From Amphiscolops sp. MND2022 (Eukaryota): a DNA stretch of 64,000 nt. The translations under genes were made by a program, and so were the position numbers. The notes under the pieces are model-generated. The model was not told the DNA's origin. It was given only the letters and a program-made list of their open reading frames with translations, and searched no databases. The stretch covers positions 1,674,001 through 1,738,000 of the forward strand of contig OZ076409.1 of NCBI GenBank assembly GCA_964187785.1, read 5' to 3'. The stretch's first letter is position 1, and every line of letters begins with the position of its first letter. Of this stretch, positions 1 to 64,000 are shown piece after piece.

Positions 1-1936
1 CCTTTGACAATTCTCAACGCTGCTTCAAGTTAAGCAATTCTATCTTAAACTTTTGTCAAGCCTGCTTCCTAGCTGAAGCAATCTTATCCTAAGCAATTTT
101 CAACACTATTCTCGAGCCAAAGACAATTTCAAGTCTGCTCTCAAGCTAGAGCAATCATTCTCTTACGTTGGAGTTTCAGTTGACTTTTGACTTCGAACAG
201 AAGCTATTATACCGTCTTTGTTCAACAAAGATTGAATACTCCCTGCTTTATAGTGGACTCTAAACCAAAATCTGGTGGTATTCACTGACTCTAAACTAAA
301 AACCACAGCTTCAGCTGGGTTATAAGAGACTTAAATAACTTAGCCATTGTCTGACTCTTCAAGTCGGACCGTTCTCAACTTGAGACAAAGAGTAGCCGTG
401 TAGCGCTCTATAAAAATAGTACAACGAAGCGTTGTTCTAAACCCAAAGAATAGCAATTCGCTATCTTTCCCAGTCCGTGACAATCGGTGGACTATAAACG
501 CCGTGCAAGCTTTTAGCTGCACTTTAGAAAAGAGGCCTAACCTCTGACTTGATAAAACAAAACATAATAAAAACTTTACGGTTTATTTCCTAGTAACTTA
601 ATCTAATAACCCTTTCCTAGTAACCTAACTTATATTATTTAAAGATTGATATTAAACCAGCATTAGTTGTATTTTGTTTATTTAGCCTAATTTGTTTGTT
701 TTGCTTTTGTATAACTGATATCTATTACAATTTTAGTATAAATAAAGGAAGGTTCAATTCACCTATTTTTGAACCCAAACACTCTTTTCTCCCGGGTCAT
801 AAAAATAAAGTCCTTCCGTTCGAACTCAAACCTGAGATTTCCTTTGTGTAAGTGCTGGAAGGCAATATAGCGAAAATTTTAAGTACGAGAATATTTTCTT
901 TTTTCAGTCAGGAAAATAGAAGAGAAGCGAACTAAGAGTTTATAAAATTGACAATAATTGAGACTTATAATTAGCACCATTCAAGAATTCAAAGAGAAAA
1001 ACTGAAGGAAGAAAAATCACTAATTTTGAACATTCTTAAAAGAGCTTTCGCTAATTGAAAGAAGGATATAGATTCATCAATTTTCCTACCAACTCAACAA
1101 GCACTTCACAGTCTTTTTGTATGCAGTCCGAATCGAAGCTATTGGGGTATTTAGTACTTTCCGGGGCCTAAAATGGAACCCTTTAACTAATGAATCCCTT
1201 CAATGAAAATCTTTAAATCCAAGTCAATGGAGACCCTGAGACCCTTTTCAATAGTATATAGCAGAGTTTTGACACCGCTAATTAGCGAATTAGTGGCCGC
1301 ACAGGAACTTTTTAGCGATTTCATTAGCTATTCGATTTAGCATCGAATTGAAGTGTTTCGCTATGTTTTTGAAGGACTTTCAGTTTCATTTTTTTGAATG
1401 CACCGGAATATCCGGTATAGTTTTTAAAAGTTCCGGTCGGAACCAGAAATCTTTGGTAAACCGGCCGGACATAATATCCGGCACACCCCTAGTTTTCAGA
1501 TAATTTTCTCCGAGAACAAATTCTAGATTGTGAAGCAATCAGACCTATTGCTTATAACATGGTCATCATGTTATCAATGGTTGTTACTCTACTATAAGAG
1601 ATGCGCTGTGTAGGTTCCTTCAATAGGATTTCCTTTAGAAAAAATTACCTCATTGTAAGAATTTATTTTTATAGGTTTTTATAAAGGTTTTTCCATATAA
1701 TCCTATTTAATGGTCACATTTGATCCAATTGACTTAATTTCCAACCACTATCGAAACTCGCATTAATCAGGGATTCAATCAAATTAACCTAACTTTGAAG
1801 TTTAAAGTCCAAGTTCCGTTTCTTTTCTATAACTGAAAAACCCCTTCAAAACTTGAACCCCTTCGAAAATTTGCCTGGGTCTCTTCCAACTTTGCAAACA
1901 TGCCCCGGGTAATTGGGCACTACATTGTTATTACAT

Positions 1937-2270
1937 TTTTCAGTTATTCCACACCATATTAGGGTCGTATATGTACAATAACATCAAAATTGTATTTTTG
2001 GGATCTGAGATACGTAGCCAAAATTACTCCAAAAATGACTGAAAAACGGCCATTTTGATTTTTTTTGATTTTCTCAAACTGTTCATACGATTCCACCGAT
2101 TTTTTCTACAGCCATTCTACACCATATTAGAGTCCTAGATGTGCAATGGCATCAAAATCGTATGACTCGGATCTGAGAAACATAAAATGACCAAATGACA
2201 ATAAAGTAGGCAATTTGTTTTTCAATATTTTAATCCGTTTCCGAATCCTTTACCGCACATGGGCTCTGGT
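1937..2270 (+). mobile_element. HINE/Helentron-type family C, partial copy with ~160-bp internal repeats
   Basis: Shares the cattctacaccatattagggtc...catcaaaatcgtatgactgggatctgagaaa units and the 3' end cctttaccgcacat..gctctggtt with 10788-11867 and 25979-26386. Confidence 0.55.
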
Positions 2271-2364
2271 TTATATCTTCGCCTCTCTGAAGGTTTTACC
2301 CCTTAGAAAGTTTGCCTGGGTCTCTTTGAGCTTTGCAAACGTACGTTAGTAACTAGGCACCTTG

Positions 2365-2655
2365 TTGCACATGACGAAGTCGATGTGCATTGCAGTCCAG
2401 TTAAGTAAGTTTTTTTTCCACTATAGTCAACTTCATAATGAGTGCCTTTTAGATAAAAGCCAAAACCCCAGAGAGATTCGAACCTGCAGCCTCCCGATTG
2501 CGCGGCATAAGTGTTAACCACTGTGCCATAAGGACGTTATTGAACAAAGTTGATTTGTTGAGTATATACGCATGCGATTAAAATAATATATATACGCATA
2601 TTAAAATAATCGATGTCTTCGTCATGTGTTGCGAAGCACCGCTTCGCCTCTGTGT
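2365..2655 (+). mobile_element. HINE-like element family B carrying an antisense tRNA-like segment
   Basis: Subterminal IR CACATGACGAAG/CTTCGTCATGTG, 3' hairpin GCGAAGC-ACC-GCTTCGC, near-identical copy at 6214-6504. Confidence 0.7.
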
Positions 2656-2712
2656 TATAATTTTAAATCGAAATTTATGACGTCAGCCGAGTGTTCGTTT
2701 CAGATATTGAAC

Positions 2713-2763
2713 ATGGCTTGCAACAAACTCAAATCGCTGTGTCGTCCCCGCATCGCTTTCAGT
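2713..2763 (+). CDS. IDH3G: Probable first coding exon of IDH3 gamma-like gene (mitochondrial presequence MACNKLKSLCRPRIAFS)
   Basis: Acceptor tttcag ends at 2703, ATG at 2713, basic peptide with no acidic residues, donor GTTAGT at 2764, phase 0 as the downstream exons require. No homology support. Confidence 0.5.
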
Positions 2764-4234
2764 GTTAGTGTCCATTCGGATAAAAAAGTTCTCCAGTAAA
2801 CTTTTAGATTTAAAAAATGTTTTTGGTAGGCGCTTTTGAAGTGCAAAAAGTGCCCGACTCTTCGTTTTTTATTCAGTCACTCACCATAAAATACCATTTT
2901 GTACGAATTTTGAGTAGAATATTATATTTGAATGGCAGTTCCAAGTGAAGTGGTCCCGCCGCCTTTGGGCACAGTGGCTAACACGGATTTCCTGCACTAA
3001 ACGAAGTTAGAGAAAAGACCAAAGGCTTCCTCTTTGTTTTTTTCTCGGGACTATGTAACTGTTTTTTTTTATTGCAACCCTTCAATTTTTAGCAGAAACA
3101 AAGCGTTGTGCAAGCATAGAGGACGCCCTCAGTTTTTCGGCTATCTGCGACTTCTGGAAGATTTTTTCGAGAAAAATTTTCATTTGGTCAAAGGGTACCC
3201 TTTAAAACCACCGCTTCAAGGTGACCATTGCCTGACCGCTTGGCTTATATCGGGGTGGATAAGGGGGCGGTTTCTAAAGTTAGTCATTTTGGTTAATTGC
3301 GGATTCCCGCGGCCTCTATTCAACGGCATAATGTATATGTACTCTCACGATAGAATTTGATCTCCAAACAAAATTAGGCAAGCTCACCTACATTAGGGGT
3401 GTAATTAACAAGACGCCCGCTGACCAGCGGGATATTTTCCGCCCCAAATCATTTGAGCAACAAAATCGTTTTAAGTCCAAAAATCTTTACAAATACATAT
3501 CGCATGGAACTAAAATTGTCAGTTGAATTCTGTGAATATACTTCATATTACGTAAACAATTCTTGGCAAATTCTTGGGTGAATTCTTGGCAAATTTTGTA
3601 AAAAAAACCCGTTCGATTTAAATATTTTCCTTTCCCATATGAAATATGGGCAGAAAATAATAATTGCAACAATCAATAGTTGATTAATCAATAGATAATT
3701 AATTTTAAGGTTGCATCCTTGCCAAAAGTCTTTCGTCGGACCATATTTTTTACCCCCCTCCCCCTCAAGATGTCGCGGGAGGAAATAAACAAGGGACCAT
3801 AGCATCTATCAAACTGCGGCGGGGGGTTTGGGGGTTTGGTTGGTAAGACAGAAGGTTCAAATACCATTGTCAGTCATTATGTCGACATCGTTTGCGTTCG
3901 TTGGAATTTTGGTCCAAAAAACAATTGATGTCGACATAATCCTATCTTTTACATTGATTCACAGTTCAAGGTTGCTCATTTTGATTTAAGGAGGAGGAAG
4001 TTTGGGGCTCTCCCAATCAAAATAGGGGCTTTCCCATGCAAGTTTACCTTGTTCCCGGGTGAATTTTTGTTTTTGAAAGATAATTATCAAAAAAACTGTG
4101 GATAATTTTTCGCTGCAAGTGTCGAAACAACTCTAGGAACAATCCTTTTAGTATTTACAGTCATCAATTTCTTTCATTCGCCCAAGGTGTTTTTTTTCAA
4201 ATATAAAAGTTGTTTCCGTGTTGGGGGAAATAAG

Positions 4235-4712
4235 AACAAGACGCGAACGTCTAAAGTCGGCGCTATATCTAAGGCTCCAAAAGCGCAAAAGACTTTTTTT
4301 GAAAAAAACTTGAAATTTTTGAAAATGTCGCATAGTGCCGAAAAATGTAAAAGGGGGGACCCTTTGGGCTTTATTAACATATATTCTGTTGCAAAATATC
4401 AAAATCTCGAAAGGAGGACTCTTTTGAGACATTAAAAAATTTTCGAAAAATCGCACAATGCCGAAAAAATTGAAAGGGGGACCCTTTAGTCTCGTCCGGT
4501 TTTGTAGGTTACGTTAAAAAAGTAAAAAATGAAAGGGACCCTTTTGCGCTAATTTCCGCTGTCCGGATTTGGCCTTACGGCCTTAGTAGTTTTAGTAGTC
4601 TCGATTGTAAGAAAAGTGGACCAATCAGAGTGAGATTGTAGTCTGACGAAAAAAAAGAGAAAAAACTAGCCACTGTAATAGTCGGGCTCTTTTCACTAGA
4701 AAAGCGACGACT
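4235..4712 (-). mobile_element. HINE/DINE-1-like Helentron non-autonomous element, family A
   Basis: subTIR AGTCGGCGC-type at both ends, 5' palindrome, TAG-rich microsatellite, 3' stem-loop ending CTTGTT, sits in T-runs. Confidence 0.75.
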
Positions 4713-4899
4713 AAAAATAGTCCATTTCATGTAATAAGGATTTGAGTGAAATGTAACTTTTTGCATGCATGAAAATATGACCCAGCTAAATCTACTACTG
4801 TAATTTCTACCGTCCAATTAATAATTAATTTCTCGGATAATTCAGGAATAGTCTCCATCTGTTATGATCGATATTGACTGTTTGCATTTCTCGTTTCAG

Positions 4900-4944
4900 A
4901 TGAACCAACTGATTCATAGACGCAAGATTCACGACGATTCCATG
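4900..4944 (+). CDS. IDH3G: Candidate 45-bp exon of IDH3G (MNQLIHRRKIHDDSM)
   Basis: Acceptor tctcgtttcag, donor GTGAGA, phase 0/0, RRxIH presequence-like motif. Supported by splice signals only. Confidence 0.45.
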
Positions 4945-6213
4945 GTGAGATTGAATTCCATATTCTTGATTCTTGTTTACTTTCTCTCCTTTGCCGGCCA
5001 ACTTATTCAAGCCACGCTGATGAGCATACAATCATTTGTGTCTCTTTTTTCAATTCAATACCATAGACGCTTGTATGTCTACTCCTAACTCAGCGATGGA
5101 AGAAATTTATGAAGACTTTTAGTCGATTTCATCGCGCATTTCACGAGGCAAAAAGTCAAATTTCACTCTGAAATTCACTGTAACTTTCAAAAACAAGGGA
5201 TTTCACGGACAAAAATCACTTTTTTTAGGTTTTCCACCTTTTACTAAATCGCCGCACTTTTCTCGCAGTCTACGTTTTGAAGTACAGTTTTCAATGATTT
5301 TTCAACATTTGAGTGTTACTCAAAAGCTACGGGTTCCATTGCGTAACAATTTGAGTAAAACGTGGCACGAATAAATTTGTTATTAGCGAATATTTTACTG
5401 AATTATCAAAAAAAAATCTAATTTGTTTTTGATTGTCGATTACACGCAAATGTCACGAATTTATGCGGTCCCAGTTTTCCCGCAAATGTCATGATTTCAC
5501 GCGTCGTGAGTTTCTGCCATCGCTGTCCTAACGCAGTTATGGCTCAATTTTTGAGTTCTGTTTCCCGTTATAATAATAATAAATTTATTTATCCTGATTT
5601 CAATACAAAAAATTCAATTTATATACATATAAACAATAATTTAATTGTGAAATTAGAAAGAGACTTGCAAAGGGCTTGCGCCCGCTCAGTAGAAAGCCTC
5701 GTGGCATCAAAAATACTAAATTAATAATAAACTTAAATAACTTGAGTTGGTGGAAAGTCACGATAAGTAAATGAATCAAACTTCCGTTCAAAGGATACCT
5801 TCATGATAAGAACAATATCATACCGCTTCTGCTGTTGTACAAGAGTTCGAACGTGACACTTAGTTTTTTATGTTGCTGCAAACTTCGAAAAAAAACTTTT
5901 TTCGAGATGGAGACTGAAGTTATGTTAGGATGTCGTTAAGATGGAGTTCTTAGCGCAAAAAAAATCGGAAGTTTTTGTCCTTCCGGGAATTTTCTACAAT
6001 TGCCTTCAAATATAATTGCCTTACCTCTTCACATACACTTCTTCCCTCTACTAATCGCGGAATGTACCTAAGTAACCCTCAGGAAGGGCTACATTTTCGT
6101 AGCCCCAATTTTATTTGTGGGAAGGAAATATAATCTTTCAGCCTGGGAAAGAAAATTCGTTCTCGAAGCCATATATGTATGTAAAGCTGAGAGATTAAAT
6201 TTGCTTTCCCATA

Positions 6214-6504
6214 TTGCACATGACGAAGTCAATGTGCATTGCAGTCCAGCTAAGAAAGTTTTTTTTCCACAATAGTCAACTTCATAATGAGCGCCTTTTA
6301 GAAAAGAGCCAAAACCCCAGAGAGATTCGAACCTGCAGCCTCCCGATTGCACGACATAAAAGTTGACCACTGTGCCATAGGGACGTTATTGAACAAAGTT
6401 GAACTGTTGAATATATACGCATGCGATTAAAATAATATATATACGCATATTAAAATAATCGATGTCTTCGTCATGTGTTGCGAAGCACCGCTTCGCCTCT
6501 GTGT
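6214..6504 (+). mobile_element. HINE-like family B, second copy
   Basis: Near-identical to 2365-2655 with the same ends. Confidence 0.7.
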
Positions 6505-7192
6505 AATAAAATTGGGGCGCAAACGAAAAAAAAATGCAGGGCTATCAGCTTTTAATGATCGAACTTGCTGTAAGCGAATGTTTCTCACATCAAAAATTAA
6601 GTTAGGTATTTTGTCTTCTAGTGTTTTGACCTGAACCCTTAGTATAGTGACGTTTTTGATTTAACATGAAAGGACGGTTGGTCCTTTCAGCTAGCATTGA
6701 TGGTGTTTGTATAAATTGGTTTGCTTTGTCTCATTTTTACGTTTAAATGGTTTTTGTAAGTACACTACCTTTCAGGAATTGTTGATTTATATCGTTTATT
6801 TATATCATTGATTGAAATCATGATATAAATCCTGAAAAATTAAATTAATTTAAAGATTAAAATCAGAAAATTTATTTTTTTTTCAAGTAGGCATGGCTCC
6901 GGGTCAAAAATCTGCCGATGTTTGGGAGAAATGTGAAAGATCGAAGAACCGAAAATGTCACCAAACTTTTATTCTGCCTCAAAGTTTTGAATAAATCAAA
7001 GTTTGAAGAGCTTTGAAATGAATGTACTTCATGTTTTTAAACAATATTTTTTCCCAGAAAAAAATGGAAAAAATCATTAAAATCAACCATAACGTTAAAA
7101 AAAATCGGATTTGTTTGATTTTTTTTAAAAAAAATTGGATTTTAATCCATTCCTGCTACCTTTAGTAATCTTAAAAACTTTTTCTGTTTCAG

Positions 7193-7228
7193 CCCTGGTG
7201 GTATGCTACTGCTGCTCCCGAGACCAGT
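7193..7228 (+). CDS. IDH3G: Candidate 36-bp exon of IDH3G (PWWYATAAPETS)
   Basis: Strong acceptor tttttctgtttcag, consensus donor GTAAGT, phase 0/0, joins in frame to the LPPTVYGG exon. Confidence 0.55.
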
Positions 7229-8368
7229 GTAAGTACAACCACAACACCCCCCGCCCGCCCGAAACCTTTCATGTAACAAAAACAATTATCCTTCCTTCCT
7301 TTTTTGGGCGTAAGGAATTTCTATCAACTGATGGCTAAACGAGTCAAAACTCTCGGACACTTTGAAAGTGAGCATAATCGACGGTTTATCACGGTTACAA
7401 GGACGTTTGCTACTAGGGTCTATTTGATACTAGCCAGTCTCCTACTATTTCTAACAATAGGATAATAAGTCAGCTTTTCTGATTTTGAGTCTGAAAACAC
7501 AAGCAAATTCTCATTTCCCGACCCAATTAACCGGCAATTTTTACAAATTTTGTGCCGAATTCCAGCAAACTTGATTGTTTTCATTAATCAATCTCATTGC
7601 TCTTTCCGCAAGAGCACCCAACTATTGGCAATTACCCTAGTAGCGTTTTGTCTGTAGTAGCAAGTGTCCGGACAAGGTTTTTGAGAAAGCAGTAATTTTT
7701 CATTTGATTGACTTTGAAGAGTATTTGTGACCTGCTCTGAAATTGGTGCTTCGATTTTTTGCACCATGTGCCAAATGAATGGTTGTTAATTTTAGATTCC
7801 TTCCATAGTTAACGAAAAGGTAAGATAGATCTACATATACTACAGACCATGTGCAGCATGCAAATGTACAATCTGTGATTGCGTAATTCTATTTCTGGTC
7901 TTTTGATTTTGTCTGTTCAGACAAATACGCGTCAATTTGTTTTTCTTGCCCAATGTGAACTTTTTCTTGAAAAAAAGTTCAAGATTTCTTTTGGAATTTT
8001 GCAACAAACTACCCGAGACTTTTGTATTATCTGAAATCAATGAGAATGTGACGTGTTTCCCCCGCTTTTTCGTGCAAGAGTTTTTTGTACGTAATTTATA
8101 TGGGTATTTTTAATTTTTTCATGATATGACTTTTTCGCGTATCGAGCGGCTTAGTGATGTATTCGAATTGTTCGCTTACAGCAAATTTCAATGGATCAGA
8201 TGAGTTCTTTTATTGAGCTTGCTCCGTTTTCAAATTTTTTTGTCGTTAGTTACCTGAAATTTTGTAGTTGGCGTATTTTAGAAGCAAATGTGATCTACAG
8301 TGACAAGTTTCATTTCGTCAGACCACAGAATGTATGAGTAGCGTCCACCTTTTCAGCAGCTTGTTTAC

Positions 8369-8434
8369 GCCGCCAGTAGTTAGGATGCGCGCTCCGAAGC
8401 AGACGGTCATCGGTTCGATTCCTACTTAGGACCA
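8369..8434 (+). repeat. tRNA-derived (SINE-head-like) sequence
   Basis: B-box GGTTCGATTCC with a degenerate A-box; no convincing cloverleaf; abuts a HINE-A internal fragment. Confidence 0.4.
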
Positions 8435-9893
8435 AATATCTTTGTTTGCAAATCCTTGACGTGTCCCGTTTTCAAAGGGTCCCATTTGGGCTTTTTCGGC
8501 ACTGTGGGACTTTTTTCCTGAGAAAAAGTTACCTTCACCAAAGAGTCCCTCTTCAGTTTTTCACGTTCAACTTCCAAAAAGACGTTTTTCGAGCCGAGAA
8601 GTTCCTTTTTATGGTTTTTAGTCAGTGTGTATCGTCAGTTTGTTTCTTTTTTCGGAAGTATTTTCATCAATTTGGGCATTTTTATTTCTGCGATAGCAGG
8701 AATAACAGAAATCTGAAAGATGCAAATTTTTTTTGAGACGATTCTTTGTGATTCGAGTACCCACTGATACAAGCTGCCGCCGACATCTAAATTCTCGTGC
8801 GATGAAGCCGAATTCATTGAAATCAAGTGAATGAGTGTTGACTATTCGTTCGCCGAGAGCTTCGCCTGCATTCAAATGCGAATGCGAAACTTCGTCTACG
8901 CTCAGTAGTTATATTTTATTTAGTCCGAGAAGAATCAAAGAATCAAAATTTACTGTGCCCCGCAGGGGCCTTTTTTTAAAATGCTTTCCATTAACCTCGA
9001 CAGTACACCGAGAAGTTGAAAAAGTGACAAAAAGTAGGAAAAATTTTTTCAAAGCCTAATTTCTCGACGAATAATAGCGACAGCTCAAATCGGTTTTCTG
9101 CTCCTGAAAGCCCTTTACCTAAGCTTTCAAATGGACACTCGAACTTTTCGCTGAAGCTTCATTAGCAAAAAAATCTATATGCGGTTTCAATGTTGGCAAA
9201 CTGTGTTACTAGAGTGTGACAGTAACTTAGGAAACAGTTGCTGTGTTATTGAGAAAAAGTTAATTTTCTGAAAAGTATTTTTTTGCAAATTTTCACTTTT
9301 TTCTAGTTACCTTTTTTCCGGTGGTTCCAAAAACAAACTGCATTGACACAAATAACAACTTGCCCCAAGTAGTTCAATAGATTGTTGATTAGAAAAACAA
9401 AATTTCGTTTTCCTATATGCTTTTTGCGTTTCGTAATATTTTATTGATTGTGAAAAAAATCGCTGTCCTCATTTGGGGACAAAAGCACTGTCGAGGTTAA
9501 GAAAAAAACGTTTTCCGAACCATTCTTTTCTACCATTCTGAAAAATATGAAACTCCCAAAAACTACCCTGAGCATTTCAATGAGACTATCCGCTGTTTGA
9601 GCTTTAAGCTTTTTGACGGTCCCATTTTGTTCATGTAATTGCTTCGAAGCCAATTTCTGTATTGTGCAAAACTCAATCATCTATCCATCTATATATACAC
9701 GTTCATGCTTCACGCACGAAATGAAATACTTCCTTCACTTTCAAAAACAACGCCATTGAAGCCAACCGAGTCACTTAAATTCTCTCAAACAATAAGCATC
9801 CCCCATCATGAGTACTGTTTTGATTCGTTCAGCTGGGCTTTTTTCAATCAATTGAAGACAATCTACAATAGTGTAAGAATAAATGAACCTTTA

Positions 9894-10313
9894 CGGCGGC
9901 TATTCACAAGTCCGAAAATAAATTTGGGTTGCACAAGTCCGAAAATAAATTTGGGCTGCACAAGTCCGAAAATGAATATGGGTTGCACAAGTCCGAAAAA
10001 ATGATTCATATTTGTTGTATGGCTCGGTCGCTTCGCTCCCTTCGCCAAGTAGCAACATTGAGGCATGGCCATATGGCACGTCGCTTCGCTCCTGCATTTG
10101 GGGCACTAGGAGTATGTGAACATAGCTGACTAGGGGAAATTGAAAAATTCATTTTAAAAATCTTTGAACGGACTTCGTTCCGGTCCGCCCACCTCAACCA
10201 ATCAGATAGCAGAGAATTATACTGTGCTAAGTATTTCTTATGCTGGATTTCTGAAATCTTATTGGACGTTTAAAAATTTAATTTCATTCTTTCGGACTTG
10301 TGACCCGACACCG
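9894..10313. mobile_element. TA-flanked MITE (Tc1/mariner-like) with a 27-bp tandem subterminal repeat
   Basis: TA|CGG...TCACAAGTCCGAA at left, TTCGGACTTGTGA...CCG|TA at right; about 3.5 copies of cacaagtccgaaaataaatttgggttg at 9905-9998. Confidence 0.7.
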
Positions 10314-10787
10314 TATTTACTACTGTCAGTGAATTGGCATATTGGACATCATTTTGAACAATTTTGTAACATTTGGCACTTAGTTTCGAACTTTTGTTAG
10401 GCAGGTCTAACTTCGTCATTTACTGAAGACATTCAGCTATTTTATATCAAGATAATTGGTATTATATAGTTTTGAAAATGGGTTTTCTAAATATTTCATT
10501 TCATTTACTTAATACGTGGGACATAGCTTTTTTTTCGCAAAGATTGGGGATTATGTTTTCGGTTTTAGATTTTTAACCGATAAAATTAATATTAAGAGAA
10601 TCTGCTAATTAAGGCGATTATACCCAATATCTTAGACATTCAATTTGTCCTTCCAGTCCCTTAATATCATGTGTAAAATAGAGAATGAACGAAATCCCCA
10701 TGTAAAATGCCAGCTCTGTTTACATGCAGTCCAAATCATTTCTTACAAATAAGGGTTCAGTTCTTTTCTTACACTATTGTAAATTTT

Positions 10788-11867
10788 AGGAGTCGGGAAA
10801 AATTTCGACTACTTATGCACTCGAACCTTTTTTCTCGCGACCTTCCAATGAAAGTTTCTCAAAAACTGTCCATACGATTTTTATGAAGTCAGCACAGTCA
10901 TTCTACACCCAAAGTGCTCCTGCGTGCCCAATGACATCAAAATCGTATGACTGGGATCTGAGAAAGAGCCAAAATTAGTCCAATAATGACCAAAACAGTC
11001 ATTTTTGGGCTTCGATTTTTTTTCCAGAAACTGTCCATACCATTCGAACGAAAATTTTTACAGTCATTCTAAACCATACCAGGGTCATATGTGTGCAATC
11101 CATAAAAATAATATGACTGGGATCTGAGAAACAATGCCAAATTAGTCTAAAAGTGACAATTTCGGTGCTTTTTCAAAAAAAAGTTTCCAAAAACTGCCCA
11201 TACAAATTGAACAAATTTATCTAGTCATTTGTTACACCATATTAGGGTCCGCTGCAATGATATCAAAATCTCAGACTGGAATCTAACAAAAATTAGTCCA
11301 AATATGACCAAATGACAATGAAGTACCTATTTTGTTTTTAGTCGGCGCTTTTCTTAAGAAAAGAGCCCGACTATTACAGTCACTCGTTTTTTTTTATTTA
11401 AGACAGACTCGATGCGACGAACGTTAAAATTAACGTTCAACTACTAAATACAGTACTACTAAAATACTGGCAGCGCATTTGAGATAGTGCAAAGGATCCC
11501 TTTTTTCAGTAAGTCCATTTTTATTGTAAGATACAAAACAGGACGAGACTATAGGGTCCCCCCTTTGAGTTTTTTCGGCACTGTGAGACTTTTTTTTCGA
11601 AAATTTTTTTTGTCCCCAAAGGGTCCCCCCTTCGAGTTTTTTGATATTTTGCAACGGAATGTATGTTAATAAATCCAGAAGGGTCCCCCTTTTACATTTT
11701 TCGGCACTATGCGACTTTTTTTGAAAGAGAAAAAATTTTTCAAAAATTTCAATTTTTTTCCAAAAAAATCTTTTGCGCTTTTTGAGCCTTAGATATGGCG
11801 CCGACTTTAGACGTTCCCGTCTTGTTCAATATTTCAATACCTTCGCGACTCCTTTAAGGCTCTGGTT
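10788..11867 (+). mobile_element. HINE family C copy interrupted by a HINE-A insertion
   Basis: subTIR AGGAGTCG/CGACTCCT, three ~160-bp internal units, 3' end resumes after 11826. Confidence 0.65.
11340..11826 (+). mobile_element. HINE family A copy
   Basis: AGTCGGCGCTTTTC-TTAA-GAAAAGAGCCCGACT at the 5' end, GCGCCGACT plus AGACG-TTCC-CGTCT hairpin and TGTT at the 3' end; no TSD. Confidence 0.8.
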
Positions 11868-12383
11868 TCAATTCCACGTTCGGCTTCATTATAGTTCGGA
11901 TAACTCACTTCACCACTTTTGTGTGAGTGTCTTGTCGTTAGTCACTGCTTGAGTTTTAAAAACAGTTTTGCAGAGTTGCTGTTGGTCTGTGAACTCGTTT
12001 CGTAGTTTTCTGATGAAAGTTATACAGTTGTCGAAAGTTTGAGAAGCCTGTGCATGTAAACTTGTTTTCAGTACTCTACAATTGCTATTAAGAGCCATCC
12101 CTTATAGTGCCCGAGTTTTAAATTTGATGACCCACTACGTTTCGCTTTCCGGGATTGAAACGAAAAGTTTGTGCATAATCCATTCCAATTTCGATTTCAT
12201 CGACATTCGTTGGAATTTTGGTGAACATTTTTGATAGATTTGAACCACGAACAGTGGAAATTATGTCGTCAAGCCTGAAATTTTAAATGTCGCCTGTTGG
12301 GAAATACATTTCAAGTCACATTGTCACACAAGTGTTTTGTCACATTATAGTTTCAGACGCTCTTCATTTTGCCCCCCTCTTAA

Positions 12384-12808
12384 CCCTACTTGACCTTGAG
12401 GTTTTCTCAAATTTTTGAAAAATCCGAATAAAAATTTCAAATCATTAATATCTCCACAATTACGCATACCAGAGAGATCAGCTATAGCACGTTCGATTTT
12501 TGGTTAGGTGAGCCCATTTTTCGGAATTTGTCGCTGGTAGTAACAACATAATTTTATTAGGTTTTGTTTTTTCGTTATGGGTCAAGAACTTTTGGAAAAC
12601 TGGATTTGCCAAAAATCAAATTTTGGAAAAGTGTTTTTCTCAGCTCTGGAGAAAATTCACTTTTGTAACGCTTGTGTAGTTCAAACCAATCTCGGTACCA
12701 ATGAATTGTTGAATAAAAACTGTGCTAAAGAATATGGGCTTCAGGCAAAACGGATCTGAAGTTGAAAAAAGGGTAGGCTGCTTTGAAGTACCGCTAGACT
12801 ATTTAGGG
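12384..12808. mobile_element. piggyBac-type MITE
   Basis: TTAA|CCCTA...TAGGG|TTAA; a diverged inverted relative lies at ~14030-14360. Confidence 0.6.
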
Positions 12809-12964
12809 TTAAGGCTTGCCGATTCTCAGTTGAAACGCGCTCAAATTTGACCCGACTCTTGGTAGAAATTGCAGAGTATTGATGGAAACTTCTGTTTGAA
12901 TGGTTGTAGAAATAGTCAAGAAAAATGTATGCATGTTTAAAGTTTGATTTTATTTCTGTTCTAG

Positions 12965-13062
12965 TTGCCACCAACGGTTTACGGAGGCCAGCATTTGGTG
13001 ACAGCCATTCCAGGGGATGGAATTGGACCAGAGATGTTGGAACACGTCAAAGCTCTTTTCAA
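12965..13062 (+). CDS. IDH3G: IDH3 gamma-like exon ([33 protein letters not shown])
   Basis: YGG...IPGDGIGPE signature of NAD-IDH subunits; acceptor ttctag, donor GTGAGT, ends phase 2. Confidence 0.93.
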
Positions 13063-13594
13063 GTGAGTACTGATGACTACTCGCTACACTTGATATTATA
13101 CAAGACGCCCGCTAAGCACCAGGATATTTTCCGCCTTCACCAACTGAGCCATGGCTATTTTGGAACGGGGAATAGGATTTAAAGTATGAGATCTAAAATT
13201 TAGTGATTTTAGATCTTATTCCCTTCCTGAAATTTTATATCTTATTCCCTTTAGATCTTATTCCCATTTCTGACTTGAGATATTATTCAGGATTATTCCT
13301 TCTAAGCTGTTTTAGTTACTTGACTATTTTAGTATTTAAAATAGTCAAGTAATGAAAGAGGTCGATGAAGAAACTGGGAGAATTTGAAAAAAATGAAATG
13401 TGTGGGCGGAAAATAATGTATTTTCATGTATTAGTATATACCAAAAGGCCGTATTTCTCCTCAGTTGCACGAATTCTTTTGCTGGTTTCATGTCGGAGAA
13501 TCAGGGTTGCGGCGTTTTAAACAAGCTTGTTTTAAACACGTTTCGAACAGGTTTGAAACTTTGTTTTAAAAACAACTGCTTTGTTGGTTTTAAA

Positions 13595-13745
13595 CGGTGG
13601 CAGGACAAAATAACCAAAGTCGAAATAGCCAAGGTCAAAATAGCCAATGCCAAAACAGCCAAAGTGACACTATAACATTGGTTATTGTCACGTTGGCTAT
13701 TTTCGCTTTGGTTATTATGACTACGGATATTCTGACATGTAACCG
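13595..13745. mobile_element. Small foldback MITE built of 15-bp aaaatagccaa units
   Basis: CGG...CCG ends, units inverted about the centre, TTTTAAA on both flanks. Confidence 0.55.
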
Positions 13746-14588
13746 TTTTAAACACCCTCCTTGATTGATTTCATTGCTGAAGCGTGCGATCATTCAGTCT
13801 GATTTCAAAGAACGAGGTCAACTATTACGTGATGTATCAGATGATGGGAACCTTCCTTCTGAAATGTGCAATTTGACTTGCAAATTGCAGAAACTTTCAC
13901 CCAGCTCCGCTGGTCTGCAGCAAATATTTAGCACAATGGGATTCATCCAAACCGATTTGCGAAATCGACTTTGACTGGAGAAACACATTCATAACACGTG
14001 TGCTTTTAAATTGATGTTTTTTTTGTTTTAACCCTAATAAACCTAGTGGTGCTTTAAAGCAGGCTACCTTTTTTCCAAATTCTGATTCCTTTTGCCAGTA
14101 GCCCATTTTCTCTAGCACAGTTTTTTTTCAACAAGTAATTTCTACCTAGATTGATTTGAATGGCACAAGTATTAGAAAAAGGGACAATGCTTGTCAAAAG
14201 TTGAGAAAAAAATGTTTTTTTTACACAAAAACCAGTTTTGACGAAATTCAGTTTTCTCAAAAGTCTTTGATCAATAGAAAAACCAACCACTTATCCTTCC
14301 ACAGCAAGTCCTGGTGCAACAAACCCCAATATTATTCTGTTGTTACTACAAGCATTACACCAAATGTTTAGCTTCGTGCTTTGAATTTAAACCCCAGAAA
14401 TCTTTTAATGTCGCGAGTGATGTCAGAAGTATGTTGAATTATTTCCGCTATTAACTTCCATTTCATCAAGCATGTGGTTCCAAGATAACCGAATAGTAAT
14501 CGGTAGAACTCGAAGCAGGGTGGCTGATTTGGTGAAATCCATCAGCACAGTGCACAAGGCAGCTGGCCAAGCATACTTCCGAGACGAT

Positions 14589-15338
14589 TCAATACCTGCA
14601 ATCTAATAGAAGGCACTGCTTACAAATAGAATCGCCGACTTCATTAGTCATGCCAAAAAACTTTCGAAAATTTACGTTAGGACGGGGCTGCAGTTCGATG
14701 GGATACTCCATTGAGGAGACACGATTGCACTTGCGACAAGTAGCATCATCAACTGATGGGTTCGGGATGTGGTTGGAATTGACGGGTGGCGTGTGGCGGC
14801 TCGCAAAGGAATTGGACGAGGCAGCGAAACATGAATCAGTATCACTTTCAGAACATTGCTTTCTCGAAGATGATTCTTTTTGAACAAACGAACGACAAAA
14901 AGTTTCATTTGCAGCAAAAACAAATGGTAGATCAACGCTGTTGTCTTCATCGTAAAGCAAAGTGTTTGGAGATGGAACAATGTTTACAGCAACATTTAGA
15001 ACTGGCTGAAAATGATCAACACTGAGGTGGGAAGAAGGCATCTGGTGCAGAAAAAAAATGTTGGAAGCTGCTGTGGACGGGAAGACAATGGAGAATAACA
15101 GCCAGTTATGCGTCAAATCTGTGTATACAATTATATGCACGTCCAAAAGGTCACAAGTTGCTTTAATTTCCACATCAGAGGCATATGTGCCTCGTGTCTC
15201 CATGGAAGTGGCTTTCAAATAATCGAACCCATTAGTATGCGGAAATAGGTCTTCGGCCGATACCTCATCTGCAGCAATTACAGAACAAATCGAAGCTCGC
15301 AGTAACTGACTGTTTAACGTAGACCTCGAAATACATAA
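14589..15338 (-). pseudogene. OTU-like cysteine protease domain fragment followed by CxxC pairs, probably transposon-derived
   Basis: M...GTYASDVEIKATCDLLDVHIIVY...HFQPV matches the OTU C-terminal half; the catalytic Cys region is missing where HINE-A sits; no introns. Confidence 0.6.
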
Positions 15339-15763
15339 AACAAGCCGGGACCGGCCCAAGTCGGCGCCGTATCTAAGGCTCAAAAATAGCAAAAGGACTT
15401 CAGTGTCAAAGTATTCTCTTCTACAGCTCCCAAAAAACCCCAAAGTTGGACCGAATTGGTGCGCCAGGGGGGATGCTTTGAGATTTTTCATCCATTATGT
15501 CGCAAATCATCAAAAAACATTAAAGGGGTGAATTTTTTTGAAAAAAGTCGCACAATGACGAAAAAACTGAAAAGGGACCCTTCAGTCTAGCCCGTATATG
15601 TTACGCGCAAAAGAAGAAAAAACGGTTTTGGTTCAGTTCCCTGGGCCAACAGTTAGAATTTAAAACTTTAAAGAAATTTTAAGAACTATTTTCGTCACTT
15701 CAGGAGTATCGAAAAAAAACACTGACGAAAAGCCATGACTATAGTCGACTCTTTTCTTAAGAA
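15339..15763 (-). mobile_element. HINE family A copy, 5'-truncated
   Basis: AACAAGCCGGGACCGGCCCAAGTCGGCGCC end and conserved internal blocks. Confidence 0.72.
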
Positions 15764-16089
15764 GAATGGTTTACCGAATTCTTCTGGTTTACCGAAGAAT
15801 GCAATAACTTTCGAGGTAAGTAATGGGAAATTACGGCAAAATCATCGGAAAAAGTCCAAACACTCAAAAAAACATTTGCAATTTCGGTTCAAACAACGGA
15901 GCCTAATTTGAATTGCCTTAGAAAGTAGCAACAAAGAAAATAGGAACAATGTGATTAACACAGAGTCGTTGTCTTTTTTCAGCTAAAAACGAATACCCGA
16001 TAAAAAACGAAAATACATGCATGTATTGCGTATGAAATGCAAGTCTGTGGTGTAAAATTTAAATTTTTGACAAGCTGAAGCATTCCGTG

Positions 16090-17900
16090 AAACCAAATCA
16101 CCGAATGAACAAATCAATTAGAATATCATTGCCTCGACTTGGGAAAGTTTAAACGAAAAAAGATATATCTAGGTGATCATGTACTTTTTCAATAGCGTCT
16201 TCTACTTCAACCAACTCATGAAACCGTGATTGGTAAACAACAGGGCAATGTCGTAAAACTGGGTTACAGTAAACATTTATGATGAAAATTGAACACAGCT
16301 GTTTCAATAAGTGATATGAACTTTAGCTACTAAATGGGGCGGAAATTCTTGTAACAATTCCTCATACACGTGCAGACATTCGGCGCGGAAAAAAACAAGG
16401 TTTGCACAGGCGACACAGCGAAAAAGGATCATGTAGCAAATCAGAATGCAGATTTCCCCACGCAATTCCTAGTACTCGATCGGACGTAACTTTGCAATAA
16501 GCGCAAACAAGTAAACTGAAATTATGGATATAATTAAGGTGGAGAAATATTTCCCAGCCACGCTAGAGCGTTGACCAGAGTTGAGCTCATTATCCGTGGG
16601 AACGATTTAAATGCCTTTGACAACGAATTAGATACAGCGACGTCCTTGAAGTTAAAGTACAATTGTTTTGAATACTTAAAAACTGTACACACGTTATTTG
16701 TTAGTAACAAAATTGCTAGCCTGAAAAACAATGCAATAGCTGTTATCGTGTAATAGAAAAAGCAATTGCAAAATCATTTCCAGATTTTTAATTCGCTAAA
16801 ACTAATTTTAAAAGTTTTCACTGTAACAAATCAAATAGATTCGCACTTCAAAATTGAAACAACTCAAGTTTCCAACAGTGGACTAAGTAATAAATGTCAA
16901 AATTAAGTAAAACAAACAATTTGTTTATCAAAGGTAGCTACATACAAAGGAAAGGGGAACAAAAACGACACTTCAATGAAGGAGTACTGGATAACATTTT
17001 GCAAAAGCAAACCACTTTATACTCGTTTCTAGTGCAAACATTCACTGGGCATCTGCTAAGTTTTTTTGACAATGTAGTTAATATATCCGTACCCACGATT
17101 ACTCAAATGCACTCAGTCGTTTGCGAAAATGCCCTTGTTCATTAACTTCGTGCTCGTTCCAATGAACTCGTTCGAGCCGAATGCAACAGCTATTCGGTGA
17201 ATACTGCAATTTAGAAGATGAATTTGGTCATAGCTCGGCAACAGTCGTTTTGGTAACCAAAGGAAATATACTCGAGCATCGGGGTTGCGATCTCTGATAA
17301 TGGATACATTTACTATTCTCTGTGTAATTAAAAAGACACCCGTAGCTTCCCTCATGATTTAGTTAGTCGGCGCTTTTCGTAGAAAACGCAGACTATTGCC
17401 GTGACTTCTTTTTTTTAAAGACCAACGAAGTGACATATTTTATAAGCTTTACAAGCTGACTTGCACTAACACTAACTGCCACACTACTTCTACTGGCACT
17501 TCAGATAGAGGTTAATTAGGCTTCTTCGAGGTCATTTTCGGCACTATGCAACTTACCGGACACCAAAAAATTGAAAAAAAATTATGAAGTTTCGATAATT
17601 TTTTTTTCAATTTTTTCCTCATGCGGGTACTGTAGAAGAGAATACTTCAAACTTTGAAATCGTTTTGCTATCTTTGAGTTTTAGATATGGCGCCGACTTG
17701 GGCCGTTCCCGGCTTGTTAAATATTTGAGACTAGACCATTAGCCACGAACATTAGGACGAACTTGGTGTATTGATTGATGTTGACAATTTCTATAAACGC
17801 TGGTTTGTCCTCAGACTGACAGCCTGACACAGACAACACATCGCATTGTGGATTGCGAAAATGTCTCATCAGTCAACTGCTGATTACAGTGACAGTTATT
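16090..17900 (-). mobile_element. Degenerate L2/CR1-type LINE 5' region: ORF1 SGNH esterase and AP-endonuclease remnants
   Basis: Minus-strand peptides VTVISS*LMRH..SVSG..VLMFVANGL, PDARVYFLWLPKR, D*VHLSNRGY (SGNH blocks), and IINVYCNP...FPSRGNDIL (APE); many stops; split by HINE-A. Confidence 0.55.
17365..17718 (+). mobile_element. HINE family A copy
   Basis: Same termini as 11340-11826. Confidence 0.75.
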
Positions 17901-18404
17901 TTCGTGTTGCCTCGGAATATACCCAAATGATTGACCGTTAGTTTTAACTACATTCTCAGTAGCTGCCATTTTCTAAAAAATAGAAAAATTAGATACCTCT
18001 AAAATGGCAAAACAATGAAAAGCATGGAAAACTCTTAAAACATGTAAGTTAAATTGATTTGAATAGTCGTTTTTTATCAAGAATACGCGGTAAATTGAAA
18101 GTTACCATTAAGGCTGACTCTGAGAAAAACGTCAAGTACCATAGAAGAACCCGGTTCCTACTCACAGTAACGCTCACAGTTGAAGTAGACAATAGTCATG
18201 TGAAAACAAATTCCAAGCCACGCTAAGGCGTCGACTGGAAACACTAGTACCCAAGCAGTTGCAATTACCAAGTAACGCTTGGGCGTGAGACTGTTAGTAG
18301 TCAGAAACTAAAATTTTACAATTTTACACAAAAACAACGTTTATTAGAGCAACCTGGTACGTGATCATTTCAAACACTCTAACCGTTGAAACAATGGGAA
18401 CGGC

Positions 18405-19215
18405 AATTTAAGCAAGCAAGGTTGGATTATGGCTCTAAAACGTTTTGTTATTCGTCGTGAGAAACCCAATAAGATCATAAGCAACAACGGCAGTAACTTT
18501 ATCGGTGCGAGAAATGAACTGTTGAAAATACAAGCAGCCCTTGGCAAGTCTAATCAAAGCGAATCTTTCAAAATGTGTTTGAACCAACAAGGCATTGTGT
18601 GGGTAGCAATCCCTCCACGTGCAACTCCTTTTGTTGGAGTGCCGGAGGCAGAAGTTAAGAGCATGAAACGCCATTTAGGGCGTGTAGTTAGATAACAAAT
18701 ATTAAAGTATGAGATTTTCATCAACTAAATAGAAGCAATTCTTACCTCAAGACCATTGTTCCCAAAGTCAAATGACCTCAATGACTTTCACCTCTTACTC
18801 CTGGACACTTTTTGATAGGTGATTCCATGATTTCTTTACTACAAGGAGATGTTATCAATAGCAATCAGCGATTCAAATTACTTCAAAAGATGTATCAAGA
18901 TTTTTGGAAATCGTGGAAGCGCGATTATCTAATTGAACTCTAAGTTCGCAAAAAAGGGGCGATTAAAGGTCCACAGCTTGCAGTAGGTGACTTGGTTTTA
19001 ATCGCTGAAAACAATGAGACACCACTTATGTGGAAAACTGGTCAACAGACAAACTGGGGGTTGTTAAACTTTTCGAAGGTAATGATGGTATTTCAAGAGT
19101 TTCAGAGTTAAAGACAATTACAGGGAATTGCGTCCGACCAGTATCAAAGTTACGAAAGCTCCCACTGGATCCTGTTACCAATGGACAGGGCACAACTACT
19201 TCACCGAATCCTTAG
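18405..19215 (+). mobile_element. BEL/Pao integrase C-terminal remnant
   Basis: ALKRF..R.KP..IIS.NGSNFIGA, EAEVKSMKRHL, LTPGHFLIG, FWKSWKRDYL, VGDLVLI, RPVSKLRKLP; frameshifts and stops. Confidence 0.88.
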
Positions 19216-19633
19216 AGAAGTTTTATTCAAAATGATTATTTACGAGTTTCCAAAATTCGCATGAATCAACTACACCAAAAAAGTTGCCCTAAATGACCCA
19301 TTTTACTCTTCAGCAGGGTTTACCCAATCATTCGCTTGCAAATACACCCCTCTTCAAAATGGATATAGATTGAAGTCTTTTACTATTGTGCATTCTCGAC
19401 TTAATGCCTACCAAAAATGCTTTATTTTTTAAATCGAAAAACAAGTTATCTCAGATCAAAAATTTGATGGTTCACTCCAGTTTATCCGATCTTATTGGTT
19501 GAATGAACCCTAGCTAGCTTTTTGTTTCATTCCATTGTTATGATATATCAAGATTAACATAATTTTGTTTCATGCTTACTTTTATTCTGTAATGTTCTTA
19601 TACCCTTTACGACTCTTGCCCACAGGAGTTCTG

Positions 19634-20436
19634 TCAGAAGCCAATTTTCTTTGACATTTACACCATTCATCGGATATATTCCGCTCCACAGAGCAAATAA
19701 AGCTACTATTGGGTTGCTCTACTTCGGTCCACACTGAATGCAGGAAACCGTATGGAAAATAATCAGTGGCAACCCGGCTTAACGACAGTCCAAAAAATCT
19801 GCGCAGCTCTTGTTGGCTTAAAGCTTTCCTTTAGGCGAACAGTTCCAGAGTGTGCTGTTCTTCCCACCCTTGCTTCTCGATCAAGCTCCTGAGCCAAACT
19901 CGATAAGGCACAGAACATCCACAGTTTTCTCCCAGAGATGTGTGTGACAAATGAGTTCCCCTCCTCTTCCAGATCAGGGTGAAAGGCTCGGAAGCTTAAC
20001 TTTTCCACGAATATTAAATCTCCTAAACGTTCGGACCTATAACTCTGATGCATCCATCGACGATGAGAGGAAACTGAATTTTCACAACTGATCTTACACG
20101 GGCAGGACTCTCGTCGCATTTGTTGACATTCAGACCTCCCCATGATGAGGGAATATCATCAAGGGAAAGTCCTTTCAGATTCGCTAGATCCTTGTCACTC
20201 AATATTACCACTGATTTCTGAATTACAGCCCCTTCCAAAGGGTTATCCTTTCCTTCCTCAATGGTTTTCGATTGAACACGGCTGAACTTCCGCTCTGGAT
20301 TACAAAGAATTGCAACAACATTCTTGAAAGACAGCAAATTGGTGACTGTAGTATTTCTTCTGTTTTTTTCTTGGATTGAGGAAAGAGTATTCAGGAACTC
20401 GTCTACTTCGTCCAGAGAATGAACGGTTGGCATCAC
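19634..20436 (-). pseudogene. Intronless JmjC-domain (2OG/Fe(II) dioxygenase) pseudogene
   Basis: LIFVEKLSFRAFHPD...HISGRKLWMF...VVKPG[fs]YFPYGFLHSVWT gives the HxD...H triad and the GxKxW motif; frameshifts near 20030 and 19767. Confidence 0.75.
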
Positions 20437-21592
20437 GATGAACGAGTACAGTCATTTAAATTTAAAATAATGATTAAAATAAATTCAAAATGTCCTGGAT
20501 GCCGAGAACCTAAACATATGAAATTACTCCTGTATAAATGTCCTGTATAAAATTAGTCATATCTCATTCATTGACAACTTCATGCTTTTCCGCTTGATTC
20601 GATTGTTGTTCACGTTTCACACTCTCTTCATTCACTCAACAAAAAGCAGTGCTTTCAAAAAATACATGGAGTCTCGGTCACACATTCATTTACAATTTCT
20701 CAAGTTCACAAGAGCACTGACGAAAAAAAACACTGAATTGGCCTTTGTTGACAAAACAAGAAAATGTTTCAAGAAAACAAAGCAGTTTAATATTTAAAAA
20801 GGGTAGTGTAAATAAAATCAGACACATTGGGTATTCAAAGACAATTAAGTAAAACGAAAATCATTCCAACACTTTTTGCTGTAACTGGGTGTGTCGATTT
20901 CATTTTGGAACTTCTCCTTGACGATTTCTATTGTTTGTGGATATTCTTCAGTTTGGTCGACTTGAACACCTGATTGTCCCAAAGCATCTTAGTTCAGCCT
21001 ACTATGTCTGCGATAGCAGGAATAGTATTTGAATCAGAATTATTCAACTTCAGCATTCCTTCTCCCAAGAACCATCCTAAACACACTGATGCGTCGTATG
21101 GGACCTGTGATACTTGAAAAAGGATTCAGATTGATATCAAGTGGTTTTAAGATGGAACACAAGGTGTAACAAAATGCTAAAGGTACAATGGAAGTAACAA
21201 AATGCAAATGTAACAAACAATTTTTTCAACAACAGATAGCAAACCAACTCATACAGCTGAGTTGTTCGGCTTTTTCAAGAATTGCAGTTTCGTATTTACA
21301 GCAAAGAACAAAATTGTAACAACTTCTTTAAAAAACGTAGACGCAATTCAAACGTTACAAAAATGATTCAATAACCCACCGATAATACAACACAATAAAA
21401 TCCACCGAGTCAAACAGCTAGTTTTTGAAATCACTTTTTTGTCTGCTGTATGCAGTTTTACACATTACGTTCACAAGACACAGCTTCTGGGTAATTTCAA
21501 GAGGCAAGTCCACACTGGATTTTATCCTGACTAGTTGCTGTTTGTATATTAAGTGGTTTCGTCTTCGAGCCACTAGCTTGAGGCAGCCTCCT

Positions 21593-21787
21593 TCAGTGCA
21601 CAGGAACTTTTTTTGTTTCTAAGCAAATATCAGAGAAAGTTGATGCGCTAACTTGCACAATGCTTAAGTTTTTGTGCTGCGTGGTCACATGACGCAAAAG
21701 GTGATTTCTCGTGACCTTCTTCTGGCAGAGGAAGCACGGAACTGCTCCACTGAAACAATTGTCAAAAGTGCCAAGAAGTAGTTCCAA
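21593..21787 (-). pseudogene. C2H2 zinc-finger fragment
   Basis: CFLCQKKVTRNHLLRHVTTQH (CxxC-x11-H-x4-H). Confidence 0.5.
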
Positions 21788-22398
21788 GCGGATTTTCTAA
21801 GTAAGTGTTAAACTAACTCTCTCCACGTATCTTGCTTCGATTTGGATGATGTGTTGCTCTGCAAACTGACACGCAGACACTTTTCTCAAAAAATTGATCC
21901 TGCTTTGTTTTCGACGGGACAGATGAAAATAAAGATTCCAAAAAAACTCATTTTTTTGTTTCCTGTTCTTGGCTCGCATTTATTTTGCTGGGAGCTACTC
22001 AGTCTAAAACATATCAAACTGCTTTATGTGAATCTTTTTTTTCTCTTAAAAAAGTTGAAGACTCTCACCCTGCTACTGGCGTTTCTCCAACTTTCCCTTC
22101 ATCGGTTGCGTTTTCGGTGAGTTCGGAAGAAGAATCGTCCGAATATGTCTCGTCGTAGTCTGGCTCGCTGTTTGCTTTCTCATTGGTTCATTTTCAGTGC
22201 AGTTTTCATTGGAACAGTGTTCAATAATTTGACCGGACTTCCCTCCGCAGTCTGCCTGTCCCATTCCTCCTGAGAAACTTGTTCCACCTCAACTGGCAAT
22301 TGGTCTCTAAAATCCAAAGTTCTTGGGTATTATTATGTTTGTATAAAGGACAGGAACAACCAGCTTGTTTAAGTATGTTTGTGGTATATGAGTCTATC

Positions 22399-22857
22399 CA
22401 GAGGTGTAAAAATTTATTATGTATTGCAATATATTGCAATTAAATACAATTAATATATTTATTTAGTTGGAGCAAAAATACAATATATTTATTGAAATAA
22501 GGCAAATATTGTCAGAGTTCTACAATATATTGCGCAAAAAAATTATTGCAAATTACAAATAAAATTTCATATAATATGCTTTTTAAACGGACTAGAAGTG
22601 AAAGACTATCAAGGGAGAAATTCACTAAGCTGTTCGCTAATTTCGAGAAAGTAGTCTTTCTTTATACAAATAAACAACATTGGGATGTTTGCCTTGTAAA
22701 TGAATGTTTCTCTGCCCAATAAAATAATTCACAATCTATTGTTTTCCTAAAATATTGCAGGACAATAAATACAATATATTTATTGCTGAAATTGAATCAA
22801 ACAATATATTAATTTTTTTTCAAAAAATATATTTAAATACAATATTTCACACCCCTG
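22399..22857. mobile_element. hAT-type MITE
   Basis: CAGAGGTGTAAAAAT / ATTTCACACCCCTG TIRs; exact 8-bp TSD AGTCTATC (22391-22398, 22858-22865). Confidence 0.88.
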
Positions 22858-24007
22858 AGTCTATCACATACTGTTCGTCTTCTTCGTCTGAGTGTTGGAC
22901 GGCAAGTATTTGCAGCTCCAGCACAAAACTCTTGCAGCGCAATTTTCCAGATCCTCGTCGTTGTTGCTCGGGGGTTTCGTAGCTGAACGTCAATTTTTGT
23001 CTTGTACGATTCAAATTATTTCGGAGTTCTGTTTGTTCAGCGATCAACAAAAGCTTTTCACAGAGTACGTTTCACGATTTATTCGTTCTCCTCTACAGTT
23101 TGTAATTCTTCCTCGCTGTCCCACAATGCATCAAAATTCCTAAAGAAGCAATTTTTGATAGTGTTCGTTTTCCTATACAGCTCCAGTGCCAACTCCTCAT
23201 CTCGAATCTATGGAAGTCTTCACAGGTGTTTCTCAACAGCTGCAGGTGGCGAGAGTGTATCGTCGCCATCCAACAAAACGAAGCATTGAGAAGAAGTTGT
23301 TGGTCTACGAAACAATGTTTCCTCTCAAAACATTCTTTTGTAGTTTTCGTTTTAGCCATATATTTAATAAAATCCAAAGGAATTGGGTCCAAACGAAACA
23401 AGTAAAAAAAAACTCACGGCACGGTTCACATTGATTGAGTGATCATTGACCGAGTTTAATTTTTTCCTTAACCGCACACCCTCACTACAAATAACTGCAA
23501 ATGTTCAAGGAGATTATTTAATTGAGTATTAAATATTTCAAAGAACCATCACAATCCGGAAAAGGTTGACTTTTGTTAGTCAACTATAAATTTGCATTGC
23601 CCATGTTTCGAAGAAAAAGCTTTAGGAAATTTTCTGGCAATCATTTGACATTCATTGCTTTTTTTGTAGTCAATAATTCCTTTATTCTTTCAATTGCAGA
23701 AGGTCCGATTATATTTTCAAATTTTTTCATCAATGTCTTTATAAATGATATTGGATTCTGTCAGAATTTATTCGGAAGACTTATTCATTTATGGGGTCCC
23801 TAAATCAATTCAATTCACAGAACACTAATTGAAGCGAAGTGAACAAAATACAAACAAGCAGTATGAAACTTTTTTTGTTCAGCCAGCAGGAGGTAGCAAT
23901 ATTATGTATCCTTATATACTGTTATAGTTCTAGCCAGATGGCCCAGTGGTTAGTTCCCCTGCAATCATAACTGAGGGATTCGATTCTCGCGAGGCCCTTG
24001 ATTTTTT

Positions 24008-24471
24008 AGTCGGTGCTTTACTTGAGAAAAGAGTCGACTATAGTCATGGCTTTTCGTCAGTGTTTTTTTTCGATACACCTGAAGTGACCAAAATAGTTCT
24101 ACCAAAAGTTCTACAAAATCTTAATTGTACCTGTTGGCCCAGGGAACTGAACCAAAAAGATTTTCCTTTTTTCTGTGTAACAGACAATACCGGGCGAGAT
24201 TAAAGTGTCCCCCTCCCCTTTGAGTTTTTTTGGCATTGTGGGCTTTTTTCGAAAAAAATCCCAAAGGGTTCCCCTTCATTTTTTTGGAGTTTTGCGACAT
24301 AATGGATTTTGAAAAATCCCAAAGGGTCCCCCTTTCAGTTTCGGCATTGTGCGACTGTTTCTAAATTTTTCATCAAAGTGTCCCCAATTAACCAATACTT
24401 TGACATATTGAAGTCCTTTTGCTATTTTTGAGCCTTAGATATGGCGCCGACTTGGGCCGATCCGGCTTGTT
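24008..24471 (+). mobile_element. HINE family A copy
   Basis: AGTCGGTGC...GAGTCGACT 5' palindrome; GCGCCGACTTGGGCCGATCCGGCTTGTT 3' end. Confidence 0.78.
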
Positions 24472-24676
24472 TAAATAATGACTAATTGTCACTATGCATG
24501 GGGGATCACTGCATTCGCAAACAGCGTAACCCCAAGATTTCTCGCTATGTAGGAGCTTAGCTGGTACTGCTTGTTTTTAAGGTCACAGGCGGACCCCAAG
24601 CTCATTCCAATAATGCTTCCTGTCCAAGTATGCGCAAGTAACCGAAAAATATACATCACCAGATAATGTACCAGAG

Positions 24677-25829
24677 TAGGCGTCGGCGGTCCGGGAAATT
24701 TCAAACTCGGTCCGGTTTCGGTTCGGTTCGGGCCAGAAAATCGGTTTTCAACTTCGGTTCGGTTTTTAAAAGTCTACCCTAGTTCAGAATGCCGTGAAAT
24801 TTTGTTTAGCACATGAATAAAATGCAGGATAATTTTTAGGGAAACATAGAAAAATCAAGGACCCTGCATGGAAAATTTTGTAAAACTTTCCTGCATCTTG
24901 GAAAATCTTGAAAAACTTCCCTGCATCTTAGAAAAACTTGGAAAACTTCCCTGCATTTTGTAGAAACTTGGAAAAATTAAGCATTGACAAAAAAATTTTG
25001 AACGAAATTTTTCGTATTTTTTGATCTCTCATCTTTTTTCCCACAAAATTTAGTTCTCTCAAAAAAGTCCTCATCTCGGAACCTAATATAAGAGCTGAGA
25101 AAAAAACTGAATCGCAATCAATATAAGAAGTTGGAAAAAACTAGTGAAAATCTACAATACGGTGAATCAGACATTATTTTAGTAATATACAGATTTTTTA
25201 GATCTTATTCCAGTGATACGAATTTGTTTACCACACTGGCACATGTAGACTATTTGTTTACATCATATTGTAGCGTCTGTGCTCACAAAATTTGAGGTTT
25301 TGCCCGTGTAAACTTGCAAAATTTTGCGGGGACTTTGTTCTTTGATTTCCTTGATTTTGCTCTGAAAACCCGTCAAATTGTATAGAAATCCTAATAAATA
25401 CCTGAAGAAATAGCATTGCATCAGGGAAATATTTTGCATAATTGATTGTCTATGAAACTCCCAAAATCATGCTGAAAGTGATTGGTAGCCTATGAAATCA
25501 TGTAAAAGTTTCAAGCAGTTTCGACTAGGGTAAAATCTGTAAGTTTAAAATCGAGTGTTTGGTGGAAGAATTTAATTGAACCTGTGAACCAATGAAACTG
25601 GTGGGTTGATAATTGATCAATGAAAAAAACGGCGAGCAGCAGTGGTTGTTAGTTGTTCTATTTCTAAGAAATGCAAGATTGTATGCTGGGATATACGCCG
25701 CTATTTCACAACACCTTTGTTAATACCGAGTACATGTAAACCGAACCGAATTGAATTTTCAGTTTTCGGTTTATATACGAGTCGGTTCTGTTTTCGGTTC
25801 GGTTCGGTTCGGTTAACCGCCGACCCCTA
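24677..25829. mobile_element. hAT-type non-autonomous element
   Basis: TAGGCGTCGGCGGT / ACCGCCGACCCCTA TIRs, subterminal TTCGG repeats, exact 8-bp TSD TACCAGAG. Confidence 0.9.
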
Positions 25830-25978
25830 TACCAGAGAGATAAGAATTTAGTGTGGCTCATGAATGCCAACCGTTTTTGTCCCCAGATTGACTTTTTCTT
25901 CGAATGAGAAAGAAAATACGGCCTCCATTTTTGCTGCCCTCGAAAGCAACAACATTACAATGTGCAACCCCAATTTTT

Positions 25979-26386
25979 AGAAGTCGACCACTTATGCAAT
26001 CGTGTCGTTTTTTCTCCCGACCTTTCAATGAAAATTTCTCGAATACTGTGCATACGATTTTTATAAACTTTAGTCATTCTACACCCAAAGGTGCTTCTGC
26101 GTTCGCAGTGACGTCAAAACCTTATGACTGGGTTTTGAGTAATTAGTCGAAAAATGACTTAAAACTGTCATTTTTGGAATTTTTCGATTTCTCAAAAATT
26201 GTCCATACGATTCGAATGAACTTTTTGTGCAATCTTTCTACACCATACAAGGGTTCTATGTGTGCAATGACATCAAAGTAGTATGAATGGGATCTGAGAA
26301 ATAACGCCAGAATTAGCCCAACAATGACCAAAAAACAACCATTTTAGTCCTTTTTCGACTCCTTTACCGTACCTGCGGCTCTGGCT
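25979..26386 (+). mobile_element. HINE family C copy
   Basis: Two internal units; 3' CGACTCCTTTACCGTACCTGCGGCTCTGG end. Confidence 0.62.
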
Positions 26387-26823
26387 AGACATGTTGCGTT
26401 CAGGGGTGTTTATTATTTATTTATTCATTTATTCAAATATTAATTATTCAATTATTTATTTGAATAAATATTCGACCTCACAACAAATTACTCCCATTTT
26501 TTACCTCGAAAATTGTTGATGCCAAAGTTAGATTATTTTTCACAAAATAAAAAAAATTATTGGCTCAGAGACGCAAAATGTTTTGTTCACCATGAGAAAA
26601 ATATGCGCTTCAAGATTGATAGGCAGCAAATGCTTCCGGTAGTCAGAGAATACATATTTCCAGCGACCAAAGAGACTTTCGGCTGCATTTGAAGTGACAG
26701 CAATGTACTGGTAAATCATTCCAGTGCCGCTTTCACTATAGTTGCTCAATCGAAAATAATTTTGAAAATGCGGGAGCCAGAAAACAACTTTATGAGAAAA
26801 GAGTGGCAGAACAAAAACTTCAT

Positions 26824-26869
26824 AAATTCGACGTTTCGTCAACTTCTGTTGACATTATCAAGAAAATCT
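26824..26869 (-). ncRNA. Minimal type I hammerhead ribozyme in the Penelope 3' pLTR
   Basis: UUGAUAA-U-GUCAAC(AGAA)GUUGAC-GAAAC-GUC; U3:A8 covariant core; PLE pLTRs are known to carry such motifs. Confidence 0.7.
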
Positions 26870-26938
26870 GAAAAATAGCAAACATTAAACAAATTTCATC
26901 AGTGCATCATCAAAAAAGCAGAAACAAAGAACATCAAT

Positions 26939-28320
26939 TTAAAATACACGCAGAGGAATAGAGTCCGTCTGAGTGTTAAGATCACATTTTTGGTGTTTTA
27001 TGTGATATGCCTCGGTGAAGAGCAGAGACCTCCAACTGGACGACTTCTTGAGGATGCTGAAACACTCAAGATGAGTCTCAAAAGTTGGTCTTACATCGTG
27101 AAACATCAGATGATCAAAAATCACTGACGATGAGCCATCTTTACGCTCGGCAAGGTGTTCTCGGACTCTCTGGAACAAATGACGCCTTGTGACACCTACG
27201 TAGCGGGATTCACAACCCGTCTGCGGACACTTGAACATGTAGGTGACACCGCCGCTGTTTACGACTTTCGGCTTGGCTTCAGGAAGCCTAACCAGAGACC
27301 CAACACTCGTCGATGTAAAAACCAGACCAGGACATTCAGTGTTGACACGCCTGCAAAGGGCTGAAAAGGACGAAATAAGGCGCTTCTTCGCACTTTCACC
27401 TTTGTAGGGCAACACCAACGGGACCAACTTGGATTTCTCTTTCTGAGTTGACGATTCCGGACCCAGACGACGCGTCAGAAAGTGACGAACCTGGCTTCCA
27501 AGGACACATTCATCATAACCCAGTTGTGTCAGGCACTTCACTGATCTCTCGATCTCTTCGTGGAAACCTGTCCAGGACGATGACAAGGCGAACGCTCGGT
27601 GACAAAGCATCGGCATGAGGTTCCGCTTGTATTTCTCGTCACAAAACGACTGGGAATGTAAAAATACGCCTTTGTCGCAACTTTTGTGGTAAACGGACGT
27701 TGAAAAACCCGTTTTTGACATGACAACAGTGACACCAATGAACGGAATAGAACTATCGACAGAAAACTCGCACGTAAACTGAATGGCTGGATGAAATCTG
27801 TTCAAACGTTCCAGAAACAGTTGAACGTGGGTTGGGTCTGAGAATAGTAGAAATGTGTCATCCACATATCTGACATAGAACACAGGGAAGAAATTATGGT
27901 TCTCGGCGAACACGCTGATTTCCAGGAAACCAAGATAAAAATTCGCAAAGAGCGGTCCGAGAGGAGAACCCATTGAAACCCCGTCTATTTGCTCATACAA
28001 AACTCCGTCAAAAGTGAAGAGCATGTTAACAGTGGCCTTTTCCAACAGCAGCTGCAAGTCGCGTCTCTGGAGACGAATACCCTGGTCTTCGAGGAAACTA
28101 GACTCTCCAGAGGTGTCAAAAACAGCATCCAAAATGACTTGAATCGTCTCGCCGACTGGAACGTTCGTGAAAAGTGAGACCACGTCAAACGAAACCATAG
28201 TTTCTGCACTTGGGACGTCATCCAGCATATCCACGAAATCAAAAGCACTGTCAACTGTGTGTTTCGCAGGGATGAGTGGTTGTAAGATCGAATTCAACCA
28301 CTTCGCCAGCTTGAAATTGT
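26939..28320 (-). CDS. Penelope reverse transcriptase plus GIY-YIG endonuclease (N-terminus missing, frame intact)
   Basis: SFDVVSLFTNVP, GVSMGSPLGP, RYVDD; TYMFKC...C..RYVGVT.R.L..R..EH...H...H...E...LN. Confidence 0.93.
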
Positions 28321-28421
28321 GTATTCCTCTATTCCTCTGCGTGTATTTTAAATTGATGTTCTTTGTTTCTGCTTTTTTTGATGATGCACTGATGAAATTT
28401 GTTTAATGTTTGCTATTTTTC

Positions 28422-28467
28422 AGATTTCCTTGATAATGTCAACAGAAGTTGACGAAACGTCGAATTT
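28422..28467 (+). ncRNA. Hammerhead ribozyme copy in the inverted pLTR
   Basis: Same core; predicted cleavage after C28461. Confidence 0.68.
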
Positions 28468-28601
28468 ATGAAGTTTTTGTTCTGCCACTCTTTTCTCGAA
28501 AATAATTTGTTCTAGATTTGGAATCAAAAATAAATTTTATTTATTTAAATTATTTTTAATTAAATTATTTATTGTACAACCCTGGGTGCGTTTGTTGCTA
28601 G

Positions 28602-28674
28602 ATTCGCCCAGGTTCCAGTGACGTTCGAAGAAGTGCAGGTTGGGCACGAGATCACGACAGAGGACCTCAATCTG
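28602..28674 (+). pseudogene. Duplicated 5' 73 bp of the IDH3G exon with its splice acceptor
   Basis: Same sequence as 30019-30091, then runs into antisense Penelope RT sequence. Confidence 0.88.
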
Positions 28675-30091
28675 TTTACGACTTTCGGCTTGGCTTCAGG
28701 AAGCCTAACCAGAGACCCAACACTCGTCGATGTAAAAACCAGACCAGGACATTCAGTGTTGACACGCCTGCAAAGGGCTGAAAAGGACGAAATAAGGCGC
28801 TTCTTCGCACTTTCACCTTTGTAGGGCAACACCAACGGGAACAACTTGGATTTCTCTTTCTGAGTTGACGATTCCGGACCCAGACGACGCGTCAGAAAGT
28901 GACGAACCTGGCTTCCAAGGACACATTCATCATAACCCAGTTGTGTCAGGCACTTCACTGATCTCTCGATCTCTTCGTGGAAACCTGTCCAGGACGATGA
29001 CAAGGCGAACGCTCGGTGACAAAGCATCGGCATGAGGTTCCGCTTGTATTTTTCGTCACAAAACGACTGGGAATGTAAAAATACGCCTTTGTCGCAACTT
29101 TTGTGGTAAACGGACGTTGAAAAACCCGTTTTTGACATGACAACAGTGACACCAATGAACGGAATAGAACTATCGACAGAAAACTCGCACGTAAACTGAA
29201 TGGCTGGATGAAATCTGTTCAAACGTTCCAGAAACAGTTGAACGTGGGTTGGGTCTGAGAATAGTAGAAATGTGTCATCCACATATCTGACATAGAACAC
29301 AGGGAAGAAATTATGGTTCTCGGCGAACACGCTGTTTTCCAGGAAATCAAGATAAAAATTCGCAAAGAGCGGTCCGAGAGGAGAACCCATTGAAACCCCG
29401 TCTATTTGCTCATACAAAACTCCGTCAAAAGTGAAGAGCATGTTAACAGTGGCCTTTTCCAACAGCAGCTGCAAGTCGCGTCTCTGGAGACGAATACCCT
29501 GGTCTTCGAGGAAACTAGACTCTCCAGAGGTGTCAAAAACAGCATCCAAAATGACTTGAATCGTCTCGCCGACTGGAACGTTCGTGAAAAGTGAGACCAC
29601 GTCAAACGAAACCATAGTTTCTGCACTTGGGACGTCATCCAGCATATCCACGAAATCAAAAGCACTGTCAACTGTGTGTTTCGCAGGGATGAGTGGTTGT
29701 AAGATCGAATTCAACCACTTCGCCAGCTTGAAATTGTGTATTCCTCTATTCCTCTGCGTGTATTTTAAATTGATGTTCTTTGTTTCTGCTTTTTTTGATG
29801 ATGCACTGATGAAATTTGTTTAATGTTTGCTATTTTTCAGATTTTCTTGATAATGTCAACAGAAGTTGACGAAACGTCGAATTTATGAAGTTTTTGTTCT
29901 GCCACTCTTTTCTCGAAAATAATTTGTTCTAGATTTGGAATCAAAAATAAATTTTATTTATTTAAATTATTTTTAATTAAATTATTTATTGTACAACCCT
30001 GGGTGCGTTTGTTGCTAGATTCGCCCAGGTTCCAGTGACGTTCGAAGAAGTGCAGGTTGGGCACGAGATCACGACAGAGGACCTCAATCTG
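28675..30091. repeat. 1417-bp tandem duplicate of 27258-28674 (partial Penelope RT, pLTR, hAT end, exon start)
   Basis: Constant offset of 1417 bp, CTG microhomology at the junctions, only a few substitutions. Confidence 0.93.
29839..29884 (+). ncRNA. Hammerhead ribozyme copy in the duplicated pLTR
   Basis: Same core; predicted cleavage after C29878. Confidence 0.68.
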
Positions 30092-30252
30092 GCCATAGAC
30101 TCGATCAAAAGGAACCGGGTCGGCTTCAAGGGTAATCTGGAGACTCACAAATACGAAGAGGGCTACTTCTCAAAGAACCACTACATCCGAGAGAGGCTTG
30201 ACCTCTTTGCCAGTGTCACCCGGTGCCATTCAATTCCCGGGGTCAAAACTAG
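30019..30252 (+). CDS. IDH3G: IDH3 gamma-like exon (FAQVPVTFEEV...RNRVGFKGNLET...LDLFASVTRCHSIPGVKTR)
   Basis: Resembles the VPVDFEEV...RRNRVALKGNIET...LDLYANV..CKSLPGV.TR segment of IDH3G; acceptor gctag, donor GTACAC, phase 2/2, matching the previous exon (AA|A = Lys). Confidence 0.92.
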
Positions 30253-30293
30253 GTACACACTTATTTGGGTTTTTCCTGTTCCCCCCTGCTTTT

Positions 30294-30518
30294 AGTCGGC
30301 GCTTTTCCAAGAAAAGTGCCCAATTCTTACAGTGGGTAGTTTTTTTTCAGTCAGTTCACTCTGAATTGTCCACTTTTTTGTTCATTTGTTCAAACATTTT
30401 CAAAGTTCGGATATAACGTTTTCAAAGTTCGGATATAACGTTTTCTTGACACTTTGAAGTCATTTTGCTATTTTTGAGCGTTAGATATGGCGCCGACTTG
30501 AGCCGTTCCCGGCTTGTT
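30294..30518 (+). mobile_element. Short HINE family A copy
   Basis: Same termini; contains a 22-bp internal tandem duplication. Confidence 0.75.
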
Positions 30519-32064
30519 TTTTTTCAAATTAGTGAAAATATTGGAACAAAAATATTTTAAACCTAATCAGAAGCCTTCATTTTTTTCATATTGACGGTTT
30601 AGAATTCAGATGCAAACTTTGTTCACAATCTTTTTCCTTGTGAAATTCAATGAGAAATTCAACAGCTTCCGGTTTTGAGTCACAAAAAAGTTAATTCGAA
30701 CACAATTACAACCAAAATATGTGAAAAATGTTTTGTTCAAACAAAAACTATCCTAATTGACGTTAACTTCGTGTTATGGAAAAAGACTTTACTTTTAATT
30801 GACCCAGTCTGAAGTTTTTTGAAACTTTTCTTGAAAACAAAATTGATGGTGGGGAAATAGAAAAGAGCCCTTATATGTATCTTCTCTTCCTCAAATCAGG
30901 GAAAATAATCAAAAGGCCCGCTGATCTACGGGATGTTTGCTGCCTTGAATCAATTTAGCGACAACATTTTTCTAGGGCACGAACTTAGTACTTAATTGCA
31001 GAAAAAATCAAAAATTGATAAAATTTCATTTACTCTCATTTAAGCACTTTTCAAAAAAGTTTATGTATGTTATGAAACCACTAAGTTTTGGTCGTTGGAT
31101 TCTTTGAAAGAAACTGACTTTTTGAGAGAAAATGCTAGAATTTGGGGGGGGGGAGTGCGACATACTTTGGAGGAGTGCGAAAGGAGTTTCCTTTCCTCTT
31201 TAGAAATATTGGCAGAAAGCAACAAGCATTATTTCTCAGCGTTGTTTTTTATTGAATTGTAAATACGGATATTTCTCAACGCTACGATGTATTGGCCTTT
31301 TCTTTGAAAGCAAATGCTTGCTTTCTCGGTCATGCGTTGTCGGAAAAGTTGATCTACCCCAAATGGACGATGGTACGATTTTGTACCAATTAGTTTCTGC
31401 AAACTTCTGAAGGCACTAGCTGAATGTATGGGAAAGGAATCACAAGATTTTTAGACGATATTACATTACATGCATTTTCACGAATTATTGACGTGATGTC
31501 TCTGAAATCAAGAAAGCGGGACCAAAAGAAACGCGAAAAAAAATAGTGAAGATTTGTCGTTTTTCCAGTTTCCGTTTCTGGCCCTTTTATTCCACTGGTA
31601 TCAAGATTGGGTCAAAGTGACCCTAGCATGTTTTGAAACATACCGAATTGCAATCAGAGACACGAGGCGTGCAATTTTTCTTCTATGGTACACTCTATGA
31701 TACATCTGTGACACATTCTTCAAGGTATTTTCATTTTTACCTACTTATTTAAAGTAAATTCTTGCTTTTGAATGAAATCTCAGGACTATTTTTCAAGTAC
31801 AATAATTTTTCCTACAGTACATGTCCAAAAAACTAACTATTTTTTATTAAAAACACTACAATACAAGACATACAAGACAGTATAGCACATAACTACATAT
31901 GATACACTCTAGCACCTAATTTTGTTGTACATCTTTGACTCGATATTGTCATTCTTCTTACACTTCCTTTGTTTTAGAAACATCCATTCTTCTTCCTCCT
32001 CCTTCCATTCTCTTTCAGAACATCTCTACTTCTCCTTTTTCGTCTTCCACAAAACTCTCTCGTC

Positions 32065-32517
32065 ATGGCCCCCAACGCTGAAATACAAGATATAATTACA
32101 ATGACTTCCAGCCATTCAAAAGTTCATAGCCTAAAAGCAGCTATTTTCCACACAATGGCCTACAAACATTCCCTGGAAATAAACAACAATAAAATAACGC
32201 CAAAATCTCTTATCGCCTTTCTGAAAGTCTTATATAATGTCACCCAAATCAAAAAGAAGCACATTACATTTGAACAATATTCAAGGCTTCATGTTGCCGG
32301 ACCAAAAATTGCCATTTGTGAAACGGCTTCTAATGTCGTTTTTGTGTTAAACTCGGCGTTCACGTCTAAAGACCAATACTTTCAAGCTGCCCTCCACGAA
32401 GCCACCAACGCATTCAATGAGATGCTTCATAGTTTTGGATATACCCAAAAACTCGAACACTATGATCCTCACCAACATCAGGCACACCCACCTCAACAAC
32501 ATCCTCTATACAACTAA
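32065..32517 (+). CDS. Orphan 150-aa ORF, possibly an accessory ORF of a decayed element
   Basis: ATG-initiated, uninterrupted and intronless; no motif recognised. Confidence 0.3.
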   Translation: MAPNAEIQDIITMTSSHSKVHSLKAAIFHTMAYKHSLEINNNKITPKSLIAFLKVLYNVTQIKKKHITFEQYSRLHVAGPKIAICETASNVVFVLNSAFTSKDQYFQAALHEATNAFNEMLHSFGYTQKLEHYDPHQHQAHPPQQHPLYN

Positions 32518-32726
32518 ACCAATATTCTACTTACTTCATCACTCTTCAACTCCATCTTTTCTTGAATCCGTCATTCTTCCTCAATGATGTTTGAGATGTA
32601 GCTGTCGCTCACTCCTTCAAAGAACTCCTGCACATGCTGAAACTCTTCACTCCTCCCACACACGATGGTCAACAACATCCATCTCTATTTTGGGTTCATC
32701 GACGTTGCCAAACTTTGTCCTCGTCA

Positions 32727-32845
32727 CTGGTCTTCACACCTCACGATGACTTCTTGACTGGTCTTCATACTTCAAATGCTGACTTCTTGACTGGTCTTCA
32801 CACCTCAACTGCTGACTTCTTGGCTGGTCTTCATACTCCAATGGC
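32727..32845. repeat. 33-bp minisatellite (ctggtcttcacacctcaactgctgacttcttga)
   Basis: About 3.5 units visible. Confidence 0.8.
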
Positions 32846-34309
32846 CGATACAAATTTCAAACTGAACTGTATAATCACTTTTAACCAATATAACCTGTAG
32901 CTTATTTTAATCAAATTATAACTTTAATACAGTCTAGTGCTATATACTCTTATCTAATCTTTAGTGCTATATAATCTTATTTAATCTTAATCTTCTCCAA
33001 TCGTAGTATAATAACCCCCCATTAAAAATAATCCTTCCTAAATTCTACCTATAATTATCCTTGTAACCACAATAATATCTAGTTCCATTGTATTGTGTAT
33101 CGTACAATAACTTAATCTTATCTCATTATGTTGATACTTCTATACTACACTTTAAAAATATATCTCTAATACCCATCTTTTACAGAACACAAGTCCTACT
33201 TACAGTACAAGAAATTCTCTAAGATTTTTGGACAAAATTTTTCTTTAACAAAACATGTTATACAACTTTGTTTTAATCCCCAAAAGCATTCCCAAAAATT
33301 TTCAAATTTTTCTTTAGAACTCTTCAAAAATGTCACTTCTCGTTTTCCAATGTTTGAAACTTGAAATAGCCAAAGTTTTTTTCAACTCTTGCTTCTGCTC
33401 TACTCTTCACTTTTGTTGAAAATGAACTCTCACTAGAACCTTGACTTTTCGAAACTTCTTCACTTTTGGTTCACATACCCGCCAATGTTGGTTCACAACT
33501 CATTGACAACTTCACGCTTTAATTCTTCAACTTGAAAAGTTTTCAATGCTGACTAACTCATGTTGATGAAAGAATTTTTTCAAACAAGCCGATGGCTGAT
33601 ACGAAAAAGAAACATAAAATGATAAATAGTTGTCAACAATAACTTCAAAGAACTTGTCAGTCAAAGAAACTGAAAGAACTTGAACCTTGCTTGAACCTTT
33701 TTGCACCAATTGAATCGTCTATGAAGTAAGTAGTCAAATCGTCTTAGGTTGTTCTCACTCCTTAAGTATGGTACTCTACAAAACAAAACTCATGCAACTC
33801 TAGTACAACACAAATGAAACAAACCCATGCATATAACAAAAACTTCTAGAACTCCTCAAACCCAAATTGCATATATGTAATTTAATTTTTAAATTCCCGG
33901 TTGATTGTGATGCCATGATGCATGTCCTCAAAGAGTCTATAAATTTGAAATACTCTGAACTCTTAACCAAACCAATTAGTAAATGTAATCTAATTTAGAA
34001 ACTAAGAAACTTCATTTAATAGATCCTGTATCAAACTCCCCTGCTTCATCCTGTTGCTGTCACATTGTTAATTGATGTAACCTACCTTAGTTAATAGAAT
34101 ATATCTACTCGGAGAAATTGAGAATTCATCCTAGCAATCAGTCTTCCTCCCATACTTCAAGAACTGAGATCTCAGAAATAGATTGCACTCAGAACTAGCT
34201 AGCTACAAGATAAAAGATAAGACGACTCCGCTGTTAAAATCTTAGACTTCTTATGTCAGTTCTAACTCTTCTAAAAGAAACCATCACACAACTTTTTAAC
34301 AGCTCAACA

Positions 34310-36277
34310 TTGGTCTTACAAGCACCGCGATCCAAATTAAGGATAACGTCATCGAAATACAACAAAAAGTAACAAAACAAAGGTAGCTCTATTCAACAGC
34401 ATCAAAGAATTTAAGGCAAGTATCGTTCTGCAAAGTTTTCGGCCTGCGTTTGTGATCTTCAACGGTGCTTAAGTGAACTTCATGCCTGCTTGGCTACAGT
34501 ACCAGATTCTTACACAGGAGACTTGCAACTGGATCGATCAATGGCTTCATCTGCTGTTTTAGTTTCACTTCGGTTTTCGATCGAAGTTCTTCGGCGCAGC
34601 GGAGAAACTGGTGTCTCAGGGTTAGATCCAATAATCAAAACCTCTTGAACAGGACTCACTATGGCAGTGTCAGGCCTTAACGTTGGCGAGTTATCTTCTG
34701 TCTGTTTCAGTAAGGATTTCATCAGGGTCTCCATGCGAGGCATCATTGAAGACGTAGCCAGGATGGAGTTTGGCTGGGCTGTCGGGCACGTTCGACACAG
34801 CTTGCCGCTGCTATCACGACTCTTTTTGAAATGCATCATGGTTGTTTCCAGAGCTTGCAAGCTCTTAACCATTATTTTCTTCGGGCAGTTTCCTTGATCA
34901 AACAATGCTCCTTGCAATCAGCGCGTAGTTTTGACCCTAGAATGGCGTTTATGATGTTGTTTAAGGTGCGTGGTAAGTCTCCGGACGGTGCGTTCCAGGT
35001 TGTTTCATTTTTTCTTCGGTATCCCTCGTATGCACTATATACGCTCTCGTACCTGGGCGGCTGCTTTGATCCATTGGTGCACTCGAGCCAAGTCCAGATA
35101 GTGTAAGCACTCCTTCGCAGGCTATATCGGCGGGTCACAGCCATACTAAAGGTGAATGGTAAAATGTTTTGAAACCAAACGTCTTGGGTAAACGGCCACT
35201 TGGCTTGATGCATTTGGTTCCTTGGTTTGATTTTTTTGAAGCGAAACGTTATAGGTAAATGGTCACATAGCTCAACACCATTTGGTCGGAAACGCATGAC
35301 ACTTCGCCGAAGTTATTGTTATAACGTGGCCAGTTATAATCACATACCCCTAGTGGCTTAAATGCAGGAGCGAAACGAAGCATTGCGACGTGTGATTTGG
35401 CCTTGCCTCAATGTTGCCACTTTGTGAAGACAGCGGTGCAACGGAGCCACTGAACAGGTTTATGCTTTACATTTAATAACGTTTTTCCATTCTCGAACAT
35501 TCCGTTAAAAATTTCAATTCTGTTTTGGTCTTTATTAGGATGTTTTTTGCCAATGCTTGAGTTGGAATGCACTTGGTTGAATTAGTTGTCATTTGACGTG
35601 AAAATATTAATACAAACGACTCAAGGAAACAATTTAGACAATTGACTCTAAGCTTAGTGAATTGTATACAAGGATTGCAATACCAATATCAATACTACAA
35701 TACCAATACTTAAAGGGTCACAACCAATATCAATACAGTTTTTTTTCAATACCAATTCTCAAGGTCTCATTACCAATCCTTTCTATTTGAATTTCATATT
35801 TGGTGAAAACCCATAGCTCCAAAAACCCATACCTCCGAATGTGGCGCTACATAAAGTCCTTCAGAAGTTGAATTGATGTTTGGTCATATATAAGTCTGTC
35901 AAAAAATAAGTTTCATAACTCTAATTTGTCGTTTTGCCCACTAACGGTTAGCAAAAGTCTCAAAAATTGACAAATTATTGGCCTGTTTTTGGTCAAAACC
36001 AATACCCACCATGGAAGTGGCCCAATACTCAATACCGATACCCTTTTGGTCAATACCAATACCCTTTTTCTGAAGTATTGAAATTCCCGCTTGTAATCAT
36101 ACCCAATGGGCTCTTTCCTGAATATGCTGGGATTTTGTATGAAGACATATTCAGCAGAGGCATGGGGGCTAGCACTCAGGTTAGTTCTAATTATCTTTCG
36201 TTGGCTTTCAGGTGGATTCGACGGTCCGAGGGAACCGATAAGGGACAAGGGATACCCTCAACGTCCAGAGGGGCTGC
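34310..36277 (+). repeat. ~2-kb composite segment, inverted copy of 56439-58393
   Basis: Collinear reverse-complement similarity with substitutions and indels; contains a degenerate ORF with a DHLPI (APE-like) motif and caatac-repeat blocks. Confidence 0.9.
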
Positions 36278-37633
36278 AGTAGTATGCGAATTCCTGATTC
36301 TGGCCGAATAAACTATTATAATTAGTCATTTTTCTAGGCAAATTATCTAAAAGTAGCGTTTTTTCACTGCTTAAAAAATTAACAAAATAAAACTCGATGA
36401 GCAAAATTTTTAAATAAACATTTGTCATGAAGCAAAAGTTCACTAACCTCTGTGGCGTAATGTGTAATGCATCTATTTGTGTAATGCAAAAATGAAAATC
36501 TACCGAATGCGTATAAGTGGAAACACAAGTGTTGGACTGCTATTTCTCAGAAACAGTGTTGAACTCGAAAATACAGCAGCTGTGGCTTCGCATACAGCTT
36601 CGCTGGCTTCGCATATCTTAACACGCAAGCGCCTTCGGTGTTATTTCCAAGATAGCTAATTATATAGAACTAAAACTAACATTGATTCGTCTCTAGTGGC
36701 TTAGTGGTTGTAACATAAGTCTAAAGTTGAAGCTTTTGCGGAGTCTTTGGGGTTCGCTTCCAACCAACGTCTATTTAATTTCACCATTAGTAGAGGGGGT
36801 ATATAAGGAAGTTATTATATTATATTCACATACAAGTTACTATTGTTTAAAAGGATTTGTCATACTTTCCCCCGCTTTTGAGCAGTATTGGCAATAGTAA
36901 CGTGAGCTTTACCGGGACACACTTTCGGGAAGGGAAATGATTGTGTGTTACATAAACTGGAGCTCTATAGTGAATTAACCAGTGGGAGGTAAAATCCTGT
37001 GTAGTTAATTTGCGAGCGGCGGACGTCTGTAGCACATGGAAAATAGTGTCGGTCGATGGAAGCCGCGTTTTGTTCTATACCTAATCTTAATACATGGTAA
37101 AACGTAATTTGCTCAACATCTCAACGGGAAATCATTTTAAAGAAAAACGGCAGGAATAAAAGTTGAAGATAACAAAGTTACACACATTTTATCGCACATT
37201 TTATCGAACGTTTTTTCTAAAATCAACCCACTAATTACCAGGGGCCAAAACAAGTGTGAAAATATGGTTTTTCTCAAAATTCTCGAGACTGACCCATCCC
37301 AGCGCAATGACACAGGAGATCGAAATTGTTCAAATTAACAAGATACACGTTTTTCAAAAAGAAAGTTTTCTGTATCTTGGACCCACTGGTTACCAGGTGA
37401 GAAAACAGGTGTAAAAATGGGTTTTTCTCATTTTTCTCGAGATTGGTTGGTCCTACCGTGAAAAGTCAGAAGACGAAATTGGAGACATCCAAAATATGAA
37501 CAACGTGTATATCAGACAATTTTTCAACCCTTGAACCCACAGGTAAAAAAAATAAAGATATTTTTTCATTCATTTCTTGAAAAATTATTTTTAAAAATTT
37601 TTAATTAAACTATTTTTTCTTTAATAAAAAGAA

Positions 37634-38886
37634 ATGGAGAATTGTAGTATTTGTAATTTGAATTATAAAAAAACCTTCAAATCCGATCATTATAAATCAG
37701 TAAAACATCTTGAAAAATTAAATCAATATTAATGTAAAAATGTAATTCATATATGCATATCTCAAATAAGTTCATTCATCTAAATTCAGATAATCATAAA
37801 AACCATCAAAATAAAGTATGGTGTGAAGATTGTAGTAAATATAAATCTGATACAACAAGACATTTCCAAAGTGAAATTCACCTAAGAAATAAACAAAATA
37901 ACCAGCCGAATCAACAAAATATCTTTAGTCTAGATACGCAAAGCGCCTTCGGTACACAAAGCGCCTCCGGTACACAAAGTGCCTCCGGTACGCAATGCGC
38001 CTTCGGTACACAAACTGCCTCCGGTACACAGCACCCTTCGGTACAATTCGATAATAATGTAGAATTAATTGTTAATGCAAATACATACATTAAACTGAAA
38101 GTAAATCCAACTGAAAATTTCGAATGTCATATAAATGATTAATTAAGTAAAAGGTACTTTTCCCGATTTAAATATCAATTGAAATGTTTAGCTAAGTTTT
38201 CAAAAACAGTTGATGGAGAAGAAGAAGTGTTTATTAGATGGGAAAAATCAGATCTAATGTATAATCACACGCAGAGCGCCTTCGGTACTAATGAGAATGT
38301 TCATAATTCCTTAGTACAGAAACTAGATGATGAACAACTAGAAGGATCAGGTTTTGTTTTTCAGTGTATTGTCGATGTTATATTAGAAATACATAAAGTT
38401 ATTGATATTCAAGCTTCTTCGTGGGTTGAGTTGCCAGAAAAATATAAGAATAACAAATCAATTGTAAATACAAAAAATATTGCTCAATTTTGTTTTCTAT
38501 GGTGTATTTTAGCTCATTTATATCCCGTTGAGGATCATAAAAATAGAACATCAAATTATTCAATGCATTTTAATGAATTCAACATAGAAGGATTAGAACT
38601 CCCTATGAAAGTTAAAGATATTCCCAAGTTTGAAAATTTGAATACGCAAAGCGCCTTTGGTATCGGACTCCGTATAAATGTATTTGAATTAAACGGAACA
38701 GTTTTAACACCAATTGATATTAATAAAATTTACTTACAACCACAAATAGATTTTCTATTAAATCAAAATCCATATTGTCTAATTACAAAGTTGCATTGTT
38801 TAATAAATAAAGACTCGCATATAAAATATGTATGTAGAAGATGTCCAACAGCATTCAGTTCAGAACCGGTTCTACTTGACCATATA
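37634..38886 (+). pseudogene. Protein-primed DNA polymerase B, N-terminal part with three zinc fingers
   Basis: CSIC..H..SVKH, CKKC..H.NSDNH, CEDC..HFQSEIH; EGSGFVF, SWVELP, CFLWCILAHLYP, CRRC; interrupted at LDHI by the BEL element. Confidence 0.85.
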
Positions 38887-39243
38887 TGTTGACAACTACT
38901 TTATTAGCGAATTAAGTTGGATTGATTTCAAGCGTTCGTAGCACAGCGGTAACGTGTATGGCCAATACGCGACCGGCGTGTGTTCGAACCCCGGTATTGA
39001 CCGACCTTTGTGAAACCGTAAAAAATGATTTTTCAAATATTAGTCGAAATTTGCTATCTCGAACTTGTTTAATAATCTTTGTAGACAACTTTATGTTCAT
39101 TTCTCAGTTTTGTTAATTTGTACAATTTAAACGTTTTGTCATTGAGACCGACAGTACATTGAGAAAGAGAGTGTTGCCTTTTTCCTATTTTTCGAATAGA
39201 AGAAACGAGATATAACTTTTGCCAAAGAATTATGTTTCTTTTA
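38887..39243 (+). repeat. BEL 5' LTR
   Basis: TGTTGACAAC start; direct repeat of 47627-47985 with many substitutions. Confidence 0.92.
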
Positions 39244-39931
39244 TGGTGTCCAGGCCAGTCATCAATTGGGCGATTAGAATTATCACCGATGGATTTGCTC
39301 TAATAGTACTGCTGTTACTGTGGGGTTCCCATTGGAAGTAACTTTCCAGGCAGTGAGGTGAAGAAACTTACACGAGAGGTTCAGCAGGCACAAAAGCGAG
39401 CATTTGCGCCCAATTTGGAAGATGTCACGTCAAGATGATGAGAAAAAAACGAGGTAGTTGAATCATATCCCCTCCCCCATAAACTAATTATTGCTGGCAA
39501 CAATCAAGTGTCCAAGCCGCCACCATCGCTGCTCATCAAGAACCCGCGAGCCTCGAAAGTTCCCCCGAAGACCTGAAGGTGTCTTCTGAAGCCCCTGGTC
39601 GTAAGTAAAGCGAAAAATAAACATGAAAACTTGAAAAACATAGGTTTTATCTGAGGTCCAATTCTCGAGATAGCAAATCCTAACTCACTTTTGACTTACA
39701 TTGCTATTTTCCAGTGGCTTTGACTTTTGATTCGGAAATATTCAAAGAATATCTCCTGGAAAAAAAATAAGCGAGAAAACTTCCAATTCGAAAAAAATTG
39801 ACTCGAAGAAGCTTCGTGGTCGAAACTTCCATATATTTTTGATCTATGTAAAAGTTTTGGTGATCAGTGTAGCTGAAAAAGTTCTAAAGTAACTGTATCT
39901 CTGATATCCTAATGTTGTGAAAAAAACACGC

Positions 39932-40508
39932 ATGGATTTCATTATAACAGCAAAATCGTTACATCATGCTTTGGAAACCTTAACCCCCGAAGAACGAAAT
40001 TGTTATAAAGAGAAAAACTATTCAATTCCGGGCCTACGTTTAAAACCACAAACAAAAAATCCTCAAAAACTGTCCAGAATCTGCTTTCTAAAGATCTGAA
40101 AGACAAAAATAACATCGTAATCTGGCATGATGTAATAAATAACAGCATTTCACGTCATAATAGTAACAATTTCAATGCTTTATCCGTGCTTGATCTGATT
40201 GAAGATTTGAAAGGCCTTCAGGACAAACTCAGTTCTCTGGTTTACTGCCACTGTTTTCGAACACTTTCCATTTTTGTTGATTTGAATGTTTTAGAAACCG
40301 AATATAACATCGAAGTATTCAATGTTGTTAAAGATTTTATTTCTTCAAAAAGCAGAAAAGTCCCAAGTTACTGAAAAAGTTTAAAGCATTACACCAGAGT
40401 CCCGAGCTTGAACTGAAAAACCTGGACTTTCTTTTCGGTAAAGAGCATGAATTATCTTCTATAAAAGACAAAAGCCGTCCGAAGAGGCCCAGCAAGGGTG
40501 CCCCGTTA
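39932..40508 (+). pseudogene. Extra ORF upstream of BEL gag, SGNH-hydrolase-like
   Basis: ~190 aa over two frameshifts: FIITAKSLHH, YSIPGL, IVIWHDVINNSI, ALHQS, spaced like SGNH blocks I, II, III and V; assignment is an inference. Confidence 0.45.
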
Positions 40509-40991
40509 GCCTCTTAGTCTCAGTGAACCCCCTTTACCACTCTTCGTCGCTCTTGTGGAGACGGTGTCCAAACTTCTTTGTTTGGTTGAACTTTTTACAA
40601 GCCGTTCGGAGTCCATACTGTCAAAGTAGTGTCCAGACTTGATTGTTTGGTTTAAACTATGGCAGTATTGACCACGTAAGCCCTCTTCCTTCTGAGACCG
40701 CGTTTTTAACGCACTTTTGAGTTCTTTGTCTGCCGTCCCCGAGTCTAACGCTACGTTTAACTTTAAACAAAAACAATAAACGCGCATCCTGCAGAAGCAT
40801 CGTAACGTTAAAGCAGAGCACTGTTCTAATTGTCGTTAAACACTCTTTCTGGACTGTGTCCGAACTTTATTGTTCGATTGACATCCAGTAAAGACTAACT
40901 TAGCCTCAACTTTCCTGAAATCAACAGAACAGCACCAAAACTGAAACCCACAACTCTCTCATCATTAGGCTTTTGTCCAGAACTGTTCTCA

Positions 40992-43900
40992 ATGGCTGAC
41001 CCTATACCAGAAAAGATCCAGAAACTGTTCGATGGTCGTCTAAAGGCTTAAACAAAATTGAAAAAAGTTGAAAACGAGATCACTGACGCCGTGAACAACT
41101 CCGATCATTGTGTCCTCGTGGAAGGGTTAGTGACGTATTGAGATGAATTAATGACCAAAGCACTTTCGAAAAATGAACACCTTTTGGAACTTGCGAAAAA
41201 ATCCAACGACCCGGCGTCAACATCTGCCGACCTGGAGAAGTGGTTACATGAGACAACTGTGAACAATAACGAAATTCTGAAAAGGGCTAGAGAATACATC
41301 GACGAACAACCTCAGTCAGAAAAACTATCACAATACTCTCAAAAAACCGCCACTGTCAGGACTAAATCCAGCAAAACATCCAGCTCTAAGTTGTCAAAGA
41401 CGTCGAGTCAGCGGCAACCTGACCTGATCATTGCCCAACAACGTCAAGAGGAGATCGAAAAACAGAATGAAGCATCTTCTCTACGTTTGGCGAAACAGAA
41501 ACAAGAGCTAGAGCTTAAATGACAGGAAATAGAAGGTAAAAAAATGAGAGAAGAACAAGAACGACTCCGAAAACATCAGGAACGACTTCGCAAAGAACAA
41601 GAGTTGAGAGTACTGGAACTAGAAGAAGAAAACAGAAAGCGACTTGCTGAAGCTACTTTGGCAGAATTGGAGCTCCAAGAGGACCTGTCAGACCTCCACG
41701 TTGACTTCACGACACGTTGTCACGATTAAGTGCCGCAAGTCACAGGGCGGAGACAGAGCGAATCAACGAGTGGATTAACAATTCACCAAATGTATTCGAA
41801 AAGAACATTCAGTCTACCAGCGAAGCCCCAGTAACTTCAGCTCCAAATGAAACACTAAATACCTACACCCTAGTTCCTCCCCCGCAAACTGTAGAGAACC
41901 AAGCGATCGCGGAGGCAGTCATGACAACAACCGGAGCTACAGGTGGCCTGATACCAACTGCTAGTGTTCCACAGACACTTCCAAGTACTCTACCCGTACC
42001 AATTGCCCTGCACGTCGCACCTCCAATTAGTTCTCCGGCCGAAGTTTCTGCGGTTTCGGTACCTTCTCTCACCGTACCCAAGATGAGTTCAACTACATCA
42101 ACCCAAGTCATTAACACTCCGAACCAGGCAACCCCGCTGCAACCGTCCGTACTTTTCAACCTCACAACGTCAGTACCTGTCAGCTACATGCTTCCTAACG
42201 TGTCCGCATGGACATTTCCCACAGTAACCACCAACGCTCCCACGCAACTAAGAACACCTTTACAAACGAGCCAACCGACGATTACCGCCACAACGACAAC
42301 ATCAGTTGGAAGAACCCCAGTACCCACGATGCCCGTAATTCCTGTAACTCATGGAGGGACAGTCTTCTACGTACCACCGTCAGCGGTTACAGTTCCGACC
42401 TCAATTCCTACAAATGTTCAGCCGTCGTCATCATTCCCTTGTGCAACTGCAGCACCATCTATACCATCAGGATCGAGTGCGATACTGCAACCAAGCCCTA
42501 CACACTTCAGTCTACAAGATGTTGCGCAACTACTAGCATCAACAAAGAAAGACCACCTACCAGAGTGGCACGAATGGTTCGGACAATTCAAGAGCGCCAT
42601 TGACTCGGCCCAACTGTCAGATGATGTCAAGCTGACTTATCTGAAAACTCTGGTAACTGGAAAGGCCCGAGTAGCATTAGCAGAATTCGCCTACTGCTGA
42701 GCTATGTACAAGGACGCCCTCAAGACTCCTGAGCGGAAGTTCGGCCAACCACAGGCGGTAGTGACAGCTTTCGTGGACAAACTAGATAACGTTCCTCATG
42801 TGAAGATGCATAACAGCGAAAGCATCATAAGCTACTCCGCAAGCGTTAGCTCATTGGTTAGGGTATTCCGTTCGCTTAATTATGTCCAAGACTTGTCTAG
42901 CGCATTCCTACTGGGTCAAGCAGTGCAGAAGCTTCCGCCGAATATGGAAGAAGCATGGTCAATGCATTCCGTGAAGCGCAGCCTAGACAGACCGACCTTG
43001 ATTGATTTCAATGATTGGCTGAAGGATAAAGCTGAAGCCCACGAACCTATGGAGACGGCTGCAGGCAAAGTCAAAATCGACGAAAACGTTTCTAACATCG
43101 CAACGAAGACAACGACAACTACCAAAGTTTTTGCTGCAACGACCTCAACGAACCGAGCGAATGCCCAAGTGAAATCGAAACCCAGAAACATGCCGCCAAA
43201 TTGTGTGGCTTGCAAAGAGAAACACCCTCTGTGGAGATGCCCCGTGTTCAGAAACAAAACACCCACAGAGAGAGCAAAACTAGTTGCCGACCACAAGCTT
43301 TAATTCTCTTGTTTTTGAGCTAATCATTCGTTCAGACAGTGCCCCAGATCCGCAAATGCTCTAAAGAAGGTTGTGAAAGCTCCCACAACACAATTCTTCA
43401 CGGTGCCGAATCAATGTTTAAGAAAAATCTCGAAACACCGAATAGAAAAAACCCCAAAACTTCGACTTGTATTGGAACGACAAATATGAACAACCACGTT
43501 GCAGAGAGCTCAGGCATGCCTTCAGTTGTAGATGTTAAAGGACTCCTGCAAATAACCGAAGTAGACTTACACTCCAACGACCAGTCAGAAAGGGTCTTAG
43601 CACTCTGTGATTCAGCCTGCAGCCACTCTTGTGTTTCATCAAGGCTAGCTGACAAACTGAATGCAAAGGACACACCGTTGAAGTTGACAGTACATGGTAT
43701 CAACTGCCATCAAGTTGTAAACACTCAAACGGTGGAGCTAAAGATGACGCCCTGTTCAATCGGGTGGCTCTTGCTCCTCCTTTGCAATCAAATTATATGT
43801 GAGAGACTATCTTCAAGTTGGAACCGATGTTATAGACGTAGAATCACTGGAAACAATGTACTCCTATTTAGAACCAATCAATTCCTTTGAAGAAGTACAG

Positions 43901-46900
43901 CTATGCTGATGTTGACACGATCCTGGGTCAGGGCGTGTTCCACTTTTCCCGCCCACTGGAGTGTTTCGACTCCGACCGTAAAAATACTCCAGTCGGCGTC
44001 CGTTTATCGTTGGGCTGGGTATTTAGTGGACCGCTGCCGTCGACCTCAGGGTTGTTCTGAACCTGTTTCAAAGCTGTAACAACAAACAAAAACACGGGTT
44101 CTGAACTAGCCGAACAACTCCGCAGCTGGTATGACATAGAATCATACGGAGCTTTTAAGTAAGTAGACTACCGTTCCGCAACCGATGCGAGGGCGGAGAA
44201 AATACTTGAGGCAACCACATACCATGACGGGTCCCGATATCAAGTTGGTATGTTGTGGGCAGAAGACGAAAGTTATTTGCCGAATAATTACTTTTCAGCC
44301 CTTGTTCAACTGAAGTCGTCTTGGGAAAGACGCGGAGGTGAAAGAACGTTACACTCAGACCATCAGAGGTGATTTTTCGAAAGGATACATTGTTGAAGTG
44401 AACAAATTGGACTGTTTCAAGATGAATAATGCTCGTGAGTGGTATTTACCGCACCACCCAGTAGCCCATCCATACAAACCGGGTAAAGTTCGAAGTGTGT
44501 TGAACGGCGCTGCCAAGTTTCAGGGCCAGTCCCTTGATAACGCACTTTTGACTGGACCGGACTTACTACAAAGCCTTATCCATATCCTATTCCGATTTCG
44601 ACAAAATCCACATGCCGTGTCCGCCGACATTGAGGGAATGTTCCTTCAAGTTGAAGTTATTCCAGAAGACAGACCGTCACTTCGATTCTTGTGGCGTGAA
44701 GACCCAGCCTCCGAAATAGCTGTTTACCAATATGTTCGACAGATATTCGGGTCTAAAGACTCGCCAACATGTGCGAACTACGCCTTGAGGCGGACAACAA
44801 CAGACAACAAAGCAACGGTTCCCAAAGCCGCCAGAAGTGTCCTAAGTAACATTTACATGGACGACTACCTGGAATCGAGTTTAACTGTTGACGAGGCGAC
44901 CCGGAAAGCCAAAGATCTGGTGACATTACTTTCGCTCGGAGGTTTCAAGTTAACAAAGTTTGTTTCAAACGTTCCGTCGATCCCAGCAAAGCTCGAACCC
45001 GGCTCCAACGCGCCAACAGAGGTAAAAGAACATTCAAATACCGAAGGTTCTTCACACGTGTTAGGACTGAAGAGGAACCTTTCCACCGACACCCTAGTTA
45101 TCAGCTGAGGAACGAAACCCAATGTGAAGCCGACCGTAACCCATAGGGTTGTACTAAGTTTGGTATCCGCACAGTACGACCCCAATGGTCTTGTCGCCCC
45201 TTACACGGTAAAGGCTCGACAACTGCTCAAGGACATCTGGCGATTGAATAGACAGCAATGGGATGACGAGCTCCAACGGATCTTGTCACAATGTTCCTCG
45301 AGTGGAGTAAAGATCTTCCAACCCTGAGTGACATCACAATTCGTCGAGCGTATTTCGTTGGAGAGACTGAAGCACTGGAGTTACATTTGTTCGGAGACAG
45401 CTCACAGGAGGTGTTCAACGCGGTAGCGTTTCTCCGAGCAAAAGTCACAGCCAAAGAGAGAGCGTCAACAACGGAATTAGCCTTTGTCTTTGGAAAAACC
45501 AGAGTAGCACCCATGAAAGCCTTGACAATTCCGAAGCTTGAACTTCAAGCCTCATTACTCGCCTCAAGGCAAAGAGAGGAAGCTCTACGTGCACCTATTG
45601 TGAAAATAGACAAAGTTTTCATGTGGACAGATAGCACCACGGTTCTACAATGGATTCACTCAATGAAAAAGCAACCAGTCTTCGTAGCGAACCGCGTTGC
45701 GGAGATACTAGAGCTCACAACAACCGACGAGTGGAACTACGTTCAATCTTGTGATAATCCCGCTGATGCAGGCACTCGAGGACTCTCAGCGACGGCATTA
45801 CCAAACAGCATCTGGCTGTAAGGACCAGATTTCTTGAAAACATCTGATTGGCCTTTTAGGCTCTTAGGCCGTCGGAACGCACGTCGTTCAAAGTTAAACA
45901 ACGTAATGACACTTCTAGTGAAGAAAAGCCATCCTTTGGATACGCGACCGTTCTCAACGCCAATGCTGACATTAACACATCAACTTTCGAGTGGCAGAAG
46001 TACAGCTCTTACGAGAAACTCCTGCGTGTTGCCGCCTACGTGTTGCATCTTGCGTCTTCTACCAAAGAACGAGGCTTTCCGCTCGATTACAGGTGCCATT
46101 ACCGACCCGAGTGAACTCGAAAATGCCCAAATGAAATTATTCTATATTACGCAATCCGAATCTTTTCCCACAGAGACAAGGAACTTACGGAAAAATTCCC
46201 CCTTCAGTAGTTCCTCAAAAATCCCCTTTCACCGGACCACAAGGATCACTTCGGGCAACAGGTAGAACAAAGAAACTCGATGTTTCAAGTTTTGACGCCA
46301 AACCTCCAGTTTTACTCGATAGTCATCATCCAGTCACACGCTTGTTCCTCGAAAACTTACACCAGATCCATTGCCATCAGGGCGTGGACTACTTGAGGGC
46401 GTTGGTGCAGCAACAGTTCGCCATCGTCAAGCTTAGAACCGCTGTGAGAACAATTGTTATGCGATGTGTAACTTGTCGTAAACGTCGGGCTGAGATCCTC
46501 AGTCCGATGATGGCTTACCTACCGCGAGGAAGACCAGCCTTTAAGGAGCCCCCCTTCTCTAATACTGGCGTTGACTACTTTGGTCCGTTCTACGTTTCCG
46601 TTAGGAGGTCGACAGAAAAACGATGGGGATTCCTTTTTACTTGCCTGACTACGAGAGCTGTCCATTTCGAAGTCGTGCCGTCAATGGACACTTGCAGCTG
46701 TATAATGGGAATAGAAAAGTTCAACGCCCATCGGGGTATCCCAACGGAACAAATTTCATTGCCAGTGACAAAGAACTCCTCCAGAACATTTCAAACTGGA
46801 ACCAGCATATTTTGACCGAGGCCCTCGTCAAGGAACGTATCTCGTGGACGTTTGACACACCTAGTGCACCACACTATGATGGTGTTTGGGAACGCGTCGT

Positions 46901-47436
46901 AAGGAGTTTCAAAAACGTTTTTTACGCTGTTCTTGGAGACCGACGCTTATTCGACGAGATCCTGATAACAACATTTTGCCTTGTTGAGCAAAGCTTGATT
47001 GCACGACCACTGGTACCAGCCAGCTCTGATGCTACCAATTTGGATGCTCTGACCCCAAATCATTTCTTGTTGGGAACTGCGTGTTCCGTTTTACCGTCGC
47101 ATCAGCGAAATAGACCATCGCAAGCGCTACGTACATACACAAGCTTATTCTGATGCTATCTGGAATCGATGGTTGAAAGAATACGTGCCCTCAGTTAACA
47201 AGCGTTCTAAGTGACCAAGTCAACCAAAAAGACAACTTAAAACCTTAAACCTAGTCTGGATAAGCGAACCGTCGAGTCCAAGAGGACATTATCCACTAGC
47301 TCGCGTGACAAAGTTGAACTTCGGCAGAGATGCCATTGCACGTTCTGCCGAACTGAAGACCAACACCGGACGTATTGTTCGCCCCGTCGTACAGCCGTCC
47401 CCAGTCCTTCCCCTTCCCGAAGCCGAACCCTTTTAG
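40992..47436 (+). pseudogene. BEL/Pao gag-pol (gag Cys-His knuckles, protease, RT, RNase H, integrase)
   Basis: EWFGQFKSAID..KLTYLKTL, CVACKEKHPLWRC, LCDSAC, WYLPHHPV, ADIEGMF, YMDD, LHLFGDSS, TIPKLEL, NPAD, GVDYFGP, LTPNHFL; multiple stops and frameshifts. Confidence 0.95.
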
Positions 47437-47626
47437 TTGTATCACCGGATACTTAACTCCGATGTCATGAAACAAAATTATTCTCAAAAGTAGTATGAGC
47501 CATGTATATACTTGTTTGTTTCTCAACATGTAAACATAAAACCCATGTGATGCGTTCTCATGATACCGAAACAATTTTTACCTGTTTTGGCAAAAAAAGT
47601 GTTCACATCTTCTTGGGCCCGGAGGA

Positions 47627-47985
47627 TGTTGACAACTAATTTATTATCAAAATAAATTGGATTGATTTCAAGCGTCCGTAGCACTGCGGTAACGTGTATG
47701 GACGATACTCCACCGGCGTGGGTTCGAACGCCGGTATTGACCGACCTTTGTGAAACCGTAAAATAGGTAAAAATTGAAATATTAGTCGAAAGTTGCTATC
47801 TCGAAAATAATTAATAATATTTGTAAACAACTCTATGTTCATTTCTCAGTTTTGTATATTTGTACAAATTAAACGCCTTGTCATTGAGACCGATAATACA
47901 TTGAGAAATAGAGTATTGCCTTTTTCCTATTTTTCAAATAGAAGAAACGAGATATAACTTTCGCCAGAGAATTATAATTCTTTCA
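47627..47985 (+). repeat. BEL 3' LTR
   Basis: TG...CA ends, follows the PPT. Confidence 0.93.
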
Positions 47986-47990
47986 ATATA

Positions 47991-50636
47991 GATCGTTGTC
48001 AAAAACAAAAACCAACTATAATCACATTCAGTTGGAGCATCCCTTAAAGTTCGAAGATTATCAAATGAACGTTCCTGTACCAATAGGAGTATATGCTGAT
48101 TTTGAATGCATTATTCAACCCACTCAAAACCCTCAAAACCCTCAAAATGACCCGAAAGTATTATTTAAACAAATTCCAATTGCAGTAGGATTTTATCTAA
48201 TTTCACCATTTGGAAATCAATAATACTCATACTTTGGAGTAGATTGTGTAACATGGTTTGTAAATGAAATGCTATTTCTAGACAAAATTTCTAGTAACTA
48301 TTTTAAAAGAAATATAGAATTAGAAATAACTCCTCAAGAAGAAGAATCATTTCAACAACCCACCATATGTTGGCTCTGTTAAGAACCAGTAATAGACAAA
48401 GTAAGAGGTCATGATCATCTGACAGGAAAATACAGAGGAGCAGCTCATAATATATGTAATATAAATTGTAAACAAAAGTCATCAAAGTTTGTTCCCATAT
48501 TTTCCCAAAACTTTTCTGGGTAAGATTGTTATATCATAATTGAAGAACCCTTAACACAAGTTTACAAAATGTGTTATGAACCAAAAATAATTCCAAAGTC
48601 AATGGAAAATTACGTATCAATTCAAGTAGGTTGTTTAAGGTTTTTAGACTTATATCGTTTTCTAAGTACTGGTTTCAGTAAATTAGTTGAGAGTATGAAC
48701 AGTTTCCCACTAATGGATTCCAACAATTTTTAAGATGAATTTTTTAAAAAGAAATTGGCTTATCCTTATGAATACTTAGCGCATAGTAGTTTCCAAGAAT
48801 CAATAAATATAACAAAAGAAGACTTCTGGTCAACACTAAAACAAACAACTCCAACAGATAAAGAAATTAACAGAACACAAGAAATTATAAAATAGTTTAA
48901 CGTAAAAAGGGACAAAAATTAACTACGTTCTATTTCCAAATGGATGTTTTACAATTAGCAGATGTATTCGAAAACTTTGTGGAAAGTTCTACACGAAAAT
49001 ATAATGTTAATCCTTGGTATAGTTACTCTCTATCTGGGTATACATGGAAAGCTGGTTCGAAGTTGACTAATATTAAATTAGATTATATAAAAGATAAAGA
49101 ATTCTTATTACTACTTGAAAATAATATCCGTGGAGAAATTCCAAGTGTAATGGGTGATCGCTACGTGGAATGCGCCTCCGGCATTCAATCAGATGAAAAT
49201 ACAAAACTTTCATACATTGATGCAAATTATCTATATGGATGGGCAATGAGTCAACCTCTTCCTACTGGCGAATTCGGAAAACTATATTTTTTAGAAGAGT
49301 ATGAACTAGAACAAATAGTAGAAGGTTTGAGATTTATTACAGATGATAATGAATATGACTACTTTATAGAATGTGATTTAGAATATCCAGCTGAATTTAA
49401 AGAAAAAACCGAAAACTTTTCACTTTGTCCTTATCAAACAAAAGCAGATCCTAGTCTTTTCTCAGAATATATGAATAGTGTGAAACAACCCAATTACAAA
49501 CCAACTTAGAAGCTAATATGTGACCTAACAAACAAACGAAACTATATGATACACTACAGGGTGTTCAAGTTTTACACTAAAATGGGGATGAAAGTTACGA
49601 AGATACGTACGATTTACAGATTCAAACAATCATCATGGTTGGGTAAATATAATGATCATAATACTCAGAAAAAAACAACAAACTTTGAAAAGGATCTTTG
49701 TAAATTAATGAACAATGCTTTCTCTGGTAAGACGATGGAAATGTAAAAGAAAGAACAAGTATAGAGATTATCCCTCATTCTAAATGTGATCAAATAATAA
49801 AAAGACAATAGAAGTTAAGCTTCAAAGGAGTATCACAACATTATAACGATTTTAGCTTATACAAATATGACAAAGAAAAGATAAAATTTGATAAACCATT
49901 TTACTTGGTTTTCTCTGTTTTAGAACTTAGTAAATTGTTAATGTATGAGTTTTATTATCACAAATTACAACCATGCTACAATTTTAATGTTAAACTGCAT
50001 TATATGGATACAGAACTTTTTATCTTATCAATGAAAACTACAAACTTTTCAAAGGAAATGAAATATTTCAAAGATGATTTGGATTTTAGTGAACTGAATA
50101 AACCCATGGGTTATACGATATAACAAAGAAAAAAGTTATAGGTAAAATGAAAATAGAAACATCACCAATTATTGAATTAGACAACTTCGTAGCTTTGAGA
50201 TCTAAATCATATTCTTTTAGTTATAAAGAAATGCAAAGCACAAATCCAAATTTAAAACAAAAAGGAATACAACATACACCAATCCTCAACCAATTTATAA
50301 ATTCATTATTTGATTCTCAAACACCAACTGCAACTAATTATTCTATCCGTTCAAATGCTCACTAAAAACTGTTCAGAAGCAAGATAAGCTAACTTTGAAT
50401 CCTTTTGATGATAAAAGAGTTTACGTAAATCCAATACAAAGATTATCATGGGATAAACACACCCAGAAAAGTGATTGATCTTGTATATTTGTTTGAAATT
50501 AAGTGGTTTGTATTATAAAGAACTGAGTGATGGATTGAGTCATGAAGAAATTTGTTTATGTGTTTGGTATTTAAAAGAAAAACTAAGTCATTAACAGCTT
50601 TTAAATCTGATAAGTGATCGAGCTCATCTTTTATAA
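47991..50636 (+). pseudogene. pPolB C-terminal part: exonuclease, endonuclease VII-like insert and polymerase
   Basis: VYADFEC, CWLC...HDHLTGKYRGAAHNICN, YPYEY, YIDANYLYGWAM, KLMNNAF.GK, YMDT, GKMKIE, DDKR; many disablements; frame resumes DRCQKQKPT after the TSD. Confidence 0.92.
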
Positions 50637-50638
50637 TT

Positions 50639-50838
50639 NNNNNNNNNNNNNNNNNNNNNNNNNNNNNNNNNNNNNNNNNNNNNNNNNNNNNNNNNNNNNN
50701 NNNNNNNNNNNNNNNNNNNNNNNNNNNNNNNNNNNNNNNNNNNNNNNNNNNNNNNNNNNNNNNNNNNNNNNNNNNNNNNNNNNNNNNNNNNNNNNNNNNN
50801 NNNNNNNNNNNNNNNNNNNNNNNNNNNNNNNNNNNNNN
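50639..50838. other. Assembly gap (200 N)
   Basis: Run of N. Confidence 1.
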
Positions 50839-50899
50839 AAAACAGAAAAAAATTAAAAAAAGTACAATGTAGGGGTTGTTTTCATATTTGGCCGGATCA

Positions 50900-51660
50900 C
50901 CTACGACAGTTTCAGAACATTAAAGAATATTTGTAGAGGAAATAAAAAACTAATACTGGCACAGCCATCAGAGATGAGAAGATCAAGAGCATTGAGATGA
51001 CAAGGTCTGAAATTGCGATAATTCGGACAACAGAAGCAATAGTGGTAGCTTTGCTGCTCTGACGTTCCACAAATACACGTGGGTGATGGTGTGCAGCTGA
51101 GTTTCCATAAATTTTCAGCTAATCTTCGTTAGCTTCCGATTGGAAGATTGCTTATCATTTTGGCAAGCAAAGTGTTTCCATCAAGCAAAGGTTAGTGTAT
51201 CGTTTCTTGTGGCAAGTTAGTCATGAAATTACTGAGGAAATTGTCATTATGAGGACTGTTCCATCTACGGTTCCAGGTATTCCTAGTGAAGGCATTGATA
51301 GCGTCACGAGTATAAGAATGAAGCAGATGAGTTGATTCAAATCTTCTGGGTCTCGTCGAGGTTTTGACATGGCTCGCGGTAAGTAAATCATCATTATTCA
51401 CAGCTCTGAGTAAAAAATTTTTTTCAATTGAAGAACAATAAAAATCTATAGGAGGAATGCCCACAACACTTCAAAAGCTGGTTTTTTTGGAGACATGCTG
51501 TGTTTCATTTTGGAACGAATAAGTCGATATTGTACAATCTGTAAGCTTGCAAAGCTTGCATAGTTTCTTTGGGTCCATATCAGCTCCGTATAATATAACT
51601 GTGGTCTAATTGTGGTTTTATACAGATAGGCATTCGAGGCCCCAATAGACGTGTTTTTTA
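50900..51660 (-). mobile_element. LINE (I/Jockey-group-like) post-RT fragment
   Basis: LYKTTIRPQLYYGA...LQIVQ...GIPPID peptides; degenerate. Confidence 0.55.
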
Positions 51661-52150
51661 CAGGTGAGGGCCATGTCTATATAGTTAAGCTCAGAGAATT
51701 AGTAATTTGTTTAAAATTCGTCAATAGAATAATCCCCACCTAATTTTCTTCCCCGTCGATAGATAAATCCCCACACTCTTATGTGAGGAAAGCGCAAATG
51801 TATCTAAAGGAATAAAATCTTAACTAATCCAATCACTCCAATTGACATGGATGTGGCTGTCCTGACCCATAATACGGTTTGAGATACTTTTTTTTTGATG
51901 TTATTCCCGGTTTGGTTTACTACTTTGCTATTCAGATAACTTTTAAAATCGATCTATAAAATTTTTCACTTTTGGGAGAAACGTCAAAAACAAAAATAAC
52001 GTCTAAGAAAACGGGAAAACGTCTGAATCTTTAGACACCATTCCAGAAAATTGATATAAATTCAGAGGTTATTCCCGTTTTTAATTCAGACGTTATTCCA
52101 TAGACGTTATTCCCACCCGCCAAACTTGAATCATATATGGGCCAACCAAC

Positions 52151-55100
52151 TTGAAGACCTTGACGTCGAAAATGTTCTTGCAAATCTCGACTCCCGAAGT
52201 CCATTTGCTTGATGTCCAGTCGAGCCTCATCTTCTCGGGTTGTGGACTTGTTATCAAAGCGTTCACTTTCGAACGGCTGAAGATTCGGTGTTCGATTAAT
52301 AATATGTAGCATACCTCGTCCACCAGTTTGGCCATTTCGTTACTGATTTCATTTTGTCAGATGTGAATGTATCTCCTTTCAAATAATGCAACGCATGCAA
52401 AAGGGTAAATTTTTGCCCTGCGTACAGTAAGAATTTTCTCTTGCGGTCCCACCCGTACCTGAGAGCTTTTCTCAGACTCCGATAAGTCAAAGGTAAAACA
52501 TTGGAACGATAGGGCGCGAAACCAACTTGATGACCTTTTTTCAGAGGCCGGCTCCAGTGAATTTTGTTGTCTTTTAACCAATTCGGTTATAAGATGGTTT
52601 CGTTTCGTTTTCAACAAATTTCTTTTTTGTATTAACTCATCTATGGCAATTTGAAATGTTGATATTGTTATGGCATCGTTTTAATGAATTGGTTAGGTCA
52701 TTTTTTTGAGCGGGCCGAATAATGTGGCTGGTCATCAGGCATCAAGATATTTAGCCCACCACCTTTGATCGGTAATGAAAACACTTTGCGAAGACTTTTG
52801 ATCAATGCTAGTTTCGATAACAAATCATCGCTGATAGTTTATGTTTTCTGAAGTTAAAAATAGTTATTCGGAGTGGTCCTAGTGATGAATATTGTCTTAT
52901 GTTGAAATACTTGTGACTAGGTTTTGTAAACGGATTGTGGAGACACTTGGGAATGATCGGCCAGCTTTATATTCACTCTAACATTTTCATTTGCTTTGTC
53001 GACACTGCGATGAAGAAAACACATGCAGTGTCGCTACCTTTGATCGAGCCGAGTACTCTGTGTCCATCCAATAAATCAATATCTTGATCCGCTAAAACTT
53101 TCCATGCAGTCTCTATTGAGATTGTTTTGGGACAAATAGATCACAGCGTACCACTTCTGGCATGTATTGGGAAGAGCTACTTTTTTATCAGTGGTAGATT
53201 GCGATCCCAAACATAGCCGTAGCCAGCGGGTCTTCCTGTGTACTACCTTCTTCTGACAAAATGGTTTGCTGTCTTTGAATAGGTTGGAAGGACATGAATT
53301 GAATATACGTTGAATGTGAATTTTGAAGAGATGTGCTAGGTGAAGGACATATTGTTTTTATGTTTTTCAAGACAAAATTCCCGTTTGAAGCATTGAATTT
53401 TAGCATCGATGAGAGCTATAACGTTATTGCAGGCGGTTTATGGTACAAGAAAGGATTGATTGATTCAGTGGTTGCAAATTTTCTGGCAAGTAACGCTAAT
53501 GTTTTACTGATTTCGAGAAGGGTGTTTTGGAGACGATCAGTATTCTGTGCTATTCGTCTCCATTCAAGCCTGAAGGTCCACGTGATCCTTGTGGTTTCAC
53601 AGCAGAGCGTTTGATTGCACCGCAATATATCTTGTCTGTCAAAAACAGTAGGATGGTATGATAGCGTTCCTTCATAACAATTTCTCTCTGACTTTGACTC
53701 ATCGTCTGGTTTTGACTTCGGGTGTTTCTGTTCAAGTATGTTGATGACCGAATTGCCTTCAACGATGTGCTTTGTTGATAAAGGTCCTCCTGTTGCGTCT
53801 TCCGACAGGAATCTAATAACATGGGAGACCTTGCTTTTCCACATGTGATTGTCAAATGCTTTTAACTCGTTGAATAGTCTGTGATAATCCTCTTCTATGT
53901 CAGACTCTTCGTCTGAATTTATAGTTACGTCTACATCTGATCTGCTCTGGAATATCAGTTTTGCAGGTTGCTTCAGGTACTTCATTTTAGAAGCTCTGAG
54001 AGGAAAATCGTCGTTTTCAGAATCTAGGTTTTCGTTATTAGATGCGTGGACTCCTATAGACTGGGTTGTTTTGGACCCCGAAGGTTGCAAATCTTGTATT
54101 TCGTTGAAATCTGACCTTGGGTTTGTCATTGTAGATGCAGTTTTATTTGATTTAACATCTTTCAAAGTTGCCTCAAATTTACTATCCATTTCTTCTCTCA
54201 TTTTCTCGATTTTGCTATCATTCTTTTGTTCCATTATTTGGGTCCATACTTGAATTTCACTGTTGATTAAGCTGTGATCAGCTAATTGATTTAAAGAGCT
54301 GTTTTCACCAAAACCTTCTTGAAGATTGACGTTAGAATTAGTTAAAGTCTCATTACCTGGATTAGGTGTTTCTACCTGTGTTCCGTTCAATTCCCTGTCA
54401 GGAGATGGTGTTGCCAGTCTCCTGGACCTTCTGTTTCTCTTATTTCCCATCTTGCTCAAGCGAAAAGGTGTATTTTGGTTGTTGGGGAAGAATTTGAATT
54501 GTCTTGAAGTATTCCAAACTCCAAAAGATATTCCAAAGAAATGGTACAAATGTTGAAAGAAACTGCTTTTACAGTTTAGTTAGAGTGATGAATATGGCAA
54601 CTGATCACGATGAGAGTCAAAATTAGATAGAATGTCTATGCTAAAGTTATTTTACTTCAGAAAATTGGGAGCGTGACACTCCTTTTTAGAGGAATCACGC
54701 TAGCCTGGGAAGCAAAAATAGAATAGCATCATCATTACGTCAGGGTATTTATATCACATTCAAAACTGATGAATAGGTCCAATAAGACCCTGGAAAACTG
54801 CATTAGAAACTGTCAAGCGCATACTCGGAAATATAATTGAAATGTATAACGTCACAGCTCATTTTGAATGGTTATCATGCTAAAAACGCACACTGACGAG
54901 TATACGTTACTTATCAAACCGCGGGATACCGCATAGTGGTAATCCGCAAGGTGACGAGTAATCATCAGACATCGAACCGTAGGATGCCGCAAAGTTCAAT
55001 TATAAAAAACGCATGATTGTGATTATTCAAGAAAGCTCAAAACGTATAATGACGCATAGTCATCAGCACAAATGTTCATTTGATGGTGTTGAGTTCAAAA

Positions 55101-55563
55101 TTGATATCATTACGTAATCTATTAGTCATGCAATGATCTTTCTAGGTAAATTGTCTCAAGTTTTAATGCATTTTAGCCCTCCTTTGATGCATAGAGCAAA
55201 CTAATTACCAAAAGGGTTGTTTAAGACATTTGTTTAGCATCTTTCAAAATGACAAATCAAATAAATATCCCGCGAACAAAATGTTTATACAAGTTTTCAA
55301 GAAAGAATTGGGTGGTTAGTGTCAGTTTTAATCGTCTGGGTGAGAGCTCTTTCTGTTCTTCTTCAATCACTGCTGCACTTCGGGCCCAGCACAGCTGACA
55401 GGCTGAGACATAGTCTTTTTCTGGATGTTTTGTTTGGCCTTTGCTACAGTGCACTCGCTTCATCGAATAATTGGTCGATCAAGTTCCCATCTAATGAACA
55501 TGTCTAGACGTGTACCGAGTATTTCGTTGACTAAGTTATCTTGGAGTCCTCTCTGTTAGAAGT
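52151..55563 (-). mobile_element. Degenerate CRE-like non-LTR retrotransposon (RT plus restriction-like endonuclease), split by a solo LTR
   Basis: LFDEASAL.QR..RL|FNELKAF..M..KV, GPSG, SEEGSTQEDPLA, SSWFRAL, HALH, DEARLDI...FDVKVF. Confidence 0.8.
53880..55410 (-). mobile_element. Gypsy-type solo LTR (1531 bp) containing a gag-N-terminus-like ORF
   Basis: TG...CA ends; exact 5-bp TSD TAGTC (53875-53879, 55411-55415); removing it restores the LINE peptide SRKRL-FNELK. Confidence 0.85.
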
Positions 55564-55564
55564 G

Positions 55565-55980
55565 ACAAAGTTTACACCTATCATAGAAGGATGGTCGAAT
55601 GGTAGGACGCATTACTTCGCAATTTTTGCTTGCGTTTCTGATGAATCGAAAGCAGATAGTTTCACAAATTTCTGCCTGTTTTTCCCCCACTTTTGGATGA
55701 ATTTGTTCTCAAAACTCTGGAGCAAGAAGTTGCGGCGGCTGAGAAAAATGACAGTTCAGTGAAAATTGCGACGAAAAATCTACTTGAAAACGACGACAAA
55801 GCAGCAAAAAGTGTTACATCGACTGACATCCGACCAACATCAAAAGTTGCAGAAACATTTTTAACACTGCTAGTTTTGCCCTATCGGATGTCAGGGCACC
55901 TCTCTTAGCGTCGAACTTGGATCTGCTACTTTTTTTCTGAAGTTGTGGGATATAAACAAGGTTAGAACCATTGTTATGTC
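55565..55980 (+). pseudogene. hAT transposase remnants
   Basis: IEGWSNGRTHYFAIFA and IRPTSKVAE motifs. Confidence 0.55.
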
Positions 55981-56438
55981 AAACAACTGTGCTGAATCTT
56001 AGTCTTGACTAAACGGAGTTTTTCAATGAGAATCGCGATTATTCTATCAAAACGACAAAAGGTTCCGAATAATTTATCGATTGAAAAAACTGCTAAACAC
56101 AATCTAGATTGGTTTCTTTACATTTGTGATCTGAAATAAAAAATCACATCATCGTCACGCTCGTTGTTGTCAACTCGCCTTGAGGTGCCACGACGTTGGT
56201 TGCCCAATGGTTACACTGCTTGTTTTAAAATATTGATATTCTCACTTCGGACTACATCATGCAAGACATAAAGCAGGAAATTATTGAGTTGTTTCCCTGG
56301 ATTACATAGAACGCGGCCTTTAATCTTGTGCCAAGTAACTCATCATGTTAGCTGGAATAAAACGTAGTGGATGTACTGCGAACGCGAACCCGGAAAGCCT
56401 GCCAATTTCCCCGCGAGCATAGTCCAGTGAACCGGTAC

Positions 56439-58393
56439 GCAGCCCCTCAGGACGTTGAGGGTATCCCTTATCCCTTATCACTTCCCTCGGACCGTCGAAT
56501 CCTCGGACCTGAAAGCCAACGAAAGATAATTAGAACTAACCTGAGTGCTAGCCCCCATGCCTCTGCTGAATATGTCTTCATACAAAATCCCAGCATATTC
56601 AGGAAAGAGCCCATTGGGTATGATTACAAGCGGGAATTTCAATACTTCAGAAAAAGGGTATTGGTATTGACCAAAAGGGTATTGGTATTGAGTATTGGGT
56701 CACTACCAGGGTGGGGTATTGGTTTTGACCAAAAACAGGCCAATAATTTGTCAATTTTTGAGACTTTTGCTAACCGTTAGTGGGCAAAACGACAAATTAG
56801 AGTTATGAAACCTATTTTTTGAAGACTTATATATGACCAAACTTCAATTCAATATTTCTGGAGAATTTTATGTAGCGCCACTTTCGGAGGTATGGGTTTT
56901 TGGAGCTATGGGTTGCACCAAATATGAAATTCAAATTGAAAGGATTAGTAAGGAGACATTAGGGATTGGTATTGAAAAAAACTGTATTGATATTGGTTGT
57001 GACCCTTTAAGTATTGGTATTGTGGTATTGATATTGGTATTGCAATCCTTGTATACATTTCACTAAGCTTAGAGTCAATTGTCTAAATTTTTTCCTTGAG
57101 TCGTTTGTTTTAATATTTTCACGTCAAATGACAACAAATTCAACCAAGTGCATTCCAACTCAAGCATTGGCAAAAAACATCCTAATAAAGACCAAAACAG
57201 AATTGAAATTTTTAACGGAATGTTCGAGAATGGAAAAACGTTATTAAATGTAAAGCATAAACCTTTTCAGTGGCTCCGTTGCACCGCTGTCTTCACAAAG
57301 TGGCAACATTGAGGCAAGGCCAAATCACACGTCGCAATGCTTCGTTTCGCTCCTGCATTTAAGCCACTAGGGGTATGTGATTATAACTGGCCACGTTATA
57401 ACAATAACTTCGGCAAAGTGTCATGCGTTTCCGACCAAATGGTGTTGAGCCATGTGACCATTTACCTATAACGTTTCGCTTCAAAAAAATCAAACCAAGG
57501 AACCAAATGCATCAAGCCAAGTGGCCGTTTACCCAAGACGTTTGGTTTCAAAACATTTTACCATTCACCTTTAGTATGGCTGTGACCCGCCGATATAGCC
57601 TGCGAAGGAGTGCTTACACTATCTGGACTTGGCTCGAGTGCACCAATGGATCAAAGCAGCCGCCCAGGTACGACAGCCTAATTAGTGCATACGAGGGATA
57701 CCGAAGAAAAATGAAACAACCTGGAACGCACCGTACGGAGACTTACCACGCACCTTAAACAACATCATGAACGCCATTCTAGGGTCAAAACTACGCGCTG
57801 ATTGCAAGGAGCATTGTTTGATCAAGGAAACTGCCCGAAAAAATAATGGTTAAGAGCTTGCAAGCTCTGGAAACAACCATGATGCATTTCAAAAAGAGTC
57901 GTGATAGCAGCGGCAAGCTGTGTCGAACGTGCCCGACAGCCGACAAGCCGCTATTAATTGATGTCTCGCATGGAGACCCTGATGAAATCCTTACTGAAAC
58001 AGACAGAAGAAAACTTGCCAACGTTAAGGCCTGACACTGCCATTGTATGTCCTGTTCAAGAGTTTTTGATTATTGGATCTAACCCTGAGATACCAGTTTC
58101 TTCGCTGCGCCGAAGCACTTCGATCGAAAACCGAAGTGAAACTAAAACAGCAGATGAAGTCATTGATCGATCCAGTTGCAAGTCTCATGTGTAAGAATCT
58201 GGTACTGTAGCCAAGCAGGCGTGAAGTTCACGTAAGCACCGTTGAAGATCACCAACTCAGGCCGAAAACTTTGCAGAACGATGCTTGCCTTAAATTCTTT
58301 GATGCTGTTGAATAGAGCTATCTTTGTTTCGTTACTTTTGGTTGTATTTCGATGACGTTATCCTTAATTTGGATCGGGTGGTTGTAAGACCAG
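56439..58393 (-). repeat. Inverted copy of 34310-36277
   Basis: See partner feature. Confidence 0.9.
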
Positions 58394-58560
58394 TGTGCCT
58401 CTGCCCCTCGTGTTCCATCTTTTTTTCTTTACACCGCGAACGGTGTTCCCAAAAATGAATAGCCGAGCTGTAAAAGTAGTTTTAATCAAGTACGAACAAG
58501 ATGCATACTGTGTAGTGAGTTCTGTCAACTGTAAATCGTGGAGTAGTCTCGGACCCTGGT

Positions 58561-60836
58561 TGTCACGACCCGCTCCCGGTCGTAATTTTACTTGCTGCTC
58601 AGGGATACCAGGATTCGGCAGAGGTCGCGGACAAGGGCAAAGTAAATACTTTTGAACCTTATTAAACTAATAAAAATTCTACTTACAGTACAGCTAAATA
58701 AGCGCGAATAATTTCCCAAATACGGAATTCAACGTAAACATTACGGAAGATTTTCAGAAATGACTTTAAACTAGCTAAAACTTCCGGTCTAATGTTTTCA
58801 CACGCAACACCGCTTTATTTCCGGTTTTATCTTCTGAGTTTTCCATTCCAATCTAAACACTAAATAATTTTACAAACGGGATCATTTTGGCGCTCCACAC
58901 TAAAATGAAAACGCAGAAACGACATTTAACTCCGAGATCCCAACGGAGTCCATAAGATCTAAAATGAAAGGACATACAAAAACAGAGTGGAAATGTATTC
59001 GAATACTAGAATAGTTGTTAAATATCCACTTAAAACCTTAGTTTAGTGAATTTAAGTAAATATTCACAACGCTATGACAGCGTCACTCAACTAGGCTAGC
59101 AACGGGTGTTTCTATTTTTACGGACCAATAGCGTCACTTGCCGGCGGAATTATCTAAACTCGCACCAGTAGAATTACGCTTGGTTGCCCCTAGCAACGCT
59201 TACTAGCTAAGAAAAGAGAATAAAATCGCCTACGCTCTCCGTTTTCACTCCGCTTGCTACCGCTGCTCAGCTATAAGCAATCTTAATACATACGGAGCAC
59301 TTACGGAGCAGATTGTAATATTGTATTCCGCCGCTTGGCTATAAGTAATCTTTATACATACGGAGCATCTACGAAACAATTCATGAAGTGGTAGTAATGA
59401 AAGAGTAGCTAAAACGGAAACCAAATAAGGGTTTTTCGAATCGACGCATTCTAACATTTTCAGAAATAACTTTACCCAAAAAAGCTGTACTGTAAGAAAG
59501 AATTGAAAGTTCACAGTGTATTTTAATCCTGCATCGTAAAGGTGATACGTTAGCGCCACGTTGCACGAGACTCCCTTTTAAAAGATTACCACCGAATATT
59601 ATATCATTACGTTGTGTCGACGTAGTTAAAAGGACAACGTGGGGATAACGTTTGGTGCTAGTTGTGCTAAATAATCCTTCCAATTAATGCAGGTAGAGTT
59701 GGAAATGCCATGAAGCTCCCTTTGTACTGTGAACAACTCTCATTTCGATGTTTTTGTACTAATGTTGAAAAAACAACATCAGAAGTTTATACCTCGTGAT
59801 TTTCGTTACAATTATCATTGTGTTTGCATTTTGTGCAGTTTTGTATTAAATAAGTATTTTTGTCATGTATAATAATGGTTCTAAAGTGTTCTAGTGAAAT
59901 CCTTTCAGCATCATTTATCCTCCCTAATAACTAGACATTTTCATTCACTAAAATTCATAATTCCGTTTCATTTCCGTCGTCATTTTTGAGTGTCATTCTT
60001 TTGCATCGAATCTCAATTTCCTAACTTGGAAGCTGACTAATTGATCACGTCGGCGTGCCCACGCTGATGGAAATGTTAGCTAGACTTCTATTTTGCCGCA
60101 ATTTTGAAGATCAAACAGGAAATGGATTGCCTGAACAAAAATGATTTCAACAAAGTTTTACGGAACACTGACGCAACTAGGAATTTTGATACCTGATTTT
60201 ATGACGCGGGACTGAAATAATATGAATCATTAGCGCTTTTTGTTGAACAAACTTGCTTTTACGATACCTAGGAATTTTTAGGTGAGGAACAAATGATGCT
60301 GGGAAGGTATAAACATGTAGAACATACATGTAAGTTAGTTAGTCTTTTAATCTGCTTAGTAACAACTTGTTCTGTTCCGTTTTCAAAACGCGTTAGAAAA
60401 ACCCAAATCTTTGAAGAATTTAAATATTCCAGAGAATAAATCCTCTCTCTCTCTAAAATGACTACTAGAAGTCAGAAAAAGAAAGCAGTAGCCGAGCTAG
60501 TGTCAGGAGACTTTGAAGCTTCTTTAGCTGAGAACAATCCTACTGAAAATCTAACAGCTAGTTCCAGTAAAAACCCCAGACTTGAGCTTGAAAACCTGGA
60601 GGAGATGAAAACCACTCTAAGGAAAGAGATCATGTCTGATTTAACGAAAATACTTGCTGAAAATCAAAAAGAAATGCTTAAGCTGACAGCACCGTCAAAC
60701 AAGAAGCAAACTATTCACATGAATACTCTAGACTCAGACTCCGAACCAGAGAATGTTTCCGTAGCGAGGACGTCTACTCCAATTAAAATCCACACTGCGA
60801 CTAACTCTAAAACGACACCAGTGAATATTCGTAACA
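58561..60836 (+). repeat. Gypsy 5' LTR (~2.3 kb, inferred)
   Basis: TGTCACG...CGTAACA inverted termini followed directly by PBS-like TGGTGACAGGAGT; the 3' LTR is outside the window. Confidence 0.65.
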
Positions 60837-61867
60837 TGGTGACAGGAGTCCTCAATGAATCTACCAACCAACCCGCGAAAAGACCGAAACAACAACGCGC
60901 ACCCAACGAACAGACAAAAGACCGTCCTTCAACATCTAAGATTCTGTTCGCGCCACAACCGCAAACATTTCCAGCTACCAGTCTACTTCCGATGCCGAAA
61001 GCACTCACTGCTTTGCTCCCAGTCTTCGATGGTAAGTCCGAAAAGTTTGAACTTTTTGAGGACCTATTCCGAAATAATATCAAAATGTACCCTCACTTAA
61101 CCGAGATACAAAAAATCAACTACTTCCATTTACTCCTACGAGGAAACGCACTACAAGCGTATTGCAATCTAGACGACACTAAAAAAGACAACCTAGAAGA
61201 AGTCATAACGGCATTCAAACGTCGCTTTGGCGATTTCCAATCATCCGCTAAAGCGAGATGCGAGTGGGATGCACTACACTTCGACCCCACTAAACAAAAG
61301 CTACACGAATTTCTTGACGCGTTACAAAAAACCGCAAAAGAAGCGTTTGGCTCAGAAGCCCAGAAGTTCATCGACAAAGCCATATACGCTAAAATGCCGG
61401 ACCACGTAAAAAAGATCCTTAACAGAGCTTACCTAGAAGATAAGCCCTATAATGACATTGTTTTACACCTTGAACGCGAAATGCGACTCAACGGACTAGG
61501 AGCGCCTGATGAAACCACCCTAGTCCCCCTCAACACTGTGGACGCAGAAGTGGCGGATGATAAGAAAGAACAACAGCAGAGAGGTTACTGTTTCCACTGT
61601 GGGAAATACGGCCATTACAAGGCACAATGCCGTCGCCTCCGCAAAGACAGGTACTACGCCACAAAAACAAGTACCACCGACACCAAACAAACAGATACAG
61701 CTAAACCCAAATGTGATACTTGTGGAAAAATGCACAAAACAGAAAATTGCTGGGACGGAGCCAACGCGGCAAATGACCCCAGGAAACGCAAACGTGAGTT
61801 CAACATTCCAACAAACAAGATTGACGAACAACCCGTACCTGCAACGTCGTCCCAAGCAAAAAACTGA
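60458..61867 (+). CDS. Ty3/Gypsy gag
   Basis: LPVFDGKSEKFELFE capsid-like start; CFHCGKYGHYKAQC and CDTCGKMHKTENC knuckles; intact 469 aa. Confidence 0.9.
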   Translation: MTTRSQKKKAVAELVSGDFEASLAENNPTENLTASSSKNPRLELENLEEMKTTLRKEIMSDLTKILAENQKEMLKLTAPSNKKQTIHMNTLDSDSEPENVSVARTSTPIKIHTATNSKTTPVNIRNMVTGVLNESTNQPAKRPKQQRAPNEQTKDRPSTSKILFAPQPQTFPATSLLPMPKALTALLPVFDGKSEKFELFEDLFRNNIKMYPHLTEIQKINYFHLLLRGNALQAYCNLDDTKKDNLEEVITAFKRRFGDFQSSAKARCEWDALHFDPTKQKLHEFLDALQKTAKEAFGSEAQKFIDKAIYAKMPDHVKKILNRAYLEDKPYNDIVLHLEREMRLNGLGAPDETTLVPLNTVDAEVADDKKEQQQRGYCFHCGKYGHYKAQCRRLRKDRYYATKTSTTDTKQTDTAKPKCDTCGKMHKTENCWDGANAANDPRKRKREFNIPTNKIDEQPVPATSSQAKN

Positions 61868-64000
61868 AGTCGCCGCGCCTACGCTTCGGGGAAAAAGTAG
61901 ACGCGAGGGCGTACACCATCGAAGACCCCCCCCCCAAATAGGTACGAAGAAGATTTTTTCACAGAGTGTAATGAAGAACCAACTCAGGACTGGCAACGCC
62001 GATGGAACGTAGGCATGATACTCCGACACAATGCCAGGCATCCAGAGGACCCAACACCACTACCTCAATGGATAACAGAGTCACCAGATAACTACGCAAC
62101 ACTCAAGCGACCCTTACCAGAATCAAAAACCGAACGTATCTACATCTGTGATAGAGACTACAGATGCGATCCCTGGGATGAACCAACCATTTATGATACT
62201 AACAAACTCTCCTTCAAATTACAAGTCTCAAACCCCCAGGCTCAATCCACAGAAATTATGGACCTACCATCACCACCATCGCCAATTCTCAAAAGAACAA
62301 CACCATCCCCAACAGTACCCGTCACCATCACGTCCACACCAATAGACGCTGAGAACATCATCTGCGTCGAGGACAAAACCATATGGGCGCATCAAGAAAA
62401 ACGAAAACTAGAAAATGCTGATCCTTCAGTGACCCCTCCAAAAACCGCGCCCGTCACAACACTAATGAATGACGACGTAGAAATCACGGAATGTCCCTCA
62501 AAATTGCCTGAAGATCTAGACACCATCAAGGAATTCATCCAACATGACAAAGACGACAACTACATCCCGTTAATGTCTTCCATCGCGCTCAAGAAGAAAA
62601 AACAAATGCTTTTCCTACCAGTCGAATTCAACACGGTCAAAATCGACGCCTTAGTCGACTCAGGTGCGTACATTAACGCTATTAGCGAAAGGGACGCTGA
62701 AAAACTCCGACAGCATGCCAGTCAGTGCATCGTCAATAAGGCACCCCCACCCCCTTTCAAAGTGCAGTATGCCAACGCCGAATTAGAACAACCACTTGCC
62801 ACGTACACCCTACGTTTCAAAATAGGGGATTACACTTTTGAAGAAACATTCATCATCATGAATCAAACGTCATTCCCTATAATTGGATTAGCGTTCCTAC
62901 TAAGCATGCCGCAATCCTTGACACGGCACAAGGAACCATTGACTTTCCTAAGATCCAAATCACGATGGCGCTCACAGACGAAAGACAAAAGTGCAATCCC
63001 AAACCCATCACGATAAAGACCGAAGCCAAGCATACAATCCCAGCGCACTCTACCCGAATCATCTACGCAACAATCCCTGTGAGTATCGAACACTCAATAA
63101 CGGGCACTATACAACCCCTACCACAATTCGATGAATGCGCGAAGGTAATAGTAGCTCCAGCGATTACAACAGCCAGAGACAAAAAGACACCAATAAAAAT
63201 CGCCAACACTACGGATTTCCCATACACAATAGCCACCAATACCAAAATGACAGAACTACAAATCCTGAAACCCGAAGAAACGAAAATGATCCGTCCAGTT
63301 GACATAGCCGCCCTGAATCTTCTCACCGAACATGAAGATGTGGTTACGTACATCAATGCACTAATGCAAGTAGAGCGGCCCGACGACAATGAAGAGAAAT
63401 TCTGGTTTCCAACCCCAGAACACCCCGGCAACGAACAGGAACATTCGCCCATACAAAAGCGAATCTTGAAAGAATTGCGAGACCTTGCCGAGCTAGAAAA
63501 ATTTGACCAAACCGAAAACGAAGAGTCTCGAAACAAATTTCTATCCATGTTCAAATGGACAGATTCACAGATTGCGAACAAAGACCGTGAAAACCTCGAG
63601 GATACCATTGTCGAATTCAACGACATCTTCGCTCGACACCGGCTAGACATAGGGATGAACACACAATTCAAAGTCAGCCTAACACCACAAGATGACAAAC
63701 CAGTCTACACACAGAGCCTACCCGTCCCAATCAACCTCAAAGAAGACCTGACCGTGGAACTGGCCCTCATGCATCGATACGGAATCATCACGACACTCCC
63801 CTTCTCCAAGTATGCCAGTCCCATATTTGCACAACGGAAACCCAACGGCAAACTGAGACTACTGGTGGATCTGCGCAAAATCAACGCACTTATAGCAGAT
63901 GACTACATCAACAACAACCACACTGTCAGCACCCTCTCAGATGCGGCACAACACCTAGCAGGGAAAAAACTGTTCTGCAAGCTTGACTGCTCCCAGGCGT
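61858..64000 (+). pseudogene. Gypsy pol (protease, start of RT), truncated by the window end
   Basis: ALVDSGA protease; YASPIFAQRKPNGKLRLLVDLRKIN...KLDCSQA RT; single-base shifts in the C10 run (61926-61935) and near 62900. Confidence 0.9.

Follow-up and report, generated by a model that had tools for sequence, protein, structure and literature searches.

A solo LTR nested in a decayed LINE appears to encode the N-terminus of a Ty3/Gypsy-type Gag and reads into the flanking DNA, most likely by chance

The 64-kb window (the whole stretch of DNA that was analyzed) contains on its minus strand an old solo LTR of 1,531 bp, which is bounded by a target-site duplication (TSD) and nested in a decayed non-LTR retrotransposon (LINE). 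An ORF that starts within this LTR stays open to its end and continues into the LINE sequence beyond. A second Gypsy-type element with the same layout lies nearby on the plus strand. The features, given in window coordinates, are:

55411-55531, minus strand: upstream part of the decayed non-LTR retrotransposon, separated from the rest by the inserted LTR
55411-55415, minus strand: TSD GACTA, 5' copy
53880-55410, minus strand: solo LTR of a Ty3/Gypsy-type family, 1,531 bp, TG...CA
54746-54753, minus strand: TATA-like box, candidate LTR promoter, the sole match to TATA[AT]A[AT] in the LTR 5' of the ATG
54451-54720, minus strand: stretch free of ATG by count, candidate 5' leader
53880-54450, minus strand: predicted gag codons 1-190, with a basic MG-start motif, a disordered chain and one long predicted helix
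53416-53879, minus strand: read-through tail (154 codons and a stop) that ends short of the RT core; the last base of the LTR opens its first codon
53875-53879, minus strand: TSD GACTA, 3' copy
52150-53879, minus strand: downstream part of the same non-LTR retrotransposon (pre-RT, broken RT and C-terminal parts), with frame switches, stops and a deletion
58561-60836, plus strand: 5' LTR of the second family, 2,276 bp, same layout, with the first 126 predicted gag codons from 60458
60458-61867, plus strand: second family's Gag ORF, which spans the end of the LTR and the primer-binding site (PBS) as N/MVTG

Read on the minus strand, the solo LTR starts with TGTCTCAG at 55410 and ends with TTATCACA at 53880. 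It has the TG...CA ends of an LTR, and the 5-bp direct repeat GACTA flanks both ends as a TSD. Neither a PBS nor internal sequence follows it, and host DNA resumes on both sides. The ATG at 54450 opens a frame that occupies 571 nt of the LTR (190 codons plus 1 nt) and continues to a stop at 53418-53416, for a total of 344 aa; Pfam gives two matches to this ORF, both sub-threshold. The boundaries, the GACTA pair and the ORF were all re-read and agree with the initial annotation, which had described a TSD-bounded solo LTR with an ATG at 54450 and 190 codons open to the LTR end. The 270 nt of the candidate leader contain no ATG where 3.7 are expected (P ~0.025, for an interval picked post hoc), and poly(A) candidates are found in the LTR at 54656 and 54147. 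We also note a pyrimidine-rich run ending in CAG just past the TATA-like box (54719-54705, minus strand), which resembles a splice acceptor and might be relevant to splicing of the gag leader.

The DNA on either side of the LTR matches single-ORF RT proteins of 865-1157 aa along their length, with collinear C-terminal homology. From its motifs, including a putative restriction-like endonuclease motif, this LINE is presumably CRE-like. It resembles CRE-like single-ORF non-LTR retrotransposons in the match of its flanks to single-ORF RT proteins and differs from them in that the window copy is dead. A HMMER library search with the downstream flank (X placed at the stop) retrieved 51 relatives, and RVT_1 is present in all seven LINE relatives that were scanned. 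A profile built from 28 LINE relatives gives seven matches that run collinearly from 53868 to 52150 with several frame switches (best E 2e-17). The upstream flank gives no significant match by plain tblastn or hmmsearch; in an anchored frameshift-aware test, its positions ~55531-55414 match the part of the LINE protein that directly precedes the junction. This match scores 23.1, whereas the highest value among random window segments is 15.4 (0/300 reach 23.1). Both flanks thus belong to one LINE, and the LTR divides a single LINE ORF a short way upstream of the RT domain.

The ORF had been described as running in frame into LINE sequence. This holds for the first ~80 tail codons (53868-53629), after which the homology moves to another frame (53672-53535) and comes back near the end. 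A fusion to reverse transcriptase is ruled out: the reading frame ends short of the RT core, the start of the RT lacks ~84 LINE residues and the catalytic motif is lost. With the tail as query, none of 174 candidates scored in a search of longer proteins, and an Atlas search gave no usable match.

The LTR-coded ORF was searched against proteins predicted from public ENA contigs, and the structure of the element was tested at the protein level. This search yielded 316 relatives of 189-602 aa, of which the best 120, all from ENA contigs, were listed; nearly all of these align over only the first ~190 residues. What follows the junction divides them. Forty-eight of the best 120 have EDYH followed by MVTG or a close variant and run on toward Gag, and 29 of these 48 are at least 550 aa (full length is ~560 aa). 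Another 70 have other tails, almost always from unrelated flanks, and in the remaining two the junction is not recognisable. The tails of the 70 read-outs are 1-86 aa long (median 18) and mutually unrelated, except for one near-identical pair and one weak match. An LTR end of ..CAC A dictates that the codon which opens the tail begins with A; such a codon is possible for the first tail residue in 69/70 read-outs, and for positions 2 and 3 in 30/69 and 31/62. Two relatives, P0073 and P0107, have long non-standard tails past the junction (233 and 86 aa) and may be recombinants or nested insertions into other elements.

We then expect gag-type and read-out proteins to occur in near-identical pairs where they come from the 5' and 3' LTRs of one element. 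Fourteen pairs were chosen, each with one gag-type and one read-out protein from equally long contigs, and four proved unparsable. Over the LTR-coded part, eight of the ten evaluable pairs show 97.9-100% identity and two show 69%, against a median of 74% for the unpaired combinations (n=130), five of which reach at least 95%. The pattern is that expected of 5' and 3' LTRs, if the equal contig sizes reflect an origin from the same contig.

These observations support the proposal that the ORF in the solo LTR is an LTR-encoded N-terminus of Gag, as it would be in the 48 relatives that run on into Gag. The initial annotation had predicted that full-length relatives continue as H-M-V-T into gag, and H-M-V-T-G is indeed seen in full-length relatives with a CCHC knuckle and weak capsid matches. 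It had also proposed that a PBS after the LTR end would create an ATG, and in the gag-continuing relatives the protein accordingly reads MVTG at this point.

The full-length proteins combine the features of a Ty3/Gypsy Gag, a capsid of the Ty3/retroviral fold and a CCHC knuckle. The zf-CCHC domain scores above cut-off in four of the five full-length gags scanned, while Ty3_capsid and Retrotrans_gag match all five at E values (0.0009-0.03) that fall below the curated cut-offs, and a match to Ty3 Gag-Pol has an E value of 0.01. The AlphaFold model of the relative P0037 has a mean pLDDT of 51 and is helical at residues ~270-420; its LTR-coded part is of low confidence, except for one helix at 59-103. 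Retroviral capsids form the top rows of a Foldseek search with this model, the best at E 0.014, with no match at E <= 0.001.

The same layout is found in a second family within the window. The element at 58561-64000 (plus strand) is Gypsy-type, with a 469-aa gag, a protease ORF and an RT start, and runs off the window; a second LTR is absent from the 64-kb window. No integrase lies between its protease and the RT-like start, and the remainder is beyond the window. At its LTR end and PBS the sequence reads ..AAC A/TG GTG ACA. The claim that the solo LTR ends in the same phase as this element stands as to the phase; the last full codon there is AAC, not CAC. Its cluster of nine members comprises three that run into gag and six that read out, and one of these read-outs, from a contig that equals the window's in length, starts with Thr-Gly, as predicted by the element's TSD for the 3' LTR. 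The LTR of this element also contains two similar 51-nt repeats with TATA-like motifs at 59260 and 59328. The solo LTR had been assigned to a different family, and this assignment is sound, as the N-termini of the two window families can hardly be aligned and identity between their capsid halves is 35-39%.

A third family is represented by a metagenome contig (locus L002), where the junction reads H/MVTG with 129 codons upstream; this locus is known from its gag frame, not from LTR boundaries. Across the three families the N-termini are barely alignable, and the capsid halves are 35-44% identical. The scans for related loci gave 3/150 in metagenomes and 0/53 in prokaryote genomes, and none of five candidate stretches in viral contigs was confirmed. 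A scan with the PBS pattern gave three loci, none gag-related. The reverse complement of the PBS ends in CCA, and, as a guess, the PBS may match tRNA-Leu; no tRNA genes are found in the 64-kb window or in L002. Judged from these sequences, the LTR of this Ty3/Gypsy-type clade probably contains 126-193 codons of gag, which places the PBS inside gag.

Elsewhere the window contains several further repeats and ORFs. Two near-identical RT ORFs lie in tandem (26939-28228 and 28569-29645) within 26789-29919 on the minus strand, with 129-nt inverted arms; the first matches RVT_1 at E 1e-6, and we take the unit to be Penelope-like by its look, with a GIY-YIG-type end. A decayed BEL/Pao element at 41151-47153 (plus strand) is broken into several ORFs, in which DUF1759, RVT_1 and Peptidase_A17 are matched separately. 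A ~2-kb repeat is present in opposite orientations at 34328-36277 and 56439-58376, 20 kb apart and with 88-100% identity. Two related segments with ORFs, at 37753-39241 and 47626-49509 (plus strand), are ~90% identical; by their look we take these ORFs to be protein-primed DNA polymerase fragments of Polinton-like elements, and Pfam gives no match for the two that were scanned. A 300-aa ORF at 14589-15491 (minus strand) matches OTU protease weakly and below cut-off (E 2e-4).

The clade shares with Ty3/Gypsy elements (Metaviridae) the TG..CA LTR, the 5-bp TSD and the PBS directly after the LTR, as well as a CCHC knuckle and a capsid of Ty3/retroviral type in Gag, and, in the related window element, protease followed by RT. 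In the usual Ty3/Gypsy layout gag starts downstream of the PBS, whereas here 126-193 gag codons would precede the PBS, within the LTR. The gag start of Diaspora, for example, is placed 873 bp downstream of the PBS (PMC1142308).

A similar layout is known from Ty1, a member of a different superfamily, Ty1/copia, where the stretch between the GAG start and the PBS is U5. According to PMC7969010, Ty1 RNA has a 53-nt 5' UTR with the PBS after nt 88-94, so that GAG starts ~40 nt before the PBS. On that account the PBS is inside gag in both, and the segment upstream of it amounts to ~14 codons in Ty1 versus 126-193 here, about ten times longer. A literature search by literal phrase matching, with Repbase, GyDB and most subscription papers outside its scope, turned up no description of an LTR that contains so long a piece of gag. 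The accessible sections of PMC1142308, PMC3095310 and PMC11117352 hold no precedent for a long LTR-coded gag (that of PMC11117352 concerns pol overlapping the LTR), and those of PMC3601003, PMC9503155 and PMC11381356 do not address a gag start in the LTR. The curators of Repbase or GyDB may already know the layout.

Taken together, we favor the reading, with a probability of about 0.85, that the locus holds an old solo LTR from a Ty3/Gypsy-type clade whose gag starts deep in the LTR, and that the fusion to the LINE arose by chance and is non-functional. In a full element, the 5' LTR would provide the promoter, the leader, the ATG and ~190 codons, with the promoter position and translation from the LTR ATG both being putative. 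The LTR's last base and the tRNA primer-binding site would then encode MVTG, and the frame would enter the capsid and the zinc knuckle, as it does at the protein level. If the TATA-like box marks the transcription start, the strong-stop cDNA (R+U5) would be ~0.8 kb. The same coding DNA would be copied to the 3' LTR and persist in solo LTRs, so each insertion would leave a stop-free ORF start that reads into the adjacent DNA, of which the 70 read-outs are examples. Here the element inserted into the ORF of a non-LTR retrotransposon. Solo LTRs arise via LTR-LTR recombination (PMC7175516), and the single LTR with its TSD suggests that the interior was lost in this way. A chance phase match with a stop-poor LINE remnant would finally have produced the 154-codon tail.

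A wider role for the LTR is conceivable, if unlikely. It would act as a portable promoter-plus-N-terminus cassette, with transcription and translation at numerous solo and 3' LTRs, this locus being one expressed case. The products would be either raw material for new genes or truncated pieces of Gag that disturb particle assembly and keep copy number low. The parts of such a cassette would be the MG start with its basic patch, the long helix and the disordered linker. Transcription through the ends of solo and 3' LTRs depends on the position of the poly(A) site. A known LTR-derived new gene, murid D6Ertd527e, comes with expression and knock-out data, and its coding part stems mostly from repeat expansion (PMC9733328). 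There an LTR equips a new transcript with its promoter and 5' end, and the transcript may acquire coding capacity, as would be the case here; the window LTR differs in that it would bring a ready-made 190-codon ORF start and in being known from sequence alone.

It is very unlikely that Gag is instead translated from the junction ATG (MVTG), with the LTR frame an untranslated or separately regulated ORF that is in frame by chance. The junction Met is invariant in 37/37 aligned gags, yet it is forced by the CA of the LTR end and the PBS. The LTR part evolves faster than the capsid, is mostly predicted to be disordered and is not alignable between families. From the family of the solo LTR at 54 kb, 80 full gags were retrieved and 76 parsed, from a source collection that lists only open frames, such that intactness is over-represented. 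Mean identity among the 76 is 68% in the LTR part and 94% in the capsid, but 86% in the first 20 LTR-coded residues. They have 186-193 codons before MVTG, with length changes in whole codons only, and the LTR frame is open and in phase in three families. That the frames have diverged this far, yet are open and differ in length by whole codons, speaks for translation of the LTR part. The replacements in the N-terminus are somewhat more conservative than expected by mean BLOSUM score (-0.03 versus -0.26), while the conservative share of the 593 distinct replacements points in the opposite direction (0.31 versus 0.38 expected). A permissive myristoylation pattern fits 76/77 gags and its glycine is absent in the other two families; myristoylation of the Gag N-terminus is only a lead.

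Still less is to be said for an expressed and selected chimeric host gene, either young and de novo or domesticated, which we consider highly improbable. Such a gene would be in keeping with the 344-aa open frame, the candidate TATA box with its ATG-free leader, and the LINE protein homology that is kept over the first 80 tail codons. Its tail of 154 codons exceeds all 70 other tails seen (at most 86 aa, among the best 120 of 316 relatives). On the other hand, this tail is frameshifted relative to the LINE and lacks the catalytic domain, it recurs in none of the best 120 of 316 relatives, and the exact 344-aa protein is found on one contig. Its length is within chance for many LTR ends: read-outs of at least 154 codons occur at 1.7% of random window positions and strands, and therefore about one is expected per 60 LTR ends. 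The LTR part of this copy has itself drifted by ~10%: of 181 well-agreed positions, 18 carry a change private to it. With 0.054 stops per replacement, ~1 stop is expected from 18 changes and the frame would survive in ~1 in 3 cases, so the open frame needs no selection. The locus had been put forward as a route to new fusion proteins. Such a route exists as DNA, because 70 of the best 120 relatives are LTR read-outs; for the present fusion, with a frameshifted tail that stops short of the RT core, seen once and bearing no sign of selection, the suggestion is unlikely to hold. The LTR-LINE fusion is most likely a chance by-product and non-functional debris. Finally, it is hardly credible that the 1.5-kb piece is an element that was truncated, or that its TG..CA ends and the 5-bp repeat are both fortuitous. 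LINE homology breaks off and starts again precisely at its two ends, and 70 relatives diverge at the same 3' end, even though a second DNA copy is not found within the 64-kb window.

The preferred reading, an old solo LTR of a clade with its gag start deep in the LTR, gives the single LTR-LINE fusion little weight by itself. A third of gag in the LTR would be an unusual layout for transposon specialists, one that implies a long strong-stop cDNA, a PBS under coding constraint and a coding segment doubled at the ends of the element. Each solo or 3' LTR of the clade would yield a plausible ORF of ~190-350 aa without a Pfam match, which would inflate counts of orphan and de novo genes. The clade would thus offer a large natural set of ORFs with the same start and random tails, in which it may be tested how often such ORFs become expressed or selected.
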